Shown: piece after piece, positions 1-42,259 of the stretch | Numbering within the stretch: position 1 is the first letter of the stretch | Layout: each line of letters opens with the position of its first letter | Virus record (IMG/VR): IMGVR_UViG_3300007048_000001 | Strand: one strand, 5' to 3' | Length of the DNA: 42,259 nucleotides | Origin: a virus | Made by a program: the position numbers and the translations under genes | Notes under the pieces: model-generated | Database searches by the model: none | What the model was told of the DNA's origin: nothing | What the model saw: the letters and a program-made list of their open reading frames with translations, nothing else

Positions 1-1131
1 GATGGTTCAGGGCGACAGAACATCGGTAGTGATGGCATCCCAGATGAAGGTGGCATCGCCGTGTCGCGTCCTTTGCACTGGCCCTGTAGTGCAAATGCCA
101 ATTCAAGGACCGTCGGCGCCCCCGTCGTTGACAGTGTCTTCTCTAACCTGAGCAGCACAGCACTCAACAGCAACCACACAACACCTGCTGACTTGCCGAG
201 TGCAGTGTGGCATGTTTGCGCCAGTCGTGGTGATACGTTCTTCCCGGTCCCTACATGGACCAGAGCGCACCTCGCTTTTCTGAGCCTCGCCCATTCACAA
301 GCGCTGCTCGGTGGAGATGGCAGGCCGATCAGTGGTGCGATCACCAAGGCGGCGTGGATGGACACACAGCCCTATGCCCCGAAGGGCAACAACCAAGGCC
401 GGGAAGATATCAACAAACCAAGCCTGCAGTTCACGCACCCCGGCATCCGTGGCGCCACGGAAGGTGGTCACGCGGGCAAGGCCTATCGCGCGTTCACTGG
501 TGCGGGATATACCAGCAGTACAAACGGCCTCGTCGCCGCTGTTGAACAGACCACACACAATGGCCAACCGAGTGGTGTCGCTGATGTGAATGGGAATCAG
601 TGGGACATTGCGCCAGGGTTAACAACTGCTCTTGGTGGGACGGTCACCGCCTCGAGCTATCGCCTCTATTCAGAGACCAAGGCATGGTCTGCCGTCAGTA
701 ATGTCGCCGATATCCTCAACAGCCAAGACCTAGTCCAGCTTGCCGCCAACACCGGAGACAATGGGATCTGGTGGATTAGTCTCGGCGCTTTATGGGCCCA
801 CTTGGTCCCCGCCGCCGGCGGGACATGGCATCCCACCAATTCATTCACTGGTGGCAATGCATCCCAGACCACACGCAAGGCGATGACTGACTGCCTCATC
901 CCGAGGGAAGCCGGCACCGACGCCGATGAGGCGAGCCAACCCGACAGTACGAATCTCTTTGGTGGGGATGGGTTTCGCCATCGAACAACCACTGCCACCA
1001 TGCCGTTGTTTGGTGGGATGTGGGCTAGGACCTACAGCGCTGGGATCTGCAGCCTCAGTGTTGCAGTCAACTATGGCACACAACAGGATGCGGCCGGCAC
1101 CCGTGCAGTGCACCTCGTCGCGAGCAGCTGA
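1..1131 (+). CDS. Receptor-binding tail protein, paralog 2, C-terminal part (same gene as 41717..42259, joined through the contig overlap)
   Basis: The frame is open from base 1 (DGSGRQNIGSDGIPDEGGIAVSRPLHWPCSA...) and in phase with the ORF starting at ATG 41717. It is homologous along its length to the 538-aa product of 40101..41717 (GIAVSRPLHWPCSA, CASRGDTFFP.PTWTRAHLA, VDVNGNQWD.APGL, GGDGFR, YSAG). Confidence 0.85.
   Translation, partial: DGSGRQNIGSDGIPDEGGIAVSRPLHWPCSANANSRTVGAPVVDSVFSNLSSTALNSNHTTPADLPSAVWHVCASRGDTFFPVPTWTRAHLAFLSLAHSQALLGGDGRPISGAITKAAWMDTQPYAPKGNNQGREDINKPSLQFTHPGIRGATEGGHAGKAYRAFTGAGYTSSTNGLVAAVEQTTHNGQPSGVADVNGNQWDIAPGLTTALGGTVTASSYRLYSETKAWSAVSNVADILNSQDLVQLAANTGDNGIWWISLGALWAHLVPAAGGTWHPTNSFTGGNASQTTRKAMTDCLIPREAGTDADEASQPDSTNLFGGDGFRHRTTTATMPLFGGMWARTYSAGICSLSVAVNYGTQQDAAGTRAVHLVASS
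49..89 (+). repeat. 41-bp block 40/41 identical to 40632..40672 in the paralogous tail gene
   Basis: ggtggcatcgccgtGtcgcgtcctttgcactggccctgtag versus ggtggcatcgccgtCtcgcgtcctttgcactggccctgtag. The flanking DNA of the two paralogs is much more diverged. Confidence 0.9.
72..95. repeat. 24-bp palindrome TTTGCACT-GGCCCTGT-AGTGCAAA (perfect 8-bp arms, 8-bp spacer) inside the tail gene; also present as the duplicate at 42232..42255
   Basis: Read directly: the reverse complement of TTTGCACT is AGTGCAAA. Paralog 1 keeps only the left arm (40655..40662). Confidence 0.85.
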
Positions 1132-1325
1132 TGGATCCATCGCTGGTGGTGGCGATCGTTGGACTCTGTGGTTCTGGCTTGATCGCCCTGGTGCGAGTCT
1201 CAGCTCAGCTATCGAGTGTCGAGGCACGCACCACCACCATCTTGGAGAACACGCATTGCATCCTGCGTGATCACGAGACTAGACTCCGTGATCTCGAGAA
1301 GTGTGACCTCCACACCCGGCCATGA
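1131..1325 (+). CDS. Small membrane protein, holin or spanin-like lysis candidate
   Basis: 64 aa with an N-terminal hydrophobic helix (LVVAIVGLCGSGLIALV) and a charged helical tail. Its ATG overlaps the upstream TGA (TGATG). The position after the tail fibre genes matches the T7-type lysis slot. Confidence 0.5.
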   Translation: MDPSLVVAIVGLCGSGLIALVRVSAQLSSVEARTTTILENTHCILRDHETRLRDLEKCDLHTRP

Positions 1326-1531
1326 TGCAATGCACCGTCGCTGCGATCAATACATCCTCCAATTTCGTTCTTGTAATCGTGGGGCTGCATCTTGCAGCGA
1401 TGGTGATCGTCAACATCACACCCACTCCTAAGGATGATGAGATGATGAGTGGCTACACACGATTCCTCGTGAAGCTCTATCGTTTGATTGAAGTCGCTGC
1501 AGGTGTCATTGGTCCATTGGTGAAGCGGTGA
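1322..1531 (+). CDS. Small membrane protein, holin candidate
   Basis: 69 aa with hydrophobic segment FVLVIVGLHLAAMVIV and a hydrophobic C-terminal stretch. The start overlaps the previous ORF. The 3' end overlaps the 3' end of the convergent peptidase gene by 26 nt. Confidence 0.45.
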   Translation: MMQCTVAAINTSSNFVLVIVGLHLAAMVIVNITPTPKDDEMMSGYTRFLVKLYRLIEVAAGVIGPLVKR

Positions 1532-2195
1532 GATACCACCCACCGGTGCCATGGACCCGCCAGCGTGGATCCCAGTTCCGTCGGCTGTAGTGCACCCCTG
1601 CACCGTTGGTGTTGTCGGTGTAGCCACCTTCCACAAGTCGTGCTTCACCATTGGGATCGTTGTGAATCCAGTGCGTCGTGGTGTAGCCAATCACAACGGA
1701 CCAATGTCCCCCACCTGTTGGGGTATCGACCTGCCCACGGTGTAACCATCCAACCGCGACGGGTCGCGCTTGGTCGATCTCGCGTTCGAGGTGATAAGGG
1801 GTCCCATCGGTGGCGAAGTTGGCGTGAAGCCCCAGGTGTCTGAGGGTGGCCAGCTGCGCCTCCGCTGATGTGCTATCGCCGTATTGCGCGCGGATGCTGT
1901 TGTACGCATCATCATGGGCGACCATCCCCCAATACATGGCCAGCATGGCACAACTCGAAGAGAAGCATTCGCGATAGCCCGTTCCACTCCTGTTGTCGAG
2001 TTGACTTTGCCATTGAACCTTTAAAGGATTATTGCTGCCTCGCCAAGTTTCAACCCATGTTGCGTTCTCTGAAAGGATGTAGGGATTGGCCTGATGGATG
2101 AGGCGCTGGAGTTCAATGACAGCTTTCTCTTGATGGGGTAGACCTTTGTAGTACTCCCAGAACTGCAGCCAACGCTGTTCAGAGAACCCTGCCAT
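1506..2195 (-). CDS. Papain-like cysteine peptidase (C39-like fold), probable endolysin
   Basis: 229 aa. It has a Cys motif GYRECFSSSCAMLAMYWG and a His motif GGGHWSVVIGY, as in C39-like peptidase domains. It sits next to holin-like ORFs. The lysin role is inferred. Confidence 0.6.
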   Translation of the reverse strand: MAGFSEQRWLQFWEYYKGLPHQEKAVIELQRLIHQANPYILSENATWVETWRGSNNPLKVQWQSQLDNRSGTGYRECFSSSCAMLAMYWGMVAHDDAYNSIRAQYGDSTSAEAQLATLRHLGLHANFATDGTPYHLEREIDQARPVAVGWLHRGQVDTPTGGGHWSVVIGYTTTHWIHNDPNGEARLVEGGYTDNTNGAGVHYSRRNWDPRWRVHGTGGWYLTASPMDQ

Positions 2196-2224
2196 AGGAT
2201 GAGATCAACAGGCATGGACCCATC

Positions 2225-2491
2225 ATGGCAGACCTCCATGACGAACTCGAAGACCTACACGTTCTTACTGTACGCAAGGCACGTGAACTGCTGGAAGATC
2301 CGGACTGCACTTCAAGGGATATCCAAGCTGCGATTGCCCTGCTCAAGCAAAACAACATCACCGCTGACCTAAGTGGTGGTGTCACCCCTGAGATGAAGGC
2401 ACGCACCATGAGCAAACTTGACTTCTCTGCCCTCAAGGCAAAGAGCAACGGGAAGGTCATCCCAATCGTTGGACAGGACCAAGTGAGCTAA
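2225..2491 (+). CDS. Small helical protein, possible terminase small subunit
   Basis: 88 aa, charged and helical. The stretch ARELLEDPDCTSRDIQAAIALLKQNNIT resembles small terminase (DNA maturase A) proteins of T7-like phages from memory. It abuts the terL stop with a 4-nt convergent overlap. The + frame has coding-like composition, whereas the antisense ORF 2179..2460 is a Ser/Arg-rich shadow. Confidence 0.4.
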   Translation: MADLHDELEDLHVLTVRKARELLEDPDCTSRDIQAAIALLKQNNITADLSGGVTPEMKARTMSKLDFSALKAKSNGKVIPIVGQDQVS

Positions 2492-4314
2492 CGCCGTATC
2501 AGAAGCCGCTGGACGCCGCCATAAGCCCTGCCTCGAGCACGTGGCTTGATCCCACACGCGAGGTCATCAATGCAGGCCTGCTTCTCGTCGAACCACGCCT
2601 CACGCATCAGGTCCATCAGTTCATCATCGCGTTTGGCTTTGGCTTTGGCTTGATCTTGCTTCGCCGCTTCAGTGAAGAACTTAATTGCCAAGGACAATGC
2701 ATCGATGCGATCATCAAACGTCAAGGACCCACGATCAACGGTGATGCGACTTAGTTGGTACATCAACGAGCGTTGATGGCCTGTATCTGGGTTCTGTTCA
2801 GCTGTTTGGTAATCACGTCTGATCACCGCAGAACTCACCACTAATCGATGTTGTTGCACCACTGGTGCGATGGTATCAATGATGCGTCGTTCCTTTTGTT
2901 GATTCACGCGGAGATCTTCTATTGAGACGGGATGTTGCTTCATCATGGCGGGCTGAAGCAATGCAGCGAACATGCCATCACCCATGTTGCTTTCCACGAC
3001 GCACTTGGTGATTTTCCAACGCTTACCGATCTCAGCGAGCATCGTCATCACCTCAGGTTCATAGCCACGTGTTGTACCGCCTGACTCAAGCAAGAAATAG
3101 TTGCCATTGAGTTCAGCGAGCACGGCCCAGGCCAATTCATCGGTACCACGACCAGAGGGATCCACCGCCAGGACGCAACGCCATGTCTCATCACGTGGCA
3201 CCCAGCCATTGACCACGCCAGGACGGTAGTAATAGCGGTCTGCACCCATCCCAACGCACAGCAAGCCCTGGATACGTTGATCAGGCCCTGTAGCCCATAG
3301 CACCATCTCTGGTAAGGCCTTGCCATCGAGGTCCATGACGAGCAGATCACCTAGACGGATGGGATACCGATCAAGTGTGCTCAACCTGCAATTGAGCTGG
3401 TACTGCAGTTGCACTGCAACACGCGTCATGCGTGTTTCACGGTTGAGCAACTCCTCATGACCAAAGCGTTCAGGATCTGTCGCTTCACCTACCAGTGCTG
3501 GATTGTCCCTGACTGCATCAGCAATACAAGGCGCCAAGTTCGTGTCATAACAGTCCCAGTCATCAGGGATAGAAGGGTCTGGATAGCGTGCTGGCCAGAA
3601 GCGGATGGCGTAGTTTCTTTCACGGACTAAACGCAAGTACAATGAACTCTCGAGATGCGGGGTGCCCAGATACCTGATCTGCCGAGGGAAGATCTGCAGT
3701 TGCAACCCAGCCTGTGTGTAGTCAATCGGTGCAGCACCATCAAAACCTGGCTCTGTTGGTTGTAAGATCGCCTCGAGTTCAGTGACAGCCTGCGCTAACC
3801 TCTCCTGTTTCAACGGTGTGATTGAGTTATTCAAGGTTTCGATGTCATCAATCAATGCAAGCGTGCAACGCTTACCCGTCAAGGCAGGAGATAAGATCCC
3901 CACTGTTCGTACACTAGGAACTTGCGCAACCAAGGAAGGACCCACATCGAATGCATTGACGGCACCACGACCATCTTGCTTGCGCTCTAAACACCGCAAA
4001 ACATCAATATCACGAATGCACCTCAACATGAAAACACTGATCTCCTCTGCCTTCTCAGCTGTTGCAGCACTGATCAGCACCTTCTCATGGAAGGGGTCAT
4101 GCCTTAACCGCCATAAGGCATAGGCACCTGAAATGAAGCTCTTCCCAAGTCCACGATACGCTGTCGTGATCGCTCGATCAGGACCGTGCTCAATCCACTC
4201 AGCAACCTCCAACTGGCGGACAGTTGGTGTGTCCGCCAGGTTTAACTCCCGTAGCACGTAGCACAGGAAATGAGGAAAGGGCCAGAGCTCAGAAGGTAGT
4301 GGTTCCCAAGTCAT
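2488..4314 (-). CDS. terL: Terminase large subunit (T7 gp19-like)
   Basis: 608 aa. The N-terminal ATPase has P-loop-like AYRGLGKSFISGAYALW and Walker B-like CTLALIDDIE. The C-terminal nuclease region contains VLAVDPSGRGTDE. Length and layout are typical of T7-type maturase B. Confidence 0.93.
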   Translation of the reverse strand: MTWEPLPSELWPFPHFLCYVLRELNLADTPTVRQLEVAEWIEHGPDRAITTAYRGLGKSFISGAYALWRLRHDPFHEKVLISAATAEKAEEISVFMLRCIRDIDVLRCLERKQDGRGAVNAFDVGPSLVAQVPSVRTVGILSPALTGKRCTLALIDDIETLNNSITPLKQERLAQAVTELEAILQPTEPGFDGAAPIDYTQAGLQLQIFPRQIRYLGTPHLESSLYLRLVRERNYAIRFWPARYPDPSIPDDWDCYDTNLAPCIADAVRDNPALVGEATDPERFGHEELLNRETRMTRVAVQLQYQLNCRLSTLDRYPIRLGDLLVMDLDGKALPEMVLWATGPDQRIQGLLCVGMGADRYYYRPGVVNGWVPRDETWRCVLAVDPSGRGTDELAWAVLAELNGNYFLLESGGTTRGYEPEVMTMLAEIGKRWKITKCVVESNMGDGMFAALLQPAMMKQHPVSIEDLRVNQQKERRIIDTIAPVVQQHRLVVSSAVIRRDYQTAEQNPDTGHQRSLMYQLSRITVDRGSLTFDDRIDALSLAIKFFTEAAKQDQAKAKAKRDDELMDLMREAWFDEKQACIDDLACGIKPRARGRAYGGVQRLLIRR

Positions 4315-4651
4315 TCAATGCCCTGCGAAATACAGCGCGAACTGCCTCTCGTCCATCCTCTCGATGTTCCCATGTCTTGATGATAACATCAGATACATGC
4401 TCTGAGTCAACACCGAGTTTGTTCATGCATCGTCCAATCTGTGTTAACCACTCCTCAGAATCTTTCTTGCTATAATCTCCAGTGACTGCTTCCATGATAC
4501 ACCCTGCATACCATGCAACCTGTAGCTTATAAATGAGACCACGCTTATTACGTGCTCTTTCTTTTTCTCTCTCTATCATCGCATCCGTCATGATTGGACT
4601 CGTCATGGCTTCATTGTAGTGTGGGTTATCTGGATAAAAAAGATCTACCAT
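4289..4651 (-). CDS. Hypothetical protein
   Basis: 120-aa ORF with balanced composition. It overlaps the terL start by 26 nt and the upstream ORF by 7 nt, so it is translationally coupled. The DNA is visibly more AT-rich than the structural genes. Confidence 0.6.
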   Translation of the reverse strand: MVDLFYPDNPHYNEAMTSPIMTDAMIEREKERARNKRGLIYKLQVAWYAGCIMEAVTGDYSKKDSEEWLTQIGRCMNKLGVDSEHVSDVIIKTWEHREDGREAVRAVFRRALNDLGTTTF

Positions 4652-5037
4652 TCCTCGTCACTCTTCAATCTTCCAGGACATGCATCCTCACCAAGATGCT
4701 TCACCAAGATCTCCCTACCAATAAGACTAGGCCTCATCTGATATGCATTCCTGATGTGCGGATGCCTCCTCACCTCGATCAATGGCCTCGTAAAAGATGG
4801 GTTCACATACTTCCCATCCCTGTAATACGTACGACAACGTAACCCAGATATAATCCTGTTACATGCACCATCGTCAAATACTACCCCTTCCTCGTTCATC
4901 ATCGCCTCGCATAATGCAGGCCTGTTGTCTATCCCATTGGCAATGTACAACAAGGCCTCGATGATGGAACTCTGCAATACATTCCCATTGTTGGGACGTA
5001 GCTCAGTTAGCAATCTTGCAACAGATAATGATGTCAT
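4645..5037 (-). CDS. Hypothetical protein
   Basis: 130-aa ORF in the same - strand gene train. No motif recognised. Confidence 0.6.
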   Translation of the reverse strand: MTSLSVARLLTELRPNNGNVLQSSIIEALLYIANGIDNRPALCEAMMNEEGVVFDDGACNRIISGLRCRTYYRDGKYVNPSFTRPLIEVRRHPHIRNAYQMRPSLIGREILVKHLGEDACPGRLKSDEEW

Positions 5038-5045
5038 TTCTTTTG

Positions 5046-5342
5046 TTAGACGGGTACTGCATAGTCATCCTGGTCATCATTGCCCTCATTGAAATGCCTC
5101 CTCGCTCGTGGAATCCCTCTGCCTAGCTCTTTGTTTGGCATTAAAATGGCTGGCGTTTGAATAGGAGGCACAAGTAAATCAATGCCCTTTAGTGCTGCCC
5201 TCGCTGCCTGAACACTCTCTGTAACCTCTTCTGATTCCGCCATCGCTAACCTCTCTAGCTGATGAATATGGTCCAATAATGCGCATCTTGTTGCTGCTAC
5301 CTGCTTTGTTGTCAGGTACACCTTGTGTAGCTGTGTCTTCAT
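5046..5342 (-). CDS. Hypothetical protein (acidic C-terminus)
   Basis: 98-aa ORF. Its start overlaps the stop of the upstream ORF (4-nt overlap at 5339..5342). Confidence 0.55.
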   Translation of the reverse strand: MKTQLHKVYLTTKQVAATRCALLDHIHQLERLAMAESEEVTESVQAARAALKGIDLLVPPIQTPAILMPNKELGRGIPRARRHFNEGNDDQDDYAVPV

Positions 5343-5635
5343 AATACGGTTGCTTTGAATAGTTCAAGGTTGCGATCTAGCTGGTCCAAACTCTCTTCCG
5401 CACTCCTCATCTCTCTCTCAAACTCTTTCGCTAACTCCTTATCTCCTCGCCTCTCCGCTGCTTCCCAACCACGCATCGCACGGCGATAAAGATTCTCCAC
5501 GCTCTGACATGTCTTGCTGTGCCTGTCTAGCCACAGCTCTCTCTTGCTTGCTTCCTTGTAACCCAACCACATGATGATTGCCCAGAATAGACTCGGTAGA
5601 ATTAACAATGATCCCATTAAAATGTTGCTGAGCAT
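5339..5635 (-). CDS. Hypothetical membrane-anchored protein
   Basis: 98 aa with an N-terminal hydrophobic helix (GSLLILPSLFWAIIMWLGY) and a charged coiled tail. It is the first gene of the - strand arm, next to the noncoding hub. Confidence 0.55.
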   Translation of the reverse strand: MLSNILMGSLLILPSLFWAIIMWLGYKEASKRELWLDRHSKTCQSVENLYRRAMRGWEAAERRGDKELAKEFEREMRSAEESLDQLDRNLELFKATVL

Positions 5636-6264
5636 AGGCTCTTCGCTGATGCTTCCTTACTCTGCCGGGAGTCAGCAGCAGCTGCTGTTGTACCTTTATA
5701 TTCCTTAATTTACCTTCTTAATTAAGACCTTAAACCTAGCACATCTAGATCTTACCACGCTTGTCAACCCCCTATAACCCCCCTTCCAGAACCTCAATCA
5801 AGACCACCACATCGTCTCAATCCTTTACAGCGCTAAGCCCTACTCATCCTTGCTCAACCTTAGCTCAGCGTTAATCCAGCACTGCCTATCACGTACTCTG
5901 ATACTTGGCGAGTAGCTTTGAGAATCCAGTGGGGCACTACGATCTCCCACTCTTCGGACCTCTAGCGTACGCTTGTGGTACAGCAGCGTATTGAGAATCA
6001 CCGCCTCTCAAAAGCTGAGATCGCAGTCCCTGACTGGATTCTTCCTTCCACCACCTCTGCGAATGATTCTTCAGCCCGGTTGCCTAGGGGAACGCCTGGC
6101 CCGGCGGCGAGCCCGGCCCCCTAGGGCCAAGGGCGACGCCGTAGCCGGGCAATCGAAGCCGATTTCTAGGGCTGGGATACCCCCCTGTCCGGTTTTTTCG
6201 AAGGGCTATGGGGGGTCTTGATCGCACGCACGCTGAGAGATTGACCACCTCATCATGCGAGCAA

Positions 6265-6283
6265 TTTCACAAGCATTGTGAAA
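6265..6283. promoter_or_regulatory. Perfect palindrome TTTCACAA-GCA-TTGTGAAA, operator-like site
   Basis: Read directly: 8-bp perfect arms with a 3-bp centre. Confidence 0.5.
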
Positions 6284-6308
6284 ACTCTCGTAATGTGAGT
6301 AAAAGATC

Positions 6309-6322
6309 AAAAAAAAAAAAAA
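6309..6322. repeat. A14 homopolymer
   Basis: 14 consecutive A at 6309-6322, followed by more A-rich sequence (gaaccaaaaaataat). Confidence 0.95.
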
Positions 6323-6336
6323 GAACCAAAAAATAA

Positions 6337-6356
6337 TCTAGAAGATTCTAGAAGAT
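6337..6356. repeat. Tandem 10-bp repeat TCTAGAAGAT x2
   Basis: Read directly at 6337-6346 and 6347-6356. Confidence 0.95.
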
Positions 6357-6374
6357 TTTATAAATCTCTAGCTT

Positions 6375-6550
6375 GCGAAGGTTCTAGGTTCCTTTCAAAG
6401 CTGAAGCGAAGGTTACTTAGTGTAAATCCCGAGTTCCTTTAGAAGTTAATACTATCCACTTTAAAAGTTATTTAGTTTCTACTTTCAAGGTTATCGAAAC
6501 CAGATATAACAGCGGAAGTATCTCTTAAAGCGGAAGGTAACTTTCTAAGA
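6375..6550. repeat. Iteron-like array: about six CTTTnAAAG-type motifs plus four GCG(G)AAGGT motifs in AT-rich DNA
   Basis: cCTTTCAAAG (6391), cCTTTAGAAG (6436), aCTTTAAAAG (6458), aCTTTCAAGG (6481), CTCTTAAAG (6522), aCTTTCTAAG (6540). Several spacings are about 22 bp. GCGAAGGTT occurs at 6375 and 6406, and GCGGAAG at 6511 and 6530. Confidence 0.6.
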
Positions 6551-6597
6551 GAGAGAGACAGCCTTTATCCTAGGGGATACGGCTGTCTCTCTCTTAG
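6545..6597. other. 53-nt extended hairpin (about 22 bp of pairing in three segments)
   Basis: 6551-6563 pairs with 6581-6593 (13 bp). 6545-6548 pairs with 6594-6597 after a 2-nt bulge. The inner stem tatcc/ggata (6566-6570 with 6575-6579) closes loop tagg. Confidence 0.8.
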
Positions 6598-6604
6598 AGG
6601 TAGC

Positions 6605-6633
6605 TTAATAAATCCAAGAAGAAACTCTATGAT
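6605..6633 (+). promoter_or_regulatory. Candidate sigma70-type promoter directed toward the RNAP gene
   Basis: -35 TTAATA (6605-6610), 17-nt spacer, -10 TATGAT (6628-6633), just downstream of the large hairpin. Confidence 0.35.
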
Positions 6634-6701
6634 TCGCGCGGGGAGAAAACGCGTGTATGCGAGCTATCTATGCGTGGTATGCTGTTAGGGATTGCAGGAG
6701 A

Positions 6702-6733
6702 GGGTTTTGTGGGGTTTGGGGATTGCCGGTGGG
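6702..6733 (+). other. G-run cluster (G3-N6-G4-N3-G4-N9-G3), possible G-quadruplex motif
   Basis: Read directly. It is part of a strongly G/T-rich + strand stretch at 6660-6860. Confidence 0.4.
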
Positions 6734-6780
6734 TTTTTGTGAGTCGGCTGTTGTTGGTTTTGGCTGGATTCCGCGTCTGC

Positions 6781-6807
6781 GGGGTCTGTGGGGCGCTGGG
6801 AGGCGGG
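6781..6807 (+). other. Canonical G-quadruplex motif GGGG-tctgt-GGGG-cgct-GGG-aggc-GGG
   Basis: Four G-runs with loops of 5, 4 and 4 nt, immediately upstream of or within the start region of the RNAP ORF. Confidence 0.45.
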
Positions 6808-6815
6808 TCTAGTGC

Positions 6816-9296
6816 TTGGCGGGTAGGATTCCCCATTCAGCCCGGCGGAGGCGCCTTGCAGGTCATCCTGAGTGGGCTGAGGGCTTAAGGGCGGTGCTGA
6901 GGTACAGCGAGCAAGCCCGTGGTGCTGGGCCCTTATCGGCGCAGTACCGCCAGGAGGCCCGTGAGCGGGAACGCGCGGGCTGGGCGGCGGTCAACATGCG
7001 ATCTCGCCTCCAGCAGCTGGGGCGTGAATCCTGCACGGAATACGGCCGTGTTCTATTCACTCGCTATGCCGAACAAGTCACCATCGCGCTCGGCTTATTA
7101 CTTGAAGAATTAGTTGTTAATCCTACTAAGCCAGGTCCACATTTCGCGGCGTGGCCTTTACTTCTTCATGTCACCAAACGTGGGCCGCGGTCTCTTGCGG
7201 CGCTTTCACTCGATGTTGTCATTGGTCGAATCCAGCAACGTCTTGGTGAAAAGACCATTGCTCGTAAGATTGGTGTCTGTCTACAGGGTGAGCTCAGGGC
7301 TGGGAAGGTCGAGGAGAAAAGCGCTGAACTCGTTGCCCTGATTCGTAAGCGCAGCTCAGTTCGAGTGTTCAATACAAGTCAGATCCTCAAGGATCTTGAT
7401 CTCAATTGCAGCAGCTGGACGATAGCCGACAGGCAAGAAGTCGGGCATCTGATGTTGGAATTGATCGTGGGCAATACTGATCTTTTACGACGGACGCGTT
7501 CTGGGCTTGAGCCAACTGAAGCCACGCTTGAATTGATCAAGGCCAATCCACCTCGGCCCACCTCCACGAGGCGGTTACCCATGCTGGTGCCGCCTCGTGA
7601 TTGGCATGGGATGATCGGGGGTGGGCACCTCGACAACATCCTCCCTCTTGTTCGTAGCCAGGGGGGCCTCGATCGTTCTCACCTCACCCCCAAGACACTG
7701 TCTCCTGTTTTGGGGTTGGTGAATGGGTTGCAGCGTCAGCAGTTGCGGGTTGACCCGGTCATGGTTGGACTCCAGCGCGCTGCTTGGGATTGCGATCTCC
7801 GTGGTCTTTTCCCCGTCACGCGAGATCCACTCACGGTGCCCCCCAAGCCCTTGCTTCAGCGTGGTGGGGGGAAGGAGTACAGGCTTTGGCGAGAGGCGTG
7901 CCGCAAAGCGCACTACGACCGTACCCAGCATGCTTTCTTGCGGCAGTCCATTGATCGGTCGATCTGTATGGCGGAAGAGCTCGCGGGATTGCCGTTGTGG
8001 TTTTCGTACTGTCTCGACTTTCGTGGTCGGGTCTATACCAGCAATCGTCTGGTCACAAATCAGGGGCCTGATTGGGAGAAGGCTGCTGTGAACTTCACCC
8101 AATCCGAGCCCACGCCCCAGCCTAGCGGTCTTGACTGGATGCTCAAGGCCGCGGCCGGCCATTTCGGCATTCGTGACTCCTGGATGGCCAGGTTGGATTG
8201 GGCCCAAGCGCAAATCCCGGCGATGCGTGCGGTGGCGGCGGCACCGTTTGATCGGCTTGAGTTATGGCGTGATGCCAAGGATCCTTGGCAGTACCTGCAG
8301 TTATGCCAGGCCATCAGCCATCAGCTGGACCACCCGGGTGCACCGAGCACGGTGCCGATCAGGTTTGACCAGACCTGCAGTGGTCTTGGCATTTCAGCGG
8401 CGTTGATGCGTGATCATCGGCTTGCTGAACTCACCAATGTGGTGGGCACCACCCGGCAGGACATCTATACGCATCTCGCGGGGTTATTGCAAGAGCAGCT
8501 ACGGCTTGATCTGAGCAATGGGAATGATTATCGCCAGCGTCATGCTTCGACATGGCTTGATTTTGGCATCAATCGTTCTTTATGCAAGATGCCTGTTATT
8601 GCCGCGATGTACGGCGCTGGGCGGGGTGGTTTCGTTGATTATTTCGCATCGGAGTTGGAAGAGCGTGAAGCGGGCCGATTACCAGTGCAAGTATGGCAAA
8701 CGGCGTATATCTCCCCTGCTCGTTACATGGCGAACATGATGTTTCGTCTTCTTAGGCAGGAATTGCGTTCATGTTTTGTGCTGCAGCTCTGGTTACGTGT
8801 CGTGACCAAACAGGTGTTGTCCTGCAAGCGGGTGCTGCGGTGGTGTTCACCGAGTGGCTTCCCACTTCGGTTTGATGCGGCGTTTGATGCCAGGACGCGT
8901 GTCCGCACCTTGACCAAAGGGGCGAGGAGGTGGAAGGCATGGACTGATCATGCTGAGGTGGGTGAGCGTTCAGCGCGGGACACCAACCGGTCGATCACTG
9001 CTAACACGGTCCATTCGTTTGATGCGGCGTTGTGTCATGGGGTGATTGGCCGTTGTTTGGATGGTGGGGTGCAGCTCTTGACGAATCATGACTGCTTCGC
9101 CGTAACGCCTGCTCATGCTGGCTGGCTGCACGGTATGCTTCACGACGAGCTGAGGCGATTGTATGCGATGGATTGGTTGACAGATGTGGTCGGCCAAGTT
9201 GCGCGTCATTCTGGGTTAGGGGGTCTCCCGGCGCCACCCTTGGTGGGCACGCTTGATCCAGCCAAGATTGGCAACAATCCTCATTGTTTTTGTTGA
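6816..9296 (+). CDS. Single-subunit DNA-directed RNA polymerase (T7 gp1-like); start codon uncertain (TTG 6816, GTG 6894 or ATG 6996)
   Basis: Motif A is PIRFDQTCSGLGISAALMRD (compare T7 DGSCSGIQH). Motif B is RSLCKMPVIAAMYGAG (compare T7 RSVTKRSVMTLAYGS). Motif C is LLTNHDCFAV (compare T7 HDSFG). The length is about 770-826 aa. Confidence 0.93.
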   Translation: MAGRIPHSARRRRLAGHPEWAEGLRAVLRYSEQARGAGPLSAQYRQEARERERAGWAAVNMRSRLQQLGRESCTEYGRVLFTRYAEQVTIALGLLLEELVVNPTKPGPHFAAWPLLLHVTKRGPRSLAALSLDVVIGRIQQRLGEKTIARKIGVCLQGELRAGKVEEKSAELVALIRKRSSVRVFNTSQILKDLDLNCSSWTIADRQEVGHLMLELIVGNTDLLRRTRSGLEPTEATLELIKANPPRPTSTRRLPMLVPPRDWHGMIGGGHLDNILPLVRSQGGLDRSHLTPKTLSPVLGLVNGLQRQQLRVDPVMVGLQRAAWDCDLRGLFPVTRDPLTVPPKPLLQRGGGKEYRLWREACRKAHYDRTQHAFLRQSIDRSICMAEELAGLPLWFSYCLDFRGRVYTSNRLVTNQGPDWEKAAVNFTQSEPTPQPSGLDWMLKAAAGHFGIRDSWMARLDWAQAQIPAMRAVAAAPFDRLELWRDAKDPWQYLQLCQAISHQLDHPGAPSTVPIRFDQTCSGLGISAALMRDHRLAELTNVVGTTRQDIYTHLAGLLQEQLRLDLSNGNDYRQRHASTWLDFGINRSLCKMPVIAAMYGAGRGGFVDYFASELEEREAGRLPVQVWQTAYISPARYMANMMFRLLRQELRSCFVLQLWLRVVTKQVLSCKRVLRWCSPSGFPLRFDAAFDARTRVRTLTKGARRWKAWTDHAEVGERSARDTNRSITANTVHSFDAALCHGVIGRCLDGGVQLLTNHDCFAVTPAHAGWLHGMLHDELRRLYAMDWLTDVVGQVARHSGLGGLPAPPLVGTLDPAKIGNNPHCFC

Positions 9297-9329
9297 CTAG
9301 TTAGATTGTTCTTGTCCTGCTGACTTGTT

Positions 9330-10037
9330 ATGGCAAAGCAACTCTGTGTATCACCTGTTGGTGAAGCGTTATGGGCGAAGTTGTTTCAGCCTGACTTTGG
9401 GTTTGACAAGAATGGTCGTCGTTATTGGTCGATCGACCTTCTTTTAGATACAGGAAGCGATGAGTGCATTGCATTCGTCGATCAACTCGAGCGTATTTTT
9501 GCCGAGATCCATGGGGCCAATGCCAAGGCTGCGCAACGTGGGTGGCCCTTTGCTGATGAGGTCGACAAGAACAACGTCCTCACGGGGCGTTATCGGTTCA
9601 GGTTTAAGCGAAGTGAAACGACGACTCGTGGGATGATCATGGCGGCCCCGGTGGTCGTTGACGCCAAGCGCCAGTTGTGGCGAGAGGATGTTCTGATTGG
9701 CAATGGGTCGCGGATCAAGGTTGCCTTCAGCCCGTGGGGCTGGCCAGGCCAGCGGCCTGGTGAGCGTGGGCTAAGTCTGAATCTTGAGTCCGTCCAAGTG
9801 CTTGACCTGGTCGAGTATGAACGTTTGGACCCGATCAGTGGATTTTCTGAAGAGGAAGGGTTCACGATTGAGCCTTATGGCAGTGACTCTCCTGAAGCGA
9901 TTCCTCTTGATGCCCCACAGGCCATGAGCATTGCTGAGCGTTTGAGGCAAAGGGCGGCCCCGCCACAGAAGGACTTACCGACGCTGGTGGCCACCATGCC
10001 CCCCGGGGCGTTAGGGGAAGAGGAAATCCCCTTTTGA
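9330..10037 (+). CDS. Single-stranded DNA-binding protein (T7 gp2.5-like)
   Basis: 235 aa. The N-terminus MAKQLCVSPVGEALWAKLFQPDFG parallels T7 gp2.5 MAKKIFTSALGTAEPYAYIAKPDYG. It contains GSRIKVAFSPWGW...LSLNLESVQVLDL and ends in an acidic tail with an aromatic last residue (GEEEIPF), as in gp2.5. Confidence 0.8.
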   Translation: MAKQLCVSPVGEALWAKLFQPDFGFDKNGRRYWSIDLLLDTGSDECIAFVDQLERIFAEIHGANAKAAQRGWPFADEVDKNNVLTGRYRFRFKRSETTTRGMIMAAPVVVDAKRQLWREDVLIGNGSRIKVAFSPWGWPGQRPGERGLSLNLESVQVLDLVEYERLDPISGFSEEEGFTIEPYGSDSPEAIPLDAPQAMSIAERLRQRAAPPQKDLPTLVATMPPGALGEEEIPF

Positions 10038-10414
10038 CCTTGCAATTGGCCGAGATCAGATTGCAAGTCCCGCTTCAGCCAAAAGATCGCCCCCGTGCCA
10101 GTACAAAGGATGGAGTCCTCCGTTCTCATCGAAACCCCAAGTATGTTGCCTGGATGAAGAAGGCCCGTGCTCTTCTCCAAAAGCATTGGGTGGGGCCTCT
10201 TTTGACGGGGAAGACCCTTATTAGTGTCCGGATGATGTTTTATGGGCCTGGTCGTTCAGATCTAGATAACCTCGTTGGGGCTGTCTTGGATGCAGGGACG
10301 GGCATTATCTGGGTTGATGACCGGGTGACGATTGTCAGGTATGTTGAGGCTAGCTGGAAACAGAAGCCCATCAAGGATCAATCCATTTATCTAGGTATTA
10401 TCTACGATGGCTAA
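10034..10414 (+). CDS. RusA-family Holliday junction resolvase
   Basis: 126 aa. The pattern RPR...K.Y..W...A (KDRPRASTKDG...NPKYVAWMKKA) and the motif SDLDNLVGAVLDAGTGIIWVDDRVTIV match the RusA catalytic Asp cluster. The start overlaps the SSB stop. Confidence 0.75.
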   Translation: MTLQLAEIRLQVPLQPKDRPRASTKDGVLRSHRNPKYVAWMKKARALLQKHWVGPLLTGKTLISVRMMFYGPGRSDLDNLVGAVLDAGTGIIWVDDRVTIVRYVEASWKQKPIKDQSIYLGIIYDG

Positions 10415-10679
10415 TCCACTAGAGAGCACGGCCCAAGATTTCATTGCCCGAAGCATGAAAGCGGGTGAGGATCTATTTGTGGTCAGGGTTAGTGCCCTTG
10501 AGGAAATGCAACACTTGGCGAGGGAAACTCTTTTAACAGCGGAGTGCGAGAGCAGAGAGGCCTACGTGGCAGGGTACATAGAGGCGCTAGGCCATATTCT
10601 TCAGGCCGTTTATCATATGCAGAACAAGGCCAGACGGAGAGGCCGGGCGGGCTTTGTGGAGTTCGATTGCCCAGAATGA
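10407..10679 (+). CDS. Hypothetical protein
   Basis: 90-aa ORF with balanced composition, overlapping its neighbours at both ends. Confidence 0.6.
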   Translation: MANPLESTAQDFIARSMKAGEDLFVVRVSALEEMQHLARETLLTAECESREAYVAGYIEALGHILQAVYHMQNKARRRGRAGFVEFDCPE

Positions 10680-10754
10680 TGACTGACGATGAGTTGACAC
10701 CAGAGCAATGGCGCGCTTACGTGCAGCAGCTGCAGAACGAGATGTGGTTCAGTA

Positions 10755-10970
10755 GTGCTGAAGCGGGTTCTCTCGACAGAAGGGCGACAGGCCCTTCTCG
10801 AGCGGGGGTTGTTGACGGGGAAGTGGTCGACCCTGCAGTTCAACAAGCAAGGGTTAGAGGTGACGCTACCGACGGTCGTGTTCTTGCGCGACCACCCTGA
10901 GTTTCATGATGTGTCCTTCCGTGACCTACGTGCTTATCATCGGTTCCACGTGTTAAGACGACAAGAATGA
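10755..10970 (+). CDS. Hypothetical protein; the 5' boundary is problematic (see the frameshift finding for 10676..10970)
   Basis: The frame looks coding-like from about 10770 (EGRQALLERGLLTGKWSTLQFNKQGLEVTLPTVVFLRDHPEF). Its stop overlaps the next ATG (ATGA at 10967). The only in-frame start is GTG 10755. Confidence 0.5.
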   Translation: MLKRVLSTEGRQALLERGLLTGKWSTLQFNKQGLEVTLPTVVFLRDHPEFHDVSFRDLRAYHRFHVLRRQE

Positions 10971-11185
10971 CTCAGCTTTCTACTAGTCAAGTTGCGTTGC
11001 GCTATGGCTTTAGCACGTCCACCTTACGAAGGTGGAGGATGCGAGGTGTGGGTCCAAGGTTCACGGCCATCAAGAGGGGTCCGTATCACAAGACGCATCT
11101 TTATGCCATGAGGGATCTTCTTGCTTGGGAACGCGAGTTTGACATTAAGCCAATACGCGATACACCATCCACAGATCTTAAGTAA
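10967..11185 (+). CDS. Helix-turn-helix DNA-binding protein (excisionase/AlpA/MerR-like HTH)
   Basis: 72 aa. LSTSQVALRYGFSTSTLRRWRMRGVGPRF...YAMRDLLAW fits the HTH_17-type pattern (lt..eaA..lgvs..tl.rW...G.gP ... y...dl..W). Confidence 0.6.
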   Translation: MTQLSTSQVALRYGFSTSTLRRWRMRGVGPRFTAIKRGPYHKTHLYAMRDLLAWEREFDIKPIRDTPSTDLK

Positions 11186-12450
11186 TGACTGACTCACTCA
11201 TGACGACACCACGCATTGATTGGACTGCTGTTGAGCGCAACGGCGTTTACTACAACTTCAAGGGCGTCACCGCTGAAGGGCTCACGCTCGCTGACCGTGG
11301 CTGGCGTCCACAGGTCGTGGGGGTTGATAAGCCTGGAGATTACCGGGTCAAGTTGTTTGCCGGTACCTCCGGCATGGAAGAAGGCGATGTCCTAGAGGTC
11401 CAGCTTCGAGAGGCGCGTCTTGAGTTCGTCTGTGAAGCGGATGGTTTGCTGCAGGCCGGGTTTGCTGATAGCAGCGGCTTCCATGCACTCTTGGCCCAGC
11501 CACGCCCAGAGAGCTCATACGGGGGGGCAGGGGCCCCCACCGGCATGATTGATGCCTGCCTCGAGGGCACCTTTAGTACTGAGATCATCGATGGGGGTGA
11601 GTTCGGTGGCAAGTGCGAAGGGGACTTCCCTGACCCACCTGAATGGATGGGCGAGGGAGTGCGCGTCTTTATCACACCAGAGCCCTACGTCTCCGGGGGT
11701 GGGACGAGCTTACGTGTTGTCTGCCCTAATGCCTCACAGAAGGTCCTAGGGCGGCTCAGGCACCTACGCATCAACGGCGTCTGGATGGGATGGATGCCCT
11801 ATAGCTACAAGCGCAGCCGCCTTGACTTGTACTTGATGCCAGATCCGCGTGATGCAGATCAGATCCGTGACTACGACGGTGCACTGATCCCCAATGAAGC
11901 GCCGCCGATGCGCGACACCTACAACCTGCGCCCATTCTTTTACAAGTACATCCCTGGTGCGCGCCCCTATCGTAACTGGACGGGCGAAGCAGCGAAGATC
12001 TACGGCCCTTGGCGGGAAGCGGTCTATGAATGGCAGCGCTACAGCAATTTAGGCACTACCTACGGTCAGTGGAAGCTGTATCAGGAGGCCGCCGCTCGGG
12101 ACTATGTAGCCGCAAAGAAGAAGTCTGATGCAGCTGAGCAGATTTATCGCCGGCGCCCACCAGCCTATGCGGACTACTTGATTGAGCCTTTTGCCGAGGA
12201 GACCAAGAACGAAAAACGCTGGGGTGCTGTTTACCGTTTACGGAATGAAGCGCAGGCTTGCGTAAAAGGGGCTGACAAGGCCCAGGCAATGGCGGACTAC
12301 ATCATGGATGGTGCAGAGCCCACCCCAGAGCGCCCGGAGGGCTCTCCTGGCCTTCGGGGGTGCTATGCAGCAAGAGACAAGTGTGATCAGATCTTAATCG
12401 GCTTTGAAGACAAATACCGCGACCAGATCACTGCCTATTTCTCGATGTAG
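11185..12450 (+). CDS. Hypothetical protein, 421 aa
   Basis: Long ORF with coding-like composition, and its start overlaps the upstream stop. No motif recognised, and no polymerase, primase or helicase signature seen by eye. Confidence 0.7.
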   Translation: MTDSLMTTPRIDWTAVERNGVYYNFKGVTAEGLTLADRGWRPQVVGVDKPGDYRVKLFAGTSGMEEGDVLEVQLREARLEFVCEADGLLQAGFADSSGFHALLAQPRPESSYGGAGAPTGMIDACLEGTFSTEIIDGGEFGGKCEGDFPDPPEWMGEGVRVFITPEPYVSGGGTSLRVVCPNASQKVLGRLRHLRINGVWMGWMPYSYKRSRLDLYLMPDPRDADQIRDYDGALIPNEAPPMRDTYNLRPFFYKYIPGARPYRNWTGEAAKIYGPWREAVYEWQRYSNLGTTYGQWKLYQEAAARDYVAAKKKSDAAEQIYRRRPPAYADYLIEPFAEETKNEKRWGAVYRLRNEAQACVKGADKAQAMADYIMDGAEPTPERPEGSPGLRGCYAARDKCDQILIGFEDKYRDQITAYFSM

Positions 12451-12550
12451 GTGCTAGGCTTGACATGAGCCACACGAGGCTTTGCGTGGCTCGCTGGCGC
12501 GCTCTCCCGTTAGGGGCCTTCCCCTGATGGGGGAGCCTTAACAGATTGAT

Positions 12551-12796
12551 GTGATGATGACTGAATCAAACCCTGAGGATCTTTACTTGGTTGAGGTTCA
12601 ATTGCCTTCTAGTGGAGAATGGATCGCCATCTCTAAGCACGACAACTACGACAGCGCGAGTGCTTTTGGCTGGGCATGCGTCAACCCCCTCCCATGGCGG
12701 CTTCGCCCCACCAGTTACCCGCCCCTAGACTCAAATGACTCAATTCGAAAAGATGAAGCCCGAGCCAAGGCGCCCAGTGTGGGCCCTCGAAGTTAA
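12551..12796 (+). CDS. Hypothetical small protein
   Basis: 81-aa ORF (GTG ATG ATG start cluster) with N-terminal half LYLVEVQLPSSGEWIAISKHDNYDSASAFGWA. Confidence 0.5.
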   Translation: MMMTESNPEDLYLVEVQLPSSGEWIAISKHDNYDSASAFGWACVNPLPWRLRPTSYPPLDSNDSIRKDEARAKAPSVGPRS

Positions 12797-12914
12797 GGCT
12801 GCAGATGATAGGTGGGTCGTGCGCTCTACCCATGCCAGTGAGCACGAGACCTATCTCGCGAGAAGCAAGGGCACGTATAAACCGGGCTGGTCACGGATTA
12901 GACGAATCAGCTAG
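12753..12914 (+). CDS. Hypothetical 53-aa protein (below the ORF-track cutoff), apparent paralog of the previous ORF
   Basis: Hand translation gives MKPEPRRPVWALEVKAADDRWVVRSTHASEHETYLARSKGTYKPGWSRIRRIS. It shares the pattern hydrophobic-x-LEV-x6-W-x3-S-x-H with 12551..12796. Confidence 0.4.
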   Translation: MKPEPRRPVWALEVKAADDRWVVRSTHASEHETYLARSKGTYKPGWSRIRRIS

Positions 12915-12976
12915 GCTGTTCAAGCCACGCTGAGTGACTATAGATGTCGGCTGCGTGGTTACTGGCAATCCTCCTG

Positions 12977-13009
12977 CCCCAAGGCCCCTCCGCCTTGGGG
13001 TTCTTTCTT
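12977..13009 (+). terminator. Rho-independent terminator ending the + strand early/middle unit
   Basis: CCCCAAGG (12977-12984) pairs with CCTTGGGG (12993-13000), with an 8-nt loop and then TTCTTTCTT. Confidence 0.65.
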
Positions 13010-13017
13010 GGCAGCAC

Positions 13018-13050
13018 AAAGCCCCCAAGGGCTGGGGTCATGGGGGCTTT
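13018..13050 (-). terminator. Hairpin likely terminating the - strand two-gene cassette
   Basis: AAAGCCCCC (13018-13026) pairs with GGGGGCTTT (13042-13050). On the - strand the stem is followed by TTTGTG. It lies 100 nt beyond the stop of 13151..13747. Confidence 0.45.
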
Positions 13051-13150
13051 GGCGGCCGGTTCCGTTCAGGTGAGCACTTGAACGAGCCCTAGTGGCCCAG
13101 CCATCCCGGGTTGAGCCATTGAGAGAATGGTAACACGCGTTGTGCTGAAG

Positions 13151-13747
13151 TCAAAGTGGAGTGTCAGGGGGTTTGCCCTTCATGCGCCTCTCGACTTCTG
13201 CCCATAAGCGTCTAAGGACACTGTGAGCTTGCGCTTCTAGGTCGATCACGTACCGCCTTAGCCCCGGGTTTGTCGTGGTGTCTCTTTGTATGTCTTTAAG
13301 GAGTTTGTCATTTGCCCCGATCTGCCATTTTATATCTTTTATGTCCCATCGCTCTAGTGGCGTTTCCATCAGCCTGTTCCAGTTATCTTTACTCCTCTTG
13401 ACTAGTTCTTCTAAGGCAAAAGCTGGTGGTTTGTTGGCTCTATTTATTTCCTTCTCACTTCGACCCCTGAACTCATTGTCGAGTTCTTTGAGTCGCCTCC
13501 TCAAGGTCCTCGCCATTTTATTCTTGTCTTTTGGTAGGCCTAGATGTTTTTTGATCAAGCGTTGCCACAAGTTCCCACCTTGACGCATGTCAGTGAGGAT
13601 CCTGCCGATAAAGTCTCGTTCCTTGATGATCTGCCGCACACTGTATCGAACCAGTGGGAGGCCATACCGGAACACGGGGAGTGCCGCTAGTGTCGTGCCC
13701 GACGTGGGCGCTTTTACGGATGGTGCTTGAATGTTGAGCCCGTTCAT
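13151..13747 (-). CDS. Hypothetical protein, cassette member B (paralog of 13752..14591)
   Basis: 198 aa, Lys/Arg/Glu-rich and helical. The N-terminus is MNGLNIQAP. The C-terminal region (PLERW...LRRLWAEVERR) parallels the upstream protein (PLSQW...LKDLWDELNRR). The DNA is AT-richer. Confidence 0.7.
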   Translation of the reverse strand: MNGLNIQAPSVKAPTSGTTLAALPVFRYGLPLVRYSVRQIIKERDFIGRILTDMRQGGNLWQRLIKKHLGLPKDKNKMARTLRRRLKELDNEFRGRSEKEINRANKPPAFALEELVKRSKDNWNRLMETPLERWDIKDIKWQIGANDKLLKDIQRDTTTNPGLRRYVIDLEAQAHSVLRRLWAEVERRMKGKPPDTPL

Positions 13748-13751
13748 CGCG

Positions 13752-14591
13752 TTAAGGTCGGCGGCGATTTAGTTCGTCCCACAAGTCTTTGAGTTGGATT
13801 GCCATGTTTATGGCCTCGGCAACAAACCCAAAGATTCCCCGTTCTTGCAGCCATCTTCGCAGTCTCTCGAGCTCGTTGATTCGCATCTCGATAAAAAGAG
13901 TGGGCCATTGGCTTAGTGGTTTGGCTAAGAGGCTTTTCCGAAAGTTGTCGGTGTCAAGAGCCTCCTCTCTTGGTGTCTTGGGGTCTGGCATCTCATCAAT
14001 CCAAGAGGGGTCCCCATGCCGAGGGGGCCATTCGCTTCGATCTTCACTCGGCTTCTGCCTCCACTTTTTCGTATTTATCATTCCTTGTGTGTTCCGTTTG
14101 CGGATCTCGGTGTTTACGGCGTCTAGATACTGAATGAGTTGTTCGAACTGACTGGTCTGTCGGTTGTTAAGGTTGGGGGTATTATCTAGTATCCTAATTA
14201 TGTGTGTCACCCTTGAGGCTTCTTGAGCTAGCTCGCGGTCGCTATACCGCGTAAGTGCTTTAAATCCACGTTGCGGCTTGCCTGTCTCTAGAGGTGGCGT
14301 GAGAGGCGGAAGTTGAAAATCAGGGTTCCCTTTCCTCAGATCTGGATCTGAGGGCAAGTGCTGGATGGGGTCTCCCTTCCTGTCATACGGGTCGACGGGC
14401 ATATGATCTGGGAACTCCCCGGGGAACCTTGCCCCTGGTGGCCGTGGTGGGCCTTTACCGCTTGAGCCACCGCCTCCAGTGCGGGGGATTCGGGGGGTCT
14501 TTGCCAGCTCTATCTTTGCTGGCACAGTTTGCATTGGTATGTTCAGACTGCTTTTGTTGTCCTCTGGTGCCGTGATGTTTAGAGTCCTCAT
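13752..14591 (-). CDS. Hypothetical protein, cassette member A
   Basis: 279 aa. The N-terminus is MRTLNITAP, followed by a Gly/Pro-rich disordered stretch and a helical C-terminal half. The ATG lies 12 nt from the divergent exonuclease ATG (14604). Confidence 0.7.
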   Translation of the reverse strand: MRTLNITAPEDNKSSLNIPMQTVPAKIELAKTPRIPRTGGGGSSGKGPPRPPGARFPGEFPDHMPVDPYDRKGDPIQHLPSDPDLRKGNPDFQLPPLTPPLETGKPQRGFKALTRYSDRELAQEASRVTHIIRILDNTPNLNNRQTSQFEQLIQYLDAVNTEIRKRNTQGMINTKKWRQKPSEDRSEWPPRHGDPSWIDEMPDPKTPREEALDTDNFRKSLLAKPLSQWPTLFIEMRINELERLRRWLQERGIFGFVAEAINMAIQLKDLWDELNRRRP

Positions 14592-14603
14592 TCGTTGTCT
14601 TCC

Positions 14604-15356
14604 ATGAAAGCTCTCGTTGATGCTGAGATCTACCTACACCGGGCGCTCACGGCCAGTGAAGTTGAGGTTGAGTGGGCACCTGAGCAGTGGACTTATGTGT
14701 GCCAGCATGACGATGCCAAGGCATTGTTCCAGGATTCGATCATAGGGATCCTAGAAGCGCTGCCTAAACACGAGATCGTCTTGGTCTTGAGTGACCACGT
14801 CAGCTTCCGCTACGGCGTCTGGCCGGGGTACAAGGCAGGCCGCAAGCGTTGCCGCAAGCCGCCTGGCTACAGCAGAATGCTTGAGTGGATGAGGAGGGTC
14901 GCGCCTGGCAGGGGCTGGGGTGTCCGTCGCTTACCGGAAGTCGAGGGCGACGACGTTCTCGGCATCCTTTACGAGGAGGGGGATGTGATCGTCAGCTCTG
15001 ATAAGGATGCGCTCACACTGCCTGGGATTCACTTGCGGGATGGCAAGACCATTGAGGTGAATCGCATGGAGGCCGACCGTGCCTTCTATGGCCAGACCTT
15101 GAGTGGGGACAAGAGCGACAATTACCCCGGCTGCCCTGGCATCGGGGCTGTGTCTGCAGCGCGCTTGCTTCGTGGGTGCACGACAGAGCTCGAGATGTGG
15201 CAGCAGACCCTCAAAGCCTTTGAGGACAAGGGTCATACCAAGGGCTATGCCAACCAGCAGGCGCGTTGTGCCCGTATCCTCCGAGCCGGTGAGTACGACA
15301 TGGACACCGGTATCCCTGTATTGTGGTCACCGCCGGTGGGGCAGGACCGTGTTTGA
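14604..15356 (+). CDS. 5'-3' exonuclease / flap endonuclease (T7 gp6-like, FEN family); alternative TTG start at 14595
   Basis: PIN-like N-terminus with FRYGVWPGYKAGRK and EVEGDDVLG. H3TH motif GDKSDNYPGCPGIGAVSAARLL. Confidence 0.85.
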   Translation: MKALVDAEIYLHRALTASEVEVEWAPEQWTYVCQHDDAKALFQDSIIGILEALPKHEIVLVLSDHVSFRYGVWPGYKAGRKRCRKPPGYSRMLEWMRRVAPGRGWGVRRLPEVEGDDVLGILYEEGDVIVSSDKDALTLPGIHLRDGKTIEVNRMEADRAFYGQTLSGDKSDNYPGCPGIGAVSAARLLRGCTTELEMWQQTLKAFEDKGHTKGYANQQARCARILRAGEYDMDTGIPVLWSPPVGQDRV

Positions 15357-15540
15357 ACCGCTCGTCTCTGAAGCTCTCCTCTCCAAACTTGACGAAGCCT
15401 TCCCGTTGGTCCTAGGCCCTTCAATGCCCCATCGAGAGCTTGACCAGTTGATTGGGAAACGGCAAGTGATTGGTTACTTGAAGCGCTTGCACGAGGAGGG
15501 TGAGCTTCAGCCTGATGGATTCCCCATGGTGGAGGAGTAA
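15349..15540 (+). CDS. Hypothetical 63-aa protein
   Basis: GTG at 15349 overlaps the exonuclease stop. The coding-like tail of track ORF 15103..15540 reads VFEPLVSEALLSKLDEAFPLVLG...IGYLKRLHEEGEL. Its stop overlaps the next ATG. Confidence 0.5.
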   Translation: MFEPLVSEALLSKLDEAFPLVLGPSMPHRELDQLIGKRQVIGYLKRLHEEGELQPDGFPMVEE

Positions 15541-15950
15541 TGTGCTTTGGGGGTGGCGGCAGCCGGTCAACGATCGTAATGCCGGATACCCGCGCTTACG
15601 ACAGGATGCTCAGCTTGCAGCTGGAGGCGATGCGTCAGCAGCAAAGCAGAGACACCCTCGTGGCTTTAGGCCAGCAGCAACTAGAGAGTGCCTTGCGCAG
15701 TGAACAGCATGTTCTCACTGCGTTCCGGGACTACAAACAAGAGCGTGCAAACGAGGTCCAGATGAATGCCAACCGGATTGCTGCCTTGGTTGGACCACCA
15801 CCGCCGGAGAAGTCCGCAAAGCCGCCAACCGTAGGACGTGACCGTGAGGGCGTTCGAAAGCCCCGAGACCGAGACAGCCTGCGAATTGCCCGCGCCAAGA
15901 AAATCACCCAAGGGAAGGGCGTTGGACTTAATATCGGGGGCACTTCATAG
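15540..15950 (+). CDS. gp6.7-like virion protein candidate, paralog 1
   Basis: 136 aa. N-terminal MCFGGGGS (T7 gp6.7 begins MCFSPK, from memory). C-terminal LRIARAKKITQGKGVGLNIGGTS. It lies between the exonuclease and portal genes, as T7 6.7/7.3 do. Confidence 0.45.
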   Translation: MCFGGGGSRSTIVMPDTRAYDRMLSLQLEAMRQQQSRDTLVALGQQQLESALRSEQHVLTAFRDYKQERANEVQMNANRIAALVGPPPPEKSAKPPTVGRDREGVRKPRDRDSLRIARAKKITQGKGVGLNIGGTS

Positions 15951-15952
15951 CT

Positions 15953-16363
15953 ATGTGCTTCGGAAGCAGGTCCAGATCCCCACGCATCATTTATCAAGGC
16001 CCCAGCCGATCTGATGTTGAGGCCAGTCGAGAGGCGCTCGAACGTTATCGACAACAATCAATGCAACAGAATCAGCTGCTCGCCGAATCAATTCGGCAGC
16101 AGATACAGGCGGCTAATGAGCGGGCAGAAGATTTTCTCTCCCGATTAGAGGAGCAACGCGCGCAAGCTGCTGCCGCCCCGTCAGGACCTGAGGTCGACTA
16201 TGATAGTTATATTGTCACGACTAGCGATGCGGAGCCGGTTGACCCATTGGTGACCGAATTGGCCGGACTGGAAGAATCAAGCTGGGAGCGTAAACCAACT
16301 CTGCGAATTGGGCCGGGCGGGGCTGCCGTCAAACAGGGGTCGGGTTTAAACATTGGAGTTTGA
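15953..16363 (+). CDS. gp6.7-like virion protein candidate, paralog 2
   Basis: 136 aa. N-terminal MCFGSRSRS, C-terminal LRIGPGGAAVKQGSGLNIGV. Confidence 0.45.
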   Translation: MCFGSRSRSPRIIYQGPSRSDVEASREALERYRQQSMQQNQLLAESIRQQIQAANERAEDFLSRLEEQRAQAAAAPSGPEVDYDSYIVTTSDAEPVDPLVTELAGLEESSWERKPTLRIGPGGAAVKQGSGLNIGV

Positions 16364-16365
16364 TT

Positions 16366-18135
16366 ATGGGTTTTGGTAAATCAGCGAACTTAGCGAACTT
16401 CGCGAAAAATCTTCAGATAATTTCTAAGGCGTCTAAATCATCGAACTTCGCGAAAAATCTCGAGACGATTTCTAAGGCGTCTAAATCATCGAACTTCGCG
16501 AAAAATCTCGAGACGACTTCTAAGGCGTCGCCGAACGTCGCGAAAAATCTCGAGACGATTTCTAAGGCTCCTAAGCTGTCGCCTACAGCTAAAGCAAATC
16601 TTCAGACGATTGCTAAGGCGTCGCCGAACGTCGCGAAAAATCTTCAGATACTTGCTAAGGCGTCGCCTACAGCTAAAGCAAAGCTTCAGACGATTGCTAA
16701 GCTGTCGCCTACAGCTAAAACAAATCTTCAGACGATTGCTAAGGCGTCGCCGAACGTCGCGAAAAATCTCGAGACGATTTCTAAGGCTCCTAAGGTGTCG
16801 CCGAACGTCGCGAAAAATCTCGAGATGATTTCTAAGGCGCCGCCTATAGCTAAAGCAAATCTTCAGACGATTGCTAAGCTGTCGCCTACAGCTAAAGCAA
16901 ATCTTCAGACGATTGCTAAGGCGTCGCCTTCAGCTAAAACAAAGCTTTCTTTCGCGATAGCTCAAGAAAGGGCCCAGCGGACAGCCCGTGAGGTGGCCAA
17001 TACAGAGGCTGGGCGCGCGCTCGCGGCAGCCAAAAAGAGAGTGCAAGACCTCGAGAAGTATCGACAGAGTGTAACCCAACAGATTGCCGAAAAGAAACGG
17101 CAGGCTGGCAGGACAACGCCGGTGGTACGACGAAATCCAATTAGCGGGGTGTGGCATGCAACCGGGAGGAATCCAAGTAACCGATACCGAAACGAGGTGC
17201 AGGAACTTAACAAGGTTGAGGATGCTCTTTTCAAAGCTCAAAGAGAACAAATCAAGGCGCAAACAGCGCTAACAAGAGAATCGGCGAGGATAAAACTCGA
17301 GCAGGGCAGGAAAGAGAGCTCGCTACTCCTTAGTGAGAGGACACAGCTGGAAAAGGACCGCAGGGAGGCTGCTGTTGCACCACGCCGTACCGCAGAGGAG
17401 AATCGTCTCTTAGGACTAAGGGAAAAGCTTGAGAATGATCGCAGTCCCCTTGCGAGGGCGGGGCTCACGCAAAAGACCCCCGTCAATATCAACAAAGTGG
17501 TTCAAGTTGGCGGGGGTGTCCCCGCCCCGGGGTTGATTCTCAGTGAAAAAGAAAGACAAGCGGTGACCAAGGGGAGAGATAAACTAGCTGAAAAGATAAA
17601 TGAAATAAATCCTGCCTTTACCAAGCTACTTGACATCAATGCCGCCATAAAGCAGCCGATCCCCGTGGCCCGACCTCCTGTCCCACCCTTGCCTGCTTCA
17701 GTCCCTGTAGCCGATGATAATAGTCCGCCCCCCACCTCGGCTAGGCGAGCCCCGGATAATGTCTTTGCCGCTATAGACAGGCAAGATGAAATCTATGAAA
17801 TAGATATAGAACGAGAGGCAGAGCTCAAGAGACAAGAGGAAGAGCGGCAGCGCTTGCTTGACGAGCAGCGAAAGGCGCTTGAAGAACAGCGGAGACGAGA
17901 GGAGGAACTTCGAGACCGCTTGCAACCTGCACCTGCACCTGCACCTGCACCTGGTGGGGGCAGCAGAAACCTAAGTGTTTTGGGTGGCATTGGTGGCCAA
18001 GGGTCTAGGCCCCCTCGGGCTCAATTGACAGGGTTTGGCGTGCCCAGCCGGAACAGGAGGCGCACCTCTCGCCAGAGCCTACGTATAGGATCGACTGGCA
18101 CAAGCCCTGGCACAGGGCTGAACATTAGCGTCTGA
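16366..18135 (+). CDS. Large gp6.7-like repeat protein, paralog 3 (ATG 16366; track start TTG 16360)
   Basis: N-terminal MGFGKS, 12-13 tandem 14-17-aa repeats, a long charged coiled region, a PAPAPAPA stretch and C-terminal LRIGSTGTSPGTGLNISV. Confidence 0.75.
   Translation: MGFGKSANLANFAKNLQIISKASKSSNFAKNLETISKASKSSNFAKNLETTSKASPNVAKNLETISKAPKLSPTAKANLQTIAKASPNVAKNLQILAKASPTAKAKLQTIAKLSPTAKTNLQTIAKASPNVAKNLETISKAPKVSPNVAKNLEMISKAPPIAKANLQTIAKLSPTAKANLQTIAKASPSAKTKLSFAIAQERAQRTAREVANTEAGRALAAAKKRVQDLEKYRQSVTQQIAEKKRQAGRTTPVVRRNPISGVWHATGRNPSNRYRNEVQELNKVEDALFKAQREQIKAQTALTRESARIKLEQGRKESSLLLSERTQLEKDRREAAVAPRRTAEENRLLGLREKLENDRSPLARAGLTQKTPVNINKVVQVGGGVPAPGLILSEKERQAVTKGRDKLAEKINEINPAFTKLLDINAAIKQPIPVARPPVPPLPASVPVADDNSPPPTSARRAPDNVFAAIDRQDEIYEIDIEREAELKRQEEERQRLLDEQRKALEEQRRREEELRDRLQPAPAPAPAPGGGSRNLSVLGGIGGQGSRPPRAQLTGFGVPSRNRRRTSRQSLRIGSTGTSPGTGLNISV
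16396..16929 (+). repeat. In-frame tandem repeat array, 12 units of 42-51 bp in two sequence classes
   Basis: Unit lengths are 48, 48, 42, 51, 42, 42, 42, 42, 51, 42, 42, 42, totalling 534 bp. Class A is AAC(T/G)TCGCGAAAAATCT(C/T)(G/C)AGA... (N[FV]AKNLE/QxISKA). Class B is ACAGCTAAAGCAAATCTTCAGACGATTGCTAAG (TAKANLQTIAK). A degenerate 13th unit follows. Confidence 0.95.
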
Positions 18136-18137
18136 CT

Positions 18138-19763
18138 ATGAGCTGTGAAGGACGTTATCGGGCACTGGAGTCGAATCGAGACTATTACCTTGAGCGCGCT
18201 CGTTCAGCTGCACGGCTCACACTTCCGTATCTCATCCCACTTAGCAATGACACCGAACACAATGAAAACGAAGAGTTTCCCTTGCCTTGGAATGGCATCG
18301 GTGCCAGGGGTGTCCACAACCTAGCCAGTCGCCTGTTGCTAGCTCTGCTGCCGCCAACCGAGACGTTCTTCCGCTTCACCTTCGATGAGATCGAGCTGAT
18401 GAAGGGTCAGCAAGATCTTGAAGCCGCCGGGGCGTCCCCCGAAGAGTTAGGTGGCGCCAAGAGCCAGGTTGACCTTGAGCTGGCCCGACTCGAGCGGGCG
18501 GTGCTACGCAGCATTGAAACCAGCAACGATCGTGTAGCGGTTCACGAGATGCTGCTGCATCTCATCGTTGGTGGCAATGCACTGATGTACGTGGCAGAGG
18601 AGGGCCTGAAGTGCTTCCATCTCAACCGCTATGTCTGCCGCCGTGACCTGATGGGGAACCCGCTCGAGGCCATCGTCTGCGAGCGCCTCTCGATCGAATC
18701 ACTGCCACCCAATGCGCGCCAGATGCTCGACGAGGAAGATGGCGAAGTGAAGGGCATGCTCGATGACGACACGATGCCCCACTACGAGCGCGTCATCAGG
18801 CTCTACACCCATATCCAGTGGGAAGGCGACAAGGTCAGTTGGTATCAAGAGCTGAAGGGCGAGGAAATCCCCGGCTCTCGTGGCACAGCCCCGATCAGTG
18901 CATCCCCGTGGCTGCCGTTGCGAATGTACAGAATCGACGGGCAAGCCTACTCACCAGGCTACGTCGAAGCGGCATGCATTGCTGACCTGCAGACAGCTGA
19001 GGCCTTGAGCCAAGCGATTGTGGAGGGCGCGTTGGTCTCAGCCCAAGTCAAGCACTTGGTCAAGCCCAGCGCAGTGACCAACCCCAAAACCTTGGCAGAG
19101 GCTGCCAATGGGGCCTATGTCACTGGTGAGCCGGAAGACGTCACAACAGTCCAAGTGAACAAAGCCGCGGACCTTGGGGTCGCGACGCAGGGCCTCGCAA
19201 GGATCGAGGCCCGGCTGGCTCAAGCGTTCATGTTGGCTGATGTGCGCGATTCCGAGCGTACCACTGCTGAGGAGGTACGGCTGCAAGCATTGCAAATCGA
19301 GAACTCGCTTGGGTCGATCTACGCGATACTCACCACCGAGTTCCAGCAGCCCTACGTCTCACGCAAGCTGGCCCTGCTGGTGCGTCAGAAGAAGTTGCCT
19401 AAGCTGCCAGAGGACTTGGTCCAGCCTGTCGTCAGTGTTGGCCTAGCCGCTGTGGGCCGTGGCAATGACTTAGAGAAGACGGCTCGATTCATGGGCATCC
19501 TCCAGCAGTCGCTGGGCCCAGAAGGAATCGCCACCTACGTGATGCCGCTGGAGTTGATTCGCCGCTTGGCAGGGGCGATGGGCATGGACATCATTGGCCT
19601 TGTTAAAACAGAAGAGCAGTTAATGCAAGAGCAACAAGAGCAGCAACAGATGATGATGGCCCAGCAAGCGATGGCCTCACCGATGAATGACCCGCAGAAG
19701 CTGGCCAATGCTGCGGCCACGGCTCAAGAGATGAACCAACCTACTGAGGAATTACCACAATGA
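18138..19763 (+). CDS. Portal (head-tail connector) protein, T7 gp8-like
   Basis: 541 aa. It sits upstream of scaffold and capsid. The N-terminus RYRALESNRDYYLERARSAARLTLPYLIP and the Gln/Met-rich acidic C-terminus are typical of T7-type portals. Confidence 0.88.
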   Translation: MSCEGRYRALESNRDYYLERARSAARLTLPYLIPLSNDTEHNENEEFPLPWNGIGARGVHNLASRLLLALLPPTETFFRFTFDEIELMKGQQDLEAAGASPEELGGAKSQVDLELARLERAVLRSIETSNDRVAVHEMLLHLIVGGNALMYVAEEGLKCFHLNRYVCRRDLMGNPLEAIVCERLSIESLPPNARQMLDEEDGEVKGMLDDDTMPHYERVIRLYTHIQWEGDKVSWYQELKGEEIPGSRGTAPISASPWLPLRMYRIDGQAYSPGYVEAACIADLQTAEALSQAIVEGALVSAQVKHLVKPSAVTNPKTLAEAANGAYVTGEPEDVTTVQVNKAADLGVATQGLARIEARLAQAFMLADVRDSERTTAEEVRLQALQIENSLGSIYAILTTEFQQPYVSRKLALLVRQKKLPKLPEDLVQPVVSVGLAAVGRGNDLEKTARFMGILQQSLGPEGIATYVMPLELIRRLAGAMGMDIIGLVKTEEQLMQEQQEQQQMMMAQQAMASPMNDPQKLANAAATAQEMNQPTEELPQ

Positions 19764-20683
19764 CGCAAACCCCGAGTGCACCAGACTTTGTTGGGTCCCC
19801 GAGCCAGAACGAATTAGCGGGGGGTCCCCCTGATAAGGCGCAGATGATCGGCCCGGGGCAGGAAGAGCTCGCCGAGAGGTTGATGGAGGAAATCGAGACA
19901 GAGGAGGCCGAGCAAGCACTAAAGGAATGGGATGAGATCGCCCCCCAAGTTGACGAAGCCTTGCAAGGACAGGAGGAGTCCCCTGAGGCGCTGCTAGCGG
20001 GCAAGTTCAAAACTACCGAGGAATTAGAACAGGCTTACCTAGAGACGCAGCAAGAGGCGGGCCCGTCCGAGCCCGCCCCTGAGCAGTACACCCCAGAGAT
20101 GGGGAAGCAGCTCTATGGCGATGCGGTCTCAGGTGCCTTTGAAGCGGCAGGGGTCAACCCTCTAGAGATGGCCCAGAGGGTCTATGCCGGCCAAGACGTC
20201 AGCGGCTATGTACATGCGCTGGTGGAGAAGGGTGGGTTGCCGCGCCCATTGGTCGAGACCTACTTGCAGGGCGTTTCATCGTCCGCTGCTGAACCTGCAA
20301 GCCCTGGCTTGAGCCAAGCAGACGTTGTCGAGATCATGGGCACGATCGGCGGTGAGCAGCAGTTCAAGCAGCTGAGTGAGTGGGCCAAGGTCAACCTCAG
20401 CCAACAAGACCTGGCGGACTACAACGCTGCGATTGACAGCGGGAACAAGGCCGCGGCCCGCTTTGCTGTTGGCCAACTGCAGGCACGAGCCTCTATGTCA
20501 GGGCAAGAACCCAAGCTGATCGGTGGGGGTTCGGCTGCCGCGACAAATGTGTTTGAGACCCCCCAACAAGTGCTGGAGGCACAGAGGAAGCTGGATAAGA
20601 ATGGTCGCCTTCAGATGGACACAGACCCTAAGTACAGACGCTGGTTTGAGCAGACCTTGTCTAGGTCATCAGTTTTTGGCTAA
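19760..20683 (+). CDS. Scaffolding protein
   Basis: 307 aa, acidic and Ala/Gln/Glu-rich, lying between portal and capsid. The ATGA overlap with the portal stop couples translation. Confidence 0.7.
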   Translation: MTQTPSAPDFVGSPSQNELAGGPPDKAQMIGPGQEELAERLMEEIETEEAEQALKEWDEIAPQVDEALQGQEESPEALLAGKFKTTEELEQAYLETQQEAGPSEPAPEQYTPEMGKQLYGDAVSGAFEAAGVNPLEMAQRVYAGQDVSGYVHALVEKGGLPRPLVETYLQGVSSSAAEPASPGLSQADVVEIMGTIGGEQQFKQLSEWAKVNLSQQDLADYNAAIDSGNKAAARFAVGQLQARASMSGQEPKLIGGGSAAATNVFETPQQVLEAQRKLDKNGRLQMDTDPKYRRWFEQTLSRSSVFG

Positions 20684-20787
20684 GCTCTGTGGCAAGAGTT
20701 GTCTGGCCTGGCGTAACTAGGTGGCCCCTTCGCGTAGGGCACCCCATCTAGCCAAGCAAGTGGAGGAGGCTCACCACATTAAGGCCA

Positions 20788-21789
20788 ATGGCCGACCAAG
20801 CACTATCTCGCATTGGCCAGAGAGGATCATCTGGCGCTAATGATGCACTGTTTATCAAGCTTGGCATCGCCGAGCTACTCGATGCATTTGATCGCAAGAC
20901 GGTCTTTAAGGACCGGGTGAAGACGCGCAGTATTAAGGGTGCGAAGTCTGCGTTGTTCCCGGTTAGTGGCCGATCTGTCGCGACGTACCACAACCCAGTC
21001 AAGCCGATTCTGGGGGCCACCAACCCCAATGACCGCAATGACCGCGAGATTGCCCTTGATGGGCTGCTGATCGCCGATAAGACGATCTACAACACGGATG
21101 AGATGAAGGCGTATTACGAGATCCGGCAGGACATCACCCACCAGCTGGGTGAAGCCCTTGCTCGTGAGTATGACGCTCGTGCTGCGCGTGTGATCTTTGC
21201 GGCCGCGGCAACAGACACCGAGCCCTTGGGCCAGTCGGTTAATGCCAACCGCACAGGCCAGACTGAGACCTTGGCATCGAGTTACAACAACGCTACTCCC
21301 AAGGCTAAAGGTGATGCACTCATCGCCGCGGCGACCAAGTTAAAGATCTCGATGCAGAAAAAGGACGTCCCCACGGATGACCTTTGGCTTGCCGTTGGGC
21401 CAGAAGAATATGACGCGCTGCTGGAATCCACCCGTGGGATTAACGCTGACTGGAACCAAGGATCGCCGAACGGCACGTTTAAGTCCGGGATGATCATGAA
21501 GATGAAGGGGTTAAACATTATCATGTCTAACCACGTCACCCAAGCCAACTACACCAAGAGTGCATATGACAACAACACTGCTTATGTCCAGAATCTGTCG
21601 AAGTGCGTGGCGCTCTTGTTCCACCGTGATTGCATGGGTGTGTTGACTCTGAAGGCGCCGACCTTGCAGGTAACTCCTAAGGGAAGCACCTACGAGATCA
21701 TGTACCAATCAACCCTGATGGTGGCCAGCATGAACATCGGTATGAGCATCTTGCGGGCAGAATGCGCCGGCAGTATCTCTAAAGCGTGA
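20788..21789 (+). CDS. Major capsid protein, T7 gp10-like
   Basis: 333 aa. It aligns by eye with T7 gp10: ALFIKLGIAELLDAFDRKTV / ALFLKVFGGEVLTAFARTSV, GAKSALFPVSGRS / GKSAQFPVLGRT, and IALDGLLIADKTIYNTDEMKAYYEIRQDITHQLGEALA / ITIDGLLTADVLIYDIEDAMNHYDVRSEYTSQLGESLA. Confidence 0.95.
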   Translation: MADQALSRIGQRGSSGANDALFIKLGIAELLDAFDRKTVFKDRVKTRSIKGAKSALFPVSGRSVATYHNPVKPILGATNPNDRNDREIALDGLLIADKTIYNTDEMKAYYEIRQDITHQLGEALAREYDARAARVIFAAAATDTEPLGQSVNANRTGQTETLASSYNNATPKAKGDALIAAATKLKISMQKKDVPTDDLWLAVGPEEYDALLESTRGINADWNQGSPNGTFKSGMIMKMKGLNIIMSNHVTQANYTKSAYDNNTAYVQNLSKCVALLFHRDCMGVLTLKAPTLQVTPKGSTYEIMYQSTLMVASMNIGMSILRAECAGSISKA

Positions 21790-21818
21790 TACGCTGAAGC
21801 ACGAGGACTCCGTCTGGC

Positions 21819-21847
21819 CCCCGCTGTGGCAGCAGCGGGGTTTCTCT
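21819..21847 (+). terminator. Rho-independent type terminator after the capsid gene (T-phi-like position)
   Basis: CCCCGCTG (21819-21826) pairs with CAGCGGGG (21833-21840), with loop tggcag and then TTTCTCT. Confidence 0.7.
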
Positions 21848-21885
21848 ATGGGCCTATAGCATGAGGTGCCGAGCTGCGCCTCCCC

Positions 21886-22545
21886 ATGGGCCTTGCTGAC
21901 CAAACAGCAACACCAAAGCGATCAACCCTGCTTGATGCGGTCAATGTTTGCCTGCAGGTCCTTGGTGAGCAACCGGTCAACACCATTGACGCGGGCAAGG
22001 TCAATGAGGCAGCGATGGCTGAGCGCGCCTTGCTCGAGTTCCATCGAGAAGGCCAAACGCGCGGCTGGAGTTGGAATACAGAGCGTGGCTACACCTTCCC
22101 CAAGGACGTTGTGGCGGGGCAGATCAAGGTGCCGGCCAATGTGGTGTCATTCAGCACTGACCCCTATCAGTGGGATGGGCGCTTCCAGCTGCGGGGTCAA
22201 CGCGTCTACGACCTCGAGAACCACACGTATGACTTGGGGGATGAGATCGCCGAGCTGGAGGCTGATGTGGTGTGGTTGCTGCCTTGGAATGATTGCCCAG
22301 AAGCGTTCAATCGCTGGATCACCATCCGTTCAGCGCGTGTGCTCAGTGCCCGTCTTTTGACATCTGAAGAGATCTTTAAGTACACCGCCGTCGATGAGCA
22401 GCAGGCCTTGACCGAGCTGCAGCGGGTGGAGATCGACCAGGTGCAAGCCAACAGCTTGACCGATGGCCCTGGCCTCGGGCCGGTACGGACCTACTCACCG
22501 GGATTGGGGTTGTTCAGGCGAGGAGGGGCATACCTACGTGGCTAG
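21886..22545 (+). CDS. Tail tubular protein A, T7 gp11-like
   Basis: 219 aa. The N-terminus LLDAVNVCLQVLGEQPVNTID is typical of gp11 homologs. It lies between capsid and tail tube B. Confidence 0.8.
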   Translation: MGLADQTATPKRSTLLDAVNVCLQVLGEQPVNTIDAGKVNEAAMAERALLEFHREGQTRGWSWNTERGYTFPKDVVAGQIKVPANVVSFSTDPYQWDGRFQLRGQRVYDLENHTYDLGDEIAELEADVVWLLPWNDCPEAFNRWITIRSARVLSARLLTSEEIFKYTAVDEQQALTELQRVEIDQVQANSLTDGPGLGPVRTYSPGLGLFRRGGAYLRG

Positions 22546-25075
22546 CGAACTGACGAGTTACACCATCCCGAACCTGATCCAAGGGATTAGTCGCCAGGCG
22601 GATGGGCAGCGTGATCCTTCACAGGCGGAGGAACAAGTGAATGGAGTGAGCTCTCTAGCAGAAGGCCTCCGCAAGCGTGACTGCACCGTGGCGCTGGCCA
22701 GAGTGGGGGATGCCAGTGACTTCGATGAGGTCTATTTCCACCAGATTCAGCGGGACACCCTAGAACAGTTCCTAGTAGCGATCAGTAAAACTGCGATCAA
22801 GGTATTTGACTTAGCTGGGAACGAAAAGCGTGTCGCTGCCAAATCGGGTGCGTATCAGTATTTGTCTTCTGTGGTGGATACACGTCGCGATATCAGGGCT
22901 TCAACCGTCGTTGACTACACCTTCATTTCCAACACAAAGGTGACACCGGCGATGGATGACGCCACGGCCCCACTGGTCCCTAGACAGAGGCATGAAGCGC
23001 TGGTGTGGGTCAAGGCTGCTAACTATGGACAAAACTACAAGGTCAATGTTAATGGCGAACAGGTTGAGGTAGAGACACCAGTCGCCGCCGTTGTAGTTGA
23101 GGGAGACACAACTACCCTTAATCGGATAAGCACAGCAGATATCGCTGAGGAGATTAGAGACGCACTGGTTGCAGAGTTAAGTGCAGTGGCGATTGCCCGC
23201 TCGGGTAGTGTCCTGCATTTCACGTCCTTAAATCCAATCACGATCGAGGCCACAGATGCTCGGGCCAACGCCGACATCACGGCGATCACCGGCAGCGTTC
23301 AGGCTTTCACCGAGCTGCCGACGATTGCACCTCGAGGCTACCAGATCCAAGTCGTTGGGGACCCTGGTACCCAGTTCGACAACTACCACGTTGCGTTTGT
23401 CCCGCGCACGGGGGATTTTGGCGAGGGTTCATGGCAGGAGACCGTTGCACCAGGGTCTAGGTACAAGATCAACCCCGACACGATGCCTCATGTTTTGGTG
23501 AGTCTATCGGATGGGACGTTCTACTTCGGTCCACTGGATGGCAGCACCGTGACAGGTTTGAATAGAGACCTGCCTAGGTGGGGTGAGCGCACGGCAGGCG
23601 ACAGCCAGACCGTCCCGGACCCGAGCTTTATTGGCCACCCGATTCAAGACGTCTTTATCTACAAGAACCGTCTAGGGATACTGGCCGATGAAAACATCAT
23701 CCTGAGTCGTGCGCAAAACTACTTTGAGTTCTTTGCAGAGACAGTGACCGGTGGTGTGCTTGATTCTGACCCAATCGATCTGTCGGCCAGTACGGATCGT
23801 GTCTCGATCTTGCGCTATGCGATCCCGTATCAGGACGAGCTGATTATCTTTTCAGAGCAGATTCAATTTCGCTTCAATTCCGCCGAGGCCATTTTAACGC
23901 CGCTCAGCGCCACGATCACGGTGCTGACCCAATACGAGATCGACCCAAACTGCAGACCAATCTTGGTGCAAGGCACGATCATCTTCTGCCAAACCAATGG
24001 GCAGTGGAGTCAGTTCCGGGAGTTTAGTGTCCGTGGTGCAGGGACGGCGCTGGTCGCTGATGCGTCTGACCTTACCAGCTATCTCAGGGGGTATATCCCT
24101 GCTAAAGTGACTCGCTTGGCTGCCAATGATACGAGCAATTGTTGGTTCGTAATCACAGCCAAAGACGGGTTCAGAGGCAGGGTCTATACTTTTAAATACT
24201 TTTATCGCAATACAGGCAGCGGTGCAGAGCGTGTGCAGAGCAGCTGGAGTTATTGGGAGATGGGCAAGTCCGCTCAGGTCTTACAAATCTTGTGTGTTGA
24301 GGAGACTCTCTACTTGTTGATTCGACGGGGTAGGGCCACTGAAGCGAAGGTATGGCTTGAGAAGATATCAGTGGCAGACAGGCTTGGTAGCACCATCAGT
24401 GGCTCTGATTATCCTGTCCTGCTTGATCGTCGGATCTCGGTGAATGAGCCGGGCTATAATTCTGGCGATGTCCCGGAAGCTCTTCGTATTAAGGGCATTG
24501 CCTATGATCAGGCTTCAGATAGGACGACGTGGCAGTTACCTGATGACTATGTCGGCCCAGGTGAGGTGGAAGCGTGGGCAATCTACGAGGCCCCCAATGT
24601 GTACGAACCACTTGGCACAGTCAACAGAAAGACCAACACCATCGAGACCGACGGCAATTGGAAGACTGCGGCAATAGCTTTTGGTGAACCCTATGAGTTT
24701 AAGTATAGGTTCACCCGATTCAAGTATTACAAGGAGATCGGTGGGGGGAAGGCAGCTTCCAATGTCTACCGAACGCAAGTTCGCTACGCCAAGGTCAGGC
24801 ATAGTGACACTCGGTCCTTTACCGTGTGGGTAAAAACCACAAGCCGTGACTGGGTCTCTTATAAGTTTAATGGCCCCCTCTTGGCGGGGATTAACTCAAA
24901 AGCTGGCAACATCATACAAGTCGATCCCGAAGAGGAAGGGGTGTTTAGGTTCCCCGTCTACGGGCGCGGCGAGAACTCTCTTGTCGAGATCAGGGACAAG
25001 ACAATCCATCCATGCAAGTTCAGTACTTGTGAATGGGTGGGGCTAATATCTGCTCAAGTGGGGAGTATGAAATGA
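22538..25075 (+). CDS. Tail tubular protein B, T7 gp12-like (GTG 22538; the track ORF opens at 22463)
   Basis: The N-terminus LTSYTIPNLIQGISRQADGQRDPSQAEEQVNGVSSLAEGLRKR parallels T7 gp12 IKNLKGGISQQPDILRYPDQGSRQVNGWSSETEGLQKR. IKVFDLAGNEKRV parallels IRVFDLSGNEKQV. Confidence 0.9.
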   Translation: MASELTSYTIPNLIQGISRQADGQRDPSQAEEQVNGVSSLAEGLRKRDCTVALARVGDASDFDEVYFHQIQRDTLEQFLVAISKTAIKVFDLAGNEKRVAAKSGAYQYLSSVVDTRRDIRASTVVDYTFISNTKVTPAMDDATAPLVPRQRHEALVWVKAANYGQNYKVNVNGEQVEVETPVAAVVVEGDTTTLNRISTADIAEEIRDALVAELSAVAIARSGSVLHFTSLNPITIEATDARANADITAITGSVQAFTELPTIAPRGYQIQVVGDPGTQFDNYHVAFVPRTGDFGEGSWQETVAPGSRYKINPDTMPHVLVSLSDGTFYFGPLDGSTVTGLNRDLPRWGERTAGDSQTVPDPSFIGHPIQDVFIYKNRLGILADENIILSRAQNYFEFFAETVTGGVLDSDPIDLSASTDRVSILRYAIPYQDELIIFSEQIQFRFNSAEAILTPLSATITVLTQYEIDPNCRPILVQGTIIFCQTNGQWSQFREFSVRGAGTALVADASDLTSYLRGYIPAKVTRLAANDTSNCWFVITAKDGFRGRVYTFKYFYRNTGSGAERVQSSWSYWEMGKSAQVLQILCVEETLYLLIRRGRATEAKVWLEKISVADRLGSTISGSDYPVLLDRRISVNEPGYNSGDVPEALRIKGIAYDQASDRTTWQLPDDYVGPGEVEAWAIYEAPNVYEPLGTVNRKTNTIETDGNWKTAAIAFGEPYEFKYRFTRFKYYKEIGGGKAASNVYRTQVRYAKVRHSDTRSFTVWVKTTSRDWVSYKFNGPLLAGINSKAGNIIQVDPEEEGVFRFPVYGRGENSLVEIRDKTIHPCKFSTCEWVGLISAQVGSMK

Positions 25076-25539
25076 GGTTGACATACCCTACCCGTGAGCG
25101 CGCTCAGCATGTTGCGAGCAACCTAAGGCAAGAAGACCTCTTCGAAGCATGGTGTGCTTATGGCCTCAGTGGCGAGGAGGCGCTGATGGCCAGCTGGGAG
25201 AGCAGCCCGATCTGTCGTTGTCTGATGGCGGATGACGATGAACCGGTCGGGCTTTGTGGGCTTGATGGGACGACAGTTTGGTTTATAGGGACTGAGAAGG
25301 TGTACAGCACAGCGCGTCACCGTCGTCAGTTTGCCAAGATGAGCAAAGCGTGGGTGGAGAGCTTGATAGAGATTGGGGCTAGGCGTCTCGAGAATCGGGT
25401 ACTCCTCCACGAGAGCCTTGACAACAGGGAAAGGTTCCGCTGGTTGAGCTACCTAGGGTTCACCATTGATGATTGCATTAGCGACCCACGGATTGAGCCC
25501 GTTACCCATGCCTTCCGCCACTACTGGAGGGAAGCCTAA
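25072..25539 (+). CDS. Internal virion protein A-like (T7 gp13 position; acetyltransferase-like fold suspected)
   Basis: 155 aa from ATG 25072, which overlaps the tail B stop as ATGA. The pattern EPVGLCGLDG...VWFIGTEKV...RLENRVLLHESLDNRERFRWLSYLGFT resembles gp13-family proteins from memory. Confidence 0.5.
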   Translation: MRLTYPTRERAQHVASNLRQEDLFEAWCAYGLSGEEALMASWESSPICRCLMADDDEPVGLCGLDGTTVWFIGTEKVYSTARHRRQFAKMSKAWVESLIEIGARRLENRVLLHESLDNRERFRWLSYLGFTIDDCISDPRIEPVTHAFRHYWREA

Positions 25540-26333
25540 TGGCATTCCCTGTAGGGGCCGCTATTGGCGCCGCCCAAGCTGGGCTTGGCGTCTTCGGGGC
25601 GATCTCTAGCCACCAAGCACAGCAGCAAGATTATCTCAACCAAGTCGCCTTCCAAGATGCGAACGCGCGGTTTGCGCAATGGCAGGCTGGCTTCAATGCA
25701 CGCATCGCGGATGCGAACGCCCAGCAGCAGTATTGGGCTGACACGGTCAACTATAACCAGCAGCGCGCGTACGTCAACTCACTGCGGAACTTCGAGCTTC
25801 TAAAGGGTATCCGCCAAGCTGAGCTTGTCCTCCGCACCCGCAAGGAGGGAGGCGCTGCGTACGTCCGCGATAGCGAGGCGATCTCCCAGGCCTACCAAGA
25901 AGTCTCGATGCAGAATGCGGTGGCGCTGCAGCAATACCAGTGGAGGGCTCTGCAGGCGCGCGCTTCTGTCCAGGCGAGGGGGCAAGAGGGGCGTTCCGTT
26001 GATCGCATCGTCAACGACTACGCACGCCAAGCTGGGGACTATGCCGCCTTGCAGGCCATCAACCAGAAGCTACGCGATCGCCAATACACCAGAGCGCAAG
26101 CAGGACAAGTGGCGCAATACCTGAGCCGTTGGAACAGCCAGCAGTTTTATGATGAGCAGCCCTATATCGACCCGACGCCACCGTTCGCACCATTGCCCAC
26201 GTTGGTGCAACCGCCACCACCATCGTTCAGGGGTGGGCGGCCAAGTGGTGCAGCGACGGCACTCAATATCGGCACCGCGCTTTTAGGTGGTGTCCAGACT
26301 GGCCTCCAGATCAATTCTCTACTTAATGAGTGA
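25539..26333 (+). CDS. Internal virion protein B, T7 gp14-like
   Basis: 264 aa. It has a Gly/Ala-rich hydrophobic N-terminus (AFPVGAAIGAAQAGLGVFGAISS, compare T7 gp14 AAAIPIAISGAQAISG), a Gln-rich helical body and GRSVDRIVNDY (compare GSSMDRIKRV). Confidence 0.7.
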   Translation: MAFPVGAAIGAAQAGLGVFGAISSHQAQQQDYLNQVAFQDANARFAQWQAGFNARIADANAQQQYWADTVNYNQQRAYVNSLRNFELLKGIRQAELVLRTRKEGGAAYVRDSEAISQAYQEVSMQNAVALQQYQWRALQARASVQARGQEGRSVDRIVNDYARQAGDYAALQAINQKLRDRQYTRAQAGQVAQYLSRWNSQQFYDEQPYIDPTPPFAPLPTLVQPPPPSFRGGRPSGAATALNIGTALLGGVQTGLQINSLLNE

Positions 26334-26340
26334 GTAGGCG

Positions 26341-29283
26341 ATGCCACTGAACCGCTTACCACTAGGTCAAGTCACACCGGTCGCACGACCGATCGGTGCC
26401 TTCGTGCAGCCCGGTCAGCCCCAGCCTGCAGCGCCAGCTAGGCCCTCGCCATTAGGTGCACCCAGCACGATTCGCACAATCCAGACCCAAGGGTCTGGCA
26501 GTGTCGCGGGCAGCAACTCATACCAGCAGCTAGCAACCGCACTGGCCGCTTTTAGCCCGGCGCTGACCAAGGTCTTGGTCACCTACGGCAAGGCCCAGAA
26601 GGACAGAGCCTACCTGGAGGGGCAAGCGGCCTACTTGGAGGCAGGCAACCAGCTCGTCAAGGGCAAGCTCGCGCTACAGGAACAGGAGGAGATCGGGGCG
26701 GCTGATGCGGCCAAGACGATCGGTGAGCTTCAGAAACGGGACCCTATCGCAGCTGATCTACTGAGGGAGGCAAACCCTTGGAAGCTTGCTGGTTATCGCA
26801 GGGCAGTAGCAGAGCGTGCAGGACTCTCTATCTCCAGTGCACTACAAGACCATCTACTGGCGAATCAAGGGCAGATCAGTCTTTGGAAACCAGAGGACCC
26901 GAGGATCACTGCTGGCATCGCTGATGTTGTCAGTGGGCAGCTCGAGCGTTTTGGGTTAACGGGGGACGAACCGCAGTTCCTGACTTATACGCTACCTGCG
27001 ATCAACAAAGGAGAAGAGGGCTACCGGACTGCACAACGCAGGCTGCACAACGCGGAGATCGCGAACAACACGACCAAGGAGATCACAAAGACAGTAGCCA
27101 GCATCATCTCTGGCTACCTAGCTAATGGTGTCATTGATGATGAGGGTAAGCATCATTATCCCGGGACACCTGAGTTCTTCTCCATCGCCCAGCGAAGACT
27201 GACAAATTATATCGACGACAGAATGACGCTTCTGTCGCCGGCCGACAAGAGTCGCACGCTGAACTTCATGATCACGAACCTATTCGGTAGTGATCTAGTC
27301 AGGAGTAACCCAGATGCCATCAAGCTCTTAGAAGGGGTCAAGACAGGTAATGCAGCGCACCCTTATGAGACGAGGCCAACGTGGGGCCAGGCTGCCCCTG
27401 TGGATTTGCATGCAGCTCGTGTTCGGGGTGGACAGCTTGAACAGCAAGAATATGAACTGGAACAATCTGATCATCAACAGTTCTTGCTTGATGTTTGGAC
27501 TTCAGAAGACTTGCTACAGGGCGAGAGAGGGCCTGGCCTAGAGAGGCCAGGGACGCCAGAATATCAGCGCAAGCTACAAATGTTCCGGCAGTTAGGTCTC
27601 CAGCGTGGGTACAAAGATATTGATGGATTGATTGACCGCTTGGAATCCTCCCAAGTCAACGTCGCCACAGCAACTGGATACGATCCAGGCGCTATACGAC
27701 TCTTTAACTATTCGGTGGCCACAGCGCCACCCGACTTCTGGAGGGACCCTAGTAATGTCCAAGAGCTTGTCATCGAAGCGCACCAGATCGCCGCCAACAA
27801 CCCGTCCGTAGAAGGGCAAGGCCGAGATCTTGGCCAGATGCTTAGCGCCATTGAGCAGGGCAGGGCAGCTTCAAGTAGGGCGGATCCCTACATTGAAGAG
27901 TTAGCCGATGGCAGGGTGCTCGAGTTCCTCGATGTGCCAGAGGTCCGCGAGATCAAGGAGGCCCAGCGCTCAACAGGCGAGGCACAGGGTGACCCAGCTG
28001 CAGAGGCCATTGCTCGCCTCCAAGCGGGCGACAACCCGGTGACTGCTATCGCCGCGGCGTATCAAAACATCAAGTTAACCCGTGCGGCGAATGACTTCTC
28101 GAATCTTCTCAAGCGAGAAGTGTACAAGGCGCGTGACGCGTGGTTAACCAATAACCCTGGTGCACAGCTTGGTCCTGCGGAGAAAGCCCAGATCGTCGAT
28201 GACGTCTTCAACAACATCAGCCAGCACCCGGAGTATGAGCGCATCATCCAAGAACTGACTGGTGGGCAGGTCACAACCCCTGATGGGCAAGCGGGGGCTG
28301 GTCAAGCCAAGCCGGGTCAACCAAATGCTGCACGGCCAGGGGCGATGACTGATGCGGCCAAGAAGGATGCGGCTTGGTTTCGGCGGGCCTCTGCGTCTAT
28401 GTCTGATTGGCAGGTCCGTGATTACCAGAATACTCCCGTGATGAATGCGAACTGGTTGTATGAAGAGGTCGTCAATCTAGCCACAGGCAAGCCAGTCAGT
28501 ATTGAGCTGTACAACATGGCGAAGCGTGCCAATACTAGTGTTTATCGCATGTTGTATGAGCAGTTGAAGTTCTACCCGAAGATGGACCCAGAGGGGAAGA
28601 CAAGGGCAGACCTTTTGAGAGAGATCACCAAGCAGCGTAATAACAACACGGTGTCCAGTAGTCAGCTGCCGGCAGTCTTGAGGGATGGACAGGCCAACCC
28701 AACTGGCCCGGGTGGTTGGTTGATTGGCATGCTGACTCCACCTGCAGTCGCAGCGACCCTCCCTTCTACGGTGGATTCCATGCCTAACAACGGATATGCC
28801 CCTAGCGGCCAAACACCAGATACTGCCAAGGTGAGCCCTGATGATGCAGCCCAGATCGCCCCGCTTCTGGTGGCCGCTATTGGGGGACACGAGAGTGGGG
28901 GCCGGCCGGATGAGTACACCGTTTTAAACGAGAGCCTCGGGCCTGAGGTTCCCGATAGTCAGCGCGCTATTGGGAAGTTCCAAGTCATGCCCTACAACAT
29001 CGGTCCGTGGACCAAGACTTACCTTGGCTATGAGATGACGCCAGAGCAATACAGGAACAGTCCTGAGGCGCAGGAGAAGGTTGCGCTAGGCCACATTGGC
29101 ACCATGCTCTGGCATCAACTCAAGGCGGGCTACCCGCTGGGCGAAGCCGTGCGTCGTGTGGCCTCGATCTGGTACAGCGGCCACGGCGACCTGTATGACA
29201 GGACGAGCCCAGAACGTGGCGGGCCCCCGATCAGGGAGTACACGCTCGATATCTTGCGGCGCTTCCGGGCTTTGGGGGGCTAG
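26341..29283 (+). CDS. Internal core protein with C-terminal lytic transglycosylase-like domain
   Basis: 980 aa. The C-terminal stretch (about 28850-29283) reads AAIGGHESGGRPDEYTVLNES...AIGKFQVMPYNIGPWT...SIWYSG, which fits the catalytic Glu-Ser and GxxQ pattern of SLT/lysozyme-like domains. It occupies the gp15/gp16 slot. Confidence 0.7.
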   Translation: MPLNRLPLGQVTPVARPIGAFVQPGQPQPAAPARPSPLGAPSTIRTIQTQGSGSVAGSNSYQQLATALAAFSPALTKVLVTYGKAQKDRAYLEGQAAYLEAGNQLVKGKLALQEQEEIGAADAAKTIGELQKRDPIAADLLREANPWKLAGYRRAVAERAGLSISSALQDHLLANQGQISLWKPEDPRITAGIADVVSGQLERFGLTGDEPQFLTYTLPAINKGEEGYRTAQRRLHNAEIANNTTKEITKTVASIISGYLANGVIDDEGKHHYPGTPEFFSIAQRRLTNYIDDRMTLLSPADKSRTLNFMITNLFGSDLVRSNPDAIKLLEGVKTGNAAHPYETRPTWGQAAPVDLHAARVRGGQLEQQEYELEQSDHQQFLLDVWTSEDLLQGERGPGLERPGTPEYQRKLQMFRQLGLQRGYKDIDGLIDRLESSQVNVATATGYDPGAIRLFNYSVATAPPDFWRDPSNVQELVIEAHQIAANNPSVEGQGRDLGQMLSAIEQGRAASSRADPYIEELADGRVLEFLDVPEVREIKEAQRSTGEAQGDPAAEAIARLQAGDNPVTAIAAAYQNIKLTRAANDFSNLLKREVYKARDAWLTNNPGAQLGPAEKAQIVDDVFNNISQHPEYERIIQELTGGQVTTPDGQAGAGQAKPGQPNAARPGAMTDAAKKDAAWFRRASASMSDWQVRDYQNTPVMNANWLYEEVVNLATGKPVSIELYNMAKRANTSVYRMLYEQLKFYPKMDPEGKTRADLLREITKQRNNNTVSSSQLPAVLRDGQANPTGPGGWLIGMLTPPAVAATLPSTVDSMPNNGYAPSGQTPDTAKVSPDDAAQIAPLLVAAIGGHESGGRPDEYTVLNESLGPEVPDSQRAIGKFQVMPYNIGPWTKTYLGYEMTPEQYRNSPEAQEKVALGHIGTMLWHQLKAGYPLGEAVRRVASIWYSGHGDLYDRTSPERGGPPIREYTLDILRRFRALGG

Positions 29284-29286
29284 TTC

Positions 29287-32200
29287 ATGCCGACGCGCTT
29301 CCTTATTACCCCCCTAGCGCCCTACGACGCGGCTGATCCTACCTTCACGCAGCCGGTCTTACCGACGCCAGCGCCGACTGCACCCCCCACACCGCAGGGC
29401 CCGGCTGAACCTGAACGACAACCAAGACAACAGCAACCACCATCCCCGGCGGCAGACGTACCAGAGACCCCACGCCCTGCCCCTGAAGCTCCTGCCCTCA
29501 AACAGGACGCCACACCAACCACACCAACGAGGACTAGACGTCAGAGGTTGGTTGAGGAAGAGGCCGGGATTGCTAAGCCATTCCATCAGCTCAAGCACGT
29601 CCTCGACTCACCCGACATTCTGCCCTTTGCACTGGCGAGCCCGTTCAATGCGATCAGCAAGTTCACTAATGCGCTGGGTGACGTCATTCAAGGCAAACCT
29701 GTTGACACGTCAGATGCCTGGATCATTCCTGATGAAACGATTCGGAGGCTTTCCCCTGCGCGCCATCTTCACGATGAATGGGAAGTCACCCCTGCGGATG
29801 AGGCGGCAGCCGACCTAGGCAATGTGATCGGGGCTGAGGCCACAGGCTTCCTCACCGGTGCAGGCATCCTTCATTGGGTACGCCGGTTGAGCATGGCCAA
29901 GCATGTGGCCAATGCCGTCCGTGGGACCAAGGCTGCACGCCGCCTTGCTCGAGCACATAGGACCAACACGGGGGTGCGTCAACTGCTAGGGGCAGGGCGC
30001 GCCACTGGCCAGGTCACAGGGGGCACAGCGCTCGCGACCCTGTTCATGGACTACGAGCGGGAGAGCGGAAACCTATCGAACTTCCTTGAGCTAGGCCCCC
30101 GGTTTGTCGGGGAGAAGTTTCTTGGTGGCTCTTTCTCTGACTTCCGTCTCCCGCTGCGAATTGATGAGACCGATAACTACCTAGAGAAGTTTGGCAAAAG
30201 CTTCATCGCTGAGGGGATTGCTGCACCGCTTGCAGCGATGGGTCTAGGGGCTCTGGTTCCACCTCTACGTCGCGCCATGTTTGATGGCGGCGTGACGTGG
30301 CTTGATGATCTCGCCGCCATTGAACCCGAGCCTTACCGCTACCGGGGAACTGATTCCGACGATCCGTGGATTGATAGGGGTGTCTTCAATTTTGGTGAGG
30401 GGCCCCCACCGCAGTGGTGGTCGCGAACGGTGGCAGGCGCCATCGGTGATGTGGCCTCACCTTTCGTGGGTCGAGGGGCTGGCATCCCCCCCCCAGACAC
30501 AGCCCTCGGGGGTGTGCCGGCCCCGGCCAGGGCAGCAGCTAGGGAAGGGATAGGGGGTGGACTTGGTCGAGGCTTCTCGCCTTCCCCCTCATCAAACCTC
30601 ATGAGGAGGGACCCTCGGGCGTGGGATCCCACTGGTGGCCAAGGGCCCCCTCCTGTCTGGACAGCAATTGGGGACCCCACTGAGGGGCTGCCATTAAGAC
30701 CAGAGCTACAGCTGCCAGACCCATGGACGACCCCGCCGATCAGCCAGACGGTGGTGGTGGCACCAAGGCGCCAGCTGCAAGCAGGGGGCCCGCGTCTATT
30801 GCCACCCCCACAACGCCAGATACAGGGGTCCTCCCTCGCTGGGGCGCTACCACCAGTGCCGCCAGATCCATGGGAGACCCCACGGCTATCTGGTGCAGAC
30901 CAGCCGGCACAGCTATCCCCCTGGCCGGGGGGCATGCCACAGCTGCCGAGCTGGGAAGCGAAGGCGGACCCCAGCAGGGCGATGCAATATGGCAGTGCGA
31001 TTGAGCGTGCCCTCTCTGAGAATCTGCAGTTCCGGCAGATCGGCAGTCAACGTCGGCGCCTGGAAGACATGGGCATTGTTGACGTCACGTACAACCAAGC
31101 GGGCCAACGTGAGATTCAGTGGGCTATTGAGCCAACGATCAGCGCCGAGTTCCAGCAGCTCTCAATGGAACGTGGGCGCTTATTGGCGCAACTGCCTAGT
31201 GCTGAGATTGAGCGCCTCTCGAGACAACGAGAAGACCTGCTCGCTCAGATCCCAGGTACAGACAAAGCCAACGCTAGGCAAATCCAAGAAGAGATCAACC
31301 AGATTGATCTACGGCTTGAAGAACTCTCCATTGAGACCGACTCCAATCTCGTGCTGCAACAACTTGATTCGATCGATCAAAGGCTAAGGAATCTGCCTGA
31401 AATCAGCGAACGGTTCGTTGAGCGCCCACCCACCGAGCGGCCGCGTTACGAGCCAGGTGGGGATCTCTACCAGCCTGGTGGACCGCTCACCACAATCGAT
31501 CCTAGGCCAGAGATCGACACATACCTGGCAGCGCTTGATGAGCTGAGCGATGCCCAGTTGCGGGAGGTCTATTCCCGCGTCTCTCGTGAGCTATGGGAAG
31601 AAGCCAAGGTCAATGAACTTCAGGCGGCCCAAGACAGGGTCAATGACCTCACCCAACGCCTTGCTGATCTTGAGGCCCGGCAGCAAGCAGGTGAGCTCAC
31701 CCCCAGCGGGGCCAAGGGGCAACTGACACGTGTGCAGAACGAACTGGCAGATGCCAAGCAGCAGCTGAATCTGGCGCAGATGAGCATGGCTCAGCCAGAG
31801 GGCAGGGTCGGCGACCAGCTTGATCTCATGGTCTGGCAGCAGTCCGACCTAAGTCTTGAGCCAACCGTGGCGGTTGTCTTCCAGCCACCAACGCCTAGGG
31901 AGTTCTTGAGCTGGAACACGCCAGAGGGTTACCGCGGTGCGCTCGAACGGATGGACCGCGATGCAGTGCGGCGATTGGCCATGCCAGAGGTTAACCCTGA
32001 GGTGGCGGCAATGGTGAGGGCACGCACCGGCAAGAGGGCGTGGGCGTCCAAGAAAGCGGACATCATCGATGTTCTAGTCGAGTACAGCGAGCGCCGTAAT
32101 ATGTACTACCCCATTGTTAGGGACCGTGTTAATAGACGGCTAAGCGACAAAGAACAGGTCATCCTTAGAAGTCTCGGGGATGAGCTGCAGCTTCGTAACA

Positions 32201-34476
32201 GACCAATCGTAGAAAGGACCAATGATGCGATCGATGCGGCCCGAGAGCAGATCGACACGCTTAACAAGCGCCTTGATTTCATCAAGCTTCAAAGGGACAT
32301 GGGGGAGATCACCCCCGAGGAAGCGCAGGCGCAGATACGAAGGATCACGCAGAGAGTAGACACAACCCAGATCTGGATCGAGAGGAGGCAAGATCTCGGC
32401 TACAAACAACAGGGGGCAGTGACACGAGAACTGCAAGCAGAGCTAGCTGAGGTGGTCAGGGCTCAGACCGGCCGATCTCTTGATGACGCCAGTCGTGAGC
32501 AGATCTTTGATGCCCAAGCGGCACTGCTCGAGAGCAAGGGGTATGACCTGACGCCCCCAACCCGTGATGCGGCCTTGAAGTTCTTCGATGGCCGGACGTT
32601 GCAAGAGACGCTCATGCAGCGACGGCGTGATCGTGATGCCCTGCGGCTTGCACAGCAAGATGTCGAGGCGTTGCCCATCAAGCTGGCTAATGTTGCTGCT
32701 CGTCTAGAAGCAGGTGAGATCAAGCCGAGTACCGCCAAGGGGCAGACAACCAAGCTGAACAAGGAACTGGCAGCTGCTGAGCAGCGGTTAGCAGAACTGC
32801 AAGACGAGCTGGCAGATAAGGGAACATGGCGGGATGAACTAATCAATGCGCTTATTACGTATGCCGAGGAAGGTGGCCAGTTCGCGAGAGAGCGCGCGCG
32901 GGTAGGGATCGACGAACAGTTCCTTGGTGCCTTGGATTTCTTTGACGAGAGCACCTTGCAACAGACGGCGGCGCAGAGGCGGCGTGATCTTGATGCGCTA
33001 CGAAAAGTGGAGGCGCGCACCGCCGCCCAGCTAGAGGCAGGGGAAATCACAGCAGAGGAGGCCGTTGCCCTAACGGATGAGGCGCGGCGCGCATTCGACA
33101 GCGAGCGTGATACCTGGCAAACAAAGATGCTTGATGCAGTGCTGACGTATGCCGAGAACACAGGCACCCAGCTCAAGCGAGTCATCGAGCAAGGTGAACT
33201 GAGATACACGCGCGAGGTGCCCGGGTTTGAAGGCACCGACCTGGCCCGGGCCCGAGCCCCTGTCGACCTAGAGGCTCAGTTGGCGGGCAGCCCTGTTGAG
33301 TTGCCCGAAGGGTTGACCCGTCAACGTCGGGAGGAGATCAAGGCGGAAATCCTGAGGCGCGCCATCACCAATGGGGAAGTCCAAACATGGAAGACCGCAA
33401 TTCCAGAGCGCCAACCCACCCCCCGTTTCTTTGAACAAGGCAGCTTCATTGATGCCCTCCTTAGTGACACGACAGGGCGAGCGGCGCAAGGCTTCAGTGA
33501 CTACAACCCAAACTGGAGGTTCTGGGGGCAGCCTGATCTGAGCTTCCGCAATGAGCTCGCCATCGCTGATGAGTTCCGTCTGCGGATGGAATACAACCTG
33601 CGTGATGCACAGATGCAACAGGCACAGAAGCGTGCCTGGATGACCGCGCATCGCTGGGAGGAATTGAGCTGGGAAGAGCAGAAAGCGATGGGCTTGATGG
33701 GGCGTGGGTCCTTTGCGATGAAGAGCAGTGACCTTGTCGAGCCTTCCCTCGTTGTCGAACCATCGCGCCCCTCCTTTATTGACCCGCGCTTCACCCAAGG
33801 TGGGCGCGAGGCGATCTATGACCCCCAGATCAACTGGGCTAGTGACCTGCCTCAAACCAGCGCTGAGCTCGACCCGATGCGTGGGGCCTACAGAAACCCC
33901 CCCGGGACTAGTGCTGGTGATACCCCATTATTCCAGCCAGGGCTGCAACCAAGACCAGAGAGCGCCCCTGATCGTGGGCGCTATCGCAACCCGCTTGGGC
34001 CAGTAGCTGATGACCCATCGGCATTCAATCCAGAGCTAGAGCCTCGCCCTGCACGTGACCCCAGCATGGGCTTCTATGACAGCGCCTCGGTGCAGGCCCA
34101 CATGGAACCCAATGTGGGGGGTGGACAAAGGCTAACCAAAGAGATGGTCAGCGTTGAGGGGGAAATGCAGGTGCACGATGTGACGGCCAAGACAGTGGAG
34201 GTTGTCGAGGAGGGGCCCCCTTCTGCTGCTGGGATTCCCCAACAGCAAGTCCACGAAGCGCCCCCACGCAAGCGCCGTGCACAGAGGAGGAGAAAAGGGC
34301 TAAGCAAACAGAAGCCCTTGCCTGCTGCGCCTGAACAACCCCCAGCGGGGACCGGCCAAGCTGAGGAGGTCAAGCGTGTCGCTGATGAAGCGGAAGCCAA
34401 GATCACTGCCGAGGAGGCAGAGTTGCTCAGAGAACAAGAGAACATCCGTAGAGAACTTGGGGAGGATCCCTGCTAA
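29287..34476 (+). CDS. Giant internal (ejection) protein candidate, 1729 aa
   Basis: An uninterrupted ORF in the core-protein slot. It has a Pro-rich N-terminus, a second Pro-rich low-complexity block (about 30480-30960), long coiled regions with internal repeats, and a basic C-terminus. Confidence 0.8.
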   Translation: MPTRFLITPLAPYDAADPTFTQPVLPTPAPTAPPTPQGPAEPERQPRQQQPPSPAADVPETPRPAPEAPALKQDATPTTPTRTRRQRLVEEEAGIAKPFHQLKHVLDSPDILPFALASPFNAISKFTNALGDVIQGKPVDTSDAWIIPDETIRRLSPARHLHDEWEVTPADEAAADLGNVIGAEATGFLTGAGILHWVRRLSMAKHVANAVRGTKAARRLARAHRTNTGVRQLLGAGRATGQVTGGTALATLFMDYERESGNLSNFLELGPRFVGEKFLGGSFSDFRLPLRIDETDNYLEKFGKSFIAEGIAAPLAAMGLGALVPPLRRAMFDGGVTWLDDLAAIEPEPYRYRGTDSDDPWIDRGVFNFGEGPPPQWWSRTVAGAIGDVASPFVGRGAGIPPPDTALGGVPAPARAAAREGIGGGLGRGFSPSPSSNLMRRDPRAWDPTGGQGPPPVWTAIGDPTEGLPLRPELQLPDPWTTPPISQTVVVAPRRQLQAGGPRLLPPPQRQIQGSSLAGALPPVPPDPWETPRLSGADQPAQLSPWPGGMPQLPSWEAKADPSRAMQYGSAIERALSENLQFRQIGSQRRRLEDMGIVDVTYNQAGQREIQWAIEPTISAEFQQLSMERGRLLAQLPSAEIERLSRQREDLLAQIPGTDKANARQIQEEINQIDLRLEELSIETDSNLVLQQLDSIDQRLRNLPEISERFVERPPTERPRYEPGGDLYQPGGPLTTIDPRPEIDTYLAALDELSDAQLREVYSRVSRELWEEAKVNELQAAQDRVNDLTQRLADLEARQQAGELTPSGAKGQLTRVQNELADAKQQLNLAQMSMAQPEGRVGDQLDLMVWQQSDLSLEPTVAVVFQPPTPREFLSWNTPEGYRGALERMDRDAVRRLAMPEVNPEVAAMVRARTGKRAWASKKADIIDVLVEYSERRNMYYPIVRDRVNRRLSDKEQVILRSLGDELQLRNRPIVERTNDAIDAAREQIDTLNKRLDFIKLQRDMGEITPEEAQAQIRRITQRVDTTQIWIERRQDLGYKQQGAVTRELQAELAEVVRAQTGRSLDDASREQIFDAQAALLESKGYDLTPPTRDAALKFFDGRTLQETLMQRRRDRDALRLAQQDVEALPIKLANVAARLEAGEIKPSTAKGQTTKLNKELAAAEQRLAELQDELADKGTWRDELINALITYAEEGGQFARERARVGIDEQFLGALDFFDESTLQQTAAQRRRDLDALRKVEARTAAQLEAGEITAEEAVALTDEARRAFDSERDTWQTKMLDAVLTYAENTGTQLKRVIEQGELRYTREVPGFEGTDLARARAPVDLEAQLAGSPVELPEGLTRQRREEIKAEILRRAITNGEVQTWKTAIPERQPTPRFFEQGSFIDALLSDTTGRAAQGFSDYNPNWRFWGQPDLSFRNELAIADEFRLRMEYNLRDAQMQQAQKRAWMTAHRWEELSWEEQKAMGLMGRGSFAMKSSDLVEPSLVVEPSRPSFIDPRFTQGGREAIYDPQINWASDLPQTSAELDPMRGAYRNPPGTSAGDTPLFQPGLQPRPESAPDRGRYRNPLGPVADDPSAFNPELEPRPARDPSMGFYDSASVQAHMEPNVGGGQRLTKEMVSVEGEMQVHDVTAKTVEVVEEGPPSAAGIPQQQVHEAPPRKRRAQRRRKGLSKQKPLPAAPEQPPAGTGQAEEVKRVADEAEAKITAEEAELLREQENIRRELGEDPC

Positions 34477-37400
34477 TGGCTGAGTGCGACCCGCTGAACC
34501 AAAGACTCGAGGAGATCCAAGCCCGGCTTAAGGACTTGGCCGCGGCTAGGGCAGCAGCTCAGTCAATGCGGGAGATGGCTGATGTACCAAACGTCGGCAA
34601 GAACATCGCCATCTTGAAAGATTATCTAGGGCAAGAGATCGGGGTATCGCTTGAAGCTTGGATCAAACAAGGCGAGAGCGACATGCGCGCAATGGGTGAT
34701 CGAGCGATTCAAGACTTGGTCTCGCAGGGCATCGCCGGTAGGGAAGGGCCACGCGGCAGCAGCGGCAGGATGACAAACTTTAATCAGTACATGGTGGACT
34801 TCAAGCAATACCCAAGAAAGCTAGATAATGTCTTGGCCTTGTTAGAGGTGATTGGTCTGCAGAGAGTCGAGACAGAACAAGGGATAAGACTCAAGAGAAG
34901 CTTCACGAGAACCGCTGCAGCACAAGCAGTCAAGCGTCTTTATAGGGAGAAAGGCGGCGATCCAGAAAGCATCTTCCAGTATCTAACGACCAAGGCCAGA
35001 CGAGGTGGGATCGCTGATTTAGCAGAGACGACAGCACTCGTGGCGAAGGCACGATGGGATTCAATCAGTCAGTTCGCAGATGTTGTCGACCAGATCGCGA
35101 GTGCCATGGTCGATGGGGCATACACTGACGAGCTGAAGATGTATCTGGGCAATGCTACGCAGTGGGCGCATCTGTTTGAGCACCTTGATGCCTTCTACCG
35201 TAGGAAGGTAGGCCAAGCGCTGCATAGTCTCCAGTTTAGATTCGACGATGACTTCACGCTGGTCGATCTTGATGAAGGGCTAGTACGAGAGCTCACAATG
35301 GAGGACATCAAGGGTGAGACCCTCCTAGGCCAGGTCTTGAAACACATCGAGCAAGGCGATACGCAAAAGCTTCGGCAGATGGCAGCCACTGTCCGCACCA
35401 ATGGGCTGACACGGACGCAGCTCAACACGCCTAGGTTCTTGTCGCAGCTTCATCTGCTCAACAACTTTAGACGGAACAATATGCTAACATCCCTGTCGTC
35501 TTGGGCGGTGCGTAACCCTGTCGGCGGGGCTTTGGTCAGTATGTATTACGGCATGGAGGATGTGATCGAGGGATCGCTTCGTGTTGGTGTAGCCGAAGAG
35601 ATGAAAGCTATAGCTCACGCTAACCGATTCCTTGTTGATGCCATGCAGATGGCAGCAAAGAATGCATTCACGTTTCTTGGGACTGGCCGAGCAGTGATGG
35701 GTCCCGGTGCATTCAAACTAGATGTGTCCCCCGAGATTTTAGGGGATGAGAAGCGAGCTGTCTACGACGCACTTGCGGCAAGCTTGACGGTATTCCGTGA
35801 TCCTCTTTATCACCTGAAAGTGCCTGTTGCATCAACAGCAGTCACCACGATGAACCTGCTGAACGCAGCGTTCAGCATTGTGTTCGGTCGTATTGGAGAG
35901 AAGTTTGGTTGGGATGGTGGCTACCTCCCATCGTTCAGGTTGCTCGGTGCTGGGGATGAAGGCATCCGTTCGATGGCCTATGCCTTGAAGGTAAATCATG
36001 AGGCCTACCTTCAAGCGCGCAAAGAGCTCGGCCCCAAGGCCAGCTCTGAGGCGGTGGCGGCAGCAGCAGAAGAGAAGGCCAAGCGCTCACTCTTCAGTGG
36101 GCAGATGAGCGATGAAGACCTGGTGAACTTCCGTCGGAAGGCCGGCATCCCCATCGGTGAGGGCATGTCGAATGATGAACTGCGCCTTCAGATCAACAAC
36201 AACCTAGCTGGCATGCCTGACACCACCACCGAGCTCGGGGCAATGGGTGTCAAGCGTGGACAGGAGGTCACCTTCACCACGACCAACACAAACCCCATCA
36301 TGCAGGGGCTAGGCCTGACGCGGCAGAACGCGCTGGTGGCATGGCAGCTGCCGTTCTTCAAGACCCCACTCAACGCCTTGCTGTGGAGTCTGAATCGAAC
36401 AGCGCTGCCCTCAGTGTTCAAGGTGATGAACCTACCTTCCAATGCGACGAAGGAGGAGATCGCCCAAGCACAGGCTCAGCTCATCCTTTCGGGGGTGATC
36501 ATGGCGCTGGGTGGTGCGGCCATCCAGTCGGGTGCCTTTGTTGGTGGGGGGCCGTCCGATCGTGAGGACTACAAGCGCTGGCGCCGGGCGGGCAACATCC
36601 CCTATAGCTTCCGGATTAACGGCCGGACAATCCCTGCCTCGCGCATCCTCTCCTCATGGGGAGGGATCGACCCGGTTGATCTGCTTGGCATTCAGGCTGA
36701 TGTGTGGGAGTTAGCGATCAAAGATGGGATCGGTGAGGGTGACTACGCACAGTTCTCCTATGGGCTGCTCACTGCAGGGGCACGGATGCTCAATAACAAG
36801 GCCAGTCTGCTGAGCACCGCCACGGTGCTGAACGCATTGACGCAACCCGATCGGGTGGACATCGCTCAGGTCTTGGCCTCTTCAATGGGAGGACTCGGGC
36901 CATTGTCTGGGCTATCAGGCAACATCGACCGCGCAATGCGGGGACCGAGGGAACCGACCGACAACAGGCGATTCATCACCGCAGCGGAGAAGCAAGCACT
37001 CAAGGATGCAGACCCTGCCTACCAGCCCCTGGCCCCGATCTTGGAGTTCTTGCAAGATGTGGGGGAACGCGTCGCCAAGCCATACGTCGGCTTGAACCAA
37101 GTCTTAAAAGCACCGGTGCGTAGGGACTGGCTCGGGACTGAGATCAAGCGCCCTGCCGGCATCCCCTTCGATGCGGTCATCCCCTTCGCGCCGGTCATCA
37201 TGCCGAAGGACCCGTTGTATCAGTGGTTGTTTGATGCAGGAGTGACGACCAAACCAAAACCCAACAACCGAATCACGATTGGGCGCACCCCAAAGAGCGC
37301 CACTCTGACGATGACCAACGAGGAGGAGGCAATTTATCGCGAGGCGATGCGCACCTATGTAGGGGAGGTGCCCGCGACTGCCTTCATGCATAGAAAACCG

Positions 37401-37760
37401 AGCAGTTTCTACATGGACATCGATCGGTATGTCCAAGGCAACACGTTGCGGGAAGCGTTGCGTGCCCTCAAGAACGACCCGATCTACCAAGCCGTCGTGG
37501 CCATCTCCGAGAATGACAGCCCTGACCAGAGAGTGAACCCAGCGCCCTTTGCTGATCGGCGGGACACCAGCCTCTACAGCCCAATCCAAGACATCATCGA
37601 CTACTACGACGTGGCCGGCCGGCTTGCGCTTGCTGCCGGGGAAGGCGAGATCTCAGATGGTTTCAGGACGCGTTACCAAGCGATGATCAAGGCGAACGAG
37701 GCGACACTGCAGGACAAGATCGACCGGTACGAGGAACTGGAGTTGGAACGGCGCCCCTGA
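34476..37760 (+). CDS. Large internal core protein candidate, 1094 aa
   Basis: An uninterrupted ORF whose start overlaps the upstream stop (TAATG). It is the last gene before the tail fibre region, in the gp16-like position. Confidence 0.75.
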   Translation: MAECDPLNQRLEEIQARLKDLAAARAAAQSMREMADVPNVGKNIAILKDYLGQEIGVSLEAWIKQGESDMRAMGDRAIQDLVSQGIAGREGPRGSSGRMTNFNQYMVDFKQYPRKLDNVLALLEVIGLQRVETEQGIRLKRSFTRTAAAQAVKRLYREKGGDPESIFQYLTTKARRGGIADLAETTALVAKARWDSISQFADVVDQIASAMVDGAYTDELKMYLGNATQWAHLFEHLDAFYRRKVGQALHSLQFRFDDDFTLVDLDEGLVRELTMEDIKGETLLGQVLKHIEQGDTQKLRQMAATVRTNGLTRTQLNTPRFLSQLHLLNNFRRNNMLTSLSSWAVRNPVGGALVSMYYGMEDVIEGSLRVGVAEEMKAIAHANRFLVDAMQMAAKNAFTFLGTGRAVMGPGAFKLDVSPEILGDEKRAVYDALAASLTVFRDPLYHLKVPVASTAVTTMNLLNAAFSIVFGRIGEKFGWDGGYLPSFRLLGAGDEGIRSMAYALKVNHEAYLQARKELGPKASSEAVAAAAEEKAKRSLFSGQMSDEDLVNFRRKAGIPIGEGMSNDELRLQINNNLAGMPDTTTELGAMGVKRGQEVTFTTTNTNPIMQGLGLTRQNALVAWQLPFFKTPLNALLWSLNRTALPSVFKVMNLPSNATKEEIAQAQAQLILSGVIMALGGAAIQSGAFVGGGPSDREDYKRWRRAGNIPYSFRINGRTIPASRILSSWGGIDPVDLLGIQADVWELAIKDGIGEGDYAQFSYGLLTAGARMLNNKASLLSTATVLNALTQPDRVDIAQVLASSMGGLGPLSGLSGNIDRAMRGPREPTDNRRFITAAEKQALKDADPAYQPLAPILEFLQDVGERVAKPYVGLNQVLKAPVRRDWLGTEIKRPAGIPFDAVIPFAPVIMPKDPLYQWLFDAGVTTKPKPNNRITIGRTPKSATLTMTNEEEAIYREAMRTYVGEVPATAFMHRKPSSFYMDIDRYVQGNTLREALRALKNDPIYQAVVAISENDSPDQRVNPAPFADRRDTSLYSPIQDIIDYYDVAGRLALAAGEGEISDGFRTRYQAMIKANEATLQDKIDRYEELELERRP

Positions 37761-37763
37761 CCC

Positions 37764-37792
37764 TTGACACTCACTCTGACGCGCGCCATACT
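37764..37792 (+). promoter_or_regulatory. Strong sigma70-type promoter for the recombinase gene
   Basis: -35 TTGACA (37764-37769), exactly 17-nt spacer, -10 CATACT (37787-37792). GAGGAG lies upstream of ATG 37816. Confidence 0.6.
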
Positions 37793-37815
37793 GTGTGCAG
37801 AGAGGAGAGCCAGCC

Positions 37816-38388
37816 ATGACACGCTCAATCGGTTACGCCAGAGTCTCCACCGTCCACCAAGACAGGGCCGGCCAAGTCGCGGCGCTCAAAGCCGCCGGAT
37901 GCTCAAAGGTCTTTGATGAAACGATCTCCAGCTGCATCTCTGATAGCGACCGCCCAGAACTGCAAAGAGCCCTCAAAGAACTCAGGGCTGGCGATGAACT
38001 GGTGCTGGCCAAGCTCGATCGCCTAGGCCGCACGCAAGTGGAAGTGATCAACCGCCTGCATGACCTGCAATCCAACGGCATCGACGTCCGCACCCTCGAT
38101 GGCCTGATCAACACGCGTGCACTTGGCAAGATGGCCCCGCTCATGATCGGCATGCTGACGGGTCTGGCGGAAATCGAACGTGAACTCACCCGTGAACGCA
38201 CGCTTGAGTCCATTGCGCACCGCAGAGCGACAGGAGGCGACTTGGGTGGACGCCGCAAGAGCTACACCCCAGAACAAGAAACCATGGTGATGCGACTGCA
38301 CAAAGCAGGTCAATCTTTGCGCATGATAGCAAGGGAAGTGGGTCTGAGCCACAGCGTTGTCTCGCGACTCGTCCATAGCCATGGCTAA
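37816..38388 (+). CDS. Small serine recombinase, resolvase/invertase family (Hin/Gin/Cin-like architecture)
   Basis: 190 aa from ATG 37816. N-terminal SIGYARVSTVHQD carries the catalytic Ser. Other family motifs are DELVLAKLDRLGRT, GLAEIERELTRERT and GGRRKSYTPEQ. The C-terminal HTH reads GQSLRMIAREVGLSHSVVSRLV. It aligns colinearly with Hin from memory. Confidence 0.9.
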   Translation: MTRSIGYARVSTVHQDRAGQVAALKAAGCSKVFDETISSCISDSDRPELQRALKELRAGDELVLAKLDRLGRTQVEVINRLHDLQSNGIDVRTLDGLINTRALGKMAPLMIGMLTGLAEIERELTRERTLESIAHRRATGGDLGGRRKSYTPEQETMVMRLHKAGQSLRMIAREVGLSHSVVSRLVHSHG

Positions 38389-38409
38389 GCTGCCCCCAGC
38401 GGACCGGCC

Positions 38410-38432
38410 GGGCCCTTCGGGGCCCTTTTTAT
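38410..38432 (+). terminator. Rho-independent terminator after the recombinase gene
   Basis: GGGCCC-TTCG-GGGCCC (6-bp GC stem with a UUCG tetraloop) followed by TTTTTAT. Confidence 0.7.
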
Positions 38433-38469
38433 TGGCTCAGCTAAGCTGGACTGGTGTGCCTGAGGCCTC

Positions 38470-39249
38470 ATGGCAACCAGAACGCCACTTGCCTACAACC
38501 AGTACGTCGGCACGACGACTGCTAGGTCCAGCTTCCCAGTGACGTTCCCGTACTTATGGCGTGCTCACGTCAAGGTCTACACCGGCTATGACCTGGTCAA
38601 GAGGACAGGGACCGAGCTGACTGAAGGGACTGACTACACATGGGCTGACAACACAACCATCCAAACAACAGATGACCTAGTACTTGGCACCACGTTAACG
38701 ATCGTTCGCGAGACCCCAGATAATGCACCCTTGGTTGCTTGGCAAGATGGGTCAAATCTTTTGGCGGTTGACTTGAACACGAGTGTTCAGCAGAACTTGT
38801 ATGTCTTCCAAGAAGAAAGAGATGCGAATGTCGCTGCGGTCGACAAGCTAGCTGCCACAGCAACAACAGCGAAAAACGCAGCGGCCGAATCAATGGCGGC
38901 ATCCGCCAGATCAGCAGAGGCAGCAGCAGAGGCAGCAACGGCCACGGCAGCAGCAGAAACCGCAGCGGATAAGGCCAATGATGCTGTGGCTGTGGCAAGA
39001 CAAGAAGCGGGCCAGGTCGCTGCGACAGCAGCGAATGCACTAGCAGTGGCTACTGCAGCGGTCGCCCCCATCTCGCTGTTGCAGGTGCTTGAACCGATGG
39101 CGATTCTTTCTAACCGCTTTGATGGCATCGGCAGCCCGGGTGAGATGCCCTTTGGCGTGGGCCCGGTCGCGCCATCTGGGGTCACGTTTTCAGGTATCAG
39201 CCAGCGGGACTATTATCCTATGCATCTGAAGTCAGGGAGTTTCTGCTGA
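38470..39249 (+). CDS. Tail fibre protein with T7 gp17-like N-terminal tail-attachment domain
   Basis: 259 aa. The N-terminus YNQYVGTTTARSSFPVTFPYLWRAHVKVYTGYD...LTEGTDYTW fits the T7 tail fibre N-terminal domain pattern. An Ala-rich coiled segment follows, then a C-terminal module GIGSPGEMPFGVGP...DYYPMHLKSGSFC. Confidence 0.85.
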   Translation: MATRTPLAYNQYVGTTTARSSFPVTFPYLWRAHVKVYTGYDLVKRTGTELTEGTDYTWADNTTIQTTDDLVLGTTLTIVRETPDNAPLVAWQDGSNLLAVDLNTSVQQNLYVFQEERDANVAAVDKLAATATTAKNAAAESMAASARSAEAAAEAATATAAAETAADKANDAVAVARQEAGQVAATAANALAVATAAVAPISLLQVLEPMAILSNRFDGIGSPGEMPFGVGPVAPSGVTFSGISQRDYYPMHLKSGSFC

Positions 39250-39455
39250 TGGGCCAATTCGGCTCAATCATCCCGGGGCTAGCTATCCCTGAGCATGATC
39301 ATGTAACCTTGGACCCTCCCACGCTACCCACGACAATCACTTACCGTGCGGGTGGTGCGATGGGAGACATCGTGGCAGTGCTGACCTTGACTTACGTCGC
39401 CTTCGACTTAGAGACCATCTCGATCTTTAGAGGAGACCCCACGGCACAACCATGA
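39249..39455 (+). CDS. Small protein following fibre 1 (assembly factor or adaptor candidate)
   Basis: 68-aa ORF, translationally coupled at both ends (TGATG and ATGA overlaps). Confidence 0.5.
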   Translation: MGQFGSIIPGLAIPEHDHVTLDPPTLPTTITYRAGGAMGDIVAVLTLTYVAFDLETISIFRGDPTAQP

Positions 39456-39823
39456 CGACCTACACCTACGACCCGACCAGCGGGGGCCTCATCCCCCAAG
39501 CACAGCGCACGATTGAGGTCACCATCAATGGGATTGACGTCAATGCTGTCGTCGGTGCACAAGGCCCGAAAGGGGATGATGGTGCGAAGGGGGACAAAGG
39601 AGACGCCGGTGCGACCGGTGCGCAAGGCCCACCTGGTTCGACTGGTTCACGTTGGCTTGATGAAGAAGAGGCGATTGTTCGTAATGGTGCTCTTTCCATC
39701 GGGCAGCAAGGAACCATCCCCTTCGGGGTTGGCCCCCATGGGTTAACTGGGGTTGTGTCCTTCCGATCAGTCGGTGTTGACAGGTATTATCCAAAGCATG
39801 TTGGTTCTGCAAGCTTTATGTGA
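39452..39823 (+). CDS. Short collagen-like fibre protein carrying the same C-terminal module as fibre 1
   Basis: 123 aa. It has Gly-X-Y repeats (GAQGPKGDDGAKGDKGDAGATGAQGPPGSTG) and a C-terminal SIGQQGTIPFGVGP...DRYYPKHVGSASFM. Confidence 0.75.
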   Translation: MTTYTYDPTSGGLIPQAQRTIEVTINGIDVNAVVGAQGPKGDDGAKGDKGDAGATGAQGPPGSTGSRWLDEEEAIVRNGALSIGQQGTIPFGVGPHGLTGVVSFRSVGVDRYYPKHVGSASFM

Positions 39824-40104
39824 TGACTGTTTTTCGTTACTACAAAGCTGATGCCGAGCAAGTGCTAGGCCTGCACTTCCCCACTAGTCCAGGGGATGAT
39901 GAGGCGCCTCCTTTCACGTTCGTTGCATTGCATAATGACAAGGACCCCGACGCGAATGGCAGTGATGGGCTCAACTATTTTGGTGCACATGGTGATGATG
40001 GTGATGTAATCGATACTTGGGCAGCCACACAACCTCTAGTGCCAATTGACAAGAGTGAAGTCTTGGCACCGATCACCTTCCACCCGCACCCCTTCGAGTC
40101 ATGA
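39823..40104 (+). CDS. Small acidic protein following fibre 2 (assembly factor or adaptor candidate)
   Basis: 93 aa from ATG 39823 (the track starts at GTG 39820). It is coupled to both neighbours. Confidence 0.5.
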   Translation: MTVFRYYKADAEQVLGLHFPTSPGDDEAPPFTFVALHNDKDPDANGSDGLNYFGAHGDDGDVIDTWAATQPLVPIDKSEVLAPITFHPHPFES

Positions 40105-41717
40105 CATTGCTGTTGGTCAAGGAGACATTTCGTGGCCCCCGTAGTATCGGCCACATCGAGGCTGGTATCCAGAACGAGTGGTATGGCTATCGCTCTGACT
40201 GGATCTACACCATTGGGTTGGCCGGCATGTACGGCTTCGGGGTGGGGTGTTGCCCGTCTGAGCTGCTGCCTGATGGCTTTGCACCGCTTAGCCCTGGCAC
40301 GCTGGATCCAACCAGGAGGCACCCGCACTTCGGTAATTACATCCATGTGCCGAGTGCATCGATTGTGTGCTACCTGCCAAAGCACCGCATCCGGCTTAAC
40401 GGGCAGTCATCAACGCATCACCCATACCAAACCCTAAGGGTGGTCATCTCTGACAATGACACTGACCACCAACTGGCACGGATGTTCCAGGACAAGAACA
40501 AGGAACTAGCCGGGGTCTTCGTTGATAAGTATCAGATCAGCAATGGCAAGGACGATGGCTCGGGTCTACCGAACCATGCCGAGGTCACTGGTGGCCTACC
40601 AGGCCCTGCCCCGGGTGGTGAACCGCAGACGGGTGGCATCGCCGTCTCGCGTCCTTTGCACTGGCCCTGTAGCGCCAGCCTTGCTACCGCGACTAGCCAA
40701 TCTAGTCTCATTATCAACAGCACGATCGCCAATCTGACCAGCACAACCCTCAACAGCAGTAACACGTCAGCCCCATCTGCAAGCTCTGCTGGGATCTGGA
40801 CCGCATGCGCAAGTCGTGGTGATACATTCTTCCCAATCCCAACCTGGACGCGTGCGCACCTGGCTTACTTGAGCGTCGCGCATTCGCAGGCTTTACAAGA
40901 TCCATCTGTCAGTACTGGTGCGGCACTGCCTGGTGCTACAGACAAAGCGGCATGGATGGACGTTCAGCCTTACGGACCCAAGGGCAACAACAACAGTGGG
41001 TCAGATGTCAACAAGACAAGCCTGCAGTTCGCCCGTGTTGGCATTGAAGGGGCAACAACTACTGGGTTTGCTGGTACCACCTCGCGTGCCTTCACCGGTG
41101 CAGCACACATCAATGGCACCCCAGCTATTGAGCACACCACCCACAATGGGCAACTCAGTGGCATTGTCGACGTCAATGGGAATCAATGGGACTTGGCGCC
41201 TGGCCTAAGTAGCGTCTCGCCTGCAGCTCAAGCTGGCTACCGCCTCTACCCACCCACTTTGGCTTGGTCTGCTGTGAGCGCAGTGGACGACATCACTGGT
41301 GCTACTGGTGTGATCAGCCTGATAGCTAATACAGCAGACAATGGGATCTGGTGGACGAATACCGCCGCAGAATGGCGACATATCCAACCTGTCGGTAATG
41401 GGCCCTATCACCAAACCTCTAGCTTCCTTGCTCAAAGCATTACCGCTGCAGCAAGGGCATCAAGACGCGCCATGACCGATTGCCTACTGCCACGTGAAAA
41501 TGGTGCACGAGCGGACGAAGCATCAGAAGCAGTCTCTCGCAACAACTACGGAGGAGATGGATTTAGATACGTGGTCTTCGCGAATGTCATCCCAATGTAT
41601 GGTGGCAGGTGGTCCAATACCTACAGTGCCGGGGTGTTCTGCACTAATATCGCAAACACGGTCACGAGCGTCGCCAACAGTCATGGCCTGCGTTCTGTGA
41701 ACTTAGTCACGGCCTAA
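40101..41717 (+). CDS. Receptor-binding tail protein, paralog 1 (N-terminal shared module, C-terminal lectin-like domain suspected)
   Basis: 538 aa. The N-terminal TIGLAGMYGFGVGCC...GNYIHVPSASIVCYLPKH is homologous to the fibre C-terminal modules. The C-terminal half has CASRGDTFFPIPTWTRAHLAYL, VDVNGNQWDLAPG, YGGRWSNTYSAG and HGLRSV, reminiscent of C-type-lectin-fold (FGE/DUF1566-like) domains. Confidence 0.8.
   Translation: MTLLLVKETFRGPRSIGHIEAGIQNEWYGYRSDWIYTIGLAGMYGFGVGCCPSELLPDGFAPLSPGTLDPTRRHPHFGNYIHVPSASIVCYLPKHRIRLNGQSSTHHPYQTLRVVISDNDTDHQLARMFQDKNKELAGVFVDKYQISNGKDDGSGLPNHAEVTGGLPGPAPGGEPQTGGIAVSRPLHWPCSASLATATSQSSLIINSTIANLTSTTLNSSNTSAPSASSAGIWTACASRGDTFFPIPTWTRAHLAYLSVAHSQALQDPSVSTGAALPGATDKAAWMDVQPYGPKGNNNSGSDVNKTSLQFARVGIEGATTTGFAGTTSRAFTGAAHINGTPAIEHTTHNGQLSGIVDVNGNQWDLAPGLSSVSPAAQAGYRLYPPTLAWSAVSAVDDITGATGVISLIANTADNGIWWTNTAAEWRHIQPVGNGPYHQTSSFLAQSITAAARASRRAMTDCLLPRENGARADEASEAVSRNNYGGDGFRYVVFANVIPMYGGRWSNTYSAGVFCTNIANTVTSVANSHGLRSVNLVTA
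40632..40672 (+). repeat. 41-bp block 40/41 identical to 49..89 (and 42209..42249)
   Basis: See feature 49..89. The single mismatch is at 40646. Confidence 0.9.
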
Positions 41718-42259
41718 TGACCTTGCTGCTCGTTCAAGACAAGATCGTTGGGCCCGGCGGACCAGATGGTATCAAGAGCGAGTGGCGTGGATTTCGTTCC
41801 CAATGGATCTACACCATCGGCCTAGCAGGGCTCGATGGGTTTGGCTTGGGATGCTGCCCGCCTGAGTTATTGCCTGATGGGTTTGCGCCATTGAGTGCTT
41901 GGACCACAGATCCCAGTAGACGCCATCCACACTTTGGCAACTATATTCATCTGCCGAGTGCATCGATCATGTGCTATATCCCGAAGCACTATATGCGATT
42001 GAATATTCCCACTACAGGGATAAGCCTGCCCTACGCAGGCCTTCGTGTCATCATCACCCATAACAAGGGGAATGGGACAATCCCTAGGTGCATGAGGGAT
42101 AACAACAAAGATCTAGCAGGATTCTTTCTTGACAAGTATCAGATCAGTAATGGCAGGGCCGATGGTTCAGGGCGACAGAACATCGGTAGTGATGGCATCC
42201 CAGATGAAGGTGGCATCGCCGTGTCGCGTCCTTTGCACTGGCCCTGTAGTGCAAATGCC
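41717..42259 (+). CDS. Receptor-binding tail protein, paralog 2, N-terminal part (continues at base 100 through the overlap to 1131)
   Basis: ATG 41717 overlaps the TAA of paralog 1 (TAATG). MTLLLVQDKIVGPGGPDGIKSEWRGFRSQWIYTIGLAGLDGFGLGCCPPELLPDGFAPL parallels paralog 1. The frame is open to the window end and in phase with 1..1131. Confidence 0.85.
   Translation, partial: MTLLLVQDKIVGPGGPDGIKSEWRGFRSQWIYTIGLAGLDGFGLGCCPPELLPDGFAPLSAWTTDPSRRHPHFGNYIHLPSASIMCYIPKHYMRLNIPTTGISLPYAGLRVIITHNKGNGTIPRCMRDNNKDLAGFFLDKYQISNGRADGSGRQNIGSDGIPDEGGIAVSRPLHWPCSANA
42161..42259. repeat. Second copy of the 99-bp contig overlap
   Basis: Identical to bases 1-99. Confidence 0.95.

Follow-up and report, generated by a model that had tools for sequence, protein, structure and literature searches.

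On the sequence evidence, the recombinase cassette that separates the core genes from the tail-fibre genes of this phage is not a host-range switch of the Mu/P1 style, the role that a preliminary description had considered for it. It is probably a promoter–gene–terminator 'moron' in the short gap that separates the last core virion gene from the fibre module of an S-SRP02-like T7-like cyanophage. The gene has its own terminator and its own promoter-like site, the promoter being a predicted one, and the genes on its two sides adjoin each other in related phages; both this architecture and the comparative signature match the definition of the term. Most descriptions of morons come from temperate phages, and a recombinase is rarely the gene that they carry; the phage examined here is of a T7-like lineage, and its genome yielded no integrase.

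The recombinase gene (37816..38388, + strand of the window, that is, of the whole stretch of 42,259 nucleotides that was analysed) runs from the ATG at 37816 to the TAA at 38386-38388 and encodes 190 amino acids plus stop. Residues 5-140 form the catalytic domain (Pfam Resolvase, E = 5.8e-32), and the C-terminus matches HTH_38 and HTH_7 at about residues 145-187. The codon of the catalytic Ser11 (37846..37848, + strand) is located in YARVST; the protein carries the motif SIGYARVSTVHQ with this serine, which aligns with the nucleophile Ser of Gin and Tn3 resolvase. As in other small serine recombinases, the YxRVS nucleophile Ser, the Arg and Asp of DRLGR and a C-terminal HTH are present in a protein of the usual size (190 compared with approximately 180-210 amino acids), and every invariant column of an alignment of 44 homologs (63 columns) is retained. 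PHROG 125 ('DNA invertase') gave a full-length match (1.3e-48). The Pfam matches, Ser11 and the invariant columns bear out the earlier assignment to a 190-aa resolvase/invertase-family enzyme with a catalytic Ser and a C-terminal HTH, and by these features the gene is an intact small serine recombinase.

The inserted cassette comprises approximately 700 bp (37761..38454, + strand). On the left it is bounded by the stop codon of the preceding gene; its right edge is approximate and was placed where homology to cassette-free relatives restarts, about 15 nt 5′ of the fibre ATG. The upstream flank (34476..37760, + strand) encodes a 1094-aa internal-virion-type protein orthologous to S-SRP02 p047, and this gene co-diverges with the cassette. 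The downstream flank (38470..39249, + strand) is a fibre adaptor with a T7-tail-fibre N-terminal domain (Pfam Phage_T7_tail, 4e-22) and the first gene of the variable fibre module. It is followed by two co-directional paralogous fibre genes of 538 and 524 aa, the second of which spans the end of the circular assembly. The annotation thus confirmed the position given earlier, between core genes and fibre cluster and upstream of duplicated co-directional fibre genes. S-SRP02 and 13 IMG/VR relatives do not have the cassette and contain only 35-50 nt at the junction. It is likewise absent from three closer relatives (L181, L182 and L183), which have 27 nt 5′ of the fibre gene and whose fibre module shows 82-91% DNA identity to that of the phage. 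In the phage contig L184, however, the cassette is present at the same position (92.8% identity over 3.27 kb); identity to L184 drops from approximately 0.96 to 0.74 at about 38435. By this comparison, the insertion is polymorphic among close relatives. No terminal inverted repeats were found around the cassette and no transposase among the ORFs scanned in the phage genome. A target-site duplication or terminal repeats of the cassette were also considered and rejected, the similarity of the two leaders being not significant (390/500 shuffles). By habitat and type, the phage is a T7-like freshwater cyanophage.

The leader of the gene contains a sigma-70-type promoter-like site, TTGACA-17-CATACT (37764..37792, + strand), and a Shine-Dalgarno-like GAGGAG (37802..37807, + strand), read from the sequence 8 nt 5′ of the ATG. 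The near-consensus promoter described previously is present in the leader, but the match alone is not significant, because four promoter-like sites with at least 10 of 12 matches were found genome-wide compared with 2.7 in simulated sequence. Among these four it is the sole + strand site; it is situated in a non-coding gap, 24 nt 5′ of the ATG, and both hexamers are unchanged in L184. The −10 segment ATACTGTG is common to the phage and to L011, the closest homolog locus. Part of the −10 is covered by a single-copy dyad, CACTCTG-N19-CAGAGAG (37772..37804, unstranded), which is the only CTCTG..CAGAG dyad and whose arms are kept in L184 (7/7). This dyad overlaps a 30-bp imperfect palindrome (37768-37797) with 22 of 30 self-complementary positions, compared with a simulated genome-wide best of 18.6 and a maximum of 21. 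The two overlapping symmetries cannot both be the real site, and the dyad/palindrome is the only candidate recombinase-binding or crossover site in the phage. A portion of the right arm, GTGCAGAG, is similar to a hairpin that cassette-free relatives conserve in their intergenic region (borderline, 28/500 shuffles, P about 0.06), and because of this resemblance it may be ancestral phage sequence and not an operator. Downstream of the gene, GGGCCC-TTCG-GGGCCC followed by TTTTT (38410..38430, + strand) was the sole pass of a strict scan for intrinsic terminators in 42 kb (0.25 expected), in full agreement with the GGGCCC-UUCG-GGGCCC-T5 terminator reported before, and it is retained in L184 with one G-U pair. 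The assignment is based on this hairpin-plus-T-run scan and not on folding of the 81-nt downstream region, whose whole fold was no more stable than shuffles (z = −0.37).

The enzyme belongs, by sequence identity and tree position, to an uncharacterised aquatic clade (47-74% identity) of mobile islands and phage/plasmid-like elements. We sampled this clade from 74 metagenome loci plus Synechococcus and Prochlorococcus contigs; its hosts are picocyanobacteria and other aquatic bacteria and its islands are tycheposon-like. In a neighbour-joining tree the phage enzyme grouped with the clade (54-71% identity), apart from characterised enzymes. Marine island copies are 55-57% identical, the Synechococcus copy P0116 63% and the closest metagenome copies about 71%. 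Outside the clade, no plasmid enzyme among the matches listed exceeded 45% identity, and no GenBank phage enzyme 43%. The preliminary description knew of no such enzyme in T7-like podoviruses, and the gene is indeed an uncommon one in phages of this type: no cyanophage or T7-like name occurred among the matches listed for the 307 GenBank phage records with a match. IMG/VR searches with the protein and the family alignment yielded, among the matches listed, no close relative in viral contigs, the best being approximately 42% identical enzymes of other phages. The protein cluster of the phage enzyme contains only two sequences in a collection of about 15 billion proteins, and a genome-collection scan for the enzyme returned two Prochlorococcus single-cell genomes only.

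The island relatives co-occur with a tyrosine integrase; examples of clade contexts are helicase, tyrosine integrase and tRNA-Ser (L025), tRNA genes (L160, L162, L170), a D5-type primase (L010) and terminase plus ParA (L003-L005). A small serine recombinase is listed among the module genes of tycheposons (Hackl et al., bioRxiv 10.1101/2020.12.28.424599). The tycheposon and island recombinases of Prochlorococcus and Synechococcus are of the same protein clade as the phage enzyme, but their loci contain helicase, tyrosine integrase and flanking tRNA genes, whereas the phage copy stands alone in the genome of a T7-like virion, differs from them in its recognition helix and has a truncated site region. 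Small serine recombinases linked to defence islands move together with the cargo of mobile islands (Andersen et al., PLoS Biol 2026, PMC13552941); in the phage, by contrast, there is no co-transcribed cargo and the terminator follows directly after the gene.

Each of the clade genes is preceded by a single res-like region, which consists of a 26-bp crossover-type dyad approximately 85-150 nt upstream and of half-sites around the promoter of the gene. The dyads have a 12-2-12 geometry with a centre of mostly AA, and the half-sites (GTATC, GTCCC, GCTCC, CGTTC, GTTCC) covary with the HTH recognition helix. In 38 clade loci, no second copy of the dyad was found within about 5 kb. The phage copy is without the upstream crossover dyad, and in its leader of only 55 nt the promoter-overlapping dyad alone remains; the commonest 5-mer upstream occurs in 3 copies compared with 4-6 in close relatives. 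The recognition helix SHSVVSR of the phage enzyme is unique among the 120 closest proteins, and hence its half-site is not predictable from those of the relatives.

We searched the phage genome for a partner site in several ways. A whole-genome repeat search gave no meaningful inverted pair, none exceeding chance and none showing family-like features. All half-sites known from the relatives were also used to scan for 5-N14..20-5 dyads, and no family-type site was found. With a position-weight model built from the 26-bp sites of nine relatives, the top score of the phage genome was 9.6, compared with a mean of 8.0 and a maximum of 14.4 for the tops of shuffled genomes and with 12-17 for real sites. 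Neither the leader palindrome, nor the dyad, nor the whole leader has a second copy in the genome or in the 1.5 Mb of loci examined. By these scans, the phage genome contains no second site, inverted or direct. Two further comparisons were set aside. Counting 5-N16-5 dyads upstream of and inside the genes gave no information, as chance dyads are shared among homologous genes. When the upstream 90 nt were compared with the res regions of the relatives, the best candidate was a double GGAAC common to L011, which was dropped (11/200 shuffles before multiple-testing correction, one copy not conserved in L184).

It seems rather probable that the cassette is a mobile-element-derived recombinase moron which is autoregulated and acts through a single site or in trans. 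It would have been captured from the mobile-island gene pool of picocyanobacteria into the core/fibre junction of the phage, where the gene, the host-type promoter with one overlapping dyad and the terminator were retained and the upstream crossover dyad was not kept. Host RNA polymerase could then transcribe the gene independently of the phage programme, and the recombinase would bind the promoter-overlapping dyad and repress its own gene, as resolvases do at res. The clade resembles Tn3/gamma-delta resolvase and res (also Sin and the ParA-MRS type) in having one multi-part promoter-overlapping site region per element, an arrangement that predicts autoregulation as well as recombination between different or multimeric molecules. 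Identity of the phage enzyme to Tn3 resolvase is 33%; the phage differs in having no transposase or transposon ends at this locus, and compared with a Tn3-type res it is without the upstream crossover dyad and most accessory half-sites. Recombination, if any, would be single-site: two DNA molecules, or two copies of the genome, would recombine at the leader site or, alternatively, the enzyme would act between stretches of non-phage DNA with cognate sites, such as resident islands, and the fibre genes would be neither inverted nor deleted. There are precedents in the gix of Mu and the attP of phiRSM3, crossover sites that both lie within about 70 nt 5′ of a phage small-serine-recombinase gene. 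Given a recombinase moron of this kind, it is plausible, if somewhat short of an even chance, that it acts in trans on host-resident elements or serves to integrate into them. Recombination between phage genome copies (concatemer/multimer processing or exchange between co-infecting phages) is possible, and selfish maintenance or mobility of the cassette itself is possible to the same degree.

The single-copy candidate site in the leader would also suit an integrase of the phiRSM type, which would replace an S-SRP02-like tyrosine integrase and insert the phage via a leader attP into an attB of the host or of an island. ORF14, which integrates the Ralstonia filamentous phages phiRSM, is likewise a small serine recombinase that is carried by a phage and has a single site, and in phiRSM3 the attP lies 52-64 nt 5′ of the gene. 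In addition, the window contains no homologs of the S-SRP02 integrase, MarR and KilA-N genes and no Pfam integrase match, and a host-type promoter and terminator are typical for expression outside the lytic programme. On the other hand, ORF14 is only 33% identical and comes from a different virus type. Rfam and tRNA scans of the phage genome revealed no tRNA-like sequence, such as an attB-like tRNA 3′ end, and nothing else that could be recognised as an attB type. A repressor module was not recognised; the sole hint is an Xis-like HTH ORF at 10967-11185, which adjoins a 421-aa ORFan with four homologs only and an AlphaFold pLDDT of 54.6. Furthermore, the enzyme's relatives in islands come with a tyrosine integrase of their own, most relatives of the phage are without the cassette while the presence or absence of their integrase is independent of it, and no prophage copy was found among the loci examined (1.5 Mb). 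We regard such an integrase as unlikely.

If the gene were a recent passenger without a phage role, acquired from an island or satellite by illegitimate recombination and heading to decay, its sporadic distribution, the two-member protein cluster, the missing upstream crossover dyad and the place of the insertion, a boundary between modules that tolerates foreign DNA, would all fit. The comparison of the phage with L184, the one pair of sequences on which the selection estimate is based, makes this quite unlikely. In the recombinase gene, 23 of 26 substitutions are synonymous and 3 non-synonymous (binomial P 1.5e-11), corresponding to a dS of 0.18, a dN of 0.007 and an omega of 0.039; constraint is the same as on the neighbouring essential gene. 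The dS of that flanking gene (0.14) is close to that of the recombinase, which fits co-inheritance of the cassette. The 55-nt leader, which includes the promoter-like site, shows 2 differences when 7-10 were expected at the synonymous rate (P 0.001-0.014), and leader and terminator taken together differ at 4 of 101 nt (P at most 0.001). Gene, leader and terminator thus appear to be under purifying selection within the phage lineage. The synonymous excess together with the conserved leader and terminator argues for a functional cassette, and the strong purifying selection, together with a catalytic domain that keeps every family-invariant residue and is not degenerate, argues against junk.

The same substitutions bear on a purely regulatory role, in which the protein would be kept for its HTH alone, perhaps as a repressor acting on a host, island or phage promoter, and catalysis would not matter. 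Resolvase-family proteins repress their own promoters, and in the phage the dyad overlaps the −10. However, the three amino-acid changes avoid the catalytic motifs, and constraint on the catalytic domain, three quarters of the protein, is the same as on the HTH, so that a purely regulatory role is very unlikely.

A Gin/Cin-type invertase that switches host range by inverting part of the fibre cluster or some other stretch, for instance the minus-strand arm, can be considered extremely improbable. Gin is the best match among solved structures (3.7e-26), the PHROG family is named DNA invertase, and the relatives' crossover-type dyads share with hix and gix the 26 bp and the mostly AA centre. Gin (Mu), Cin (P1), Hin and Pin are also alike in having approximately 190 aa, an N-terminal serine domain and a C-terminal HTH, and Gin and Cin are phage-borne and adjoin tail-fibre genes, just as the phage gene immediately precedes a duplicated fibre cluster. 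The 'Hin/Gin-type' label nevertheless was not supported: identity is only 36.6% to Gin and 35.5% to Cin, from which the neighbour-joining tree separates the enzyme as a member of another clade. The genome was found to contain no pair of hix/gix-like or family-type sites, where the leader site is without a second copy, and the relatives have one site, not two. There is no invertible segment and there are no alternative fibre C-termini in opposite orientation, all fibre genes being co-directional. The minus-strand arm, which had been suggested as a substrate, has the same orientation in S-SRP02, which is without the cassette, and three assemblies of the phage itself are colinear. Hin/Gin-class invertases moreover require Fis and an enhancer, and to our knowledge Fis is not known in cyanobacteria; in the annotation of P1, the recombinational enhancer is located inside cin, in the 5′ part of the gene. 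The preliminary description had itself named, among the outcomes that would speak against an inversion switch, a sporadic insertion with a degenerate catalytic domain and a phylogeny with resolvases together with an adjacent res site. By our comparisons, the sequences largely conform to them: the insertion is sporadic, although the catalytic domain is intact, and the relatives have one adjacent res-like site in mobile elements.

A 44-nt block in the two fibre paralogs (40632-40675 and 49-92) is 95% identical compared with 60% overall and contains a short dyad, and a site at 40632-40678 had been put forward as a candidate. We rejected it as a recombination site: it encodes a conserved peptide and is merely the best-conserved block of diverged paralogs, other blocks being nearly as conserved (up to 0.82 nucleotide identity, with similar third-position identity). 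Its geometry is 8-8-8 in one copy and imperfect in the other, unlike the 26-bp sites of the clade, and it has nothing in common with the leader dyad. A switch by deletion or fusion between the two fibre genes with this block as direct repeats, as also envisaged before, can practically be discounted, since the genome contains no direct partner site and no deleted form occurs among the three assemblies.

Should the recombinase moron encode an active enzyme, the phage would gain a site-specific recombination function beside its most exchangeable module, and the gene pool of lytic T7-like cyanophages would be linked with the tycheposon/satellite-type islands that shape picocyanobacterial genomes. 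These two gene pools are usually treated separately. A more specific proposal, which we put forward as doubtful, is that a nominally lytic T7-like cyanophage uses the enzyme and one cognate site at the boundary of its host-range module for homology-independent site-specific exchange. The partners would be tycheposon/satellite islands (integration, hitch-hiking or counter-attack) or co-infecting phages (whole fibre modules), and if true, this would be a new phage-island or phage-phage recombination route in picocyanobacteria. The covariation of half-sites and recognition helix over dozens of natural variants provides a specificity table for an unstudied recombinase group. Finally, a 9-bp direct repeat, GCTAAGCTG (38384-38392 and 38440-38448, + strand), flanks the terminator, and both copies are also present in L184.

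The cassette is a moron whose small serine recombinase derives from mobile elements; it is uncommon in phages of this kind and is kept by selection. Its enzyme is intact, its leader and terminator are conserved, it is inserted at a module boundary and it holds one candidate site without a partner. All features named in the preliminary description were confirmed. The recombinase ORF (37816-38388, 190 aa) encodes a Resolvase domain (Pfam, 5.8e-32) followed by a C-terminal HTH; its product has the YARVST serine motif and keeps all residues that are invariant in 44 homologs. A Shine-Dalgarno-type GAGGAG was read from the sequence 8 nt 5′ of the ATG (plus strand). The intrinsic terminator GGGCCC-TTCG-GGGCCC-T5 (38410-38430, plus strand) was likewise present and is the sole sequence in the genome passing a strict terminator definition (0.25 expected). 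The sigma70-type promoter-like sequence claimed for the gene, TTGACA-17-CATACT, was found at 37764-37792 (plus strand), but a 10/12 promoter match of this kind is not rare in itself (4 genome-wide vs 2.7 in simulated sequence). It is the only such match on the plus strand, and its position suits the recombinase gene. A 9-bp direct repeat GCTAAGCTG (38384-38392 and 38440-38448) flanks the terminator hairpin, and both copies are kept in L184, a phage contig with the same cassette.

A survey of related phages, as the preliminary description had suggested, found the cassette to be sporadic. In the Synechococcus phage S-SRP02 and 13 IMG/VR relatives, the fibre-adaptor gene begins 35-50 nt past the ortholog of the 1094-aa gene, and the recombinase is absent there. 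Closer relatives (L181-L184) were retrieved with the fibre-adaptor protein as query. L181, L182 and L183 lack the cassette, although their fibre module is 82-91% identical to the window at the DNA level; their fibre gene follows, after 27 nt, not the 1094-aa gene but a different core gene, encoding a 925-999-aa homolog (35-37% identical) of the window 980-aa protein. Window 36271-39532 has a 92.8% identical counterpart in L184, which carries the cassette at exactly the matching position. These comparisons show an insertion that is polymorphic among relatives. Aligned with L184, the window reaches an identity of 0.967 over the 1094-aa gene, 0.964 over the leader, 0.955 over the recombinase gene and 0.957 around the terminator, and the value drops to 0.74 in the final 35 nt 5′ of the fibre gene and 0.81 within it. 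Because identity stays high through the terminator and then falls, this profile groups the cassette evolutionarily with the core, the recombination breakpoint lying just past its terminator. The fibre module was exchanged as a unit (window 38435-39249 vs L181-L184), and homology with L181-L183 begins about 15 nt 5′ of the fibre ATG.

The recombinase genes of the window and L184 differ by 26 substitutions, 23 synonymous and three non-synonymous (V91A, H135Y, R137K), giving dS 0.18, dN 0.007 and omega 0.039 (binomial P 1.5e-11 for so few replacements). The neighbouring essential gene has a dS of 0.14 (omega 0.026) against the 0.18 of the recombinase gene, and thus cassette and flank have diverged in step. 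Across the leader and the terminator region, 4 of 101 nt differ, against 14-18 expected at the synonymous rate (P ≤0.001), and the single terminator-stem change in L184 leaves pairing intact, as G-U. On this one sequence pair, the synonymous excess and the leader and terminator conservation rule out a decaying passenger and indicate that the cassette is functional.

The label 'Hin/Gin-type' did not hold up in the phylogeny. In a neighbour-joining tree with Tn3 resolvase set as outgroup, the window enzyme forms one clade with metagenome, Synechococcus and Prochlorococcus relatives, the window and L184 enzymes being sister to the homologs P0002 and P0004. Gin, Cin and phiRSM3 ORF14 fall outside this clade and, like Tn3 resolvase, are 33-37% identical to the window enzyme. 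Even the nearest annotated enzymes are distant relatives: phage invertases such as Gin and Cin show at most about 43% identity over the aligned part, and recombinases borne on plasmids at most 45%. No cyanophage or T7-like names occur among the matches listed for the 307 GenBank phage records with a hit; many of those listed are from Ralstonia, in records of 8-13 kb and one of 31 kb, two of them named as phiRSM-type filamentous phages. Thousands of relatives exist in a large protein collection, the nearest (62-74% identical) from metagenomes and a Synechococcus genome, and two Prochlorococcus single-cell genomes carry copies 57-60% identical to the window enzyme.

The genomic context of the relatives was read only on contigs of sufficient length. 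L025 contains a helicase and a tyrosine integrase with tRNA-Ser at its flank; tRNA-Ser also occurs in L160 and L170, tRNA-Phe in L162, a D5-type primase with a helicase-methyltransferase in L010, and terminase and ParA in L003-L005. Such contexts match the published architecture of tycheposons. A 'small serine recombinase' is named among tycheposon-module genes (Hackl et al., bioRxiv 10.1101/2020.12.28.424599), and small serine recombinases in general are reported to travel with defence islands (Andersen et al., PLoS Biol 2026, PMC13552941). In the two closest homolog loci, L011 and L188, the recombinase gene (GC 0.62) exceeds the surrounding DNA in GC, which suggests that the module itself is mobile; site and gene together resemble a separate small island. 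Gene and upstream region together (L011 1-1020, L188 1800-2700) have a GC of about 0.62, while the L011 flanks average 0.45 and L188 goes down to 0.42-0.47 downstream. In L025, a Prochlorococcus tycheposon-like island, a 46-nt direct repeat (6651-6696 / 7797-7842, 93% identical) contains the dyad TTGGACAGA-N14-TCTGTCCAA; its copies bracket two small ORFs immediately 3′ of the recombinase gene, which may be an excisable mini-cassette. The 10-kb phage/plasmid-like contig L003, with terminase on it and ParA in its sister contigs, encodes a recombinase 73% identical to the window enzyme and has six copies of a 16-bp palindrome TGGCAGTTAACTGCCA (e.g. 1747-1762).

A structured upstream region precedes nearly all of 74 metagenome homologs. 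In the subclade nearest the window it includes a 26-bp dyad (12-2-12, centre mostly AA; for example GCTCCGATTGCG-AA-CGATTGTGGAGC) beginning 128-147 nt upstream of the start codon, two direct copies of a 5-bp outer half-site, 13 nt apart, 5′ of the -10, and an inverted copy 3′ of it. Half-site covariation was examined in the 175 nt upstream of each gene in L107-L180, L003, L010, L011, L025 and L188. Recognition helix GLSLATVQRIL is paired with half-site GTATC, GLSKSVV(A/G)RL with GTCCC, GLSQGTIDRIL with GCTCC, GLSATVVARIC with CGTTC and GLALSTIRRII with GTTCC. Chiefly because the half-site covaries with the HTH recognition helix, the upstream repeats were treated as putative recombinase-binding sites. 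By a rough tally, the commonest 5-mer was only modestly more frequent upstream than in controls (4.1 vs 3.7), and the case for binding sites therefore rests on the helix/half-site pattern and not on that count. The covariation amounts to a natural specificity table for this recombinase clade, of which we know of no prior description. None of 38 loci at least 4 kb long had a second copy of the upstream dyad, within roughly 5 kb each, which makes the family look like a single-site (res- or att-type) system and not a local inversion system.

In the phage copy, the gap between the upstream stop codon and the recombinase ATG is only 55 nt, and the crossover-type dyad of the family is therefore missing. 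The genome-wide dyad search proposed earlier, run with all relatives' half-sites and a weight matrix from nine real sites, gave nothing above shuffled sequence. Around the -10, the leader contains the dyad CACTCTG-N19-CAGAGAG (37772-37804), with arms 7/7 in L184, and an overlapping 30-bp imperfect palindrome (37768-37797) whose 22/30 self-complementarity beats the best genome-wide match in simulations. This symmetry occupies the position of the relatives' promoter-flanking half-sites, and the -10 segment ATACTGTG is common to the window leader and L011. As a caveat, its right arm is also similar to a small intergenic hairpin that cassette-free relatives conserve (P about 0.06). Apart from L184, a search of the genome and of 1.5 Mb of fetched loci turned up no second copy of dyad or palindrome. 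None of the 120 closest proteins shares the recognition helix of the window enzyme (SHSVVSR), whose half-site can thus not be read from relatives.

Judging from the res-like regions of the family and from what is known of resolvases, the recombinase would bind the promoter-overlapping dyad and limit its own synthesis. Strand exchange, if any, would use the single leader site, paired between two DNA molecules or two genome copies, or else cognate sites outside the phage. Within this mode the recombinase may act on resident islands, recombine copies of the phage with one another or be maintained selfishly, three variants of similar likelihood. A crossover site in the leader is plausible by analogy with phages whose site lies no more than about 70 nt upstream: in Mu the G-segment boundary precedes gin by 67 nt, and in phiRSM3 attP precedes the recombinase gene by 52-64 nt. 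Interest in the cassette would rise sharply if recombination with host islands or between phages were shown. S-SRP02 has a tyrosine integrase module that the window lacks, and on that ground the recombinase might have an integrase-like role, but an attB-like sequence was not found in the window. The Hin/Gin-type host-range switch of the preliminary description is not supported. The fibre paralogs (40101-41717 and a 524-aa one running from 41717 across the assembly junction to 1131) share 60% DNA identity and 56% protein identity; nothing there pointed to inversion, deletion or fusion, and scans of the genome found no partner for the leader site. The candidate site proposed there (40632..40678), a 44-nt block, is the best-conserved block between the paralogs (0.88), but others reach 0.82 with similar third-position identity; it codes for a conserved peptide and is unlike both the family sites and the leader dyad, and was rejected as a recombination site. 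Inversion of the minus-strand arm by the recombinase can be set aside, since the unusual arm (large terminase and C39-peptidase/endolysin-like gene) is arranged likewise in S-SRP02 and its layout is thus a lineage trait.

The first and last 99 bases of the window (1-99 and 42161-42259) are identical, and the window is therefore a 42,160-bp genome assembled as a circle. The same phage was assembled independently twice in Logan, both times colinear with the window (100% and 99.98% identical). Its genes share 35-78% amino-acid identity and gene order with S-SRP02, a freshwater member of the Autographiviridae. Besides the two named genes, the minus-strand arm (1506-5635) has four small ORFs, and a small DNA-packaging-protein ORF (2225-2491) lies on the plus strand between its genes. 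About 1.1 kb of non-coding DNA (5640-6700) separates the divergent arms and contains a 26-nt inverted repeat (5921-5946 / 6017-6042, 85% complementary, 70 nt between), a 13-A run (about 6308-6320), a stretch rich in AT and a long perfect hairpin (AGAGAGAGAGACAGCC...GGCTGTCTCTCTCT, about 6548-6600). Such features may point to genome ends, an origin or early promoters. Region 10407-14591, without counterpart in S-SRP02, may be a second foreign module. It comprises a 72-aa HTH_17/MerR-type (excisionase-like) ORF (10967-11185), an abutting 421-aa ORFan (11185-12450; four homologs only in the large protein collection, AlphaFold model unusable) and then two minus-strand ORFs (13151-13747 and 13752-14591) with no family matches. 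The 253-aa ortholog of the S-SRP02 'DNA polymerase I' (14595-15356) matches 5′-3′ exonuclease domains only. A 591-aa ORF (16360-18135) with a weak match to tail-fibre PHROGs contains at least seven tandem 42/48-nt repeats (16387-16970), 66-97% identical.

Follow-up and report, generated by a model that had tools for sequence, protein, structure and literature searches.

The adapter and branched tail systems of podoviruses include the SP6/K1-5 adaptor with two tailspikes, the KP32-type anchor with a second depolymerase, and G7C gp66/gp63.1. In these systems, the binder attaches either through a brief peptide at its N-terminus or at a branching domain that resembles T4 gp10. Mtd of Bordetella phage BPP-1, together with TaqVP of Thermus aquaticus and TvpA of Treponema denticola, represents the C-type-lectin-fold receptor-binding proteins with a C-terminal variable region that are associated with DGRs. 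The T4 fibritin foldon and collagen-like C-terminal trimerisation domains are small elements that end coiled-coil or collagen shafts.

We analysed a window of 42,259 nt, which is the whole stretch of viral DNA presented above. Bases 1-99 repeat bases 42161-42259, and because this 99-nt overlap joins the two termini, the window represents a complete circular genome of 42,160 bp. The gene content is T7-like (RNA polymerase, portal, gp10A-like capsid protein, and nozzle), and the nearest cultured relative is Synechococcus phage S-SRP02, whose portal is 76% identical. The phage is a T7-like (Autographiviridae) podovirus, probably with Synechococcus as its host. Two fibre genes and two large paralogs belong to its host-recognition cluster. 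As in the adapter and branched systems, a gp17-type anchor without a binding domain would carry separately encoded binders, possibly several per tail. In contrast to those systems, the anchor and the binder share a homologous module, which the anchor has at its C-terminus and the binder near its N-terminus, and searches that included Pfam and PHROG found no homology to the known docking domains in the cluster proteins.

Layout of the host-recognition cluster

All genes of the cluster lie on the + strand. The original prediction gave the order as fibre 1, a 68-aa ORF, fibre 2, a 93-aa ORF, and two paralogs of about 530 aa, and both this order and the coordinates were correct. Coupling by overlapping stop and start codons was likewise confirmed at every junction (in order, TGATG, ATGA, (G)TGATG, ATGA, and TAATG). 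The count of seven genes was inexact, as six were listed and two additional coupled small ORFs, of 64 aa (1131-1325, +) and 69 aa (1322-1531, +, coupled to the former), lie 3' of paralog 2. Homologues of these two ORFs are found directly 3' of the reverse transcriptase (RT) gene in DGR-bearing relatives (L005, L007, L013, L016, and L045).

Fibre 1 (38470..39249, +, 259 aa) consists of a T7 gp17-type tail anchor, an Ala-rich helical shaft, and the module at its C-terminus (residues ~216-259, 39115..39246, +), which was delimited by hhalign alignment and reads ..IGSPGEMPFGVGP..YYPMHLKSGSFC-stop. The anchor, predicted earlier as gp17-like, matched Pfam Phage_T7_tail (PF03906, E=4e-22) at residues 6-146. 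T7 gp17 has the same N-terminal tail-attachment domain and a similar genomic setting; however, fibre 1 has only 259 aa, and the module replaces the receptor-binding tip. PHROG tail fibre families (470-1450 aa) cover only its N-terminal ~200 residues, and neither Pfam nor PHROG detected a C-terminal receptor-binding tip domain, the C-terminus being formed by the module. Homologues of fibre 1 are present in relatives, and conservation among them is highest in the module (76%), followed by the anchor (64%) and the shaft (52%). The 68-aa ORF (39249..39455, +) encodes a fibre-associated small protein with an invariant AIPEHD motif. It had no Pfam match and matched only PHROG 26903 (function unassigned, E=2e-8), and its homologues lie 3' of fibre 1 in relatives. 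S-SRP02, which lacks the module, also encodes a homologue (p003, E=4e-33).

Fibre 2 (39452..39823, +, 123 aa) comprises a small beta-rich N-terminal part, collagen triplets, a short helix, and a C-terminal module (residues ~80-123, 39689..39820, +; ..SIGQQGTIPFGVGP..YYPKHVGSASFM-stop), the last recognised by BLASTP against the end of fibre 1. Its collagen-like identity was borne out by about 10 G-X-Y triplets and a Pfam Collagen match at residues 35-65 (E=2e-6; 28.0 bits, cut-off 27.2). In the AF2 monomer model, residues 1-34 formed strands (pLDDT 66-79) and the module was left unmodelled. The 93/94-aa ORF (start 39820 or 39823, end 40104, +) carries a DPDAN..G.DYFGA..G motif and matched nothing in Pfam or PHROG. 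It is conserved immediately 5' of the variable-protein (VP) gene in most relatives, with 26 homologues at the equivalent position. The suggested resemblance to fibre and assembly-factor pairs is limited to the position of the two ORFs after fibre genes; Pfam and PHROG revealed no homology of the 68-aa and 93-aa ORFs to Tfa, gp38, or gp57-type families.

The large paralogs and the retroelement of relatives

Paralog 1 (40101..41717, +) encodes 538 aa. Paralog 2 encodes 524 aa, of which the first 181 codons (41717..42259, +) continue across the circular junction into the remaining 343 (100..1131, +). The paralogs are 53% identical to each other and form sister clades in a neighbour-joining tree. 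The AF2 model of paralog 1 had a pTM of 0.82, with pLDDT below 50 at residues 1-47 and high at residues 50-95, which pack confidently onto the lectin body in the monomer. The best Foldseek match of this model was TaqVP (5vf4, E=6e-9), followed by Mtd, TvpA, and FGE-fold enzymes (PvdO, EgtB), and a family profile searched against PDB sequences retrieved TaqVP (E=1e-3) across the C-terminal half. By structure prediction and profile comparison, both paralogs are C-type-lectin-fold (C-type-lectin/FGE) VPs of the kind diversified by DGRs. Their lectin and DGR identity had not been recognised in the earlier reading of this DNA. No tail-anchor domain was found in the VPs with Pfam or PHROG.

The comparison with BPP-1 extends to the neighbouring genes. 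Most relatives carry a single VP gene followed by bAvd, a template repeat (TR), and RT, and in orthologues of paralog 1 this cassette is directly downstream. As in the BPP-1 DGR, TR/VR differences are adenine-specific; in the orthologous locus L002, all 20 mismatches of the 120-nt TR/VR pair fall at TR adenines. A further likeness to Mtd is the Mtd_N domain (E=1e-15) of the small module protein that is the counterpart of fibre 2 in L002. Unlike Mtd, the VPs have about 510-540 aa and are nearest to TaqVP, with attachment domain and lectin head split between two polypeptides that both bear the module. The present genome also differs from BPP-1 in having two VP genes and no RT, Avd, or TR. tblastn of the window with five diverse RTs and bAvd gave no match, and neither a YxDD-bearing RT-like ORF nor a template repeat was found in it. 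Thus, the paralogs belong to the VP family, yet the genome holds no DGR, because RT, Avd, and TR are absent.

The former variable region of paralog 1 (41586..41714, +; ..YGGRWSNTYSAGVFCTNIANTVTSVANSHGLRSV..) matches the translated L002 template repeat. DNA alignment indicated that it is a diverged copy, and the window contains no matching TR. The corresponding region of paralog 2 lies at ~1000-1128. Comparison of cluster architecture across genomes, as had been proposed, showed that the fibre/VP cluster recurs, with the difference that paralog 2 here occupies the exact slot of bAvd-TR-RT. In this lineage, the retroelement cassette has been lost, and an old tandem VP copy stands in its place.

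The module shared by fibres and variable proteins

The module spans ~45-55 aa ([YF][ST][IV]G.[PA]G...FGVG, a loop, and Y..H..S[GA]S[FI]) and is the sole element common to fibre 1, fibre 2, and both paralogs. It lies at the extreme C-terminus of the fibres, where the predicted ending of module, one residue, and stop was found in both, and just N-terminal to the lectin body in the VPs. Copy 3 comprises residues 34-88 of paralog 1 (40200..40364, +; WIYTIGLAGMYGFGVGCC..GNYIHVPSASI), as delimited by hhalign, and has many invariant positions, and copy 4 comprises residues 30-84 of paralog 2 (41804-41968, +), inside its first 181 codons.

The two fibre ends are significantly similar (BLASTP E=4e-10). 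Between fibre and paralog modules, pairwise BLASTP was not significant (E 0.4-9), whereas profile alignment with hhalign, using 38 fibre ends on one side and the paralog family on the other, gave P=6.7e-5 to 1.4e-4. In this alignment, residues 216-258 of fibre 1 (columns 19-61 in a C-terminal query of 62 residues) were matched to residues 34-88 of the paralogs. The score of 32.4 was 7.7 SD above the null obtained by shuffling columns (13.4 +/- 2.5, maximum 21.3), and 0/200 shuffles reached it. Screening 3,592 ORFs with a fibre-module HMM singled out about 40 members of the paralog family; with a paralog-module HMM, 35 of the 45 weak non-family matches among 5,811 ORFs were module-ending proteins. 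L049 is a bridging sequence (E=0.0016 with the fibre-module HMM). An exhaustive module-profile search recovered no VP at E<=1e-3. The predicted sharing of the module was therefore borne out by profiles (P about 1e-4), reciprocally, and not by pairwise alignment.

The exhaustive module search, which covered 1.84 billion representatives, returned 91 matching proteins of 42-1016 aa, about 88 of which matched through their last residue, and the ending S-G-S-[FIYV]-x-stop held across the 91 clusters. Downstream sequence of 2.5 kb or more was present for 39 distinct module-ending proteins, and 36 of these have a VP gene no more than 3 kb away. Two large module-ending fibres without an adjacent VP gene (L075 and L077) have a VP cassette 10-17 kb away on the same contig, and two others (L079 and L086) have no VP gene within the ~4 kb of downstream sequence present. 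The module-VP neighbourhood recurs on different backbones and includes 63-99-aa proteins barely larger than the module. Single-chain forms with shaft, internal module, and lectin body also exist (L047, L049, and BK070120). S-SRP02 encodes the anchor, a homologue of the 68-aa ORF, and a second fibre of the FNPFTG type, and has neither VP nor module.

Strings suggesting that each fibre matches one paralog are indeed present, but they come down to one L/V position, and no code of this kind is seen in relatives. One-to-one pairing is unsupported, because relatives with two or three module-ending proteins hold a single paralog-type gene. In the short-module class, fibre and VP partners both read S[GA]SIM at the boundary. 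VP N-terminal sequences are nearly constant whichever class of module the partner carries, so little co-variation is seen.

Possible roles of the module

The idea of a docking interface is favoured by the comparative evidence, and on balance we infer that, in this host-recognition cluster with its two fixed VPs, the module probably acts as a connector, mounting the VPs on tip-less anchor fibres. Module-to-module association would place VP oligomers on the anchor-fibre ends, possibly assisted by the 68-aa and 93-aa proteins, and would give a tail bearing several distal binders. A small module protein plus a VP would then be a two-chain version of the Mtd layout of attachment domain, spacer, and lectin head. 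Consistent with this proposal, two fibres without a tip of their own accompany VPs without an anchor domain. The near-universal C-terminal position of the module, its adjacency to VP genes, its absence from S-SRP02, its high conservation, the Mtd_N domain in L002, and the single-chain forms also point to a connector. The failure of the fibre module and of VP residues 1-47 to fold as AF2 monomers fits an element that requires partner chains. On the other hand, shared ancestry of a mobile cassette, and not binding, could explain why the genes adjoin and co-occur. The weak fibre-VP similarity, the lack of a nearby VP gene in L079 and L086, and the little co-variation count against a connector, as does S-SRP02, in which an FNPFTG-type N-terminus and the 68-aa ORF function without a module.

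The module could alternatively be a generic foldon-like element for C-terminal trimerisation or registration, with fibres and VPs forming separate homotrimers that are not joined through it; we regard this as possible, with perhaps one chance in a few. It would nucleate the coiled-coil or collagen shafts from their C-terminal ends and also form a trimeric VP neck, in keeping with its constant place at the extreme C-terminus of shaft proteins, its neck-like position between shaft and head in single-chain forms, and its behaviour in monomer modelling. However, the likeness to the T4 foldon and collagen trimerisation domains, which are also small elements at the very end of shaft proteins, does not extend to sequence. 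The module also occurs inside VPs and in the shaft-less 63-99-aa carriers, which trimerisation leaves unexplained. Its presence tracks that of VPs, and its restriction to VP genomes or cassettes, with no module on the fibre of the nearest VP-less relative, is not accounted for either. Fibres 1 and 2 would moreover remain tip-less, and the VPs would be left without attachment.

It is rather improbable that the module is a homology junction that plays no part in assembly, being either the relic of gene fission, fusion, or exchange where shaft meets head or a substrate for such events. The fibre ends do fall within 3 residues of the start of the first long VP-body strand, fused single-chain forms are known, and S[GA]SIM marks the boundary in both partners of the short-module class. 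However, the module-coding DNA of fibres and paralogs shares identical runs of at most 7-9 nt (16 nt between the two paralogs) and thus provides no present recombination substrate, and no direct or inverted repeats link the modules. Nor would a relic show the highest conservation within fibre 1 or keep an invariable S-G-S-[FIYV]-x-stop ending. The short runs, the missing repeats, the single coding strand, and the invertase-free relatives leave the suggested Mu/P1-like junction unsupported as a present-day mechanism.

A serine recombinase of the DNA invertase type (37816..38388, +; Pfam Resolvase E=6e-32 plus HTH; PHROG 125 DNA invertase, E=1e-48) lies directly 5' of fibre 1, recalling the Mu/P1 G/C-segment inversion (Gin/Cin), p15B Min, and R64 shufflon systems with their invertase adjoining fibre genes and their constant/variable boundary. 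Switching of fibre or VP expression in the Gin/Cin manner is nevertheless very unlikely. Unlike those systems, the locus lacks inverted crossover sites and has no alternative exons in opposite orientation. Searches for inverted repeats flanking any segment and for gix-like sites were negative, and the gix/hix-like AAACCNNGGTTT core is not enriched (9 found against 11.7 expected). The cluster genes share one strand, and by sequence reading the invertase gene has its own TTGACA-type promoter-like site (near 37765) and hairpin/T-run terminator (38404-38430). In L001 and L002, which have an equivalent cluster, no invertase gene separates the internal virion protein gene from fibre 1. The invertase is a self-contained, lineage-specific insertion unrelated to the fibre/VP system. 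Chance likeness of Gly-rich motifs, as the insignificant pairwise BLASTP and the exhaustive search without VPs would allow, deserves hardly any credence against the profile score, the HMM enrichment in both directions, and bridging sequences such as L049.

With the retroelement cassette gone and a tandem VP copy in place, the phage therefore carries two receptor-binding specificities, both fixed, rather than a single mutable one.

Gene cluster and genome background

The receptor-binding cluster comprised fibre 1 (38470-39249; 259 aa), which carried a T7 tail-fibre N-terminal domain (E=4e-22), a 68-aa ORF (39249-39455), fibre 2 with its collagen repeats (39452-39823; 123 aa), a 94- or 93-aa ORF (39820 or 39823 to 40104), paralog 1 (40101-41717; 538 aa), and paralog 2 (41717-42259, continuing at 100-1131; 524 aa). 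Two small ORFs, 1131-1325 (64 aa) and 1322-1531 (69 aa), were coupled to paralog 2 and adjoined a C39-like peptidase gene on the minus strand (1506-2195). Every junction in the cluster was a stop/start codon overlap. The original prediction spoke of seven genes; those listed number six, or eight when the two ORFs after paralog 2 are included. Positions 1-99 and 42161-42259 were identical, and this exact 99-nt terminal overlap, which lay inside paralog 2, indicated that the 42,160-bp genome in the window had been assembled as a closed circle.

The genome is T7-like, with a gene set of single-subunit RNA polymerase, T7-type terminase, portal, gp10A-like capsid protein, and nozzle protein. The portal was 76% identical to that of the cultured Synechococcus phage S-SRP02 (42,143 bp; Autographiviridae), and the next-best matches came from uncultured marine phages and cyanopodoviruses. 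When the paralog family was searched for in 185,579 species genomes, the sole match was a 37-kb contig that had been placed in the bin of an uncultured Synechococcus MAG. The host is likely to be a cyanobacterium. In S-SRP02 (L051, MW822601.1; 42-1446), the tail fibre was annotated as two overlapping coding sequences, p001 (42-830) and p002 (772-1446), which resemble a single gene broken by either a frameshift or an error in sequencing.

Paralogs and the retroelement slot

The paralog family yielded 240 matches, nearly all of 500-540 aa, from marine and freshwater metagenomes. At most of these loci, bAvd, a short repeat, and a gene for a reverse transcriptase (RT) came after the paralog-type gene. 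The repeat of one related locus (L002) matched the 3' end of that gene over 120 nt with 20 mismatches, 20/20 of them at repeat adenines, the hallmark of a diversity-generating retroelement (DGR). An AF2 model of paralog 1 (pTM 0.82) found its best structural match in TaqVP, a DGR variable protein (E=6e-9), followed by Mtd, TvpA, and FGE-fold enzymes, and the paralog-family profile retrieved TaqVP from sequence also. The DGR context in relatives, together with the TaqVP matches, indicated that paralog 1 and paralog 2 are C-type-lectin-fold variable proteins (VPs). Among GenBank phages, blastn detected no close relative of the cluster, and tblastn with the VP returned two distant prophage-type proteins.

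No RT, Avd, or template repeat was found in the window genome, and the former variable regions of the two paralogs had diverged. Homologues of ORFs 1131-1325 and 1322-1531 directly follow the DGR RT gene in relatives; because these ORFs stand directly after paralog 2 here, paralog 2 holds the retroelement slot. The same arrangement was present in a close relative (L001/L004), and another locus, L045 (IMGVR_UViG_3300044707_000425), had lost the retroelement and gained no second VP gene. At 6983-8988 of L045, the post-RT small ORFs came directly after the VP gene. Seven further loci (L018, L024, L032, L034, L036, L041, and L042) appeared to have a VP gene with no bAvd or RT recognisable downstream, as judged by BLAST with one RT/Avd query set. 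Together with L045, they suggest that the retroelement was lost repeatedly among relatives.

Paralog 1 and paralog 2 grouped together in a neighbour-joining tree, consistent with an old tandem duplication. Compared with L001, paralog 1 was 70-72% identical to its counterpart (8001-9614) and paralog 2 was 90% identical (9614-11188); paralog 1 had thus diverged much more, with many of the differences in its former variable region. Past activity of the DGR might explain this unevenness, as might selection confined to one of the heads.

A segment common to fibre ends and variable proteins

The ends of fibre 1 and fibre 2 were clearly related (BLASTP E=4e-10) and the two paralogs were 53% identical, whereas pairwise comparison of fibre with paralog was not significant. 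We therefore turn to profiles built from 38 distinct fibre ends and from 122 members of the paralog family, drawn from 47 related loci in IMG/VR and more from other assemblies. With hhalign, fibre 1 residues 216-258 (columns 19-61 of the 62-residue C-terminal query) aligned with paralog residues 34-88, in the register that the original prediction had proposed (P=6.7e-5 against the N-terminal 200 paralog residues and 1.4e-4 against the full length). The observed score was 32.4, compared with 13.4 ± 2.5 (maximum 21.3) for 200 column shuffles and 15.8 for a reversed profile. A fibre-module HMM, run over 3,592 ORFs, picked up approximately 40 members of the paralog family and few decoys, and a paralog-module HMM gave 45 weak non-family matches among 5,811 ORFs, 35 of which were module-ending proteins. 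Bridging sequences occurred in distant family members, such as YSIGTAGQIGFGVS in L049. On these profile comparisons, we regard the similarity between the fibre and paralog modules as weak but real.

The module profile matched 91 of 1.84 billion representative proteins, 42 to 1,016 aa in length. The match reached the last residue in about 88 of the 91, and module-ending proteins terminated throughout in S-G-S-[FIYV]-x-stop. The carriers were T7-type anchors (202-677 aa), fibres in which no domain was recognised (up to 1,016 aa), small proteins containing collagen or an Mtd_N domain, and 63-99-aa proteins that were hardly more than a shortened module. A VP gene lay within 3 kb of 36 of the 39 distinct module-ending proteins that had at least 2.5 kb of downstream sequence, and the linkage also occurred on non-T7-like backbones. 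Two contigs (L075 and L077) encoded a large module-ending fibre with no adjacent VP gene and a VP cassette 10-17 kb away. S-SRP02 had the anchor, a homologue of the 68-aa ORF, and a second fibre whose N-terminus was likewise of the FNPFTG type, and had neither VP nor module. Within fibre 1, identity was highest in the module (76%), followed by the anchor (64%) and the shaft (52%).

Several further features of the carriers were observed. The distant cassettes of L075 and L077 included a small module protein of their own, and these two loci, together with L079 and L086, contained a fibre subfamily (136-775 aa) that ended in ..YNVID.YSGSVC and had no adjacent VP gene; the downstream genes of L079 resembled S-SRP02 p005-p008. 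In L052 (Logan DRR151115_2348; 1998-11216), a 1016-aa module-ending protein was followed by a 94-aa ORF, VP, bAvd, and RT on a non-T7 backbone adjoining a 443-aa large serine recombinase, implying that the cassette moves between phage types. In L019, L029, L030, L032, L036, L040, and L042, 63-99-aa ORFs overlapped the VP start and carried the short module GWSIGTAG..P[YF]GVG..EPIH.ASGSIM-stop. This variant was confined to cassettes without the 93-aa ORF, and at the corresponding position most of the VPs beside it had SASIM, the sole hint of partner co-variation.

In AF2 monomer models, the fibre 2 module (pLDDT <50) and VP residues 1-47 were left unmodelled, and VP residues 50-95 packed confidently on the lectin body. 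The fibre 2 model, based on 98 sequences, had a pLDDT of 52.7 overall, at which no fold comparison with the VP module is possible. When the module profile was searched against PDB sequences, the one match, over 16 residues of a designed protein (E=0.0035), was judged spurious.

Proposed mounting of variable proteins on tail fibres

Neither fibre 1 nor fibre 2 has a tip beyond its attachment and shaft parts, and the VPs have a binding head and no anchor. The module is the only element common to both, and it follows the presence of the VP. The simplest reading, which we consider on balance probable, is that the module is a connector mounting VPs on fibres. The 68-aa and 93-aa proteins might then act as assembly factors or form parts of the junction. 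A small module protein plus a VP would correspond to the layout of Mtd, except that attachment domain, spacer, and lectin head stand in one chain in Mtd and would be split over two here. Single-chain relatives with shaft, internal module, and lectin body, namely those of L047 and L049 and a Helicobacter prophage protein, illustrate the unsplit form.

In the main alternative, the module would serve as a foldon-like trimerisation element and make no hetero-contact. This accounts for the C-terminal position; however, it leaves unexplained why some carriers have no shaft, why the module is restricted to VP-bearing genomes, and how tip-less fibres would work, and we consider it unlikely. The original prediction had also envisaged a homology junction, which as a present-day recombination site was not borne out, since the module-coding DNAs have no identical run longer than 9 bases in common, and neither the cluster nor the whole genome yielded DNA-level repeats or recombination sites. 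One-to-one pairing of fibres with paralogs was likewise not supported, since there are relatives in which two or three module-ending proteins accompany one VP gene. No H[LV] pairing code was visible, VPs being near-uniform (Y[IVL]H[LIVT]PSASI) and partner modules varied (HH, HL, DI, HA, and others).

A split domain, in which fibre 1 plus the 68-aa ORF would equal the VP N-terminus, was also considered. An AIPEHD motif is invariant in the 68-aa ORF family, and its likeness to IP[AK]H of the VPs (residues 92-95, directly after the module) is probably coincidence: hhalign chose this site as the best match in the VP, though not significantly (P=0.46), and joining fibre 1 ends to their own 68-aa ORFs did not extend the alignment with the VP, so the idea was rejected. 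The 93-aa ORF had no similarity to the VP, the module, or the 68-aa ORF. A DNA-invertase-type serine recombinase (37816-38388; 190 aa; 42% identical to P2-like phage invertases) lay as an insertion (37760-38470) between fibre 1 and the gene of the last internal virion protein, in a T7-like genome apparently without an integrase. A Mu/P1-like inversion switch was dismissed because this gene had its own TTGACA...CATACT promoter-like site and GC hairpin/T-run terminator, was missing at the same position in L001 and L002, and had no inverted or target sites that could be found.

Returning to a connector that mounts VPs on fibres, we tentatively propose a wider form. A homologous connector of approximately 50 aa, C-terminal on tip-less fibres and adaptors and N-proximal on VPs, could associate homotypically and place any VP onto any of several anchors. 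It might represent a general, undescribed mount for hypervariable lectin heads in a widespread group of marine and freshwater phages, a two-chain Mtd, with a second hard-wired head possibly replacing mutagenic diversification in this genome.

DGR variable proteins, gp17-type anchors, and adapter-mounted binders are already known. As far as we found, no description exists of the shared connector, of its strictly C-terminal form, of its link to VPs, or of a T7-like phage in which a second VP gene has taken the place of a DGR. A literature search of incomplete coverage, which leaves novelty unproven, returned no account of the module or of DGRs on T7-like cyanophages. To our knowledge, the attachment of DGR variable proteins to phage tails is poorly understood, BPP-1 included. 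In this family the candidate connector is short and sharply delimited, and it exists in dozens of natural versions, among them 63-aa minimal carriers and single-chain fusions, which makes the connector question directly testable. For phage engineering, a portable connector would permit lectin heads to be swapped between anchors. The family also reveals DGRs on RNA-polymerase-encoding T7-like podoviruses common in aquatic metagenomes, repeated loss of the retroelement and, in one case, a duplicated fixed VP in its place, a natural experiment in mutable versus hard-wired host range.
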